Shown here: in pieces, positions 1-64,000 of the stretch
Numbering within the stretch: the first letter of the stretch is position 1
Layout of the letters: every line of letters begins with the position of its first letter
Assembly (NCBI GenBank): GCA_051294905.1
Contig: CM119372.1
Coordinates: forward strand, 35,404,001-35,468,000
From: Botryllus schlosseri
Lineage: Eukaryota
Direction: 5' to 3'
DNA: 64,000 bases
The notes under the pieces: generated by a model
The model's database searches: none
Told to the model about the DNA's origin: nothing
The model's input: only the letters and a program-made list of their open reading frames with translations
Program-made: the position numbers and the translations under genes

Positions 1-1289
1 CGTTCGATTGTGTACTTACGTTTAGTGCGGTCGAGGCACACAACCTTGTCGCAAGACTATACATGTAATCTACTTTGTAACGACACAGAACTCTGAATTC
101 CTGATATAGAAGTTGTGTAAATAGAGTCACTTTACTTTACTTGCCTATTTTCTGTGTAGCACTTCCACTCATGAAATAATCCGCTACCAATATCGAAGAT
201 GACACCGTAATATGATATACCACGTATCCGTTAATCGACAGTTAACCCAGCGCCTATGTAGTGTATCCCATCCCACACAGCGACCACATTCTACGCCAGC
301 GCAAAAAGCTATCAGGATTGTACGGCTGGAACTAATTGAGTGCTGGCGAAATTTACAATATCGCAGTCTAAATGCGTCACGGCGTAATTAGATCGGCGTA
401 TCTAAAATCCATTCAGTGACGTAGACGTAACGTCGATAAGCGTGATATTGGACGTATATTATCGATTTTACTCTGGACTGCACGGTAAGCATTACACGCG
501 AGCGTAACACGTCAGGTGAATAAGCGTTTCAGATTCATTATGGTTTCAAAGTAGCCGACTCGATTTCGTGCGGCTCGCTGTTAAAACAATACAATTCGCA
601 TTACGGAAGGCCCTATTGAATATTGAACTAGTACACCAGCACTAAACAGATTATAATGTATTCAAGTGTAGCGACACTATAGTTCCATTGCCATAGTCTA
701 CTGTCAGCTATACTTTACGTCTACCTTCAAATATGTTGCAGAATTTGTCTGTGTTACGGTAGACGGAAATACCATTCACATTTGCCTTGCAAATTTTTAT
801 AAGTGATTTTCTATTTATATCTATACCTGCTGCAACAGCAATAGCAATGTTAATTCTATTCACACCCATGATGAATCCCTTGGATATGGATGTATATTTC
901 AAACTTAATTGACAATACCAAACCAAGTTCAAATACACATGCATGAATTCATGAAACAACGAATGCCGTCACAAACCTGCCGTAGACGTTTACATCGACA
1001 ATAAAATGCGATCACTCTGATGTTGTTAAAACTCATTTCGGACAATAACACGATGATTACAGTTCTGACGTAAAGTATAGAACAGAGATTGACTGGACGG
1101 TGTGGATGCTGAAAAATAATAGTTGTGATGATGGTTGCACTGCACAACACATGTGAAACGAACTCAAACTGGAGACCTGCATCTATTCAAATCACGCGCA
1201 TTGCGTATTGGGAAGAAGAAGAAGATTGATCGTGATGTGACACGGACGAAACCACGAGCAATGTCATATACGCACGTACAATAACATAC

Positions 1290-1343
1290 TCATCTAAATT
1301 TCTTTTGTATTTCATAACTTCAGCAACTAGTTTTCCCGAAAAC
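1290..1343 (-). CDS. ChAT: ChAT-like coding exon (FSGKLVAEVMKYKRNLD)
   Basis: 54-nt exon, cacag| to |gtatgt, phase 2 at both ends and compatible with the preceding exon. Aligns with the ChAT segment FAAxLIxGVLxYKxLLD. I could not identify further exons in 1-1289. Confidence 0.8.
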
Positions 1344-1413
1344 CTGTGAATCGTGATGTAATGAATGACACCGTATATATACAATTATACATGCACAATC
1401 GACTGAATACTAC

Positions 1414-1532
1414 GTTATCCATGCATTTTCCGACTTGAATTCCATCTTTGGCAGAACCATGCCAGGATTGGAGTTGACTGGTAACGGCGCTTTGTTCCTT
1501 AGATACATGTCCTCCAACCACCAATCGTACGA
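1414..1532 (-). CDS. ChAT: ChAT-like coding exon (SYDWWLEDMYLRNKAPLPVNSNPGMVLPKMEFKSENAWIT)
   Basis: Follows a 58-nt GT-AG intron in phase 0. The WWLxDMYL...LPVNSNPGMV block resembles invertebrate ChAT more than carnitine acyltransferases (from memory). Confidence 0.9.
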
Positions 1533-1590
1533 CTGACGAAGAAAAGTGGTAATTGAGATTGTATGTCCAGAGGAAGACAGACGAACTCAC

Positions 1591-1785
1591 CCAATTCTCA
1601 TACTTTGTTGACTTTTTGAGCAGACTTTCCTGTAGAGTCGCGCCAATTCCACTCGGCGTTGCGAATTTGTCGACTATTCTCTTAGTTTTATCGAATTGCA
1701 CTTCTGGTACCAGTGGTTTGATACACAACAAATACCTTTCCAAGGTTTCCGCGAGATCCGGCACTGGTAACGATGGAAGCTTTGC
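1591..1785 (-). CDS. ChAT: Choline acetyltransferase-like gene, coding exon (AKLPSLPVPDLAETLERYL...KYENW)
   Basis: 195-nt exon bounded by ttgcag| and |gtgagt. LPxLPVPxLxxTLxxYL is the N-terminal signature of choline/carnitine acyltransferases. Confidence 0.9.
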
Positions 1786-3566
1786 CTGCAACAGATTTTA
1801 GGGGCTGTATTGGATTTGTTTGAATCCGGTATGCTTCCTGAGCATTACAGTTTCATTCATCGTCAGAACTATAGCTTTATTACTTGATAGGAATTTCTAC
1901 TCAACTAAATTCCACGTGTCAATTGAATTGTTCAATCTACACTGTTGTTAGTAGAAAACCATAAAAATCGTTAGTTATAGGGTAAAGATATCTGAAGGGA
2001 CAGATTCAAGTCATTGGACTGCTTGTCTACTAAAATCTCATCTTAAAACAGCATAAGTTCCATGTTCTGTTGTTACTTCATCTTCTATCAGTAAACAGAA
2101 CTACATACACGTGTTTGATACATTATATTACTACCGGCCACTAAAAGCAAAGTGCACAATATCTGAAGATAAATCCGTCTGCAGCTAATTGCAAATACCA
2201 ATAACCCGAACTTGATCACATCATTCCGTGAATAATTGAACATAAAATTTATAATACCGCATCATTTAGCAAGTTTAGCAATAATATCGTGACGATATTT
2301 CTAGTAATACTACAGACAAAAACTGCTACACAAGGCCGATTGAATTGGTAAGTTACTGAAAATACTACCAGATAACACCGCTTTAGTATCTAACCAGTTC
2401 CGGAAATTAATCCGCTCCAAGTGATTAATCTAGTGAATAATCCGATAAATCTTACAGCTGGGAGAACCATTGGGTCTCTTGAGATTATCACTAGGTTACT
2501 AATCTATAGATTTTAATTATTATTCCTATTTGCCAACCTGATGTAGCAAGGCTTTTCGACTATCCTGGTCAAGTTCCAAAATCTGTTTTGTCTTCATTTT
2601 CCTCCTCGGCATTTTCCAGTTGAATAATATGTTACGAATTAGGCGTGAAATACTTGAAATGGTACAGACTAGAGCGGTAGAAACTGCAAAAACATTCAAG
2701 CAACGTTTAGTATATACAGGAACGTACGGTGAGACTGTAAGGGAAACTGTATCTTACTGAAAGTCGATGGAAATTTAATTAAATGCGGACCAGCGAAACT
2801 ATTGATTTTTCTTAAAACTCGTCGCTTGGTATCTTGTGCGTCTTAAGATTAAATGAAAGGGGATAAGATTGATTTGTCCATGAGGTAATCTTGAATATCC
2901 GCGGATCGTCGCAACGTGACGATTCAATACTGTGAAATACTGCTATCGACATGACTAGTTTTCTAAATTCTTGAATAGGTGATTACAAATTCGTTGTTTC
3001 AAAACGTGACCCAATAATCGAATTGACCTATCCCTGGTATGGAATTGGTGACTGTAAAAAATCACGTGTGAATCAGTTAATCCACTTATGCTGCTGGTGA
3101 GATGTAAATACTGTCCGACAGTGTAACCTTATCGATTTTCATTCTCCATATTTATTGTTCTCAAAGAATCCAAGCGAGTTACTATATTTCTGCACATTGG
3201 ATGGACACACACCCAAGCTGGTCAATGATATTGAAGCCACCTTTATCTAAATTGAGTATATGGTCACATCTTTCAAGGATATACAAGATAAAACAATTTG
3301 TTTGATTTATAGCTTGATATCATGCTACTTCACACAAAAGCATAGTGGGAAAAGGTAGAAGGTAATTCAATTACATTCACACCCACTGATGGCGTCAAGT
3401 CCGGCTTTAAAAGTTTCCCATCAGAAATCATGGAGGAATACTGACTATTTTGTCATCGTCAATATGCGGAGCTTATAGCTACCGAGAACACGCATGATGC
3501 GTAGCCTACTGCGTGAAGCTACAGATCGCTATAAGTAGATTGTGAAATACATGTATTAGGAAGACC

Positions 3567-4546
3567 GGGATCTTAACTGCCGCACCCCAATCCGGGGGGC
3601 GAGCTCGAAGGGGCCCAAAATTATTTCGTGAATAAACTTAAATTATACGGTACTTTTTTTGAAAATTTATGCAGCTTTTACAAAAATTTGTCGCGCTTTG
3701 CGCGATTTACAGTTGTCAGTTATCTTGATTGTTAGGTACCCCTCCCCAAGAAAACCGTGCATGATTGATAGAAATGGGCGACGACTATTACTACGCTATG
3801 ACGCACCGATACCCATGAACCTTTAGACCATGTAACAAGCCACTCTGAGAAGTGTGCCAGAATGATCGGCAGAGAGAAAACCTTGGCCGAAAAGGACTGC
3901 CCTTATGCTGACCGAAAACTTCGATATAAATACACATGTTTAATAGTTCATAGGGGCCTAAATGGCTGGCGCCGAAAGTTCCTGTCCAGGCACCTGAACC
4001 CCACGAAACAGAGAAAAAATCAACGAAGAACAACCAATTTGAAATCGTGTGCGTCTTTTAGTGTATAACATTTGGGCGATTTCAATATCTTTTGTCATCG
4101 TAGCAGACATGAGGGCACGAAATAACATCATGTAACGAAGTCATTATACCAACGGGTCCGCCCGAATATGTTTAATTATATGTTATTTATGGCCCCTGGA
4201 TTTTCTAAGACTACAGGTCACTCAGCTTTACCGTTAGATCTGATTATATGAGCAGAGAGAGGGTAAAAATTTCGAAAGCAATATACATACAATACCCTCT
4301 TATAATGACCGATTCAACCATGAATTATAGAAAATTTTCGCGCTTCGCGCAATTAGGCGTATTAAGCAAGCTCACTAACCAGTACAACAAATCTTGATGT
4401 GAAAAGGTCCAGTCTGACGGGGCGTCTGGAGGTCGAAGCCCCCCCAGAAAATATGCCTCATCCCAAATGGGGGGCCCGAGACAAGCGTGTTTTTTTGGGG
4501 GGGGCAGGGGGGGGTAGGGGGCTGACGAAGTGCTGTTTCGGCCCTG
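3567..4546. mobile_element. Non-autonomous hAT-like element (CAGGGCCG-type end)
   Basis: Right end ...gtttcggccctg. Flanks aggaagac/tggaagac (7/8 TSD). Related sequence at about 7540-8790, 8830-9170 (inverted), 42000-42770 (inverted) and 59580-60110. Confidence 0.65.
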
Positions 4547-4581
4547 TGGAAGACGTCAATGCCCTTATGCAGTCAATATAA

Positions 4582-5511
4582 CAGTCAGACTCGAGTCACC
4601 TTTTTCGTATGACTTGACTTGACTCGAGTCACTTTGCTAAAATGACTTGACTTGACTTGACTCGGCGTATCAAAAATGTGGATTGACTCGTGACTCGGAG
4701 CAAAATTCACGAGTCAATTTCAAGTCATCAAGTAATCGGTGTCGATAAAAATCCCTGTATTTTGCATATGGTCGGACTGTTCGCTAAATGCTGGTGTAAC
4801 CCGTGAGAGCGACCAATATTTCAGTGATCGTGCGCTTTACTGAACCTCCATTGTTCTCTTACAAATATATTGACCGCAAACGAAGTGATCGAAACTTACA
4901 GATTACGTTGTCGTAAACTAGTACAGTAAAGTAGTTTAATAGCAAAATGTATATTTCTGTTCTCTGTTCTTTCTTCAATCAAACCTCTTATTTTATTGAA
5001 ATTGAATTAAAATATAGTTAATAAAGCCTCAACTATTAGCGTAGGCTTGAATTGTATCATATCAATTAGTAAATAGGTAATGCATTGCATCTTATCAATT
5101 CGTTTCGCTATTCTCTATTTTGGCTGGTAACTATAAACTGAGGCTGTGCAATTACTTACGTAGTTTAGCAGTTCTACGTATATGTGAGCGATACAGGGCC
5201 TTCTTGCGTGTATATTTGACTCTATATTCGCTCATTGGTTTAGAATCAATGACCACTCAATCTGTATTTCAGACAGCTAGCAAAATGCAATGACGTAATC
5301 ATGTCTCATACTTCAAAAAGGCAACATGACTCGAATTGTGACTTGACTCGTGACTTGACTTGACTTGACTCGAGTCACCTCCAAAAATCGAGTGACTTGA
5401 CTTGACTCGAGTCACTTTCGAAAATCGATTGACTTGACTTGACTCGAGTCAAAATGTGCAATGACTCGAGATGACTCGTGACTCGAAGGTAGTGACTTGA
5501 TCCCAACACTG
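4582..5511. mobile_element. Non-autonomous hAT element with (GACTT/GACTC)n subterminal arrays
   Basis: Perfect 8-bp TSD caatataa (4574-4581, 5512-5519). Right terminus cccaacactg; pentamer arrays at both ends. Confidence 0.8.
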
Positions 5512-6970
5512 CAATATAACATTAAAAGGCACACCTTAAACCCACAGTAACAATCCCCAATTATACAATGAACTTTCCTCCTTGATAGAACTGTTAAAAA
5601 ACTTATTCATTTCCTGTCATGGTACTTCCAATATCATTTAACTTCTTTTTTGAAAGATAAAAATTTGCACCCGACTCCAAACAGCACTATCATTAGTATG
5701 GTATGGCATCATGATCCCCGTTACCGATCTATATAGCCTTCACATCAATTTGACGAATTATCCTCATATCGAAACTTCTGAACTTTATATCGCACGAAAA
5801 TTAGCGAATGAATATTTCATGACCGCCGGGAGGACTCATCCAATTACAAGAATGTCAATAAATTTCAAGCTCGTGACAAAATTGGCCTTCAAGGAATTTG
5901 AGAATGTGTTGTTAATTAGTCACAGTGTGAGGCGGCGAGTAGCTCCTGTTACACCAGTAGGTTTGGTCAGGTCAGTAGGTATAGGCCAATAACATGGAAT
6001 TAGAATATCTTCCTCGTGCTGCATGACATCATATGGCGAAACACCCCATTACAATAAAAAAGCGGTTCCGATCTGAAAGCCAATTTTCGATGAGTCGTAG
6101 AAATAGGAATCTACACAATACATTTCTAACTACACTTCTAAGACACTACTATAGATTTACCGGTACAAAAAGTCAGTCGACTTTTATCGAAATACACCAG
6201 CCAAGGCTGTGTCAACGATAGGAGTTCGTGTACCATCTGAAAATAGTACATTGGACGCTCTCTTAACCGAAATTCCATGCTGGTGACGTCATATGTTGCG
6301 TTGCGATTGTTGATATGCAATGTTCATTTGAATTCTCTACTAGTTGCTGACGATTACCCCTGACGAGTGTCAGCCGAAAATATTCGGGTTCATCTTCCAA
6401 TATCAATATTATATTCAAGTGTATATTGAAGTTCTGTAGAAGAAGCTCTTCACATAGTGAACGGTGCATCAATAGAGTATTAAAAGAACGATAACAAGAC
6501 CATCGAAATATAATTTTCACACAAAACAAAAACGTTGTAAAGAATATTAATTACTAATCAACGCTACGTACAAGAAAACGACGTTGGGGTACGTGTCTTT
6601 TTATCAAAAACCAGCCGCCTAATCATAGCTTAAACCAGTATACCAACGTGTTGGGCCGTCATATGTTCAGAGAGAGAGAGGTCATATCGCCTACCAATGC
6701 CTGTCATATACGACTACAAATAGAACAATTCAAGTATTACAATATCGATGTAATTGTTCTATTACCCAGTTATAACGGTGTCAATCTCGATGCAACAAGC
6801 AAAAATATTGTGGGTTTATCAATACACTTAGCAGAATGTCGTAGCCACATGCCGCAAGAATTGGATGCTGCGATACGGCCGAGACGCTACCGAATTTACA
6901 AGGTAAATCGAAGGTAAATTTCAATGCGAATTAATACCGACGATTTGTCGTGATGGATCATAATCTAGAT

Positions 6971-9367
6971 CAGTGGTTCTTAACCCTTTTTCCTCCAGCG
7001 CCCCCTTTCAAAAATTATCGTGCTCCAGCGCCCCCCAACCTCATATAGTAAGGAATGTAATAAAGACAATGAGTAAGAGGGAGGGCCGTAACAGCACTTC
7101 GTCAACCCACCTAAAACGATTGCCTTGCGCACCCATAGCGTGATAAACCAAACTTCTGAGGGCTTCGCCCCCAAGAACCCCGTAGCGTGATTACGATGGT
7201 CAGCAAAGTTTGTGTGGCCTGGTCGCCCTAGGTGCCAAAATTTTCTATAATGCATGAATGAATAGGTGGTAATTACATATATAAGTCGCTATAAACTTTT
7301 CATCCTCTCAGCCCACGTATACTCAGATTTACCGGTAGAGCTGAGTGAGGTGCAATGTTCCCTCTAAGCTGCGCACGTGCGCAGTGATGACACGGTCTCT
7401 GCGCACAGAAAATCTACGTTGCGCACAACAAATCCGACGTTATGACCTTTTTTTAGTCGTTACGCACTGTTGTCCAAGGGTCTGCACAAAAAGTTGTTGA
7501 GTGTGCACAGACTCGTCAAAACGTAGAGGCAACACCGTAACTGCCGCACCCCAAACCCCCCAATTAGGGGGGCCCGAGCTCGATGGGGGGCCCAAAATTA
7601 TTTCGTGAATTAGCATAAATCATAGAGTATTTTTTGAAAATTTACGCAATTTTTTCAAAATTTTTTCGCGCTGTGCGCGAATTCAAGTAGCCATTTATCT
7701 TGGATATTTGGTATTGGGCCATTACCGCGCCACGACCCACCAAGACATACAATCAAGTTTTAGGCCATATAACATGCGACTCCAAAAAGTGTGCCAGAAC
7801 GATTGTCAGCGAGAAAAGCTTGGCCGAAAAGGTCTATGCCCTTATGCAGACCAAAGACTTCGCTATATATACAAAATACATATAGGTTTAATAGTACATA
7901 GGCGCCTAAATGACTGGCGCCGAATGTTCCCGTCTTTGCAATCTGAACCTCACAAGACAAATACCACCCCGCTGGGAAAAATTTTATGCCAGTGAAGAAA
8001 TAACAATTTGAAATCGTGTGCGTCTCTTAGTTTAGAAGCCTACGTTTGGGCGGTTCTATATTTTTTGATATAGCAGACTGGAAGTCACGAAATAACATCA
8101 TGAAACGAAGTCATATCAACAGTTCCGCCCGCCCGAAGATGTTTAATCATTATTTACGGGCCCTCCCGTTTTCAAGACATTTCACTCAGCTCTACCGGTA
8201 AATCTAATTACGTGAGTAGAGAGGACAATAAATTGACAGCATATTATATATGCAATCGCCGATCTGATTGACCGATTTTATCATAAATTATCGAAAATTT
8301 TCGCGCTTCGCGCTGGATCACAATACAGTACACGTAATTTCGTGACAAACGCGAACAACGTGATGGAGGGGGTCGTTTTATCACCCTATGGGAGCCCAAG
8401 ACCCACGTTTTGGGGGGCCTGACGAGGTGCTGTTTCGTTCCTGCAACAGGTATACGCCCGAAGATGTTTAATTATTATTGAGTGGTCCTACCTTTTCAAA
8501 CACACCTCACTCAGCTCTACCGGCAAATCTGATCACGCGAGCAGAGAGAAGATAAAAATTGATAACAATGTATGCAATTCCCGATCATACTGACCGATGA
8601 AATCACGAATTCTAGAAATTTTGCGCGCCTCGCGCGCTTAGGCGACAAAGTCCGATTCACTAAAGAAACTCCCAATCAATATGATGAATAGTGGTAAACA
8701 GTGTATCGCCAGTTCGGTTTATAACCCTATGGGGGGCCCAAGACCAAAGTTTTTTCGGGGGCCTGACGAAGTGCTGTTACGGCCCTGCGTAGAGGGAACA
8801 TAGTGAGGTGTCTTGGAAACTGCAGATCCCGTAACTAATGTTCAAACATATTCGGGCGGGCGGACCCGCTGCATGATGTTATTTCGTGACCTCCTGTCTG
8901 CTATATCAAAAAAATATAGAATCGCCCAACAGGGATATCGCCAACAGGGATATCTAGTTATATATATTCCAGTCGCCGAATCGTACTAAGCTAAAAGACG
9001 CACACGATTTCAAATTGGTATTTCTTCAATGGCATATAATGTTTCCCTGCCAGATGGAATTCGTCTTCTGAGGTTCAGATTGCCAAGACAGGAACATTCG
9101 GTGCCAGTCATTTAGGCACCTACGGAAAATTAAACCTATATGTCTTTTGTAGGCTATATATAACGAAGTTTCGGTGTTAGTTTGCTCTGAATACTCATTA
9201 AGGATATGTCCTACCACCACATCATCTACTGCGAAGCCATTTCTCTCCAGCGCCCCCCATATCTCCCCCTGAGCCCAGCGCCCCCCATATCGCCCCCTGA
9301 GCGTTTCCGCCCCTTCAAAATCGCCAGCGCCCCTTGGGGGCGCTGCAGGCAAGGTTAAGAAACACTG
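6971..9367. mobile_element. Composite hAT (Buster/Charlie-like) MITE with nested insertions
   Basis: TIRs cagtggttcttaacc / ggttaagaaacactg; perfect TSD atctagat. Confidence 0.8.
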
Positions 9368-9375
9368 ATCTAGAT

Positions 9376-10463
9376 TATGGGCGGGCATCTGATCCGGCCC
9401 GCGGAGCAGTTTTCAGTAGATTGAAAAATGCATGCATAATCGAGCATATTTCTAACAGCAAATGTTAGGATTTTTAGCAAGAAATATTCCCATTAAATCA
9501 GGGACGGGCAACATACGGCAAGCGGGCTGGAACCGTCTCGCGACGTGATTTTGAGCGGCCCTCAGACAGTTTTCGGTCTTAAATGATAACATGGCCTGCG
9601 GTCACAGTCTTCCGCAATTCTTACGTCAAATTATAGTGACTCTTTCTTTTTTCGGACACCAATAATAGTTCTTTGTTTTCTTTGTGTGCGACATGCAGCC
9701 AGAGTTCAAAGAACCTATACAGAACTTTGATCGACAACAGATGTCTCATTGACGTCAACAGTTGTTGAGTTACATTACGTTAATATAGTCATTGAATACT
9801 GCTTACGTCTCTATGCTTCAGACTTGAAGTTTACAATAGATACGATTTATCCTTGTATAGTTTGATGAATAAGCATTTAATGTATCGATTCAGGAATCCG
9901 TCCGCCAAGTGCATCATTCTCCCATATCCGGCCCGCCTAACGAAGAAGTTGCCCGCCTCTGCATTAAATAATCCCTCACGAAAGCAAATGGGGAGCATGT
10001 TCATAGGCCATAACCATATCCGACATGTGATTTCACTTTAGTTAGCTATAGGAACAGTATAGTTCACGTTGACACTCAATTTCGAGAATGCAAAAAAGTG
10101 GATACAGAGTTCGCCTGACACTAGTACACAACTAAAACGAAGGGTGCATAAAAATATGACAACTCATTGCATCGTGAGAGCCTCTGTTTTGTCCGTTTAT
10201 GACGGTATTCAACCGCCCTGTCATCGTATTATTGCCATATTTCCATTAGGTACGAATAACGGTGTAGCTACAATAGAACCCCCATGATCCGTAATATATT
10301 TTATTATACTATCATGTGCATAGGCTTAATAATAAACTATTAAAATGAAAGTCAGGGGCAGGAGTTATGAGGTATTATTTTGGAATCATTCGACTAGTGC
10401 AGCACGCGAGCAATCTGAAGGTTTGAATCCGGACAGCGATATAAGTCGAGTTTGACACCCCTG
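9376..10463. mobile_element. hAT MITE (CAGGGGTGTCAAAC family), inverted relative to the copy at 14928
   Basis: Right end gagtttgacacccctg followed by atctagat; atctagat also precedes it. Internal similarity to 14928-15816. Confidence 0.7.
9499..9961. mobile_element. Nested hAT MITE (CAGGGGCGGGCAAC family)
   Basis: TIRs cagggacgggcaac / gttgcccgcctctg; perfect TSD cattaaat. Confidence 0.8.
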
Positions 10464-10584
10464 ATCTAGATACTCCCGAAATTCGATGGTTGCCCCTCGA
10501 CAGGAATCATTACAATCAAACACGACTGGGGATTTGATTACTCCGATCTTTGTGCTCGCGCCAAGCCCCTATTGCAACCACAGA

Positions 10585-10840
10585 GAGATCAGATTTATTT
10601 TCGCCTTCGCCATCGGGATGCTTTGACGATGGAGATGCGATACGGCCTTTCAAGTGATATCATCGAGCCTACTTCGCAAATTTTTCTCCTTGACCACCAT
10701 GCTATTCGCGGATGCTGATGGCCTAGCTAGATAGCCGTGGATACCGGTTTTCGAGTCTTTGGTCTGACCCAGCCGGGGATTGAATCCACGAACTACCGAT
10801 CAAGACGCCGGTCGCATCACCATTACACTACCTCGCTCGG
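10585..10840 (-). mobile_element. tRNA-derived SINE, family A
   Basis: Minus strand has an A-box-like tagtgtaatgg and a B-box-like ggattcaatccc, followed by ggtcagaccaaagact. Second copy at about 45316-45513. Boundaries approximate. Confidence 0.65.
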
Positions 10841-10871
10841 TCGCAACATTTCAGAGAAGATCTAACTGTAC

Positions 10872-10940
10872 CTGTAAGTTTTTGAGTTGCGACATCATGA
10901 GTCCTATATCTCGACTATTGGTCAATGCAATTGGAGACAT
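10872..10940 (-). CDS. Candidate first coding exon of ChAT-like gene (MSPIALTNSRDIGLMMSQLKNLQ)
   Basis: ATG with an in-frame stop just upstream, 23 codons, ending CAG|gtacag in phase 0, which is compatible with the exon at 1785. No homology support. Confidence 0.3.
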
Positions 10941-11737
10941 TTCCTCAAGCTTAGCTTTTTAATAGGGACACTTTGCCAATGCCCATCAGATTTTTGGTAT
11001 TTTAACTACTTGAATTAAGGGTTTACGGAGTACGTTGTCCTCGCCTGATGTATTTCTCGGAATTGAAGATCATAATGATGAAAACCATTTACTATTCCTC
11101 GTCTCTTCACCGGTAATTTGAACTGGACGAGATATCAATTACTTCAAGAAGTCGCATCCCAAACGCGCAAGATTCGTCTATATCACCAATGAAGGTTCGA
11201 TATCCCGTCATGACAGCACGAATGAATATCGATCTCTATCCTTCATTTTAGGGGTTTTGTCCGATATCTAATTAGGCTGACAACGTTCAGGCACCCTTTA
11301 CTTTACTCTCCTGCATTTCATTAAGACGTACAAGTTGATAAGGTGATACAATAGCAACCGGGATGAAAAATGCGAATCGAACCGTGTCGTATCGCAAAAA
11401 TCGATACGACCTTGCCGCAATATTACTTGTGAATTTTCGTGACAGCTCAATTCATTATCTAGCTAGCACATTCATTTGTTGATTAAAAACCGGTAATGTA
11501 TAATTGCCTATACGGTTAACTCTAAGACAGAAATACACCTCATAGTCTGTGACTGCATTTTTCAACCTTAGGACCAGATTTATGATCGAGCTTGTCTTTA
11601 TCTCTAAGTTCGCACCGAAGTCCATGCATTTCATTCCATAGGGTTCTGTTAAAAATAATTTTGCCTCTGATTCGAGCCGCTTTTAGTTGAAGCAATAATT
11701 CTGCTCAGGATTTTTTGATTTTTAAGTTGTTTTACTC

Positions 11738-11763
11738 ACAACAACAACAACAACAACAACAAC
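11738..11763. repeat. (ACA)n microsatellite
   Basis: About 8 tandem ACA units. Confidence 0.9.
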
Positions 11764-11947
11764 TAAAGAACGTGGGGTGAATGGCCATACCAATTAAGGT
11801 GCTGCAACATATCGCATCATCTCAATAGTATGCGGTTCGGAATCGACATGCCCACAGTTGAAAATGTTCAACATCTCTCGTAATAATGGGTCGCTATAGT
11901 CACCATTATTTCGTTTCAATAGCAAAATATCGCGGACACATGTCGAC

Positions 11948-12403
11948 TAGGGCTATTAATTCGATTAAGTCGAATGGTTCGAGTCCAGTAGTGAAAAATG
12001 ATATTTTCAATACTGAAATTATACGCTCCTTGTCACCAATAGTTTCTTTATCAAGAAGAATTCGACACTATCTTCCTCTGAGGAAGGCTGAATACCTACA
12101 TTAGCCGTATCGCAACATCGAGACATGTAGTAACAAGTTAGGGGAATTGAAATATCTTCGATATCGTGATCGGCCAACGGCTTTGTTAAAAATCGCATGA
12201 AATAGGCAAGGCCGAAGAAATACTAAATTATATATTTTATGTGGTGTAGAACTAGCTTTATATTTGTGCGGTCGCATATTGTAACTATTCACGTCATATA
12301 TACTGCTGTGGTGTCATAATCGCGTGTGATACCAGAAACTCAACACCTAATGCTCGATACTCGAATCACTCTCACGTAGCCTACTCAATCCTGCTCAGCC
12401 CTA
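11948..12403. mobile_element. Diverged copy of the TAGGGCTGGGCA hAT MITE family
   Basis: tagggct...cagcccta termini; interior similar to 39637-40152. Confidence 0.55.
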
Positions 12404-12414
12404 GTTATGTGCGG

Positions 12415-13843
12415 TAGGGATGGTTCACGTTCGCGTTCTGTGTGTGAACCTCAGAAATTTAGAGGTTCACGTTCACAAACGAACCTTTTTCATATATTAC
12501 AATTTTCACTTCGTTATAACATCTTTGGTTGAAATTTATTTCGTTCCAACTGTGCATGGCGCTGACAGCTTTAAAAACAATCAACACTAAATAAGCATGC
12601 ACCTTAATGACAATTTCAAACATTTTACTAGCTTTGTTACAAAGGTTTGCTCAAAATATCTAGCCTTTAGATTGTGAATATTAGATGACTCTCTGCTGTG
12701 AGCTTGATCAGCAATCACACAACACCAGGAGCGAAATACGCTACCTTTTTTTTTCATCATCATTGGTTTATTAGCAATTTTATCAGTTCAATACACCACA
12801 AAATGCGATACAATGGAAAGACAGGAAGATGTCGAAGCGACAAGGAGTAGTCTATGGAATCTGACACCCACCTTGGCCTAGGCGATGTAAAGAGGAGGCA
12901 TGCACACTGAATGAAAGTAAAGAAGATAGTATAGAAGAAGAATGCGACAAGAAATAGGGCGGCATGTCATGGGAAGCGAGATCGATAGGTCAGTCGTGGC
13001 CCGGTAATCTTGAGGATGGACTGTATTTATTTAGGGGTAATTGCTTGTATTTCGACTTGAATGTGGACATGCTCGTCGACTGTCGGATGGCCGGCGGGAT
13101 ACTGTTCCACACATCAGGTCCGGCATATTTGATGGAGCGATGATCTTTTCGGTCGATCATATGATATTTGGACGACGTGGACGCGCGTGTGTTGTACTTG
13201 TGCGCTTTTGATTCAGAGGTATAGGTAGGTAGTCACCGAATGATGCTTATTCAACCAATCAATGAAATTGATATCGTTGTTTGATGTAAAAAATCTAGCA
13301 GGCGTTTTACGGGTTCAATCTTCAATCATATGTTTATTGTATCATAAAAACCAAATCCGTGCTATTGGGGTGCTGGCTACTGCTCTATAACTTGATAATG
13401 GGGTAATATCGGTAGCAAGTATAGAATCACGTTTTACACTCTGCTCAATTTCAACATAGCAATGCTCAGACACCGAATACATTGTCCGGTCTGGCCTAGG
13501 CCGGGCGTAAGTTTATATTCCCTCGCAAGTCCTCGTCGAAATTGTTGGCAAAAGCGTCGGAACACATGGATTTTATGGGATAATTATATCATTTGATTAC
13601 CCCAGTTTTTAGATTTGGCGACGTTTAAAACGTCAATATGTACTTCAGCATTGTGGCATTATGTGGCCCGAGTCGTCGTTAGGTATCGTGTACAAGGTTA
13701 TCTCTTCCCTGAAATGCAGGGTTAGAATTTGCAAAATTACCTCTTGTAACGTCATGACGTTCATGTTCGCGTTCACACAGAACCTTTCAAAAAGGTTCGC
13801 GTTCACACGAACCTGAACCTTTCAGAGGTTCACACCATCTCTA
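12415..13843. mobile_element. hAT MITE (TAGGGATGGT family, GTTCAC/GTGAAC subterminal repeats) containing a LINE fragment
   Basis: TIRs tagggatggt / accatctcta; TSD atgtgcgg/atgagcgg (7/8). Homologous to 54743-55671 and 31210-31599. Confidence 0.75.
12746..13219 (-). mobile_element. 5'-truncated CR1/L2-type LINE 3' end
   Basis: Minus strand encodes HKYNTR...SIKYAGPDVWNSIPPAIRQSTSMSTFKSKYK, a typical ORF2 C-terminus, followed by a 3' UTR ending aataaacca(atg)n and poly(A). Confidence 0.8.
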
Positions 13844-14927
13844 ATGAGCGGTACTCGACTCAAAGCTGAATACTCGACCCGAATCGAAGCCTCTAAACTC
13901 AGAATCGATTCACTCCGGTACTCGATTTCGCGAAGCCCTAATGTTGAGTCACGTCGGAATCATCCATAACACCAGCATGTTTGTTGAATGTATCGGACAT
14001 CGTTGGTGATCTCTGAGGTCTCTGGATGCTACAAACTATGTCAACTTTACGTACAATGTACAATGTACATATGGTTGGCCCACAATAAACCACCTTCACG
14101 CTTCTCTCCATAAAAACGGCAGCAGGAATCGATAAAATCAGCACGATGGAATTAAATGTTATAAATATCACGGGTGTAAACCTGAATTAAATCATACCGA
14201 TTTAAATCAGGATAATTCAAACCATAACCCTATTTTAGCCTTGATTTAAATTTTTATGTATATGAAATTCCATGCCAGTGTGTACCACATCTGGAATCGC
14301 ACGGTGTACTCACAGTTGAAACATGACGATTATTGTTGTTATTTTCGCTTTCATGGTGTTGCGACTACCTCAGTCAATTACCGCTTGTCATTTATACCAT
14401 ATACAGATAATATTCATTAGACTTCTTGATCTGTCGACCGTGGGGTACTTTCGTATATAGGAGTGCTGCTTAACATTTAATAACTTGGAAATCGTTACGC
14501 CAGGAGAGGGCAAACTTTTTAGCTCTCAAGTCGGATTCAGCATTTAAATGGATTCGCGGGCCGCACTATATAAAATTGGGATACTAACCAAAAATTCAAT
14601 AATGGTATTTGATTATACAGTGACCGACAACACGGAGATAACATATATGTATTTGTATATTTAAATCAAACCTAACATTGATTTGATGATAACGAACACG
14701 CGTCAGAAACATTGACGAGAATTTGAAAGCTGGTCGACCTCATTGTCAAAATTAGGGATGAAAGTCGGTGTTCCCAATTCTTAGAACTGGATGTAAATTT
14801 GATTCTGTGAGCAGCGATCTGTTCATAGAGTTGCTGGCTGTACTTTTGGTATGACTCCACGACTGAAAATGTTGACAGCATCACAATCATGTTACCTATA
14901 AAAACGCTTCTATAAATACTTCTAGAC

Positions 14928-15816
14928 CAGGGGTGTCAAACTCAAATTACGTCGCGGGCCGGATTCAAACCTTCTAATCGCTCGCGGGCCGCACCAGTCA
15001 ACTGATTCGAAAATGTTACTTCATGACCGTGCTTTTCAATTTCATACTTTATAATCAAGCCTATATAAACAATATCACATCGTATCACAGACCATAAGGG
15101 TTGTATTCCCTAACAATGGAATGGGTTACAATACGATGATTGGCTGTTTGAATATATTTATGAACCGATAAAACAGTGGTGGTAACGACGATATAGCTCG
15201 GCATATTTCTATGGTGCCTTTGCTTTGGTCGTAATCTGGCGTTAGCCTCGTTTGTGCGTTGTGATGAATACTAGAGATTGAACCGTAAACGCGCCGTTGG
15301 AATTTGCTTCATTATTATTAAATTGCGATTCGGGTACTTATTGAATTCGGGGACTTTTTGAGTTGAAAGTGACAGAGGGGGGCGACCACAGATATATTTG
15401 AATGATGTTTTTGTGTAACTTATATATTTTCCATATAAACTGCATATTACGGTTCCGCGTCGGCGTTTTTGCTTCTGTGAATAACTACTTACTGTTCCAT
15501 TTTCCGTAAAACTCTGGACTCAATGTGCACCTTTTATCTTTTCGAATTGGGTGCCAATGTGACCGACTTCTTCCTAGTGGTGAATAGAACTAGATTGAAA
15601 CCACAATACCGCACACAGTCGGGTGGTTATAATGTGGCCTATGAGCATACTCAACATTTGCTCTCTTAAGGGATTATTTAAATTGAAGTGTTACCTTAAA
15701 AACACATCAACATTTATTACAAATGTACTGGATATGATAAGCATTTTTCAATCTACTCAGAATTGCTTCGGGGGCCGGATGAAATCGTCTGGCGGGCCGG
15801 ATGTTTGACAACCATG
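14928..15816. mobile_element. hAT MITE (CAGGGGTGTCAAAC family)
   Basis: TIRs caggggtgtcaaac / gtttgacaaccatg; perfect TSD ttctagac. Confidence 0.8.
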
Positions 15817-18263
15817 TTCTAGACATACAATGAACGAATCTATCTAACACACTCGCGAATCGGTTTTTCCAAATACAGCACTAAAAATAATAAACATGCT
15901 CATGTTGACAATATAAAATCACACTCGTGGTCCGAATTAAGTCATTTAATTTTCACTTTCTGTGTTATTTAGCAATTGAGGTCGGGCAATTGCGCCATCA
16001 ATAACATACTGAAAAGACTATGGCACGATTATAACTTATCAATGTCGTGTTGAAATATATCGAGAAAAAGTTTAATCAAATACCCACAGTAATTTGATTT
16101 TAGTACGAATTTTATCAATATTTTTACAACAGTTCTTGAGGCTTTCGCGAGCCGCGTGCGTTGCCGCGTGCGTTGCCCAACCCTGTGCGTCACGCTAATC
16201 TGCAAGTGTTCGGGGTTACTCCAACGCCGAGTCAAACTGGCGACATGTTTCTTATCACATTAGCGCTCTTTACACGCCGGCTACGCAATAGGCTACTATA
16301 AATATCCACAATTGAATTTATAGGTATAGAGATGGAAAATACACAACATATGTATCATTAAGGGAATGTATTTCCTTTGCACTGCATGTTGGCCCTACAC
16401 GATTTATACTACAACGTCGGTATGAGAAGTCGACAGAGCATTTATAACTGCACTTGGATTGTCGGATTGTTAACTAATAGTAGGTGAGGCAAATCCATCT
16501 GTGCCTCACCGGGTCATTGTTTTTCTGCCCTTTCATTGTACGCAACAATGCTGAATGTCACGTTCTTTGGCGATTTTGAGGGGATTCTGGTGTTGTGACG
16601 TTATTAACATTTAGATTTTCGGAATCGGTGTGACAATAGTATTCGAGTAATACCAGTTATTACACAGTCTGAGCTGTTTATGATGAATTGCGTTATCACA
16701 TGTGGGAATTGGCTCGTATGTGCCTCATTTCCCCTTTCGCACTATTCATTTTAAAAATAACTATCTAAATTTTGTGATTATGTATGTTAAAATATTTCAT
16801 ATTTATTCATTCATGAACATAGATGGAAAATACACATAAATATTGGTGTTATAATCATTGAAGGTGTCACAATCTTATTTTACTCTTCCTGACGACAGGT
16901 GAGGCACTGCTTCACCTGCCTCCATTGGCCGCGCATCACTGTATGGATTGGGCTAATGGCGCGTAAAATGAACGGTGCATCAACAAAATGTTCCAAGAAC
17001 AAAACCATTCCAGTATGATTTCCAGACAGGATGAAAATTAGATAATGAAGATTAATTGCTGTTCCATTTCAGACTAGTTGAGAAATGAGAGGCTTCGCCG
17101 CCGACCGTGTCATTGTATTGTTCGGTTGAAACCGAATCCCCTAGTTAGAAATAAGCTAGAACATATTTGATATAGAATTGGCATTTTTGAAGGACGGTGT
17201 CCGAATTCGAACATCAACCTAACATGCGTACATCAACACACGCCATGCAGCCACAGCAATCACGGTTCGACTACGGATCTGGTCTAATTGGTTATATTCC
17301 GGTGCTCTTTAACCTGCTCATCCTAAGGACGATACTTGAAAATTTACATGGGGTACACCAAAGGGTGCACAGGGAGGAATAAAAAGTCCAATGCAGTGCA
17401 CACTGAGTAATGGGACGTAACCAGTTGAATTTCTTTTTCTTAGTTGTATTTGGTCGACACAGCTCTACCAAGTGGTAAAGGAAATCTAAAAATATTATAC
17501 TTAGATGGGATATGCCAGGACAGGCGTATCATTACGGATCATATGTGTGGGTGGAAATCATGTCATGATCAGCAACAGAAACCATGAGACTACTCATTGA
17601 ACCCCTGGGATGTTCAGGAACCTCGGTAAAGGATCACTAGTTATGGGCGTTTGTATGGGTTACCATACGTCGTCTTTTATGAGGATTTGTCCTCTGTTGA
17701 ATTTTTTGAAAGTGTCCTCGGTGGATGCACAAATGTCCTCTTTTTTGTATTCTTTTTTTTTAAATTTTGGTTGAGTATAGGCTAAGTTTCCACTGAGATA
17801 TGCGAAATTAGTACCGAAGTTGAGCCGGAAAGTTGACCTTATTTTTAGTCAATCAACGGAGAACTTAACAAAAGTGTATAAATTTGCTGTCGAGTTGAAA
17901 AACTGACCCCTTTTTTGTCAACCAATCATCAAGTCGGGTAAAGTTTATCATTTTCTCCGGATTTTACTCCAGTATTATGGGTATGAAAATTTTGAAAAAG
18001 TGTCCTGCTTACAGATTTCCAAAATATGGTAACGCTATTCTTTTGTAATACACAATGTATGCTGATCGGATGATGAGCATGACCCCAGATAAACGCTGCA
18101 ACACTTAATTGAAGTCTGTCCCCTTCGGACTACACTTGCAACCCATTTGTGTTGCAGATATATTGCGCCATCTTGCAGCAGTAACCAGGCGTTGATATGG
18201 CAGCTAGATGTGTGGATGGGTAGGTAGGTCAAGTACACATCTTGTGGCATGTTTAAACTACAT

Positions 18264-21200
18264 CAGAGGCGGGCAACCTTTTTGCTAATCACGGCCCCAT
18301 TTGGACTACTTATGTAGCCTACGGCCGCATTCCAGGGCATAACCGTAACTAACTAACTGGACGTTAAACTTTCCATGTCCATTACCATTCTACTTTTGAT
18401 ATCGGCCTATTATGCGCACCAAAATCGCGAGTGGTTATGTTATGAACACTGAACAGTTACTGTGATTGGTCATGATTTTCAGATTCACGAATGGATTCTG
18501 TCATTAATAGTTGAAGTATCACATATTATTATCAAATATTCATCCTTTCTCAGCCCATGTGATCAGATTCATCGGTAGAGTTGATCGAAGGAGTGCTTGA
18601 GAAAATTTAGGGCAAATTATAAATGATAATGCATTTTCGGGTGGGTCAATTGTTATTAATAACTTTGTTGCATGATTTTATTTCCTGATCCCCGCTCCAT
18701 CCAGGATTGTCGGTTTACTGCAGGGCCCGGCAACCTTTCGTATGCAATGTAAATATATCAAAAAATTGTAAAATATTACCCACTGGCGTGCTAACCATAT
18801 TTAATTTTGTCATATTTAGCGTTTCAAGCAAGGAATCACACCAACCATACCTGTCTACAGCTGGCAGCGGCATTGGTTACGTCAGTGATTCTTACAGTAT
18901 TGGTCGCGAAGGGTATAAATTCTGGTCGCTATCGCACTAGACTCAGGGCATGGTATGGTATGGTATGGTATGGAAGTATGGTATCGTATGGAAAGAAATT
19001 TCGGTATGGAATATGGAAGAGTGCAAGTATGGTATGGTATGGAAATTTTACAAGTATGGTAAGGAATGTTCTTTCCATACTTCATACTTTGGCAGTTTTG
19101 CCAGAATCATGATAACGATCCTACTTTTGATTTTTCAAGTTGATTGCACACCTCAGAAAATCGCTCACTGTCTATGTTCCTATCTTAAATAGCGATTAAT
19201 CACTCACCCACCCCGGTCGACTTCTATTTGAAGACAGCAAAGTAGCGCTACGCGCATTTGAAGGAAAACAATATTGTTAAATAATATTCAAATCAAATGA
19301 AATCTAAACATCATTAGAACGAATGATATTCGACCGCTGTCGCGTTGCAACTTGCATTTCGTTTATCGTAACTTCCACTCCGTAAACTACCAAGGGAGTT
19401 TTGAAATCGTAGATTATCTGAGAATGTAAAAGTTACATGAATATTTTTATCAATATGTTGAACTTGGAAATAATTTTCTTTGCTTTGGTAAGATGATCAT
19501 CATCACGCAATATCTATTTGACTTAACCATCATTGTAATTCAAAAATATGTAGTTTGTCTTGGAGCGACGTTATGAAATGCCGGCCTCCAACACGCAATA
19601 AACTTCATGAAATTTGGTTATCTCTGATAAAAGAATAGACACCGTGATCCTGGCTAATGAATCGAATGTGTGGCCCACAGATTGGCGGGAAAAATGGACA
19701 TTTGATCCGCTTTACCAGAATGATTTTAGTGATGTAAATTTATATTCTAAGATATATTCTAATGCAGTGGTTTCGAACCGGTAGGCAATTTAGGGGTTTC
19801 TGGTCGGGTATAGACTCACTTGTAAAAAAAAATCACTTTAGGAACCCCGTTTATTAAACGTCTGTATGAAATGCCGATCGTATCTCTAATATTTAGGCCT
19901 ATTAGCTCATTTGCAATTCAGCAATTCGTATTATCAGTGCCTCCAAATAGCGAGAATGGACTGCACAGCGGCACGCGATCACCCGCATTGTTATTCAGTC
20001 GCATGCGAAATGGTGTGATTGAAAGCACTTGATTCGTTATAAGAAGAGTTCATATGCATGTGAAATTGTGAATATGTATTCAGAGAGATCGCGGACTCGC
20101 TAATTGATGGCATAGGCTGACTCGTTACAGATGAAATGACGTATTTCTTTTCGAGTTATATGTAGCGAAAGTGTGGCTTATGGCGGCTTGTATCTAACAG
20201 CAACGAGTTTATCTGGCCCGTGCATTGTTCGGCATTTACACATGTAAATTGATGCTATCTCGCTACATTTGGGAAATATTTCAAACCCTTCCTATTTTTC
20301 TGTCGGCTTATACATACATTTGACGGAGGCGCAACATTGCGTTTACGTTTACCAGTTCACTGCTCGTTCATTTCATTGCGTGTTGTTGAATTCCGGGGGT
20401 CCTACCTTTCACCAATAGCAAGTCTTTACAAAATAAAGTCATACCAAATTGTATTGGAGGCAGCAATTATGAAGGGTGGAAATATAGATTTCAGGTTGTG
20501 GGGGAAAAAGAAGAAAGGGTTGGTAACCAATCTTCTAATTTCACAATAACTTTGGTTCATGTAATATTGTAGATGATGTTACTGCTATTGCTCTCCGTTA
20601 CCACACTGGATTTACATGTCATGAGATTCTGTTGCGATTTCCAAATAATCCCGTGTGTAGGCCTATATATTATAAGTTCCATCTTCGATGATTAGGCAAC
20701 ATGTATTGCTGACGACATATGATATAAAGAAATTGGGGATATCATTGGTGCATCAGGGCTGTTTAAATGGATAATTCTTTCCAAAAAAAAGAAAAGAATG
20801 AAAACGCCGCAACATTTCCACATATTTAAAATAGAATATCACTTGAGAGGTTGGGCAAGTTGCGAAAGTATGGAAAAAGTATCAAATATGGTATGGAATA
20901 ATATTGCTATGGTATGGAAAATTGTAAAGTATGGTATGAAACGATTGGGCGGGTATGGAGTATGGATAATTCCCATTCCATGCCATACCATATCATGCCC
21001 GGACTAGACGTACCGCCTAATGTACGTAATATGTGCACCATTTAAATTTAGTAAGGTAAAGATCAGTCTTCTGTGGTTGCCTTGATCGTTCCCAAATCTA
21101 CTGTATTCGGGACCATAGCCAATAAGAGACAGGCCCATCAAATATGTTATGATGAGATGGCCAGATGATAAAGATGTGCCAACCCCTGCATTATGCAAGT

Positions 21201-21913
21201 TGGTTTGATGTTACAATTAAGTTGGCCTGGTACTAGATTTGTCTGCAAAGCTCCAAAGATCGCGGTATAGCGGTAAAGGCTACTGTTATTGTCGTTCCAC
21301 CAGATATATTGGAATCGCTTACACGTATTAGACGAAACTAAAACAATATATCCTTTCGTGAGATTAACACAATTCTAAATTTGCATTTCAACACGGCACT
21401 CATTATTTTCCTATGTGGGTCTCATATAGGAGGTGCCGTTCAGCCTGCGGTAGCTGGACTATACGCGCCGGTTATTTCGGCGCTTGGACAGTGGACATAT
21501 CAATGTCGAACGTTTTGGTCAACATGCGACGGTTATTATAATTCAATGTTTTATCGCCGCAAATCATTTTGGTCACGGACACGGCGCACGGATACGTGTG
21601 TCTTCTAACGTGAAAATGCCTATAGAGCCTAAATGCTGGTTTATATAAAATATGAACGGTCCCACAGGCATCACAGTGCACACTCCTAAACGAAGTATCA
21701 AAACGGTTTCATACGATATTAGGTTGCCGTTGATATATTTTTGTGGGTTTCCCAAAATCAAGACATTAAGTCACAGTAAATCGCGAAGCGCGTAAAAATG
21801 TTCAGGATAACTTAGAGCTGCCCCAAAAAGACTCTCTATTATGTTGATTTATCAAATAATTTTAGCTTTCTCCATTTCGAAAACGTTTGAAAACCGCTGG
21901 TTGCCCACCCCTG
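18264..21913. mobile_element. Probable outer hAT element enclosing nested insertions
   Basis: Ends cagaggcgggcaacc / ggttgcccacccctg; flanks aactacat/tactacac (6/8). Confidence 0.5.
18944..21002. mobile_element. Non-autonomous hAT element with (TATGG)n subterminal arrays
   Basis: Ends cagggcatggtatgg / ccatatcatgcccgg; TSD actagact/actagacg (7/8). Contains a further nested MITE at about 19765-20532 (flanks ttctaatg/ttctaatt). Confidence 0.75.
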
Positions 21914-22531
21914 TACTACACGGTCAAGACTCTGCATCAGGTTTTCGCATGTTAACTTTTACCGATTGTTGCTACGTATTTTGTTAAAACCTGTAGTTAT
22001 TTCGTTTCCACTTCAGATTTTCGTAACTCAAAATATACGTACCAGACAAAGAGTTACCCGGCCAAACAGAACCCAAAAACAAACTACTTTAGAGAGACGC
22101 ATGCGATTCCAAATCGAATTTCTCCTGTGGCAGGGCATATCAATATCGACAGTCTCAGTCCACTCCACATTGGCTAGGACTGTCTTTTTGGGCCAAGGCT
22201 TTGGTGCCGCTGACCCTTCAGCAGCTGACTTCACGGAGTCGCACGTTGTACGCACACACGCACGTTGTACCCTAAGAATGCACGATCCACTACTAAAGCA
22301 TTTAAACGGCCTCAAGCGATACTATGAATATACCACAAATACAGTGACGTCTAATTTTGTAAATTAGGAGTATTTTTCATTCGGAATCAAGTGACACAAA
22401 ATCCCGCTAGGGTGCAGAAAGGTAATTTCAAGCTGAATCATTATTAACATTAGTCGAATTGTAGAAAGGTAGTAGTGTCCCTTATCGCTCATGACGGACT
22501 GGACGCCACGGTAAGTCATTACCTTCTGGTA

Positions 22532-24126
22532 CAGTGGTTCCCAACCTTTTTCATCTCGTGCCTCCCTTGGCCGAATTTTTAGCCAAAATTCCCCCCTTAG
22601 GAGATATCTGCCCGATGATTAAAAAAGGTCAATTTTATCGGGCAAACACCTGTTGACTGAAATAATTAGACGGGCGGTACCGAGTGTTTGTATCTAGCAG
22701 TGCTGTAATAACACTTTGTAGGCCTCCAAAACCAATGGTCTTGGTCCCAATCAAGCAAATTCTGGAAGGCTTGACTCAACAGACCCCCACACTTTCATTT
22801 GTGTTCTCGGCTTACCATGCACCGATCGCTAATTTAACTGCTGTGGAAAAGCAGTATGAATAAATTTACTGGTCTCCCGATTTTTTCCCTCAAGTTTGCG
22901 TATGCATTTGGCCAATAATATTGGTACTTTCAGATATAGCAGGGTTGACCAGACTCGAGTCTGACTCGAGTCATCATTTTTTGATGACTCGACCTGACTC
23001 GAGTCATTTTCTCAAAATACTAAAACGACTCGACTCGAGAAAATCTGTGTATTTCTCAAAATACGTAAACGACTCGACTCGAGACAATCTGCGTAGCTCT
23101 CAAAATACGAAAACGACTACACTCGAGACAATCTGTGTATTTGACTCGAACCTAGCCATACGACTCGAGACTATAAGACGGCCAAGACCGACATTTCATT
23201 GTAATTTCGAAGACCAGTAAAATGACCGCCCTATTGGAATTTCGTCTATTGATCCTGGTACTTGAAAATGCGACAAAAAACTGCTCAAAGTGAGGATAAT
23301 TACTATATCATCCATCCATATCATTTAATATCACCAAACAGGGTTATAAAAAGTGGGTTTAACAAGACTTCAACTGGAAACTGAGCAGTCAACACAGTGA
23401 CTTGGACTCGGACTCGAGTCATAATACCATGACTCGGACTCGACCCTCTGCTAGCTGACTTGGACTCGGACTTGACTCAATGGTAAATTGAAAATAACTC
23501 GACTTGACTCGAGTCAAAACTATGAAGTGAGATTGACATGTGACTCGGAGCCTCTTGACCTGGTTACAGCCCTGGTAGATAACATACACGCGATGAGATT
23601 CCCTGCTGGAGCTCATTAAAATTTAGCACACCCATTACGTTTTGGCAACCTTGCACCAAGTTTAACATATCTTGTTTCGATCGGGTAGCTGTTCACTAAA
23701 AATAAAGCAAGGCTAGCGATCTCTTTGACTTGAATCGATGACGTTGGAATATTTTGTCACTATCTGAAAATGTTGACTTGAAAATATAAAATAAATACTT
23801 TTACTAGAAGCATTGTTGTGATAGATTCGGCACGACATTTGCTCGCTTAGGATATATTTGATTGAGAGGCCGTCGCTGGCCTACAAAATTGTCTTGCGAA
23901 CTGCAGCCCATCCGAACTAGTTTGAAGAAAAGGGGAATTTGTATGTGAAAAAGAGATTGCGAATAGCATTGGAACATACTTTAAGCAAAAAAGCCATAAG
24001 GAGCATACGTTCGGATATAACTGGTTGACTACATGACAGTTCAGACATGAACAATTTGGGAAATCCGTTACAATTCTAAAGTGGAATTCCTCCCTAAAAA
24101 TTGCAAAATTCGGTTGGGAACCACTG
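22532..24126. mobile_element. hAT MITE (CAGTGGTTCCCAAC family) with a nested GACTCGAG-repeat element at about 22940-23574
   Basis: Perfect TIRs cagtggttcccaacc / ggttgggaaccactg; perfect TSD ttctggta. Confidence 0.85.
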
Positions 24127-24167
24127 TTCTGGTATAAGTTATTCTGGAAAAAAATTATAGGTTAGAC

Positions 24168-25893
24168 CAGTGGTTCCCAACCTGTGGTACGCGTACCACT
24201 AGTGGTACGCGAAGGTTTGTTTGTTTGTTTTATTACATTTTTGGCGCTTATCGCACATATGGTTATTTGCGCCCAGTACATGAATTGAATAACACAATGT
24301 CTTTTGCGGTCTTGTTTCGTCTTTTTCTGGTCATTGGCTGCCATCTTTCCAGAGTTCGGCTCTCTCTTCTTCTGGGCTTTTCAAGGCGCTGTATAGACAG
24401 CGAGATCGGCGATGAGGAGCCCAGATAAACCTCCGACACATAGAAACATGGCAGAGCCGTGACTCGAACCACCAACCATTGGTGTCGTGACAGCAGTGTT
24501 TAACCAACTGCGCCACTCGCTTCCCCGGTACGCGAAGGTCTTTCAGGTGGTACGGGAGTAGATTTTATTTTATTTTTCAGCCGAAAGGAGTTATTTTCAG
24601 GTCAGGTTGATTTTGAGAAGATCGTTCTCCAATAAACTTCTGGCTTAGCATGGCCTCCTCGTACTCGACGCTAGCTTCTCGCGCTATTCCCCATCTGCTG
24701 ATTTTCCCTTCTACGTAAGACTGCGAGCAAGGATTTTCATCCCCGATGACTGTCAAGTCGAAGAAACAAAACCCACTTGTTGCGCTCATGCTGCATGAAT
24801 TTCGATGCGCTGTGAGCAAACGTATGCCGCGCATCGACCAGCTAGTGGAAAATAAACAAATGCAGCCATCGCATTAAATATATCGACTTTTGTTGGTATT
24901 TCATTATGTCGTCATCTTGTGACCGGTGGTGAAAAAACAATTCCATGCATCCCATCAACCCTGGCTGATATTGCCTAATGCAGGAGTGGCCAACCTGCGG
25001 CCGTAGAGGGAAATTTGTGCGGCCGTGGACACGTAATTCAATTAGTATGTGTTGGCGGCCGTCGACATGCAATTTGAATTTACGAATTGACTTCCGATTT
25101 CTTGAAAGTTTTTAATTAATCTTGTTAATGTGACTTCATTTTTAGATTTTAATATAGTATAGCGCCCTTTGCAATCAGAGCCCCACAATACAGATGCGAA
25201 CAGCTGAGGAAAATGATGTGCCTCATATAGAAATATCAACTCGGAATCGTGTGCTCCTCACTATACCGACAATCCTGATGGGAGGTCAAGAAATAACAGC
25301 ATGCAACAAAATCATAATTTATAACTGGCCCTAAAGTTTTGGAAACACCCCCTGCATCAACTCTATACCGGTGAATCTGATCACATTGGCTAAGAAAGGA
25401 TAAATGTTAGATAATAATATGTAAAACTACTAATATCAATGACGAAATGCATTGGTGAATATGGAAAAAATTTCGCGCTTGGCGCGGCTCTGACCAGTCC
25501 CTTGCCATTACCAGTGACCACTCGCGATTTCGGTGCGTATAGTAAGCCTATATCATTAAAGAGATTAGTCCGCAGTTCACCGGAAATGGACATATACACT
25601 TTGACCTGGGCATTTGGCGTCCAGCTCGTTCATAACGACTATTATGTTCCGGAATGCGGCCGTGGGCTACATGAGTGGTCGAAATGCGGCCGTGAAACGA
25701 TAATCGCAAAAAGGTTGGCCACCCCTGATATAATAGAATTTGTCATTGCACCTCGCATAGGTCAAATACGTGATTACGTCATAAATGGTGAATATTTGTT
25801 TTACCGCCGTCGGTGTAACTTATGTAGGTGGTACGCGAGCACTGTATAAAACCTCGAAATGGTATGTGGGTGTTAAAAGGTTGGGAGCCACTG
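24168..25893. mobile_element. hAT MITE (CAGTGGTTCCCAAC family) containing a SINE and a nested MITE (about 24981-25727)
   Basis: TIRs cagtggttcccaacc / ggttgggagccactg; perfect TSD ggttagac. Confidence 0.85.
24217..24526 (-). mobile_element. tRNA-derived SINE, family B
   Basis: A box tggcgcagttgg, B box ggttcgagtc, (acaa)n tail, and 13-bp TSD ggtacgcgaaggt (24204-24216, 24527-24539). Confidence 0.85.
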
Positions 25894-26167
25894 GGTTAGA
25901 CAATACGGATTCAGACTGAAGAAATTTGCCCACTAATACCTTACTTTATGAAAGCTCACGAATTTTTTTTAGGTAAGGCAAGGCTGATTCCGCGTCCTTA
26001 CCTCTACCCCTCTAAGTGATGATCTTGGACATCTCGGACATTTATATCGAATGTTATTTTTTTAAGAAGAAATACTTCCACTTAAATAATTTCTCAAGGC
26101 AGATATTGTCGAATGCGTCATAGGTCCCGTGATAACCGTTTGTTGGCAATGTTGTGTCTTTGGTAAC

Positions 26168-26682
26168 CAGTGATGAGCATCGGAGCGGAGTTTTGCCGAT
26201 TTTGTGACACTCAGAGCGGAGACGGAGTTTACTATAGATATTTTTTCGAAGATTTTCGGAGTGTTGTAACTTTTGCCCCCGATATCTCTAGATCTTAGAT
26301 GGAATACCTCTTAAGGGAGGTGAACTTCATTCACACTGCTTCAAGTTAACGGGGTTCAATCTGTGTGCTACCCTTGCTAGTTCCATCCTGATGCTTGCAA
26401 GTACAATCTTAGATTTATTTATCTCTCGTTCTGTTTCAGAGATACAACTAGTGATATTCTAGTGCATAACTGTTCTCAGCGGAGCTGTAGATTTCGGATT
26501 CCTCGACAATGTTATTGAATAGCCTAACACTACCGATATAGATGTTTCGGATACTTGACGAGATTCTTCGGAGTACCTCGGAGTCTGAGATTGAGCTCTT
26601 TGGAGTCGGAGGGAGTTTTTTTCAGAGACTAAAGTTGTCGGAGGGATTCGGAGTCTCGAAAAGCACTGTCCGCTCATCACTG
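26168..26682. mobile_element. hAT MITE with CGGAG subterminal repeats
   Basis: TIRs cagtgatgagc / gctcatcactg; perfect TSD ttggtaac. Confidence 0.85.
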
Positions 26683-27415
26683 TTGGTAACAAGTCTGATG
26701 GATCGCGTCATGCACCGGAGTCGGATTTGAATCCGACCAGAGTTGGATATGAATCCGTCCGGAGTTTTCACACTCAAATAATAGTTTTCAGAAAAGTAGA
26801 CCAAATGTACTTATCAGCAGTTAGGAGAGGACAAAACACCATTGCTAGACCGTTCTATTGTAAATCTCATAGTGCTCGAAGTATATTAGGTAATCATCCG
26901 TGGTGACACTCACATCTGTCTCACAAGGTTCCGGCGTCACACATTTGGTTTCTTCTATACATAAATGTGCTCTAGGTTCGACGCATGCTAGTTGCAATGA
27001 AACTTTATTTAATCTCTTTCTTTTCCAGAGTGGTATGAGTTGGTTGAGGGCGACGCTTCATTCATCTTCTCTTATGTTGTGACCAATAATTATAACGTTA
27101 CGGTGGAAACTCCAATGGTCATTTAGTAATGATGACTCAAATTGGATGCCGCCACATGCACAGATTTTTTGTATTCCTTAAAACGAATAGGCAGCGCCAA
27201 CGTCGCATCACGACTAAAACAAACAAAGCATAGAAAATACCTACCTATGACATGCATCAGTGGTTTATAACTGTATTGAATCGGTCCCTTATTGATTGTA
27301 TTTGGCGAATTACACTGCTTGGGTAAAGGTTTTACTAGAATAGAACTCCTGTGAGCCGTAATATCACATATAAGCTTGATAACGTGACCTTCCGCTGAAA
27401 AGCATGGATCTGCAT

Positions 27416-29047
27416 TAGGGTTGTCCATAATTTGAAAAATCTTTAAAATGCTCCGTTGTAATGTCTTATTCTATAGATTATTGATAAAAAACAACAATGG
27501 GCCAAAAAGAAGCTCACAGGAAAGCCGTTCAGATTTCGTGCAAAGCGTTTGAAAGTAGCTGCCGAAGAATGGGCGTGTCACCGCCCACAGAACGGCGACA
27601 AGACTAGTAATCACGAAACCACGGCTCTTGATTGGCTAATCGGCTATGCTTCAATGATCACGACAGCAGCAACTTGCTGATTAGGTGATCAAGGAGTCTG
27701 CTACCGGCGGCGATTATGAAAGCGCATTGTTGGTAGGTTGGCGGATAATGATTTAGGATTAATTCAGGGCATGTTAAGGTACGAAATACATGATGAACAA
27801 ACAACAGGTGCTTCACAGAAACGTCCAAAGTATGGCCGCTTTATTCTGAAGGAAAGCGCTGTAGCCTACATGCCTTGTTTTCATCGAGGGAAAGCAAAGA
27901 CGCTTATGCAAGTGGCGAATCAATTCCTTGTTTCAAAAGGGATCCATCATCATTGAATGCAAATATAAAGCTTGACAATGACACTATAATTTGTGTGAAC
28001 TTATTGGGCTCAGGTTGTACTATTACTGTTGAAGTTTTGAATGCTCTAGAGATCGGCTGAATCAGCCGATTATGCTTGGCACTTACAGCAAATTGAATTC
28101 CCTTGCAAGTGTTGTCGAAGTCATTAATGATGTCGCAGAAAAGAGGTGTAAAAGTAAGAACATACTATGCTGGATATGATATGTCAAAGTCCTTAATGAT
28201 CGCGCGGCAAAGAGGTGTAAAGGTAAGCAGTAACTACAGACTATGCTGCATAGTATCCACCATAGTTTGGATATCATATTCAGCATAGTCTGTTCTTACA
28301 TTTACACCTCATTTCTGCAGCATCATTAAGGACTTTGACAACACTTACAAGTGAATTGAATTTGCTGTAAGCATCTGATTAGTACCAAGCATAACCGGCT
28401 GATTCAGCCGATCCCTAGAACATTCAAAACTTCAACTGTATAGTACAACCTGAGCCCAATAAGATCACACAAATTATATAGTCATTGTTAAGCTTTATAA
28501 TTGTATTCAAGGATGATGGATCCCGTCTGTAACAGGGAATTCATTCGCCACTTGAATAAGCGCCTTTGTTTTCCCTCGATGAAATCAAGGCATGTAGGCT
28601 GCAGCGCTTTCCTTCACAATAAAGCGGTCATGCTTTAGACGTTTTTGTGAAGCACCTGTTGTTTGTTCATCATGTATTTCGTACCTCAATATGTCGTGAA
28701 TTAATCCTAAATCATTATCCGCCAACCTACCTACAATGCGCTTTCAGAATCGCCGCCGGTAGCAGGCCCCTTGATCACCTAATCAGCAAGTTGCTGCTGT
28801 TGTGATCATTGAAGCATAGCCGATTAGCCAATCAAGAGCCGTGGTTTCGTGATTACTAGTCTTCTCGCCGTTCTGTGGGCGGTGGCACGCCCATTCTTCG
28901 GCAGCTACTTTCAAACGCTTTGCACGAAATCTTAACGGCTTTCCTGTGAACTTCTTTTTGGCCCATTGTTGTTTTTTATCAATAATCTATAGAATAAGAC
29001 ATTACAACGGAGCATTTGTGAGATTTTCCAAATTATGGACAACCCTA
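27416..29047. mobile_element. Foldback (long-TIR) non-autonomous DNA transposon, copy A, 1,632 bp
   Basis: Termini tagggttgtccataatttg / caaattatggacaacccta; perfect 8-bp TSD atctgcat (27408-27415, 29048-29055). Inverted arms extend about 770 bp, leaving a loop of about 90 bp (about 28183-28270). Confidence 0.92.
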
Positions 29048-29577
29048 ATCTGCATGTAACATTTCGGCATGATTTGATAGGTCAGGCCTGCAAGCGATAC
29101 AAAGGCCTAAATACGGCGCGTGACCAAAATCCAGCTTGCCATCCCCGCCCGAAAGGTTATACTAAAATCTGATATCGTATACGGTCACTGTATCTTTTAG
29201 TTTGCTCGCTATATACTTAACGTGTTAGTGAAATCCGCAATATGCTGCCTAATGAGAGTGCGCACATAACATGCGATTCCTCACAAAATCTAATCTAATA
29301 CCGTGAATTACACATCAGGCAAGAAGATTTCACATCGATCAATAGTTGTACTAGATCAAAATAATAACTATAAGACTATTAGTGGACAATTCCTTACATG
29401 GTTTCATATGCTACCACCTGGTTATATTGATATATAATGCGGGTTGTGACGGATCCGATGACGATCGAGCGTCATTTGTGAAATGCATCTTCCGTTAATA
29501 GGGAAACGTGAGACTGGATGACAGGATGGGCTTGGTTGAATTGATTGGTTGAATAAGCAGCATTCGCTGAATACCTT

Positions 29578-31209
29578 TAGGGTTGTCCATAATTTGGAAA
29601 ATCTCACAAATGCTCCGTTGTAATGTCTTATTCTATAGATTATTGATAAAAAACAACAATGGGCCAAAAAGAAGTTCACAGGAAAGCCGTTAAGATTTCG
29701 TGCAAAGCGTTTGAAAGTAGCTGCCGAAGAATGGGCGTGCCACCGCCCACAGAACGGCGAGAAGACTAGTAATCACGAAACCACGGCTCTTGATTGGCTA
29801 ATCGGCTATGCTTCAATGATCACAACAGCAGCAACTTGCTGATTAGGTGATCAAGGGGCCTGCTACCGGCGGCGATTCTGAAAGCGCATTGTAGGTAGGT
29901 TGGCGGATAATGATTTAGGATTAATTCACGACATATTGAGGTACGAAATACATGATGAACAAACAACAGGTGCTTCACAAAAACGTCTAAAGCATGACCG
30001 CTTTATTGTGAAGGAAAGCGCTGCAGCCTACATGCCTTGATTTCATCGAGGGAAAACAAAGGCGCTTATTCAAGTGGCGAATGAATTCCCTGTTACAGAC
30101 GGGATCCATCATCCTTGAATACAATTATAAAGCTTAACAATGACTATATAATTTGTGTGATCTTATTGGGCTCAGGTTGTACTATACAGTTGAAGTTTTG
30201 AATGTTCTAGGGATCGGCTGAATCAGCCGGTTATGCTTGGTACTAATCAGATGCTTACAGCAAATTCAATTCACTTGTAAGTGTTGTCAAAGTCCTTAAT
30301 GATGCTGCAGAAATGAGGTGTAAATGTAAGAACAGACTATGCTGAATATGATATCCAAACTATGGTGGATACTATGCAGCATAGTCTGTAGTTACTGCTT
30401 ACCTTTACACCTCTTTGCCGCGCGATCATTAAGGACTTTGACATATCATATCCAGCATAGTATGTTCTTACTTTTACACCTCTTTTCTGCGACATCATTA
30501 ATGACTTCGACAACACTTGCAAGGGAATTCAATTTGCTGTAAGTGCCAAGCATAATCGGCTGATTCAGCCGATCTCTAGAGCATTCAAAACTTCAACAGT
30601 AATAGTACAACCTGAGCCCAATAAGTTCACACAAATTATAGTGTCATTGTCAAGCTTTATATTTGCATTCAATGATGATGGATCCCTTTTGAAACAAGGA
30701 ATTGATTCGCCACTTGCATAAGCGTCTTTGCTTTCCCTCGATGAAAACAAGGCATGTAGGCTACAGCGCTTTCCTTCAGAATAAAGCGGCCATACTTTGG
30801 ACGTTTCTGTGAAGCACCTGTTGTTTGTTCATCATGTATTTCGTACCTTAACATGCCCTGAATTAATCCTAAATCATTATCCGCCAACCTACCAACAATG
30901 CGCTTTCATAATCGCCGCCGGTAGCAGACTCCTTGATCACCTAATCAGCAAGTTGCTGCTGTCGTGATCATTGAAGCATAGCCGATTAGCCAATCAAGAG
31001 CCGTGGTTTCGTGATTACTAGTCTTGTCGCCGTTCTGTGGGCGGTGACACGCCCATTCTTCGGCAGCTACTTTCAAACGCTTTGCACGAAATCTGAACGG
31101 CTTTCCTGTGAGCTTCTTTTTGGCCCATTGTTGTTTTTTATCAATAATCTATAGAATAAGACATTACAACGGAGCATTTTAAAGATTTTTCAAATTATGG
31201 ACAACCCTA
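29578..31209. mobile_element. Foldback element, copy A' (reverse complement of copy A), 1,632 bp
   Basis: Same length as copy A, with arm-specific variants mirrored; the ORF track gives identical peptides on opposite strands. Inserted into a TAGGGATGGT MITE. Right flank acctacat, left flank acct---t (eroded TSD). Confidence 0.92.
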
Positions 31210-31599
31210 ACCTACATGTATAGTGTATTTCGTTCTTGCCGTTGTGTGACTGCGGGTTACGCTCACAGCAGAGAGAGTCACTAAATATTCACAAACTGAA
31301 GGCTGAATATTTTGAGCAATCTTTTGAAACAAAGCAAGTGAAATTTTTGAGAATGGTAGAGGTGCAGGCTTGTTTTGTATTGGATTTTTGTTATGCTGCC
31401 AACGCCATGCATTGAGTGATCTTAAGTTAAAATGCAAAGAACTTCTATCAAAGATGTTATAATGACGTGAAAAATTGTAATAGATAAAAAAGGTTCTCAC
31501 TGCAGAACCTACCAAGATTCGTTTGTGAACGTGAACCTCTAAATTTCTGAGGTTCATACATAAAACGCGAACGTCAACCTCACGTTCACACCATCGCTA
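31210..31599. mobile_element. TAGGGATGGT-family MITE fragment (inverted), interrupted by foldback copy A'
   Basis: Reverse-complement match to about 54743-55130, ending caccatcgcta. Its continuation lies at about 29537-29577 on the other side of A'. Confidence 0.7.
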
Positions 31600-32212
31600 C
31601 TCGATTGGTTAATACCAGTTATCTTCAACATAGTTCGAACTGAAACTATTTACCTTACACTTGCAATTTTTTTTGACATGCAGAGCAGTTTTGATAGATT
31701 CGTATTAATTGAATCAGTAACGTAGTCATATCAAATTGGTGATTCACGACTAAGTGCGACGGTAACACATTAACACCCCATATACCTTCATCACCATTAT
31801 AGTCATTCTCCGCTGTAGTCACGAACAAACATCTTGAAATTATGAAAACTGGCCGCACGAGTTGGTAAACAATATCCCACAACCCCTCGTTCCATGATAC
31901 ATCTTCCAACTATATTTAGCACATCCCATACTTATCGTATTCTTTTTCCAAAAGAGGTAGACTCTTCGTTAGTTTTACTTTCACTAGGTAAAAAAACGAC
32001 TTTACTTTCGCATGTAGTTTAGTACAAATGATGAATACTAACGCACTCCTCTTATACATCCACGAGTCAAGGGTCAACGTTCATAGCGTGGATCGCAGCA
32101 TGGCAATTTTAGTACTAATTCTAACACAAGAAACCAGACTACTTTTCAAATAATTGAATATCACGAGATTCGTGTATGCATTGAAGATGTTGTAAAACTC
32201 TATGTCTTTCAG

Positions 32213-32431
32213 GGATTTTTTTTCGCTTGGATGTGGTCTCTCATATTGAACTTGGTAATGGTCTTGTGCGGTGGATCTGGATCCGACAGAACACAGTCAA
32301 GTTGTGCAATATTTTGAAATGACAGAGACAACTACATCTCTCAATATGCGCTGTATATGACCGTCTGCTTCCTGCTCCCGTTCGCGATTCTCGCATTCTG
32401 TTACAGATCCATTATGACCAAAGTCAAACGG
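32213..32431 (+). pseudogene. Opsin copy 1, TM4-ECL2-TM5 exon with nonsense and frameshift lesions
   Basis: Reads FAWMWSLILNLVMVLCGGSGSDRTQSSCAIF*NDRDNYISQYALYMTVCFLLPFAILAFCYRSIMTKVKR. TGA at 32315-32317 where copy 2 has TGG. Exon is 219 nt versus 218 nt in copy 2 (extra T in a T8 run). Confidence 0.85.
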
Positions 32432-33157
32432 GTGAGAAATCTTTCTTCGTCTGACTAAGTCACTGAAAATTATTTGTCATTGAAAAGATTCATTCAGTGA
32501 AATTCGTAAGACATCCCCTAATTATAGGTCCATCTTAATAAAAAAAATAGATTGGCCAACCGCTCTCATTGGAATTCGAAAGATCACGAACCACGTAAAT
32601 CACCTGGTATTCATCAAACACGAGATGTATAGGCCTACTAATTCTATACTATCCGCAACATGATCACATTTACCTTTGCATAGTAAAATGATAAATACAT
32701 GAAGGGGGGAAAACCGATCAATCTAATTTTGCTGATATATTATTTTCGAAATGGTCTGGTGCACAAGACCATAGCAGTCAAGCACCATAAATCCCGCACA
32801 CAACAAGTTGGTAGATCGCCTCGCAAAGCAAAGGTGATATTCGAATGAAGCAATTATGTTTCTATCAACTCTAACGAGGAAGGCATTCATTTATTCTGTC
32901 AAGCCCAAGTACTGAGTTAGTTTCAAATTAACCATTTCAATTACATATAAACAGTCAATCAGTCTTCATATAGAGCAGGAGCGTGCTCCCGTGGCCAATC
33001 AGGTTGGGTCCAACTGCAATTCAACGGTAAATCTGTTGATAATATTGGGATCAGTAACTTTTCTACCAAAAGTTGCCCGTAGACTAGAAATTAACTCGGT
33101 TGTAAATAAAGGCCATCACAGCCTATCACATGTGGGCGTTGCACCTTAGCATGTGTT

Positions 33158-33559
33158 ATTATTATTATTACATGGGTATTACAGTGACGCTTATCGCCGT
33201 TTAGGCCTTGTGCGTCACGACACAGATATAGGTACAGTTCAGATTCATCGTACAGTCAGTATCTTCAACATCATGCATTGCTTCCTCGTTGGACGACTGT
33301 CAATCAGCGCATTCACTCTTTCACTCTTTCTTTCTCTTGCATGCGTCCGTACTCCGTATTCGGGTCTCAGCTGCCGACTTTATGAGAGCGTGGCTTACTC
33401 TGTGTCTGGGCTTTTCAACACACTGTTGGTACAGCGGGATCGGCGATGAGGAGCCCAGATAACCTCCGACACATAGAAACATGATAGAGCCGAGACTCGA
33501 ACCAAGAACCATTGGTGTCGTGACCGTGTCGCTTAGCACACTGCGCCACTCGCTTCCCC
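33158..33559 (-). mobile_element. tRNA-derived SINE, family B
   Basis: Same head as 24217-24526, (taa)n tail, and 15-bp TSD accttagcatgtgtt (33143-33157, 33560-33574). Confidence 0.85.
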
Positions 33560-33581
33560 ACCTTAGCATGTGTTCGTAGAC

Positions 33582-35435
33582 CAGGGGCGGGCAACATACG
33601 GCCCGCGAAGGGATTTTGTCCGGCCCGTGGACTGTATTCCGTCTTACATGATAATGGGGCCCGCGGCCCCAGTCTGCCGAGATTCCCCACTACTTGCTTA
33701 CTAGGTCCAAATTTGGTGACTGTATGCTATTATATACGTGTATGCGCATTGCGCAGCGTGCGAGAGTGGAACTTATACGCGTAAGTTCGTCGAAGCGAGA
33801 ATACATTATCGGCATTTACGATGTACTCAGCCCTAATGTCGTTTGTGGTAATCATGGTGTTTGTCGACTACAATGGTCATTTACACCAGGCTGATATTTC
33901 TTATTTTTGATTCCGTAACTGCCGACATGTAGCACGGCACACTTCTCGGCTTTTGTAAGACACCGCTTATGCCAGTGGTTGCCAACTCAAAACGGGTCGC
34001 TGGCCACTATCCAAATTTCGTAGGGGATGCAGGCCGCATGAATTCAATATCGAGATTAATTAGGCCACACAGTTGAACAGCGACGCTATCTCGTCACCTA
34101 CTCAACCCTAATGAATTGATATATTTGTAAATTCGGGGTACTGGACTTATCGAACGCCTTGAAATCTTAATAAAGGATTGCACCGTGTGTTGATTGATTA
34201 GAGCAGGGGTCACCAACACGCGGCCCGTGAGGTCATATTTTGCGGCCCGCGACTTCATTTGAGATTTCGGAAGAAAGCTAAGAAAACCATTTGAAAAACT
34301 AAAATTGACTACAGTTTTAACATATTGTTGTAGTTTTTTTCAAAATAAGCTATGCCCCTATGCCCAACATCACTATTCCTCACAAGCTGAAACGGTTTCG
34401 GCGATGGCAACAGCATTATATCGAGGGAGAATCAGCTGATATGAATGGCCATATTGTCTTGACGGGCAATAGCCCAAACATTAGCAAAATCGAGACGCTT
34501 AGAAAACGGCTTAGGGCAGTGGTTCCCAAACTGGGGTAAGCATCTGAAGGGGGCTAGGAGCTGCGGTCAACTGATTTTTTTTGCGCTCCGCGCGATTTAC
34601 CTCTAGTTCATAGTTATTGCTTGGTGTATAGTCCGGAATTCATATTATAGAATTCTCTCATCAACAGTCATAACCTTCCATGCCATTAAACTATCCGTAG
34701 GGATTGCTGGTATTCTAGTTGCATTTTCTGATATGACGATAAGGGAGGCGCGAAAATTTTCAGTCTCATAAAGGGGAGCGTGTCCAAAAAAGTTTGAGAA
34801 CCACCGTCTTACGGCTTCCCCACAAGATCAAGCTTTACGTGGAGAGGGCCTTTCAGCATATAACGAACGCATCTCGCCAGCCACAATATCGATTCATCAG
34901 TCGCTGAAAAGAGTTTTCAGGTATCGTGCACTCTGCGCAGCTCAGAGTTCAAAATAAAATGAAATTTATGGCAATGATTTTATGTTGTATTTGTGTTCCC
35001 CTAATAAAATATTACTTCATTAGTGGTCACCATGCCAATCGCCTATGCTGGGTAGCACAGCGTTGTACTGACTGATTTTCAAAACGTGGTTGCCCGTTTG
35101 ATAGCGATATTGAATTCATGCGGCCCGCGGCCGCTACGAAATTTGAAAAGTGGCCCGCGACCCGTTTTGAGTTGGCGACCCCTGGATTAGAGAGAACCAG
35201 ACATGGTGGCGCCTGTATGACAACGTTATTCTCAAATCCATATTGTCTCCGTCATTATCGGCGAGAAATGGCTGTGAAGTGACATTGCTGTCGGTAAAAT
35301 ATATTCATTAAATACGATTTAGTCCTTGTATATGTGGATAAACGGGCAAATAATGTATCGATTCAGCAATCCGGCCCGCCAACTACTTAATTTTCCTATT
35401 TCCGGCCCGCCGACTGGAGAAGTTGCCCGCCCCTG
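33582..35435. mobile_element. Triple-nested hAT MITEs
   Basis: Outer element caggggcgggcaac / gttgcccgcccctg with TSD tcgtagac; middle 34204-35184 with TSD gattagag; inner 34517-34806 with flanks gcttaggg/tcttacgg. Confidence 0.85.
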
Positions 35436-35728
35436 TCGTAGACCCTGGTGCGATGCACTATTGCAAGGGTTCTCAGAGTATATTTGATTAATCTAACCAA
35501 TACTTTTTCTCCGGTATCCATAACCGTGAAAAGATAGTTGTAGCTTTCGATCTCTATTTACAGCGAACATCAACATGACAGCCAAAAATATACAAATAAG
35601 GTAATTCTGGTATTTATATAAGCAGTAAGCACACATCTGTGAATTTTCGACCTCCAAGTTATCGATTTCACCAGTTCAGTTATATGTTCCTTCTATCAAG
35701 ACACTATATGTGATGGTTCTCATTACAG

Positions 35729-35881
35729 AAAACACCCCATGGGAATCAGATAACAAGTGCAACAAAGATCCCGTTTCCCGCAACAGTTAAATCCGTCTTC
35801 ATGATCATGATCACATTCATCTTCTGCTGGATGCCGTTCGGATGCGTAACTATGCTCAAAATGGCACATCCGACGTGTGAA
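35729..35881 (+). CDS. Opsin copy 1, ICL3-TM6 exon (open frame)
   Basis: ttacag| KTPHGNQITSATKIPFPATVKSVFMIMITFIFCWMPFGCVTMLKMAHPTCE |gtaatg; carries the CWxP motif. Confidence 0.85.
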
Positions 35882-35947
35882 GTAATGAAGCAACATTCTT
35901 AAAGCGGCAATGTTTGTTTAATTGTTGAACTACAAAATTTAATTCAG

Positions 35948-36037
35948 ATTTCACCTATCGTCGAGGTAATTCCGACTTTTGCTGCGAAATGCTCCTACGT
36001 CTTATGTCCAGTTGTCTGCGTCATCAGGAACAAACAA
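35948..36037 (+). CDS. Opsin copy 1, TM7 exon with retinal-binding lysine (open frame)
   Basis: ttcag| ISPIVEVIPTFAAKCSYVLCPVVCVIRNKQ |gtaagc. Ungapped against rhodopsin FFAK296TSAVYNPVIYIMMNKQ312. Confidence 0.88.
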
Positions 36038-36953
36038 GTAAGCTATGCGTAAATCACATACTGTTAGTCTCCGTATCTGCTAATAAAACTTCCGATAGCG
36101 ATTCTATACTGGATCTGATATTTTCATCGTCAAATGCGACCAGTAAGAAGTCAACCACACTCAAGTAGATATTTCTTACTTGCACTATTCATCCGATGTA
36201 GCTGTGTTTTATAACTACATCCGCTTCTACTCGTAGAGTTTCTAGGCAAGAATATTGTTGCTGCATAGTGTATGTCGATTTCGAAAATTGGAGAGTAGTT
36301 TTAGCATGACTCAGCATCACTCTTACGAGTGAGTAAAAGTTGTCATAAACACCACGCGAAATAGCCGATTCAGCGTGAACAAATATTTTTAAATCGCATC
36401 TTTTTTAGGGTCACGAAAATAGATATTGTAATTTTAACACTAGTCACCGCCAAATAATTGCAAGAAATGAGCGAACTCTCTATCAAATCTTCTATTTTTG
36501 AACTCCCTACTTTATTACAAGTCAGATCTTCCATTTTGTGATTCCACTCGAAGTAATTTTGACACATCTTCGAAGTCGCTACTGCTATTTGTATAAGAGT
36601 AGATATTTACGACCGTTGATACTACTTCCACTTGACTAATAAACTGTCCAATTTGACCATCTTTGGTCATTGTACAAATTCATACAACCAGTCAGGTGTA
36701 TTGGGGTCTTTCACGTCACCCAATTATTATAACTTGACATTGTCGCGCAATCTGCGTTCACTTGGCTCTCTCTTGGCTTCACTCTCATTTAAAATATTAT
36801 TTTAATACCCACGCTCAACTTTTCGTTTCTGCGGTTGTATTAAAATAGGAAGCAACAGCACGGGACTACCAATGACTTCTAAAAATGTTTTGGATATCCG
36901 CTGCACTGTGCGATCCGTGCGCAATGTAGACTACATATGTTGATTTATTTCAG

Positions 36954-37085
36954 ATGAAAGAGGATGGGATGCAGACCATATGCAATCGCAAACGGAACGA
37001 TTCACCCTCTCAGATACGATATAGCAAAGTCACGAGATCCACCAAATATACCGAACCTAGACACATGAATTCAACAACCATATAG
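36954..37085 (+). CDS. Opsin copy 1, probable terminal exon (helix 8 and Ser/Thr-rich tail)
   Basis: tttcag| MKEDGMQTICNRKRNDSPSQIRYSKVTRSTKYTEPRHMNSTTI*; phase 0, Cys at a typical post-helix-8 position. Confidence 0.6.
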   Translation: MKEDGMQTICNRKRNDSPSQIRYSKVTRSTKYTEPRHMNSTTI

Positions 37086-37449
37086 TAAAGTATATGTATA
37101 CTCATAGTGAACTGAATGGACACACTACAATGCTCTTCAAATGATTGACCGAAAATGGAGACTATACTTTTTCATCTAGTACGTTTATTACTCATGCGAT
37201 TGTGTCGCCCATCCATCAAATGTTGGAGGCCCGTTCCGACCGCATTTGTGATTATATAACAGACTATATAGTAATATTATCTGTCATGACTTCTGGGCTG
37301 TCGATTTCTTCAAAGCCATAGTAGGTTACCGCTGACGTGGATGGTACTGAGAGGAGGAGTATAGAAAAACTTCGATAATAATTGGGTATAGGAATCCAGA
37401 CTTTGGACTCATACTCACAACAAATTAGTGCTACAGCTGTAGAGCGTAT

Positions 37450-37650
37450 CACCACTTTCGTCAACGAGTGTTTAGTTGGTAACGACATTAATGGAAAATA
37501 TCTCTATTTTCAAATACACACCATATTCCTGTATTTCGTCGTCTTCACATCATGTTCTGTTTTTGACCACGCTATTCACCATAAAAAAATCGCATTATCC
37601 AGTCAATGATTTGCTATAATTATGCCATATACTTGCACGACTGGTCGTTG
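37450..37650. repeat. Unclassified dispersed repeat; second copy at about 43570-43780
   Basis: Shared blocks tttagttRgtaacgacatt, tttcaaataYacac, atttcgtcgtcttcac and gctattc in the same order. Confidence 0.6.
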
Positions 37651-39598
37651 GTTTGTAGTATTTGTCGACTATACAACGGTCATTTACACTGGGTGTTTCA
37701 CGATGGCACGTATTTTTTTGAGCGCGTGATATACGATGTTGAATAACGCTGTGTATACACTTTAAGTTTAGAACTGTTGCTCAACCCGGAAAATTGAACA
37801 CGAAGCGTGATACAAAAATTGAACGCCTACAAGTGTTGCGAAGTGTTTAAATTAAAAGTGTTGACCTAAAAAGTGTTCATTCTCAAACTGCCTGGTTGAC
37901 TAGTAACCAGAACGCAGGGCTCAGACTAAAATCAGATTTTATTGATTCATTAATAAATGACACTTATATTACCCAACCTGGGTGACTAAATATATGCAAA
38001 CATTCAGTCTCCAATAGCTACTGTGACAGGTTTTCATTAATTCAAATCAGCAGTTGGAACCTTTTCCGGAATAGTCCATGAAATCACTAACATCAGAAAT
38101 GATTCAGAGCAAATTTACTACAAATATCATGCAACTCATTCAATCATGGGAATGAAAACGAATGCATTGGGATAGTGATAACAAAATATCATTTGGTATC
38201 CTAAACTTTCATGACAGGGGCATGGAATCATTGGTTACGTTCATTAGCGGAAAACATGACCAACTCAAATCATTGCAACTTATTGAAAACTGATCAAATT
38301 ATGGTTACTAAATTCGATATTTAATATTAACGAACAAAAAAATGTACCAGTATCACTACCGTCCCAATCAACCAGAAGTATGTGTTGACTCTTTACGAAA
38401 TTTGGCCTGCTAACCAGGCATCAAAAATATTCTGGTGCTTGCATTACAAGTATTTATATCAGGTTAATGCCAATCACTTTTAGGTTAAACAACTAAGAAA
38501 TCGTTTCTACGAATCCATACAAATTTTGCAGATTTATAGAAACGATTTTGTTGTCCTGGCCCAGTCAGTTGCAAAGAATGAAATCTGGAAATGATTAAGG
38601 ACGTGGTTCTCAAACTATTTGGACAGTCTCCCTTTATGATAGCAAAAAAAATTCACACACTCCTTATTGTTCTATCATAAAATAATAAAAAAACAGATCA
38701 TACCAGGTCATGGCTGTTGATGAGAGGATATTCAAATATGAAATTCTCACTATACACAAAGAAATATCTAAGAACTGGAGTGCGCGAAAAAAATCAGTCG
38801 ACCGCGGCTTCGTGCCCCCGTCAATTGCTTTCACGCCTCTTGTTTGAGACCGCTCATTAGGGTATGACAAATCGCATGCATAGCAGCTCAAAATATCAAC
38901 AGTCTTTCTGAATACTTCATCTTCACTGAGGCATTTCTATATTCTTGCGATCAGCTGCAACCCTGGCTTGATGAATCTCTGATTCGTGACGTGCCATGGT
39001 GTCTCCATCTTTTCACTAGTCGACTCCAAGTGGTGCTCCTTGCAAATATGATGAAATACCAAAGTTTTGAACATGCCAAGAAAGTATCTAGATTTTATGC
39101 AGAAATAAATATAGATATTCCAGACAGGTAGGTTACAGAAGCACAGGAAAGGCGCTCGGCTGCATGTGAAATCCTATCAATCACTGAATAAGACTAAAAT
39201 TAGCAAAACGACTAATAAAAATATCTTTTATCGGGTCTTTATTTTATTCAATTCGGCCATTTTGACGTTTACAGTGACACTCAGACGAACAGGCACCAAT
39301 AAAAATGCAGAAATTAACTTTGAATGAGATTTATGGCAAAACGTTGCCGGTCTATCTAAATTTGTATGGCCCACAAAACAGAAGCATTACCCGATTCAAT
39401 GATAAGACATGCACTCGGGTCTTGGATTATTTCCGGTTGTCGCTCAATTTGGCTTGGAAAAGAAGATAGTTGCCTTCATCAACCTCATTTTGCTGAAAAT
39501 GAAATTGATTACAAACAAGATCAGACAATAAATATAGTAAAATAAATTGTATGGGGTTGGAATCAATGTTCCCCCTAATTTTTTATGAGTCTGCACGC

Positions 39599-41785
39599 CA
39601 GGGTTGTAACCAAGTCACATTGTTCCTAGTCACGAGTAGGGCTGGGCACAATGATTCGAGTACTCGAATCTGAATCGAGTATTATTTTTAATGATTCGAG
39701 TCGAGTAGTAAAAGACGAATTTTTCGAGTATTGAAATTATACGCTCCTCGCCACTGAAAGTTAATTTATCAACGAGAATTATAGTTTCGATACTGATTTT
39801 CACTGCTTAAGCCTTGAAACCTGATTTTTGATATTGTAGCATACGAAATATATAGCACAAAGCTAGGAACATTACTGTAAATAGCACATTTCCGAAGTCA
39901 TGATCATCCCACAGCATTGTCACCAAGTCCTATGAAATCGCTATGGTCGAAAAAATACCAAACTATGTTTAATGTGAAGGATAACAGGCATTATATTATT
40001 TGTGGTAGCATAAAAGGTACATATTTGAACTTTAACATATTACATTCTGTTATGACGTCATAATGACTGATGCTCGATTACTCGACTCGACTCGAAGCAT
40101 ATTACGTGATTCAGAATCGAATCACTCAGGTACTCGATTTTGCCCAGCCCTAGTCACGAGTCAATCTTGCTTTTGTGGTTTTGACTCGAGTCAAGTCGAG
40201 TCATTTTCAATTCATCACCGAGTCGAGTCCGAGTCCAAGTCACCGTTTAAAGGCTCAAGTCCGAGTCATGGTGTTATGACTCGAGTCGAGTCCAAGTCAC
40301 AGTATTGAAGTCATGTTCAACTCATGTTTTCAATCCTGAATTAGATTATAGCTTATAGAGAATCAACGATTTCATTCTACATGCTATCTGATATAGAACC
40401 AACGAATTCACGTCTAGATACCAGCTGACAGAGAATCAACAGATGCATGTTTATGTAGACGTACAGTTTTTTCACATTATCAGGTCGTTGACTAAAAAAG
40501 GTCAGCTTTCCTGCTCAGATCCCGAAATAGCCGCCGGAGCGTTACTAATATGAGAGGAAATTTTGGATTAACTACAAATAGAGATTTTAGAATTTTACCG
40601 GCCACCTCATGATATTGTTATATTGTGTAAAAATATGATTCATAGCAAATTTGGCTCAATTCCAACTAGAAAAAGCGAATTTATTAGAGTGGAATATTAG
40701 TCGGCTTACTACTAGCATTTGATTATATTATGTGAAATAATTTCTCACCAAAAACACTCCCTTTATTTTCAAATATAAAATTTTCTCCTCTCATATCCTT
40801 GATTCTACTTTTTAAAATAAGCCAGATTCAGTGTTCTTTTTATGCAACATAACAATTATACCAAGTAGCCACCCAGTAAAATAAATAAGAAGTTATTTTT
40901 GAACAACCCTATTGTACAAATAACATCACACAACATTAGCCATTCATTATTATTACTCACGTGCACAATGCACATACCTAACAAAACGTCAAATGGATGG
41001 AGTGTATTGTGTGTTTTCACTGACAGCAGATCAAATCAATAATGAGTTACAATTCAAAAATACTAAAGTGGAAAGGAGATCCTCATAGGCTACATGTTAT
41101 AGCGGCATGGCCTTAGAATAAATCCACATCTACTGAAACACATTCCACTGGTGCACTATACAGGAATTGACAAGCATATATTTGAACCTCACTGAAGAGC
41201 ATTGGATACTCATTCTTTCTAGTCGCCCAAAAATGCAAATTATCATCGCCTTCAAATCTACAAATGAGCTTATCGGTCTCTTCCAAGTACTTGACCATCT
41301 GAGTCATTGCATTGGCTCTAATTGAACTTTGCTTCGATTGTTTGCTTGTATAATTGAAAAGTCTTGAGTATTTTGATTGCGGAGGATTTATTACCTCTTC
41401 ATCACTGGATGATTTTGTACAACGCATTGCTACTATGTATCATTGTCTGTTGTTTTAACGGCGGCCTAACTGATATCAGACGAGTGCAACGACAGCAGTG
41501 GTGACAAATAGCGATGTCGGCAGAATTCGTCAGATGCGTTAATCTAGCCATTACGATTCGCAAATTTCTTCGTCTTCGAGTCTTATAAAATAAGCCAAGT
41601 CAATGACTTGGGTCGAGTCATGCGTAATGACTCGAGTACAAGTCGAGTCAATCCAAATATTGACTCGAGTCGAGTCGAGTCATTTTCCCATTTCAAGAAA
41701 ATGACTCGAGTCAAGTCGAGTCACAAAAAAATCGTGACTCGAGTCTGACTCGAGTCGAGTCATGACTCGAGTCATTACAACCCTG
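39599..41785 (-). mobile_element. Internally deleted hAT transposon with GACTCGAGTC arrays and a transposase C-terminal remnant
   Basis: TIRs cagggttgtaa / ttacaaccctg; perfect TSD ctgcacgc. ORF 41113-41427(-) has YLEE...LHFWATRKNEYPML...SAPVE, resembling the hAT dimerization domain. Confidence 0.85.
39637..40152. mobile_element. hAT MITE (TAGGGCTGGGCA family)
   Basis: Perfect TIRs tagggctgggca / tgcccagcccta; perfect TSD gtcacgag. Confidence 0.9.
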
Positions 41786-41899
41786 CTGCACGCACTCACC
41801 AATTCACTGCGTCGGTCACCTGGACTGCAGTGCGTACCGACTAAAGAAAAGGTCATCACTTCTGATTTTTTGTGCGCAGCTTAGAGGGAAAATTGGCCA

Positions 41900-43031
41900 G
41901 AATAGTTGTTCCTATGGGCTCAGATTTCCATTATACTCTTCTCTTCGATAATAGCGAAAAAAGAAGTGTTACGGAGTCGGACCAAGCACCTAGTCGTGCT
42001 CCCCTGCTCATTGCCCTGTGCCACTAATATCGACATCCATAAAAATCCCCCCCCCCCAAAAAAAAAACGTTGCTCTTGGGCCACATATACGGTGATAAAC
42101 CAAATTTGTGGGGCGTTCGCCCCCCTCCCCAAAGACCACACAGTCGGATGGATGTTTGTACCATGAGCACATTCATTCTACTCAACGTAGGCAGAGAGTT
42201 TATGTCACCTAATCGCACAAAACTAAAAGACGTACACCATTGCAAATTGCTATTTCTTCACCGGCAAATAACTTTTCTCTGTGGTATGGCATTGGTTCTG
42301 TGAGGTACAGATTGCCATGACAGCGAGATTCGGCGTCAGTCATTTAGGCGCCGATGTACAGTTAGACATGTATTTATATACATATATATCGACGTATTCG
42401 GTCAACACTGGGCAGTCGTATTCGGCCAAGGTTTTTCTCGCTGCCGAATATTTGGCGCAGTTTTCGGAGTCCCATGTTAGTGTAAACATCAATGTGTGTT
42501 GGTACGCCGCAGCGCAGTAATGGCTGACGCCGAAATGGCAATTTCTATAAATCTTGCGTATTGTTTTTTTTTAGGGGGGGGGGGGACGGGCACCCAATGT
42601 TGAAGACACTTTTATGACACTAAATCGCGCAATGCGCGAAACCAAATTGAAAAAAGTCGGATAAAGATTGACAAATTACTGTATAATTTATGTTCATTCA
42701 CGAAATAATTTTGTCCCCCTTCAAGCTCGGCCCTACTCCAAATATGGGGTTTGGGGGGCGACAGTTACTTTCACGCACAAAATGAATTATTCGAAAACGA
42801 ATGATCGCGCCAACGGCGAGGGTTAGTGAATCATCTTGTACTGTCGCTTGCATGTCGGCAAATGACACGGCTTGAACTTTAAGTCAAATCGAACATGTTT
42901 CCAGATCTAATGTTACCTCACGAAGGTTTAAATCCGTTTATAATTTGATGTTTTATTTATTTTATCAATGGACAATGCATCTTTAAATTAAGGTATAAAA
43001 TTGTAATATTGCTGGCGGTTGAGAACCACTG
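41900..43031. mobile_element. Inverted partial copy related to the composite MITE at 59264-60611
   Basis: Ends ggttgagaaccactg. Blocks such as accaagcaccNNgtcgtgct and aagtcaaatcgaacatgtttccag are reverse complements of parts of 59420-60300. Left boundary approximate. Confidence 0.65.
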
Positions 43032-44960
43032 GTATTGTATATTATCCACGCCTAACATGATGCTGCAATAAATGTCACGGCAGTCGATCTCCTGCAATGT
43101 CGAGTCATGTGTCATAAAATCATAGTTGACTAGCAAATAACGGCTACAATATCGACCATTTTGACGCAAGGAGTCAACATATTTCTTGAAGCAAAGACAT
43201 CCAACACATTTGAATCATTGCGCATTTCCATGACACAATTATGAAACGTTTACAACCCGAAAAGGATAATATACTATATCCGAAATACGGCAAAGTTACC
43301 CAGGAATTTCTGCGTTATAGAGACGAAATCATTCCAAATCCTCTCTGGAGAAGTGACATCTAGCACAAGTAAATCTCTGATCCCTATGACGACAAATTTC
43401 GGAAACGGTAACAGCCAGATATCAACAGTACACTATGCGATATTTAGCACTGAAGTAATCGCGCGGGAAACTAGCGTGTTAACCAATTTGTGGTTGCTAT
43501 GCGCTACGGGTCACGTGATCCAAGTCCTGCAAATAGCCTATTGGTGATAAAGCTGTATTGAATTTATCGCCACTTTTGTCGACAAATTTAGTTAGTAACG
43601 ACATTCAGCATATTGGAAAAATACGTCTCAAATTTCAAATATACACTATATTTATTCATTTCGTCGTCTTCACTTCATGTCCTGTTTTGACCTCGCTATT
43701 CGCCATCACGGTAAAATCACATAATGTAGTCTATGCTTTGCTAAAGTTTTGCCATATCTTTCGCAGGTCCTGTCGTTCACGATAGCAAGCAATTTAGTTA
43801 CCCCGTGAAATCCGGTGTTGAATATTGATGTGGGGTAAACAAAAATATCAGGGTTTATTTTTCATCGATGTGACATACCGTATAGCGTATACCTGTTTAT
43901 GGTAAGGTCTGTACGTGGATATGCGACATCAAATTGGAATTGCAGAATGAGTGGAAGTGAACTTGTGTATTTATATTGTTGTGTTTTGATCTGCTACGAC
44001 ACAACTGAGCGGGAACGAGAAAAGACACGTACAGTACTTTAGTGTCAGCTGTGGATAATTGGTGTATTTGCGTTCGATCATATTCAATAACGACCGAACC
44101 AATAATTTATGTCGCTGTTTACAAAAGTTTAGATAACCCGCTACGATACGTGAAGACACTGAATTGAATATAAATAAACGTTTGACCGACTGAACGCCGT
44201 TGTTAAGATACAACTGCGCGAATGCTGAAATTTCATATTCTAAATTGCGAACAAAATTGCCTCAATATTCATACGAGATAAGGTCAGAAAAAGATTCCTT
44301 TTTAACATGTGCCCCTGAGAATGGTGGCAACCCGATCGTTACGCATTCGAAAACAGTTGTACTCTGATGTTCACATCGATCCGGGAAGATTGTCAATATT
44401 CACACATTAATCACATCATCAAATCAATGAGAATTGCAACACTTCTCTGTTCAGAAGTTCAGAATTTTCATTTACACAAGATGGTGGCGCTTATCGCCTT
44501 TTCAGGCTATGAGCACCACGACACGACCTTTTTGTCATTGCATTGGTTTGTTATAGATCACAAAACGAACAGTCGATGAACGATTCAATGAGGACTGGTC
44601 TACGGAAACGAAGGCCATGTTTCGCTAGTTGCGTCCATGAAGGAAAGCTGGTCGCATCGGACTGGGTGATTTTACGTCATATAGCATTACCGGTAAAAAA
44701 AAGCATTTTACAGGTGAAATACAAGTCATAATACTCGGTACACTGTAAAAAATAAACATGGATTTTATCATGGAAATGACATGACTTCCTCTTTCTCATG
44801 TTAATTCCATGAAAACACCGACATGGTTTTAAAATCTCATGTTGACATGACAAAAACTTCCATGATGGGACATGATAAGGACCCATGTCTATGGTTATCA
44901 AGTAAGAGTATCACGTTGAGCTTTAGTGATATCATCATAATTATCATCATCATCGTCACT

Positions 44961-45315
44961 GAGAGAGAGGGAGAGAGAAAGAGAGACAGAGAGGAGCGAG
45001 AGAGGGAGAGAGAAAGAGAGGAGGGAGAGAAGGAGAGAGAGATAGAGAATAGAGCAGAAAGAATAGTGGGGGGGAAGAAGGGAATGAGAGCATATAGAAA
45101 GGAGAGAGAGAAAGAGAAAGAGAGAGGGGAGGGGAAGGGGAGGGGAGGAGAGAGATAGGGGAGAGAGAGTGGGGGAGAGATAGAGAATAGAGCAGAAATA
45201 AGAGAGGGGGAGAAAGAAGGGAAAGGGAGCATAGAGAAAGGAGAGCGAGAGAGAGAGAGAGAGAGGGGGAGGGAGAGGAGAGGAGAGAGATAGGGGAGAG
45301 AGAGGGGGAGAGAGA
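44961..45315. repeat. Purine-rich (GA)n low-complexity tract with an internal duplication
   Basis: Almost pure A/G; gagatagagaatagagcagaaa occurs twice. Abuts the 3' end of a family-A SINE. Confidence 0.9.
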
Positions 45316-45513
45316 TATCAGACTTATTCTCGTTTTCACCATTGAGATGCTCTGACGATTGAGATGCGATAACCATGCTATCCCTGAATGCTGAACGTTG
45401 AGCCGGATAGCCACGGATACCAGTGTTTTAGTCTTTGGTCTGACATGGCCGGGAATTGATCATATGACCTACCGATCAAGAAGCAAGACGCTTTACCATT
45501 TCACTATATCGCT
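45316..45513 (-). mobile_element. tRNA-derived SINE, family A (diverged)
   Basis: Colinear with 10585-10840 (gatagccNNggatacc, agtctttggtctgac, taccgatcaaga, accattNcacta). Confidence 0.65.
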
Positions 45514-48417
45514 ATTTCAGCTGAGTGACAAGTAAACATCGTTACATCCTCACAGGATATATTGCAATACACAAACATCGTGATTCGTACATAGCTACAT
45601 CATCGCACGCAAACATAGCCATTCGGTTACGGAGCCATAATGACTCCGGATTATCTGGTTACAAAACCAGTCATGCGTACAGTATAGCCGTAGCGTTCAT
45701 TTCAAAAGGATTGGAAAAAAGAGGAAGTTTGATGGAGTTGGTCATTTCATAGGTTGTCTTTGTCAAAGTTTCAAAGTTTATGGCTTGTTGCTGTATTAAG
45801 CCGTGGATTGGAGGGTGAGTATTGGTGTATTTATTGTTCCTGTCTTCGTTGTAATATATCCGCCGAATCTGCAATGCGTCACTGGGTATAGTCGAAGCTG
45901 ATGCAACTTAGTCGTATTCAGTCAGATACCGGTATATAGCGGGAACTGCCAAACGGCTGCAAATAGTGATCAAAGTTTACTGCGTATCCATTTGTATGTA
46001 GTTGTAGATCATGTGGTAGTTGGTAATGCGTTAGTAGTCCTAGACGTTTCACAAGCTCCCTTGCTTTTATTTTGTACCGTACTGGGCAATGTTAAAGTGA
46101 AGTATTTATCCAACTGGAGAAATATTCATCCTTAGGTGATTGAAAAAACTTCAGCTTTAAAAAATATGGGATATCATGCTATACTCGAGCCTTTGATTCA
46201 AGATTTGAAAACCCTAGAAACATAAGGAACTGATGTAAATTTGTATTTTACAGATATACCTACTGCAGTTGTTTGTAATATTACTCCTGTGATATTTGTG
46301 ACATTGAAAATGAGGCTGCTGGAGATCATGAACGAGTGATTACTGTGGATCACAGATCTGAGATAGCTGAAACTCTGAGAACTGTATTTCGGAGTAATAT
46401 CGGGGACAGTATATTCAACTTCTATATTACGATGAGGCATTTGCCTCGTATGATCTCTCGACAATTCAAGATAAAGGAGTAATATGACTAATCTTGACAG
46501 ACGATGAAAGTAAGTAATTATTACCACAAATAAATTGGTCAGCTACTATACTAGGATTACACTCTTAACGCATATTGGAAGAGTTGTTTCGGGGTTCCGA
46601 ACGACACTGATTCCAAATATGACCTTGGTTTTTTCAAATTGTCTCTGGTTTTGGTGATATCCCATGGGGTTATTTTGACTAACGTCACATTTTCACTGTA
46701 TGGTCCAGATAAAAAAACGGCTAAGAAATTAAATCTACTTGTTATACTGAACACTGTATTAAATAAAAATGCAGTAAAATAATTATATTTAGGGTAATTG
46801 GATTTATCATATTTGGAGTTTTTTATAGATTATTTCTTGAGAGACCACATCATATTTAGAGTGGTGCCCCTTTAATTTCAACCTTGCAATCCATTTCTTA
46901 CAAGCCCGTTGCTATTTTTGCGCTGAAGAGATATTTCCATGGCTAAGCCAAGTATTATCGTGACTCTTCTATACTTGTGCAGGGAAAGCTGTTTGCAAAG
47001 TCAACACATCTACCCTTCCGAAGACGAACTTAGCGTCGACGAGCATCAAAAGGAAATAAGTCAGAGTGGAAATAGAGGGTGCCAGATGAAGAGATGCTGC
47101 AAGATAGAATGAAAAGAACTTTTAAATCAGGCTGCGACAGTGTCGTAAATGGAACATCAGCAAGAATACTGATGGAGAATGAAGATATACCCAGTTTTGA
47201 CCCATGCTCCCTTAGTAGGTACAATCTAACGCAGTGGTTTCAAACACAACATTGCCATGATCGAGTCAACCTGCGACTTTGCAACAAACTCACAAAGAGT
47301 TCGTTTTTCAGAATGCTATGATAGTACAAAACAAACTACATATATATATTCCTGAAATAATTTACGATAGTTGTGACATATACTCGACCACAAGCCCGAC
47401 CTGTGCTTAAATTGAGACTACTGATAGTACTAAAGGCTACTGCAGACTAACTTAATTAATTAGCTATGATGTAAATCTGTCACAATGTTCAGATTTTGGA
47501 AGAAGTGAAAATATGTTGCCTGAATCAAGCCTGTTTGGATGTTGACTTGACCTCAAAGATTTTGGAAAAGACTTGGAGCTCTGCACTCAGTCTCCTGCAA
47601 CCGCAAGAAATTCCGATAGAAATTCAAAAAGTTATGGGTAAGTAAGAGACTTTCGCAAATTTAGTTAGTTGGGGGTCAATATCTGTCGAGTAGTTCTAGT
47701 CGCGGATTGTGAAAAATGATTAGTTCAAATTTTAGTTTCGGGAAGTGAGTAATTCTTGTTCCAGCACTTTGCTACATTGACTTGATTTTAAATCTGGATT
47801 ACGCATACAAGCTTGGGAGGGACGTAGGCTATGTAATTGCGATATATTATTGAGCAGGTTTCAAAGTAAATTAATTTCCGTTCCAGCTCAGTTTATCCAG
47901 CTTATGGTTTTATTCAGCAATATTCAAAAGTAGGTTTTATGTTTTTAATTCCAAAAAATGGCCACACGTGCTTCTCAAAATAGCGGGGCGCACTTTGCCC
48001 ATGGCTGAGTTCGATGTATTATAATTCGTTAGTTGCGGATTTATGAAGGTCATTAGGCCTACTTGGTAGGATATTATAGAAATAGGGTATTTCAAGTTGC
48101 CGATTTTAAAAACTGTCTGGTTCCTAAGGCAATGTTAAAATTTGCATATTTTTTGCCACGCCCATATTTGCAGTTCACACTACACAAACAGTAACTGCAT
48201 TCATTTAATTTTTAAAACGTTTTTTTTTCTGGAGTGTTTCACTTGAGCTGATCTCTCACTTCTCATTCAGGTAATCAGAAATTGGACTGGGTGGTCGGCA
48301 TCCCCACCATTTTCAATGAACGCTTCGACAGCTTCCTGATTGTGGATAAGGTGAGTTGTTGATAATGGCCAAAACTGGTTTGCTCAATATTACTACAAGA
48401 CAATACTACAATACTAC

Positions 48418-49274
48418 AATATAGCTTTCAATGCAACATCCATTGTAGCAGTATATTTATTAAACTCGAAGACTTTTCGGGTGCCTCTTTTCAAGAGTTA
48501 TCGGCACACTGAGGGGATTTAAACAGATTTAAAAGCAAAACCAAAAAGGCAAAGTATGACGCAACAATCAAAATCACAGACCATGAAATTCGCATTGTAT
48601 CAATGGCAACAATAACAAACTACGAAGTATACGGACATATGGTACTATAGTAGCAGCACAAATTGTAAATAAACAATTACAGGCACGGAACAACACGCAG
48701 TAATGAGAAATTTGTAGGTTATAGAGGAAATCTTTCTGTCTGCATAAAATAGGTTTGCTCAACTGAATAATAGTAGACTCCAACACTTTTATATGAAACA
48801 CAGACCTACCACGCGCAATGACAGTGAACATATTGCACAGCACAGCACTATGATGACAATATGTTCACTGTCATTGCGCGTGGTAGGTCTGTGTTTCATT
48901 TAAAAGTGTTGGAGTCTACTATTATTCAGTTGAGCAAACCTATTTTAAGCAGACAGAAAGATTTCCTCTATAACCTACAAATTTCTCATTAGTGCGTGTT
49001 GTTCCGTGCGTGTAATTGTTTATTTACAAACTGTGCTGCTACTATAGTACTATATGTCCGTATACTTCGTAGTTTGTTATTGTTGCCATTGATACAATGC
49101 GAATTTCATGGTCTGTGATTTTGATTGTTGCGTCATGCTTTGCCTTTTTGGTTTTGCTTTTAAATCTGTTTAAATCCCCTCAGTGTGCCGATAACTCTTG
49201 AAAAGAGGCACCCGAAAAGTCTTCGAGTTTAATAAATATACTGCTACAATGGATGTTGCATTGAAAGCTATATT
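48418..49274. mobile_element. Penelope-like element remnant arranged as an 857-bp inverted repeat
   Basis: Two 418-bp arms (48418-48835, 48857-49274) with about 8 mismatches by eye and a 21-bp loop. Each arm reads outward FTVIARGRSVFH(I/L)KVLESTIIQLSKPIL(C/S)RQKDFLYNLQI, resembling the C-terminus of the PLE GIY-YIG endonuclease, followed by a UTR with AATAAA. Confidence 0.8.
49192..49230 (+). ncRNA. Candidate minimal type-I hammerhead ribozyme variant (mirror copy at 48462-48500, minus strand)
   Basis: aactc-TTGAAAA-gaggcaccc-GAAA-agtct-TC-gagtt, immediately before AATAAA. Stem I is aactc/gagtt; the core deviates from CUGANGA and stems II and III are weak. Confidence 0.5.
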
Positions 49275-51388
49275 CAAGTTCTTTACCACGAACCAGCTAT
49301 TTAAATACTACAATAATAATAATAATACTCAATTCAGATTCAAGTGCTCGAATCATTATGCCCAGCCCTACAAACAATGTGAGTTTAGTGTGCGCCATTG
49401 CCTCGCGGGAAAACCAGTCAAAAACCACTGATATTGTTAGTTGTGATTTAGTTCGTAAGCTCCCGATTTTAAAAGGTTGCTAGTACTAGTTCCAGTATCA
49501 GATTTTAAAAAGTTCTAGGTATAGTTGTAAGTTATAGTTATATTTGTGGATTTTGAAAATTGAGTAATTTTAGTTACAATTCTAGTTTTAAATTTTATAA
49601 GGTGATTGATTAGTCCTAGTTTTAGTTTTACTGGCGGATTTGAAAAAGCGAGTAGTTCTGTTTTTAAAATTCCCAGAAAAGACACAAACAACCTTTGGCC
49701 GGGTCACAATCACCAAAGTTGAACTCCGTCACCAAAATACAAGTTTTCAAATCCTGGATTTACCGCCCAGCCGTGCATTAATCCATCCATTTATTAATAA
49801 TTGGATAATCGTATAGGTCGTAGCATCAAATAGTATAGTGGTGCAGAGGTAAAGGAATGGATGACTGTGCATGTGTGCATACTTGATATTGTCAAGTGAA
49901 AAGTAGATTTTGTACATACCAAGACAATTCATAGACAAGATCAATGTAATGAGGCGCTAATAGATTTTTGTCATCTTAACTGGCTGTGATTGATACAACT
50001 TTAAACCATCTTGGAAACTATTCATATTTATTCTATCAACCCGTGTGCCTTGAATAGTGCATGGATGGTAATGACATTTATATTCATTATAGGATCCGAA
50101 GAATGTCTACCCGACGATGAAGTGCGATACTCTTCAGAAAAAGTGGGCAATCCATTTCGTTGGGGAATCTGTTGATGGAATAATGAGTTTCCATCATACA
50201 TTGGCGACATTGCGTTTCAACATCAAGTTTGCGCCAGCGTCAGCGAGTTCATTGAACTTTTCGCAGATTTTCTTGCAAACATTCCAGATGTCAAATACAG
50301 CTAAATACATCTAACCACAGGGTATGTGTACATTAGTAGAGGTGAAAGGTCAATTTGAAGCCTTATTAGGACATGGGTAGGAACATGGATGTCAACAGGT
50401 CTACATGGATGTCGACAAGTTATCATGGGGCTTTTCCATGTCAACATGACTCAGGTGGGACCAGGTCTAGACTATGGGTACACCCATGATTATTTTTTAC
50501 AGTGTAGTCAGACTTCAAAACTTTCAAGCAACCGGAACATAACTGCGTGGTTTGTTTCCCAGCGCTCGTGAGGTTCGAATATCAACAGCGTATAGTTTTT
50601 TTTTTATTTACAGGAAATATGTTATCAATTAGTCCTACGACAGTAAAATGATATAGGTAGCTGATAAAGCAAAGATCATCTGTTTCAATTGTTACAGTTA
50701 ACATGAGCATGTGCAATACCTGCCACCACTACTGCGGTAACTCGAGGGGGGAGAAGACATAATGAGGAGACTCAGTGAGGAGACTTAGTGAGAAGATACA
50801 TAGTATCACCGCATGATCATTGCGAGGGAATAAATTCGTATCTTTAATATTTGCGTTTTTTTGATTTAGAGATAGAGATAGATTTGTGATATAGAGACCG
50901 GAATCAGATCTAACCACCCTCGATATACAGGCTGCACCAGTTACGATATATCCCAACACTGAAATCAAGACCAACAGACATCAGGTCGACCAAATGCGAT
51001 TCTTCTGATATAACGGCGTTAGTTCCAATAATCGGCATTTGATATTCACTTTCGGTGTGTTCCGCTCGAGAATGGTGTGGTGTAACCACGATCGTGTCGC
51101 AGTTGGTTGGTGTGAGGGGTGCACGGCTACTAAAGCCAAGAACACCAGAGCGAAACTACAAAAATCATATTGATTACGTTACAAGGAAGTGTGCTAAACG
51201 CCCAAATTTGCTGAAAATGCTATCAGGCACCACTAAAGATGCATTGTTGATGCTATATAGATCATTAATTCGCACAGTGATCGATTATGGAATGGAGGCC
51301 TACTTCTTTGCCCCTAAGACACACCGAAAGAAAATTGAAGTGATTAGGAACCAAGCCTTGAGAATATGCTGCGACGCCATGTGTAGTA

Positions 51389-52360
51389 TAGGGGAGATGT
51401 GGTACCGATGGATCACTGGGACCGAAAATACTTTGAAAATTCTCTATGATAATTCCATGATTACACTCCGTGAACTTGTCTACAGTTGCATGCTGGCAAA
51501 ATCTTTCCTCACATACAAAGAAATTCGACGTGCGCGAGCTGTGGGGTCTCTCACAGATGTTTTTTGTTTTGGGGGGGGGGTGTAAACTAAATTTAAATCG
51601 ACATATACATTTTTCTTTGTAACCTTCAACACGAACAAACCAGCAATCATTTTTTTTTGTGAAGTGTAGGGCTTGTATCCGGCTATATAATGGCACCTAT
51701 GATTTTTTTCAGTACCTTCCTTGGGTGGAATTTTTTCGATTCATGTATGAAATTCTTAGGGTGGGAACCGATGATACAATAGCCGAATCAAGGACAATAA
51801 TCAAGCATACTAATCATGAAACAAGTGAAACATGCCTACGTACAGAAAATCTTTATGTAATAATTGCATATGATGTTTTATCGCTATCACGAGGTATTTG
51901 AAAGTCACGCTGTCGATTTTCGGGCAATATGTATGTATACCCTCAAATTTATAAGTTCGAGCCTAAATCGAAACGTGATTTTATGACAACATTTGAGTTA
52001 ATATTCATTCTATTTTTTGGCGGTTGCGACCAAACATTCTTCTTTGGCTTGCTATAGCTTAGATTATTATGCTGAGCAAGAAAAGTTCTCACGTTTGAGT
52101 TTTTTAGGGTATATGTGTCATAGGTCCCCGGGTCGTGTGCCATTGGACCCACCGGGTGGGGACCGATGATACATTCGAGCATCAAATTTTGAGCGTCCAT
52201 AAATATTTTTTGAAAAGACGGATATTCATGTATATGTGCGCGATAGGTAGAGCTTGTATCAAAGTGCTGAGCCAGCAAAATATCTGATGTTTTCGGCTGA
52301 ACATTTTGGGGCCAGCGATCATTTTCCAATTTTTGATCCATCGGTACCACATCTCCCCTA
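51389..52360. mobile_element. TA-bounded non-autonomous DNA transposon (Tc1/mariner/pogo-like MITE) inserted in the LINE
   Basis: Perfect 27-bp TIR taggggagatgtggtaccgatggatca; internal gRaccgatgatac repeats. Removing it rejoins the LINE frame (CDAMCS-TPMCVLEVE). Confidence 0.85.
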
Positions 52361-53553
52361 CTCCGATGTGCGTACTCGAAGTTGAAAGCAATGAAATGCC
52401 TCTTCACATAAGACGTTGTTACGCCTGTTCGAAGTACCGATATCAATTGACTACCCAACAGAACAATCCTACTTATTCGGTGTTGCAGGAGATTTGGGAA
52501 GACATGTAGGCTACGCTCTTAATAATGATCGTTTCCCAACGTTTCGTACCTTTACACATGTCTTGTGAGAATAATGCAGGAAACGTGATACTATCGATAC
52601 CACCTTGGGCAACGTCATTTCCTGATGTAGATTCCTCACTATCGCTTTCAATAAGTAGAGAAACAGCTCCAGAAACTGTTGCAATACTTTTCAAGGATCA
52701 CATATCTGCCAACTATGAAGAACACACAGAGATTTATACAGACGGGTCTAAAACGGAAATAGGATGCGGATATTCGGTTCACATTCCTGCACAAAATATG
52801 AGTATTGCGTACTCTCTCCCCAGAATTCTCTCGATCTTCACAGTGGGGCTCATTTCAATCAAACATGCGCTACTATGGGTGCGGCAGAATCAAGTTAAGA
52901 AAGTTGCAATATTCAGCGATTCCTTGAGTGCATTGGACGCGATCAAACATTCTGGACAAGGCACTTAAGGCACTGGTGAATGAAATTATTGTGCTGAATC
53001 ATCAGTTACGGGCAGAATAAATCACCACATCGTTTGTATGTGGACCTGGAAACCCCGGAAAACGCGGTAATGAATCTGCAGATCAATTAGCAAGGGCGGA
53101 AGCCTCTATACACACAGACGAAAAAATCATGCCTTCCAGCTCGCCGATGTACGATCGTACTTGCGAAAGCGTTGCAAAGATGAGTGGGACCGCATTTATC
53201 AGTCAACAGATATTGGGAGATCGTACAGAGAACTTCGGCCCTCAGTACATGACAGACTATCTGAAGTGGACACAAGGTTCGAGAACTCGATTATTCTGCG
53301 GTTAAGAACGACGCATTGCAGACTGAAGTACCATCTCAACAAGATTGGATTCATCGACTCGCGACTGTCCGACGTATGCGGTATTGATGAAACCGTAGAG
53401 CACTATCTGAAGAATTGCAGAAAATACCGCGATCAAAGAGAATGCTTACGAAGCCATGCGCATTCGAAGGATGTACCTTTCGACATGCGTGCTTTACTGA
53501 CTGACACACAAGTACTTCAATATGTGGTTGAATATGTTAGATCGACGCGAGTA

Positions 53554-53661
53554 TCATCATCATTGGTTTATTAGCAATTTTATCAGTTCAATACACCACA
53601 AAAATGCGATACAATGAAAAGGCAGGAAGATGTCGAAGCGACAAGGAGTAGTCTATGGAAT
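53554..53661 (-). mobile_element. Short 3' UTR fragment of the CR1/L2-type LINE family seen at 12746
   Basis: Near-identical to about 12754-12860 (catcatcattggtttattagc...gtagtctatggaat). Confidence 0.85.
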
Positions 53662-54742
53662 AACGCTGTAAAGCCTATTTAAAACTCTCATGTGTACATG
53701 TGTAACTTTATATTTCTCATATATATTATGAACGTTCTGTAACCTTTAACTTGTTTCAGTCCGTGGCGCAAAAAGCCTCTAGTTGCGATAAGCGCCACTT
53801 ATTCCATTGTTTTTTATCTATAATAATAATAACCAGAGCGAAAGGCTCGATTGCACTAAATCTGTTTAAATTGATACAATATAGATTGCGTTACAGTTGC
53901 GGACAACTGTCATTTAATAATCACAATGTTCGGAGAATATTATCGAACGCTTACTCTTAATCAGTAACGAATCGATCCGGTGCGCTGATTGGAACCGCAC
54001 TAAGATAAACATTTGTGTAGCATTGCAGTATCAATCAATATCGAGTCGAGCTTCTTGATGATTACTGATGATACACCGTGCGGGGATGAATGTCGTTTCT
54101 GTATACTGATTGCGGGTAAATAGAGGAGCAGAAGTGAGGCCTAATGAGATGTAGTATAGGGGTGCATGATGTGTATTTATAAGCGTTGAGATACACGTTT
54201 CGTCGAAATTATAAATGGACTAGGATTTCACTGGTCATGTTACGCAAGTCCGTATTCGTTACGAATTTTTAGACATAACGATTGACCCTGTGTATTTGGT
54301 GTCAAGATTTTGTAGGATATTGCCGACGTGTTTTAATTGTCGACGAGAAGCCGCAACGTGCTCGAGATACTAATAATCTACGAATAATGAATACCAATAA
54401 ACTATATTATGCTAATATTATGTAAATTAAAAACAGGCTGATTCGCAATCAGATAGTAAATATGATCATCACTGGAAACAAAATCAATTCAAGGCCACTG
54501 GTGATAATTGTTGTCGAATATAAGGCAAGTAAATGACGGGGGAAGAACACACCGTCACAGTCATTGGGGTGCATAGCAGCGTTACTGTGGTGTTCATGTG
54601 CTGATCTCAGGAAACACTCGTATCCAGGCAATTATTTTGCAGCAGCCGACAGAGGAATATCAATTTTAGTGCTTGCCGAATTTCGTTCGAATGAGCTTGA
54701 TCATTGAACATCAAAATTATTGTTAAAAACAAGCTTTTATAT

Positions 54743-55671
54743 TAGGGATGGTGTCAACGTGAGGTTCATGTTCGCGTCCTGTGAGTAAACCTCAATGTAT
54801 TGAGGTTCACTTTCCCAAACGAACTTTGGAAGGTTCTGCACTGTGAACCCTTTTCATCTATTACAATTTTCACATTATTATAACATCTTTGGGCTAAATT
54901 CATTGCATGTCAACATCGAACAATTCTATACAAGGTGCTGGCAATATAAAAATATCGACACTAAACGAGCACGAGCATGCACCTTGCCAATCTCAAAAAT
55001 ATTACTTGCTTTGTTACTAAGGTTCGCACGAAATATTCCGCTTTCCGATTGTGAATAGTTTAGTGACTGTCAGCTGTGAGCTTGAACCGCAATCACACAA
55101 CATCAAGAACGAAATACGCTATAACATGTACGTCGACAGCGAAAGATGCTCATTAAATCAATCATTGAAATTGATATAATGAATATGTCGTTGTCTGATG
55201 TAAAAAATCCGGCAGGCGTACGGGATTCGCCTTGCTTTGATATGTTTATTGTATCAAAAAACAAGTCTGTGTGATTGTGGTGTAGGCAACTGTTCAACTT
55301 GTTTATGGGTTAATATCGGTAGCAAGTATAGAAACCGGTTTTACAGTCTGCTCAATATCGATGTAGCATTAGTCAGACGCCGAATACATTGTCCGTTCTG
55401 GCCTCGACCGTTAAGGCGTAAGCTTATATGCCCTCGTTGAAATTGTTGGCAAAGCGATGGAAGATATTGAGTTAGGTAATCGGATTATTAGAGCATTAGA
55501 TTGCTTCAGCTGACACATTGGTTGTCATTTAAAATGTCAGCATGTACTTCAGCATTGTGGCGTAATGTGCCCTGAGTCGTCGCTAGGTATCGTGTATTTT
55601 TATTCATCACTTCACTGAATTGTGGGGTTGGAATTAGCAATATGACGTATGCAATATGACGTCCATCCCTA
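54743..55671. mobile_element. hAT MITE (TAGGGATGGT family)
   Basis: TIRs tagggatgg / ccatcccta; TSD ttttatat/ttatatat (7/8). Colinear with 12415-13843 apart from the LINE insertion. Confidence 0.8.
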
Positions 55672-55983
55672 TTATATATGGAAGATGGTGAAGTATTATT
55701 TCGGTTTTCAGCAAAAGCAACTGGAAAATTTCGAAACCTGCACATCTGCAGTGCAATATAACCCCAGTCATGACATGCGTCGCATGGTATCAATGCAAAA
55801 TTAGGTACGCACACTCGGACTTGCACTGTATTCAAATCCCGAGGAACGAAAAGGGTGGTGCAGGGTTACAAATTAATATATTGGTCATAAATCCTACGTG
55901 CCTGCATACATACCTTCCTACCTTCCTACGTGCCTGCATAATCTGGATTAAAATGTTGTAGTCGATTTGCACCGCGGTATCAG

Positions 55984-57266
55984 CAGAAGTGGTCTGTAAC
56001 GAAATACTTCTACTTTTTGAAGTACTCAAGAAGTTTTCCGCTACTTGGGTACTTACTCAGGTAGATCTAATTTCCCGCTACTTCTACTCCTACCTCGCAA
56101 TATTTTGTGACGTACTAACTTACTTTTCGCTATTTTCAGTTTGTCAAGTAGAAGTAGTTTATACCTCCAATAAGGAAGATAGCCTGAGAAATTTCAGGGC
56201 TGCTTTCACGGTGTATCAACATTTGATTTTCATAAAAGTTGAGTAAAACCCCGAATTTTCGTTGCGCTTCGCGCATAATGGGTATGAAGTGACCAATATG
56301 ATTTCACGAAAGTATCTGTGAATGTAATTTAGGTAGCGAGTTGCGTGGCTCCGTTCACACCGCATTGTTGCCCTTATGAAAAATTTCATCACAGCATATA
56401 TGGCCCATCATAACGCTTAAAACTGATGTTTCGCAATCTAGTATTTACTTATCCTATCGTTATCTAGCAGTCCATGGCGTGTCCTAATTTGGAAAGTGGA
56501 CTCTGACTTTTCTTTTTAGCTTTAGACCTGTTTTATCATTCCACCTCTGAAACTTTCTGGACTGAAGACATGAACTACATTTTCCGCTTTTAGAAGTAGT
56601 ATATATATTTCTCTTTCGATTCCCAGTATCATACTTTGAGTTCTGATTTATTTAAATTATTTGGTCTGGAGAACATACATGTTGAAGTGTAAAAGCAACT
56701 GTAGTAATCCCTTTAATTTACGGAAATAAAGCTACACAATATGGCATTTTTACGATCCACCATATTTTTATTAACGTTTACTAATCGCGCCAAGTGTTTA
56801 CACCGTATCCGATACAACTTCTCCACATTGCTCTTCGACTAAACTGGTGGCCTTATAGCCTAATATGGTGGAGGACGCCATACCATCATATTTTCTAAAA
56901 CAGGCTGTTCGAGTAAACAGTGGATTAGTATCGCATTTCCATATCAATACTATCACTTTCATCCTATGATACGGACGAATGCTTATGCTGTCAAAAATTG
57001 GATACCTCCTGGTATGCATCAATATGAATCAAGCTCTGTACCTTTCGCATAGCTCAATTTGGAGCTTTTGACAATCCATGCGAACGAATTAAAATCGTTT
57101 TCACAACTACTTACTTACTTGAGTGGATTTCAAGTCAGTCAACTCTACTTCAAGTAGTTGTAGGTGGCTTATGACAGAATGACTTCTACTCGTACTTGAG
57201 TACATTTTTTCGTCGCTACTTCTTCTTCTACTTTAGTAGCTTTCGTGACTAGTTTGACCACCTCTG
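55984..57266. mobile_element. Non-autonomous hAT element with TACTT/AAGTA subterminal repeats
   Basis: TIRs cagaagtggtc / gaccacctctg; TSD ggtatcag/ggtattag (7/8). Confidence 0.75.
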
Positions 57267-57428
57267 GGTATTAGTGTCAGGTAGGTTCTGGTTTCGTGAG
57301 TCCAGGATGTATACTCACACCCACGTATCAGTAGTGTTACACAGGTAGAAATGCACACTCTTTTCGCTACGGGTGCAGCTATTTTCAATTAGTTGACTTC
57401 TCGTCACAAATGATATTTGTCGCAACAG

Positions 57429-57593
57429 ATGAATTACACTACGAATATACCTTCTTTGAATAATACTAATGCTGTTGACGACGGTGGCTCTTCCTGGAGA
57501 AGACATGCGCTGATAGTCTACTTGCTTTCCGTTTCACTGCCCGGCATCCTTCTGAATGGGACCATAGTATATGCTCATATCAGGAAATACGAT
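57429..57593 (+). CDS. Ciliary-type opsin copy 2, exon 1 (N-terminus and TM1)
   Basis: MNYTTNIPSLNNTNAVDDGGSSWRRHALIVYLLSVSLPGILLNGTIVYAHIRKYD |gttagt. Two N-glycosylation sequons and the TM1 GxxxN motif. Confidence 0.8.
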
Positions 57594-57607
57594 GTTAGTA
57601 TCACGAC

Positions 57608-58136
57608 TAGGGCTGGGCAAATTCGAGTACCGGAGTGATTCGATTCTGAATCACGTATTATGCTTCGGATTGAGTCGATTATTCGAGTATCACTCATCCC
57701 GACGTCATAACAGAATCTAATATTTCAAAGTTCAAATATGTACCTTTCATGTCACCACAAAGAATATAATGCCTGTTATCCTTCACATTAACCCTGCTTA
57801 GTATTTTTGACCATACCGATTTCCTTGCACTTTGTGACAATGTTGTGGGATGATCATGACTTCGAAAATGTCGTATTTCCAGTAATGTTCGTAGCTTTGC
57901 ACTAGTAGGCTACTTCATATCCTGCTTTGTATGCTGCGGTAAGGCCATTCAAGGTTTCATGGCTTCCACAGTGGAAACAGTATCGAAGTTATAATTTATG
58001 TTGATAAATTAACTTTCCGTGGCGAGGAACGTATAATTTCAGTACTCGAAAAATTTTTTTTTTACTACTCGACTCGAATCACTAAAATAAATACTCGATT
58101 CAGATTCGAGTACTCGAATCATTGTGCCCAGCCCTA
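57608..58136. mobile_element. hAT MITE (TAGGGCTGGGCA family), inverted relative to 39637
   Basis: Perfect TIRs; perfect TSD atcacgac. Lies 14 bp into the first coding intron of opsin copy 2. Confidence 0.9.
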
Positions 58137-59263
58137 ATCACGACCAATTGTCGATTACTCGTGTGATACTTCCTTGTTATCGCGACTTGACGATTCAGTT
58201 GGCATGGAAATATGTTTTTGGGTTTCTAGCGTACAGTGCAAAGAAGGCTTTCGGCAGGTTTTGCTAAAAAATCTTTCTTCCACACGCTATGGGTGAAAAA
58301 AAACGGACCATATGCACCAATCTTCCTGGGGTTATACTCCTTCCAGGTTTTAGTAGGTCGTGTTTACCTGTAACAAGACCTTGTTATTTTTGGCATTTCG
58401 GAAATCAAATGCGAAAACTTCCAAAAATAAAAATTTTGAAATGCTCAAAATAAGCTATTTTTAGTATTTTTACATATGCAAAAATAACACTGAGTGCACA
58501 AAAGACCTCCAGCTCTATACGCACCATACATACATATATAGATGCAGTCATTTCCTAGTTTTTTATTGCCGGGTGGATGATTTTTCATATTATATTGATT
58601 ATTAAATTCCCTCTAATCATTGGCTGGGTAGCGAAAAGAAGGCTGCTAGCAAAACAGATCAGAAACATTTTTGAATTGGTCCTGTAGGTATTGTGACCTG
58701 TGTGAATGCCGGTAATGTTGTACGCATAGCGAACCGACTATTGAGAATAGATGTTGCAGAATCACCCGGTTTCGTATCGGATAAATTAGGTATCCAACTT
58801 CGTTTTTAATTCGGATTCAAATTCTGTTGCTTGATGGCAGAGACACTGCATGTTTTGTGACTTCCGTTTCATGAGAAAGACTAAATTGAAACAATTCACA
58901 TGGCTAATTCGTGTCTATCAATATGAATTCATGGCGATGCCAAAATTGCCAGAAAAAAAGTCTGAAAAATGCCAAAATAAAAGTCTGAAAAATGCCAGAA
59001 ATAAGCAATTTTTGGCATTTTTAGCATGCGCAAACAATAACACGGCATGCCTGTACCCCTTCTTACGCTTTCCTGAAGCGGTACGTGAAAAAATATCCCA
59101 CTACACCTTTGGGAAATATTTTCATACAAATGGCATCTTCAATTCATTTTCTACTAATTGTAATCGCTGTGAAGCCACAATTCTTTACCAGAAATTGTGG
59201 TTTACGACATTATCATCCAACGTTACGACGGGAATTGTTGAAATGCTCGATTATCGTTTACAC

Positions 59264-60611
59264 CAGTGGTTCTCAACCGCCGGTCCGCGGACCGGTGCCG
59301 GTCCGCCAGGTATATTACTAATTTATACCTTGATTTCAAGATGCAATGCCGAGGTCTTGTCCATTGATGAAATAAATTAAACATCACATTTTAAACTGAT
59401 TCAGAACTTAGTGAGGTAACATTAGGGCTGGAAACATGTTCGATTTGACTTGGAGTTCAAGACGTGTCATTTGACGACATGCGAGCGAGAAGTACAGAAC
59501 AAAATAAGAGCTGACTCATCGCTAAACACCGCAGTTTGCGCGATCATTTGTTTTCGATTCATTCGTTTTGTGAAGGACCGTAACTGGGGCACCCCAAACC
59601 GCCCAATTGGGGAGGGGACGAGCTTGAAAGAGGCCCAAAATTATTTTGCAACTGAACATAAATCGTAGCGTATTTTTTGAAAGTTTTTCTAGCATTTTCA
59701 TTTTTTTCGCGTTTTGCTCGATTTAGTTTAACTGAATGTTTTGCTTATTAGGTGCCCATCTCCAAGAATGTGCAGAATGTATAGAGATAGGCATTTCGGC
59801 GTCAGCCATTACCGCGCCAAGACGCACCAACACATAATGAAGTTTAGGCTAACATGGGACTCCGAAAGTTGTGCAGCGTGAAAACCGATTCAGTCATGAA
59901 TGATCGAAAATCTACGCTATTGGCACGATTAAGCTTCACAAACTCTCTGCTTATACTGAGTAGAATGAATGTGCTCACAAGTAGAGGTGAAAGATCAACC
60001 CGACTGTGGGATCTAGGGGCCAAGCCCCCGAAAGTTTTGCTCGTCGCATTGTGGGGGCGCAAGACCAACGTTTTTGGGGGTGGGCTGACGAAGCGCTTTT
60101 TCGGCCCGGATTTGCGGATGGCCGGTATAGCTGCTGTAAGATGTTTGCGTGCGGCGCATTGTATTCGTAGTTGCCAGAGTAGCCTGCGTCTGGTGGTAGT
60201 GGGCAATGAGCAGGGTAGCACGACAAGGTGCTTGGTTCGACTCCAAAACGCTATACTTCTTTCGATATTGTCTAAGAGAAGAATATTATTCGAGATGGCG
60301 TGGTCGGTTAAACCCACGGCCTTCGGCGCGAAAGACTGAACGACTCTCGGCGGTAACACGTTTATCTAGACAAGGCAATTTTACCTCGACTCAGCAGACT
60401 CACTACCATAAAATCACATGGATTCTATCATGAAGATAATGTGGTTACGATAAAAACCCTCTAAATGTCACACTCCAGCACCATATAATTGCAAAAAACG
60501 GTTGCACACTTTACATTTTGGCTTCATTTCAATTTTTGAAAGTCCACCGGTCCGCCAGACATTTTTTGAAATTTTACCGGTCCGCGAGGTGAAAAAGGTT
60601 GAGAACCACTG
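59264..60611. mobile_element. Composite hAT MITE (CAGTGGTTCTCAAC family)
   Basis: Perfect TIRs cagtggttctcaacc / ggttgagaaccactg; perfect TSD gtttacac. Confidence 0.85.
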
Positions 60612-61482
60612 GTTTACACTACACTGTGCGTGCGGATTAGTCGATATTTTCGTTAACTTAGAAGTGACGTTCAGCCTTGTTCATACGACTCTAACTATAC
60701 CATTTAGATAAGACGTCTCTGAAGTCCTGTAAATACTTGGAATTACAACACGCTGTTCAATTTCCGTGTAACATAGCATGAGGGTCGTGTGTACACTGTA
60801 TGGAGTGTACACTGTACATGTACAGTGTACAGTCTGTAATACACCATGTCGTTTTATTACATAATCTACCGACACACGGCTGATACGCGAAATGTGATGT
60901 CAAGGATTTTTAGTAGGATGTTTTTCGTCTTGTGTGAGGTTTAACTATTATCATACTGATAATGTAATGAATGTACCATGAAGGCTACATTGTACATTCT
61001 TATCGCGAAAGTATGACGATATTTTGTAGAAAGTCATCAGGGTTAGCCTTATATATTTCAATCGATCTCATATTGTCGAACCCAGCGTGTACTCGAAGGG
61101 GGTGTGGACATCGAAAAAATTATCTCTTTCACGCTTTAATAACGTGGTCAACATTATCATTTTCGATTTGTCTTCAGTACTGATTAAATAGAAACGCCGG
61201 AATCCGTCAGTGTTGATTTGGACAATAGGACTACTTTATACCGAGATAGTTCCCAAGATTTAGTATGGTATATCTTGACGATATCATCGAGCAGTGCACC
61301 TCGTTTCAAGGCTGTCACTCAATGAATAGGGTACACTCTGGTCGTACTACACCACAAATTCTGCGTATAATATATTAGGAAATATATGTTGAGGGGGTCT
61401 GGCATCGAACCCAACAGACGAACATTGGGATATTCATGAGCCTTGCATGCATGTTGAAGCTTATTTTTTTATTTATTTTCAG

Positions 61483-61651
61483 CCAACCAATCAGAACAAA
61501 AAACCAATGACATTGCTTATCATCAATCTTTGCTTCACCAACTTACTCAGTGCCGTGGTGAGCGTCATCACGATCGTGCCCATCAACACGGGAACTTTCG
61601 TCACGACCGATGTCATCTGCGCAGTCTACGTGCTTATCCAAGGCTCTCTAG
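61483..61651 (+). CDS. Opsin copy 2, exon 2 (ICL1, TM2, start of TM3)
   Basis: tttcag| PTNQNKKPMTLLIINLCFTNLLSAVVSVITIVPINTGTFVTTDVICAVYVLIQGSLG |gttggt; 169 nt, ends in phase 1. Confidence 0.85.
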
Positions 61652-62715
61652 GTTGGTTTACCAAATGCTGAAGTCTTGTAGTAAAGCTGTTTCCTCAATA
61701 ATCACAAGATTGTCAGGTCGCAATGAATCATTCCGTTTTCAAATGGTAATATGGTAAACTTCAGTAAGTAAGCTCAAACATTGTTTACTTCATAATATAG
61801 AAGGTTCACGCTGGCTGAATTAATAAAATATACTTCATCATGGAGTATGAACGCTCGATATCCACGGTATGGATTATACCAACATAAAAACCATGATCCC
61901 CATAGTCTTCGTAGTTTTGAAATGAAGTGACATCAAATTTGACAAATTTGACATCGCCTACAACTAGCCTTAGCCTATATAGATGTGCTTGTACAATGTA
62001 CATCTACATCTACGGAATAAATTAAACGAGTTAAAACTGAAAATATTTGATGACTTGAAATCGACTCGAAATCGGAAAGTTTGAGATTACTCCTGGCTTG
62101 ACTGGAAAACTTAACCCGGGATTAAATTTACATTGACTCGAAATGACTTGTAACTCGAAGAAAGGCAGTGACTTTATCCCAATATCTTGTGCACGCGGAT
62201 TATTTACAACAGGGTGTTAGCGTTAATAACCTGAACAGAAACAACCTACGTGGCAATGCGAATTCAAACATAAATCACTTTTAGCTTTTGCGCCCTGTCT
62301 GCATGGCATAGTCGGACTTGGGATCTTTTATCAGAGTATACGCTTGGTACCATTCGAAAAGTGCCATGCATAACGATGTGACCGCAGCGAAATCACTTAT
62401 GATGAGTTGCTGTTACAATATTAATGGTTCAGCAGGGGTCGCCATCTGGATCTGTTTTCTACGTTATGATTATATTTATTTTGTGCTCGATTTCATATCT
62501 GTATGGCTCCCAGTCCATCGCCTTACTGAGAAATTAAATAATGATGTTAAATGACTGTAGAATTCTGATATTTCACAAAAGTGTTCACGATGTAGAAGTT
62601 TCCCAAGTCGGTTTGCGAATCTCTAAAGTATTCGCACCATCCCTTTGGCATGCTATACTAATCTAAATGTAGTAGAGAACTGAATAATTATTTTCAACTA
62701 AATCGTACATTTCAG

Positions 62716-62817
62716 GCGGGACTTGCTTATGCTCGATGGTTGCTTTATCAGTCGCACACTACATTATAATATGCAAGAGGGTACGAATGAAATTTTCGCA
62801 AATGAGTGCTTTTGCAG
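62716..62817 (+). CDS. Opsin copy 2, exon 3 (TM3-ICL2)
   Basis: tttcag| GGTCLCSMVALSVAHYIIICKRVRMKFSQMSAFA |gtatgc; phase 1 at both ends. Aligns with rhodopsin [22 protein letters not shown]. Confidence 0.85.
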
Positions 62818-63007
62818 GTATGCATTACCTGCAGTGAGTTTCGTTGTGGATTACATGTGATTTTCTAATTTTGTTAAGATTCATATGTAAGCATGCGTAA
62901 TTTTGCCCACTCAAGTCCACCGCTCTCAATCTTATTTAATGATTTTCCCTGCGTGGAAGAGATCAAAATCAAAAAAATGGTAGTTAGATTTACTCAATTC
63001 TTTTCAG

Positions 63008-63225
63008 CTATCATCTTCACCTATATTTGGTCTGGGCTGTGGAACACTGTGTTGGTGATAAGCGATGGATACGGATCCGACAGATTGCATTCATTCTGCG
63101 TAATCGTCTGGAATTCACCTGACAAATACTTAGTTCAATATTACTTCTATATGATTTGCTGCTTCGCTGTGCCGTTAGCTGCAATGATCTTTTGCTACAG
63201 CTCAATTCTGATACGTGTTCGAAAA
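63008..63225 (+). CDS. Opsin copy 2, exon 4 (TM4-ECL2-TM5)
   Basis: tttcag| IIFTYIWSGLWNTVLVISDGYGSDRLHSFCVIVWNSPDKYLVQYYFYMICCFAVPLAAMIFCYSSILIRVRK |gtgagt. Has CxxxW in ECL2 and PLxxxxFCY in TM5. Confidence 0.92.
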
Positions 63226-63775
63226 GTGAGTTGTGTAAAAGCTAGGTGCTGTAGCCTATATATAAATACCTAAATTATAATTCTGTTCATTATCTGTCGT
63301 CCCACAGTCGGAAGAAGTTGAAAGACGTCATATTTCTTTCTTTCTTCCCCTCTCTGCCAAGCCCAGATAACATTCCGAATTCTTATGGTATCTGGAATTT
63401 TTTTTATCTTTGCGGTAACATGGCTGTTGTCATATCAATGCAAAAACGTGCCATGGCGTAGCAAACGTGGTATAGCTCATTCTTAATGGATCTAGTTTCG
63501 TGACTTCCAAAGATAGTAGTATCGGCGCTTTTCACCTGTACAATCAATTCCTTCATATCATTACACCACAACTTGGTACTATAACCTTTCGATGCCTATG
63601 AAATTTCCCTAATTTTAAATAGCAAGAACGGAATAAACTGCCTACAACTGATGAAATGGTAAATATGAATGGAGTGAATAAGTTATCTGGCAACTCCGCA
63701 GTTTGTCTATCGAATTTGCTGTCATTATTTAAAGCTGTTGAATGATGTTGGTGAGACACCGTGAACTTTATGCAG

Positions 63776-63940
63776 TTCTCTTCATATTCCAAGGATGCGA
63801 AGAAACCTTCTGACTCGAAAACACCAACAACGCTGTTACGGACGATGAAATCAGTTTTATCGATCATGCTAGCATTTGTTATTTGCTGGTTCCCGTATGC
63901 GATCATCGTCATATTGAAGATAATGATACAGGAAGATAAT
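63776..63940 (+). CDS. Opsin copy 2, exon 5 (ICL3-TM6); TM7 lies beyond the window
   Basis: tgcag| FSSYSKDAKKPSDSKTPTTLLRTMKSVLSIMLAFVICWFPYAIIVILKIMIQEDN |gtaaga. CWxPY motif; same exon end position as copy 1. Confidence 0.9.
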
Positions 63941-64000
63941 GTAAGAAGTGTTGATTATTGCTGGCGAGTGACATGAAATTTAAAATCTGAATACTTAGGA

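Follow-up and report, generated by a model that had tools for sequence, protein, structure and literature searches.

Two identical, inverted copies of a near-palindromic, probably hAT-type element in Botryllus schlosseri: a likely case of very recent local transposition

Local hopping has been described for the transposable elements Tol2, Ac, P and Sleeping Beauty (PMC2753552). The closest case to the one analysed here is that of OsRLG5-161 in rice (Xuan et al. 2011), in which a Ds element hopped over 1.1 kb into inverted orientation, both copies were kept and each acquired its own 8-bp TSD (PMC3239180). In the same system a second Ds in the probed fragment was seen in 2 of 270 lines (PMC3239180), and among 300 regenerated plants 33 had undergone recombination that flipped the spacer between the paired elements (PMC3239180; PMC3429523). 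Among 85 strains of wild flies, P element tandems were less often head-to-head (8) than head-to-tail (55) (PMC5932611). Alternative transposition, spacer inversion and composite transposons are known to start from pairs of this kind.

Here we describe a pair of elements, A and A', in a 64,000-nt stretch of the Botryllus schlosseri genome (contig CM119372.1, positions 35,404,001 to 35,468,000), called the window below. The features of the pair and its surroundings are, in window positions:

27408..27415 (+): left TSD of A, atctgcat, identical to the right TSD
27416..29047 (+): copy A, a near-palindromic non-autonomous element, probably of hAT type, with TAGGGTTGTCCATAATTTG ends; likely the new insertion
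27416..28182 (+): outer ('x') arm of A, about 767 bp
28183..28270 (no strand): loop of A, 88 nt, between the x and y arms
28271..29047 (-): inner ('y') arm of A, about 777 bp, with 58 substitutions relative to the x arm
29048..29055 (+): right TSD of A, atctgcat, identical to the left TSD
29048..29577 (no strand): spacer, 530 bp, mostly single-copy, in native orientation, polymorphic
29536..29577 (+): left remnant of an older host hAT-type element, ending in the eroded TSD of A'
29573-29577: eroded left TSD of A', 3 bases short
29578..31209 (-): copy A', the exact reverse complement of A; likely the donor
31210..31217 (+): right TSD of A', acctacat, which preserves the whole target
31210..31599 (+): right part of the older host hAT-type element
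54743-55671: intact 929-bp relative of the host element, with TAGGGATGG ends

The original prediction of two identical 1,632-bp hairpins, inverted 530 bp apart, was correct. Self-comparison of the window delimits A at 27416-29047 and A' at 29578-31209, and A equals the reverse complement of A' at 1632/1632 bases, the match running only 1 base into the flanks on each side. TAGGGTTGTCCATAATTTG is found at all four element ends. The structure is thereby confirmed in the assembly. The identity of the copies is complete in spite of the divergence of the arms within each of them, which had been put at several percent: the x and y arms differ in 58 of 777 ungapped columns (7.5%), and additionally in two indel regions. 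These differences are unevenly distributed: the outer 350 bp hold 13 of them and the inner 427 bp the other 45 (Fisher p=3e-4). The loop of A opens with the second copy of a 55-nt unit, 80% alike and 69 bp from the first. As in the rice case, the pair would represent a short inverted hop with both copies retained. The rice pair is however transgenic and was induced by tissue culture, whereas A and A' are natural and found in an animal; Ds has distinct 5' and 3' ends, whereas A and A' are near-palindromes in which all four ends are alike; and one TSD of the A/A' pair is scarred, unlike those of the rice Ds pair, which are given as 8 bp.

The flanking sequences are informative about how the two copies came to be where they are. 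A has the predicted perfect 8-bp TSD, atctgcat, on both sides; a given 8-mer would match by chance with a probability of about 2e-5. The flanks of A' are aatacctt on the left and acctacat on the right. With A' removed, they align across the junction to the host-element relative, at 54743-55164 (76% over 433 columns). Assembled contigs from four of ten public runs (X1, X5, X6 and X7) were aligned to positions 28240-29625, which cover the y arm, the spacer and 48 bases of A'; X7 is from a different sample and study from X1, and X5 and X6 contributed small shares, consisting of family contigs only. Host-family contigs that continue past 29576 number 57 in X1, 53 in X7 and 30 in X6, and their consensus begins ACATGTAG. 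These uninterrupted host copies read ACCT-ACAT, from which it follows that the target of A' was acctacat and that its left duplicate is 3 bases short. This agrees with the earlier view that A' sits inside an older element and has a left TSD lacking 3 bp. Since A has its own TSD and A' its own split host, they are two separate insertions, as had been proposed, and the assembled spacer is in its native orientation.

It could be argued that the 3.8-kb unit moved as one composite (macro-) transposon by means of its outer ends, which are identical and convergent. The outer flanks differ at 2 of 8 bases (atctgcat and acctacat), however, each being explained by an insertion of its own, and lack a common TSD, which rules out movement as one composite in all practical respects: A has its TSD on both sides, while the host element of A' has one part in the spacer and the other in the right flank, on either side of A'. 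We therefore consider such a movement exceedingly improbable. Another relative of the host element, at 12416-13734, carries an insert with an A-run (12744-13221), located within a few bases of the point where A' breaks its own host. This shared point of interruption is possibly a preferred target.

The elements belong to an abundant family. The number of contigs aligning to 28240-29625 was 4331 in X1, 2971 in X7, 1284 in X6 and 479 in X5, and over most of the arm the summed contig depth exceeds the depth of a single spacer haplotype (about 50) by factors of hundreds to thousands, a ratio that reflects abundance rather than copy number. Several family contigs switch strand at differing inner points, which means that the centres at which relatives fold back vary. 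For the y arm, the counts that follow rest on 29 sites, found among the 40 listed of 284 rows of differences. A letter other than that of the window makes up at least 94% of the summed X1 contig depth at 22 of the 29 sites, and at 17 the x arm carries that other letter; at 11 sites both arms have the same minority (window) letter, and one site is a gap. At the listed sites the family is hence palindromic, with A and A' as a diverged variant of it. Judged from these letters, this variant of a high-copy family is apparently rare. At the most private y-arm sites the residual depth in X1 is low (95 at 28766, 157 at 28530 and 224 at 28569), which corresponds to about 2-4 haplotype depths in this run (one haplotype being about 52), while at 28525 and 28535 it is about 560-590, or about 10 haplotype depths. 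Some y-arm letters are thus common to a few other copies, and a small subfamily may exist.

That two copies of a rare variant should be identical and lie 530 bp from one another points to a local parent. Both copies might instead be independent recent arrivals whose source was an identical but distant master copy, part of a small subfamily that is active. The targets of A and A', alike at 6 of 8 bases, are suggestive of a sequence preference, and a few other copies do have some of the same minority letters. The residual of about 2-4 haplotype depths at private sites in X1 nevertheless leaves little room for an identical subfamily, and two hits within 530 bp would be improbable. An arrival of both copies from elsewhere is, on these grounds, highly improbable.

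The original prediction also named conversion between the inverted copies. In this case two unlike family members would have inserted near one another independently, and gene conversion or template switching between the inverted copies would later have replaced the whole length of one by the sequence of the other. With so many family members, as the contig counts of X1 and X7 attest, chance neighbours can occur. The minority letters present in both arms, together with the greater similarity of the outer than of the inner arm portions, indicate arm-to-arm copying or a fold-back origin somewhere in the lineage, and the scarred TSD shows that one end of A' underwent repair or deletion. Conversion would however require two events and a tract spanning all 1,632 bp, including the loop and the indels. 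The arms themselves, only 88 nt apart, have stayed unhomogenised, with their 58 differences still in place, and the site of A seems to be younger than a haplotype split of 0.8%, which leaves little time. Conversion is hence the less supported of the two causes originally put forward and is unnecessary to account for the pair, and we think it decidedly unlikely. The scar beside A' fits an older donor, or one that was cut and repaired, at least as well; the loss of 3 bases may be a repair scar or a plain deletion.

The contigs also bear on the age of the insertion of A. Record 7 of X1 is identical to the window at 29217-29568 (352/352 bases). Because it is without any difference, X1 is possibly the source sample, and record 7 then adds no independent support. 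Record 30 of X7 (601 nt, depth 48.6) aligns from its position 82 onward to 29048-29569 with 4 substitutions and 2 gaps, that is, it is about 99% alike, while its 81 leftmost letters are unaligned. The alignment begins exactly at 29048, the first base of the right TSD of A. This is where an empty site is modelled to begin aligning, whereas a filled allele would reach further, the arm ends being alike at 77/81 positions, compared with 27/81 for flank and element end. From the start coordinate of the alignment we infer that this haplotype is empty at A. The record ends within the host repeat, before the A' junction. In X7 all of the depth at 28530 (561.1/561.1) has a letter other than that of the window, which fits A' being absent or different there. 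Neither this letter nor a hole in the X1 coverage at 29048-29216 was used as evidence of absence, as contigs drop variants. A second spacer haplotype (record 8 of X1 and record 31 of X7) is about 88% alike over its aligned part. Its match stops at about 29484 and, on the left, seemingly at about 29056, the latter being a weak hint of an empty A site in this divergent haplotype as well. Both X1 and X7 thus contain, over 29048-29484, two spacer haplotypes about 12% apart, with a 60-bp deletion, which suggests very high polymorphism.

No contig of the examined runs, X1 included, reached an A' junction or a filled A junction, so the element junctions of the window haplotype were bridged by none. 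The sequencing of long inverted repeats is difficult, and an assembler might have homogenised two copies or duplicated a single one during assembly or polishing. All four junctions nonetheless have biological signatures, namely the perfect TSD of A and the split host of A', and the spacer is in the orientation that both of these signatures require. The exact agreement of X1 record 7 with the window extends over most of the spacer, and a fold-back chimera would run past the ends of the element. An artefact of assembly or polishing is in our view very unlikely.

The absence of any difference across 2x1632 bp places the age of the pair below about 0.09% change per lineage. With both copies at their sites ever since the X7 haplotype split off, 12-25 differences between A and A' would be expected, and 0 are observed. 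By these comparisons the insertion of A appears young and polymorphic, while the sequence inserted is itself aged. A recent hop from A' to A would predict this combination of an old sequence at a new site, beside an identical copy whose TSD is scarred.

We therefore think it probable that the pair arose by a very recent local hop of one copy beside its parent. This is the likeliest cause, as originally suggested, and it has the support of the apparently empty A site in a 99%-alike haplotype; identical copies lie close together and at separate target sites, as in known local-hop pairs. The identity of A and A' would follow from the hop having been very recent. The likelier direction is from A', which is at the older site and has the scarred TSD, to A, which has a perfect TSD and is apparently absent from a close haplotype. 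In the mechanism that we propose, the family would have been built from one element end duplicated into a hairpin. A transposase acting in trans would then have cut one copy and pasted it 530 bp away, inverted and with a fresh 8-bp TSD. Replication-coupled transposition and sister-chromatid gap repair are established for cut-and-paste elements. The donor site might accordingly have retained its copy either because the element moved from DNA already replicated to DNA not yet replicated, or because the gap was repaired from the sister chromatid. We infer the participation of a hAT transposase, the direction of the hop and the route of donor retention from the features described here. The kind of event is already known and ordinary, of which A/A' is a clean natural example: a local hop seemingly caught almost at birth in a wild animal genome, in which the empty allele apparently persists.

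The elements are probably non-autonomous members of the hAT superfamily. Like maize Ds (PMC3260210) and Drosophila Mar (PMC3517528), they have 8-bp TSDs (perfect for A, with a left copy 3 bases short for A'), are non-coding and belong to a high-copy family. The longest stop-free frame wholly within A is 87 aa, a Pfam scan of 17 stop-free frames of A gave nothing above the curated cut-off, and an Rfam search of A gave no hit at E<=0.5. All four ends start with TAGGG, as in Ac/Ds, whose TIR is C/TAGGGATGAAA (PMC3260210), although the common stretch is just 5 bases. An 8-bp TSD is likewise made by P and some further superfamilies (PMC4168063). The inverted repeat of A and A', at about 770 bp per arm, is outside the 5-27 bp of described, typical hAT TIRs (PMC3517528), as would also be the case for a fold-back derivative of one hAT end. 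The 8-bp TSD and the TAGGG start thus point to a probable non-autonomous hAT-type element with atypical arms. The target acctacat fits the Buster target nnnTAnnn (motif from PMC3517528), two sites in all being too few to weigh. For atctgcat there is a fit to the Ac target nTnnnnAn, with the same small number of sites.

Galileo, of the P superfamily, resembles A and A' in that its copies without genes consist of two long TIRs and contain internal repeats, and some of its copies have 8-bp TSDs (PMC4168063). Its TSDs are mostly 7 bp, with the consensus GTATTAC (PMC4168063), from which the targets of A and A' differ. MER53 was considered as a palindromic hAT precedent and dropped, being mariner-related with TA TSDs (PMC2996404). 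Among the literature on palindromic hAT elements and tunicate foldback elements, which was covered in part, we found no published account of this family.

No second full TIR copy of the A type was found elsewhere in the 64-kb window. At least five other elements in the window have TAGGG, CAGGG or CAGTG ends and perfect 8-bp TSDs. The non-autonomous hAT-type elements with short TIRs and perfect 8-bp TSDs are:

22532-24126: hAT-type element
33582-35435: hAT-type element, between two opsin-like pseudogene exons
39637-40152: hAT-type element
57608-58136: hAT-type element
59264-60611: hAT-type element

An autonomous partner of A and A', whose ends would be expected to read TAGGGTTGTCC, was found neither in the window nor among metagenome, viral and prokaryote contigs. 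A search of metagenome contigs with the TIR pattern gave 4 hits, all 4 of just 19-21 bases and so attributable to chance, and the inner 24-mer of A had 0 hits in viral and 0 in prokaryote contigs. At 40896-40911 (-) there is a TAGGGTTGTT end, the first 9 bases of which are those of A and beyond which the similarity ends, and a frame at 41116-41439 (-) resembles by eye a decayed hAT C-terminal domain, with no Pfam hit. An unrelated palindrome of 857 bp, with arms 97% alike and a very short loop, is located at 48418-49274; it bears no similarity to A, and no TSD is obvious at the inspected ends.

Both of the folds that had been predicted for the four arms, two 0.77-kb hairpins or one 1.6-kb stem, can be drawn, and the single stem is computed to be the more stable, at -2155 compared with -1634 kcal/mol as DNA and -3177 compared with -2547 kcal/mol as RNA, all of these being equilibrium values only. 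In yeast, lengthening the spacer of an Alu inverted repeat from 12 to 200 bp cut rearrangements about 20-fold, though not to zero (PMC10164571). Together with the spacer inversion in rice and the P element data, this suggests that the A/A' pair is likely to be mildly unstable. The predicted inversion of the spacer is accordingly possible, with the rice Ds pair as precedent, although the spacer as assembled is in its native orientation. Long inverted repeats of transposons can also yield dsRNA when a host promoter reads through them, as at Mu killer and 'Ac killer' (bioRxiv 10.1101/2020.01.07.897926). Those loci are transcribed and give siRNAs, and A and A' would be comparable to the Ac-killer inverted duplications of maize if they were transcribed. 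Since every member of the family is already a hairpin, the pair adds little new dsRNA potential.

In cells, Hermes retains little activity when both of its ends are left ends and none when both are right ends (PMC10368747). That a hAT-like family with two like ends should be present in high copy number suggests either a transposase tolerant of symmetry or another superfamily. If a transposase tolerates symmetric ends, the four ends of A and A' would be interchangeable. It is conceivable, if unlikely, that the elements are a hAT derivative mobilised by such a transposase, and that the pair is a newborn substrate for macrotransposition, spacer flipping and dsRNA formation, with a scar of gap repair. 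The pair would then be a natural substrate for a 3.8-kb macrotransposon and for flipping of the spacer, read-through from the opsin pseudogene would give a perfect dsRNA of 1.6 kb, and the 3-base scar would stem from gap repair at the donor. A family with symmetric ends could possibly serve as a test of whether hAT transposases require asymmetric ends.

The pair had been placed in an intron of an opsin pseudogene, a setting for which the following features are relevant:

26817..26975 (+): candidate decayed TM2 exon, weak (z=2.9, rank 2 of 698 donor-like sites)
32213..32430 (+): TM4-TM5 exon of an opsin-like pseudogene (z=10.7 by DNA scan)
about 35730-35870 (+): further opsin-like exon
about 35950-36040 (+): further opsin-like exon, with the Lys in FAAKCS
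61482-63930: opsin-like paralog, with open reading in four exon candidates (TM2, TM3, TM4-5 and TM6), running off the window end

The downstream part of this placement is clear. In the TM4-TM5 exon an in-frame TGA (32315-32317) takes the place of a Trp in the paralog, which makes the term pseudogene fair. The upstream part is less so: in the window the TM2 candidate is the best upstream exon but, with z=2.9, is insignificant and beaten by unrelated windows, and a TM3 candidate upstream ranks only 75 of 1552. It is plausible that A and A' lie within an intron of the pseudogene. The neighbouring opsin-like gene was probably dead before the pair arose. Protein searches with the paralog exon, and with an exon of a choline/carnitine O-acyltransferase found at 1330-1797 (-) (Pfam PF00755, E=2.5e-16), gave no hits, while a further protein search gave 8 hits, 3 of them opsin-like pieces. 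Broken frames at 51043-53574 (+) are probably the end of a non-LTR retrotransposon, and within them there is a weak RNase H match at 52510-52965 (Pfam, E=0.014).
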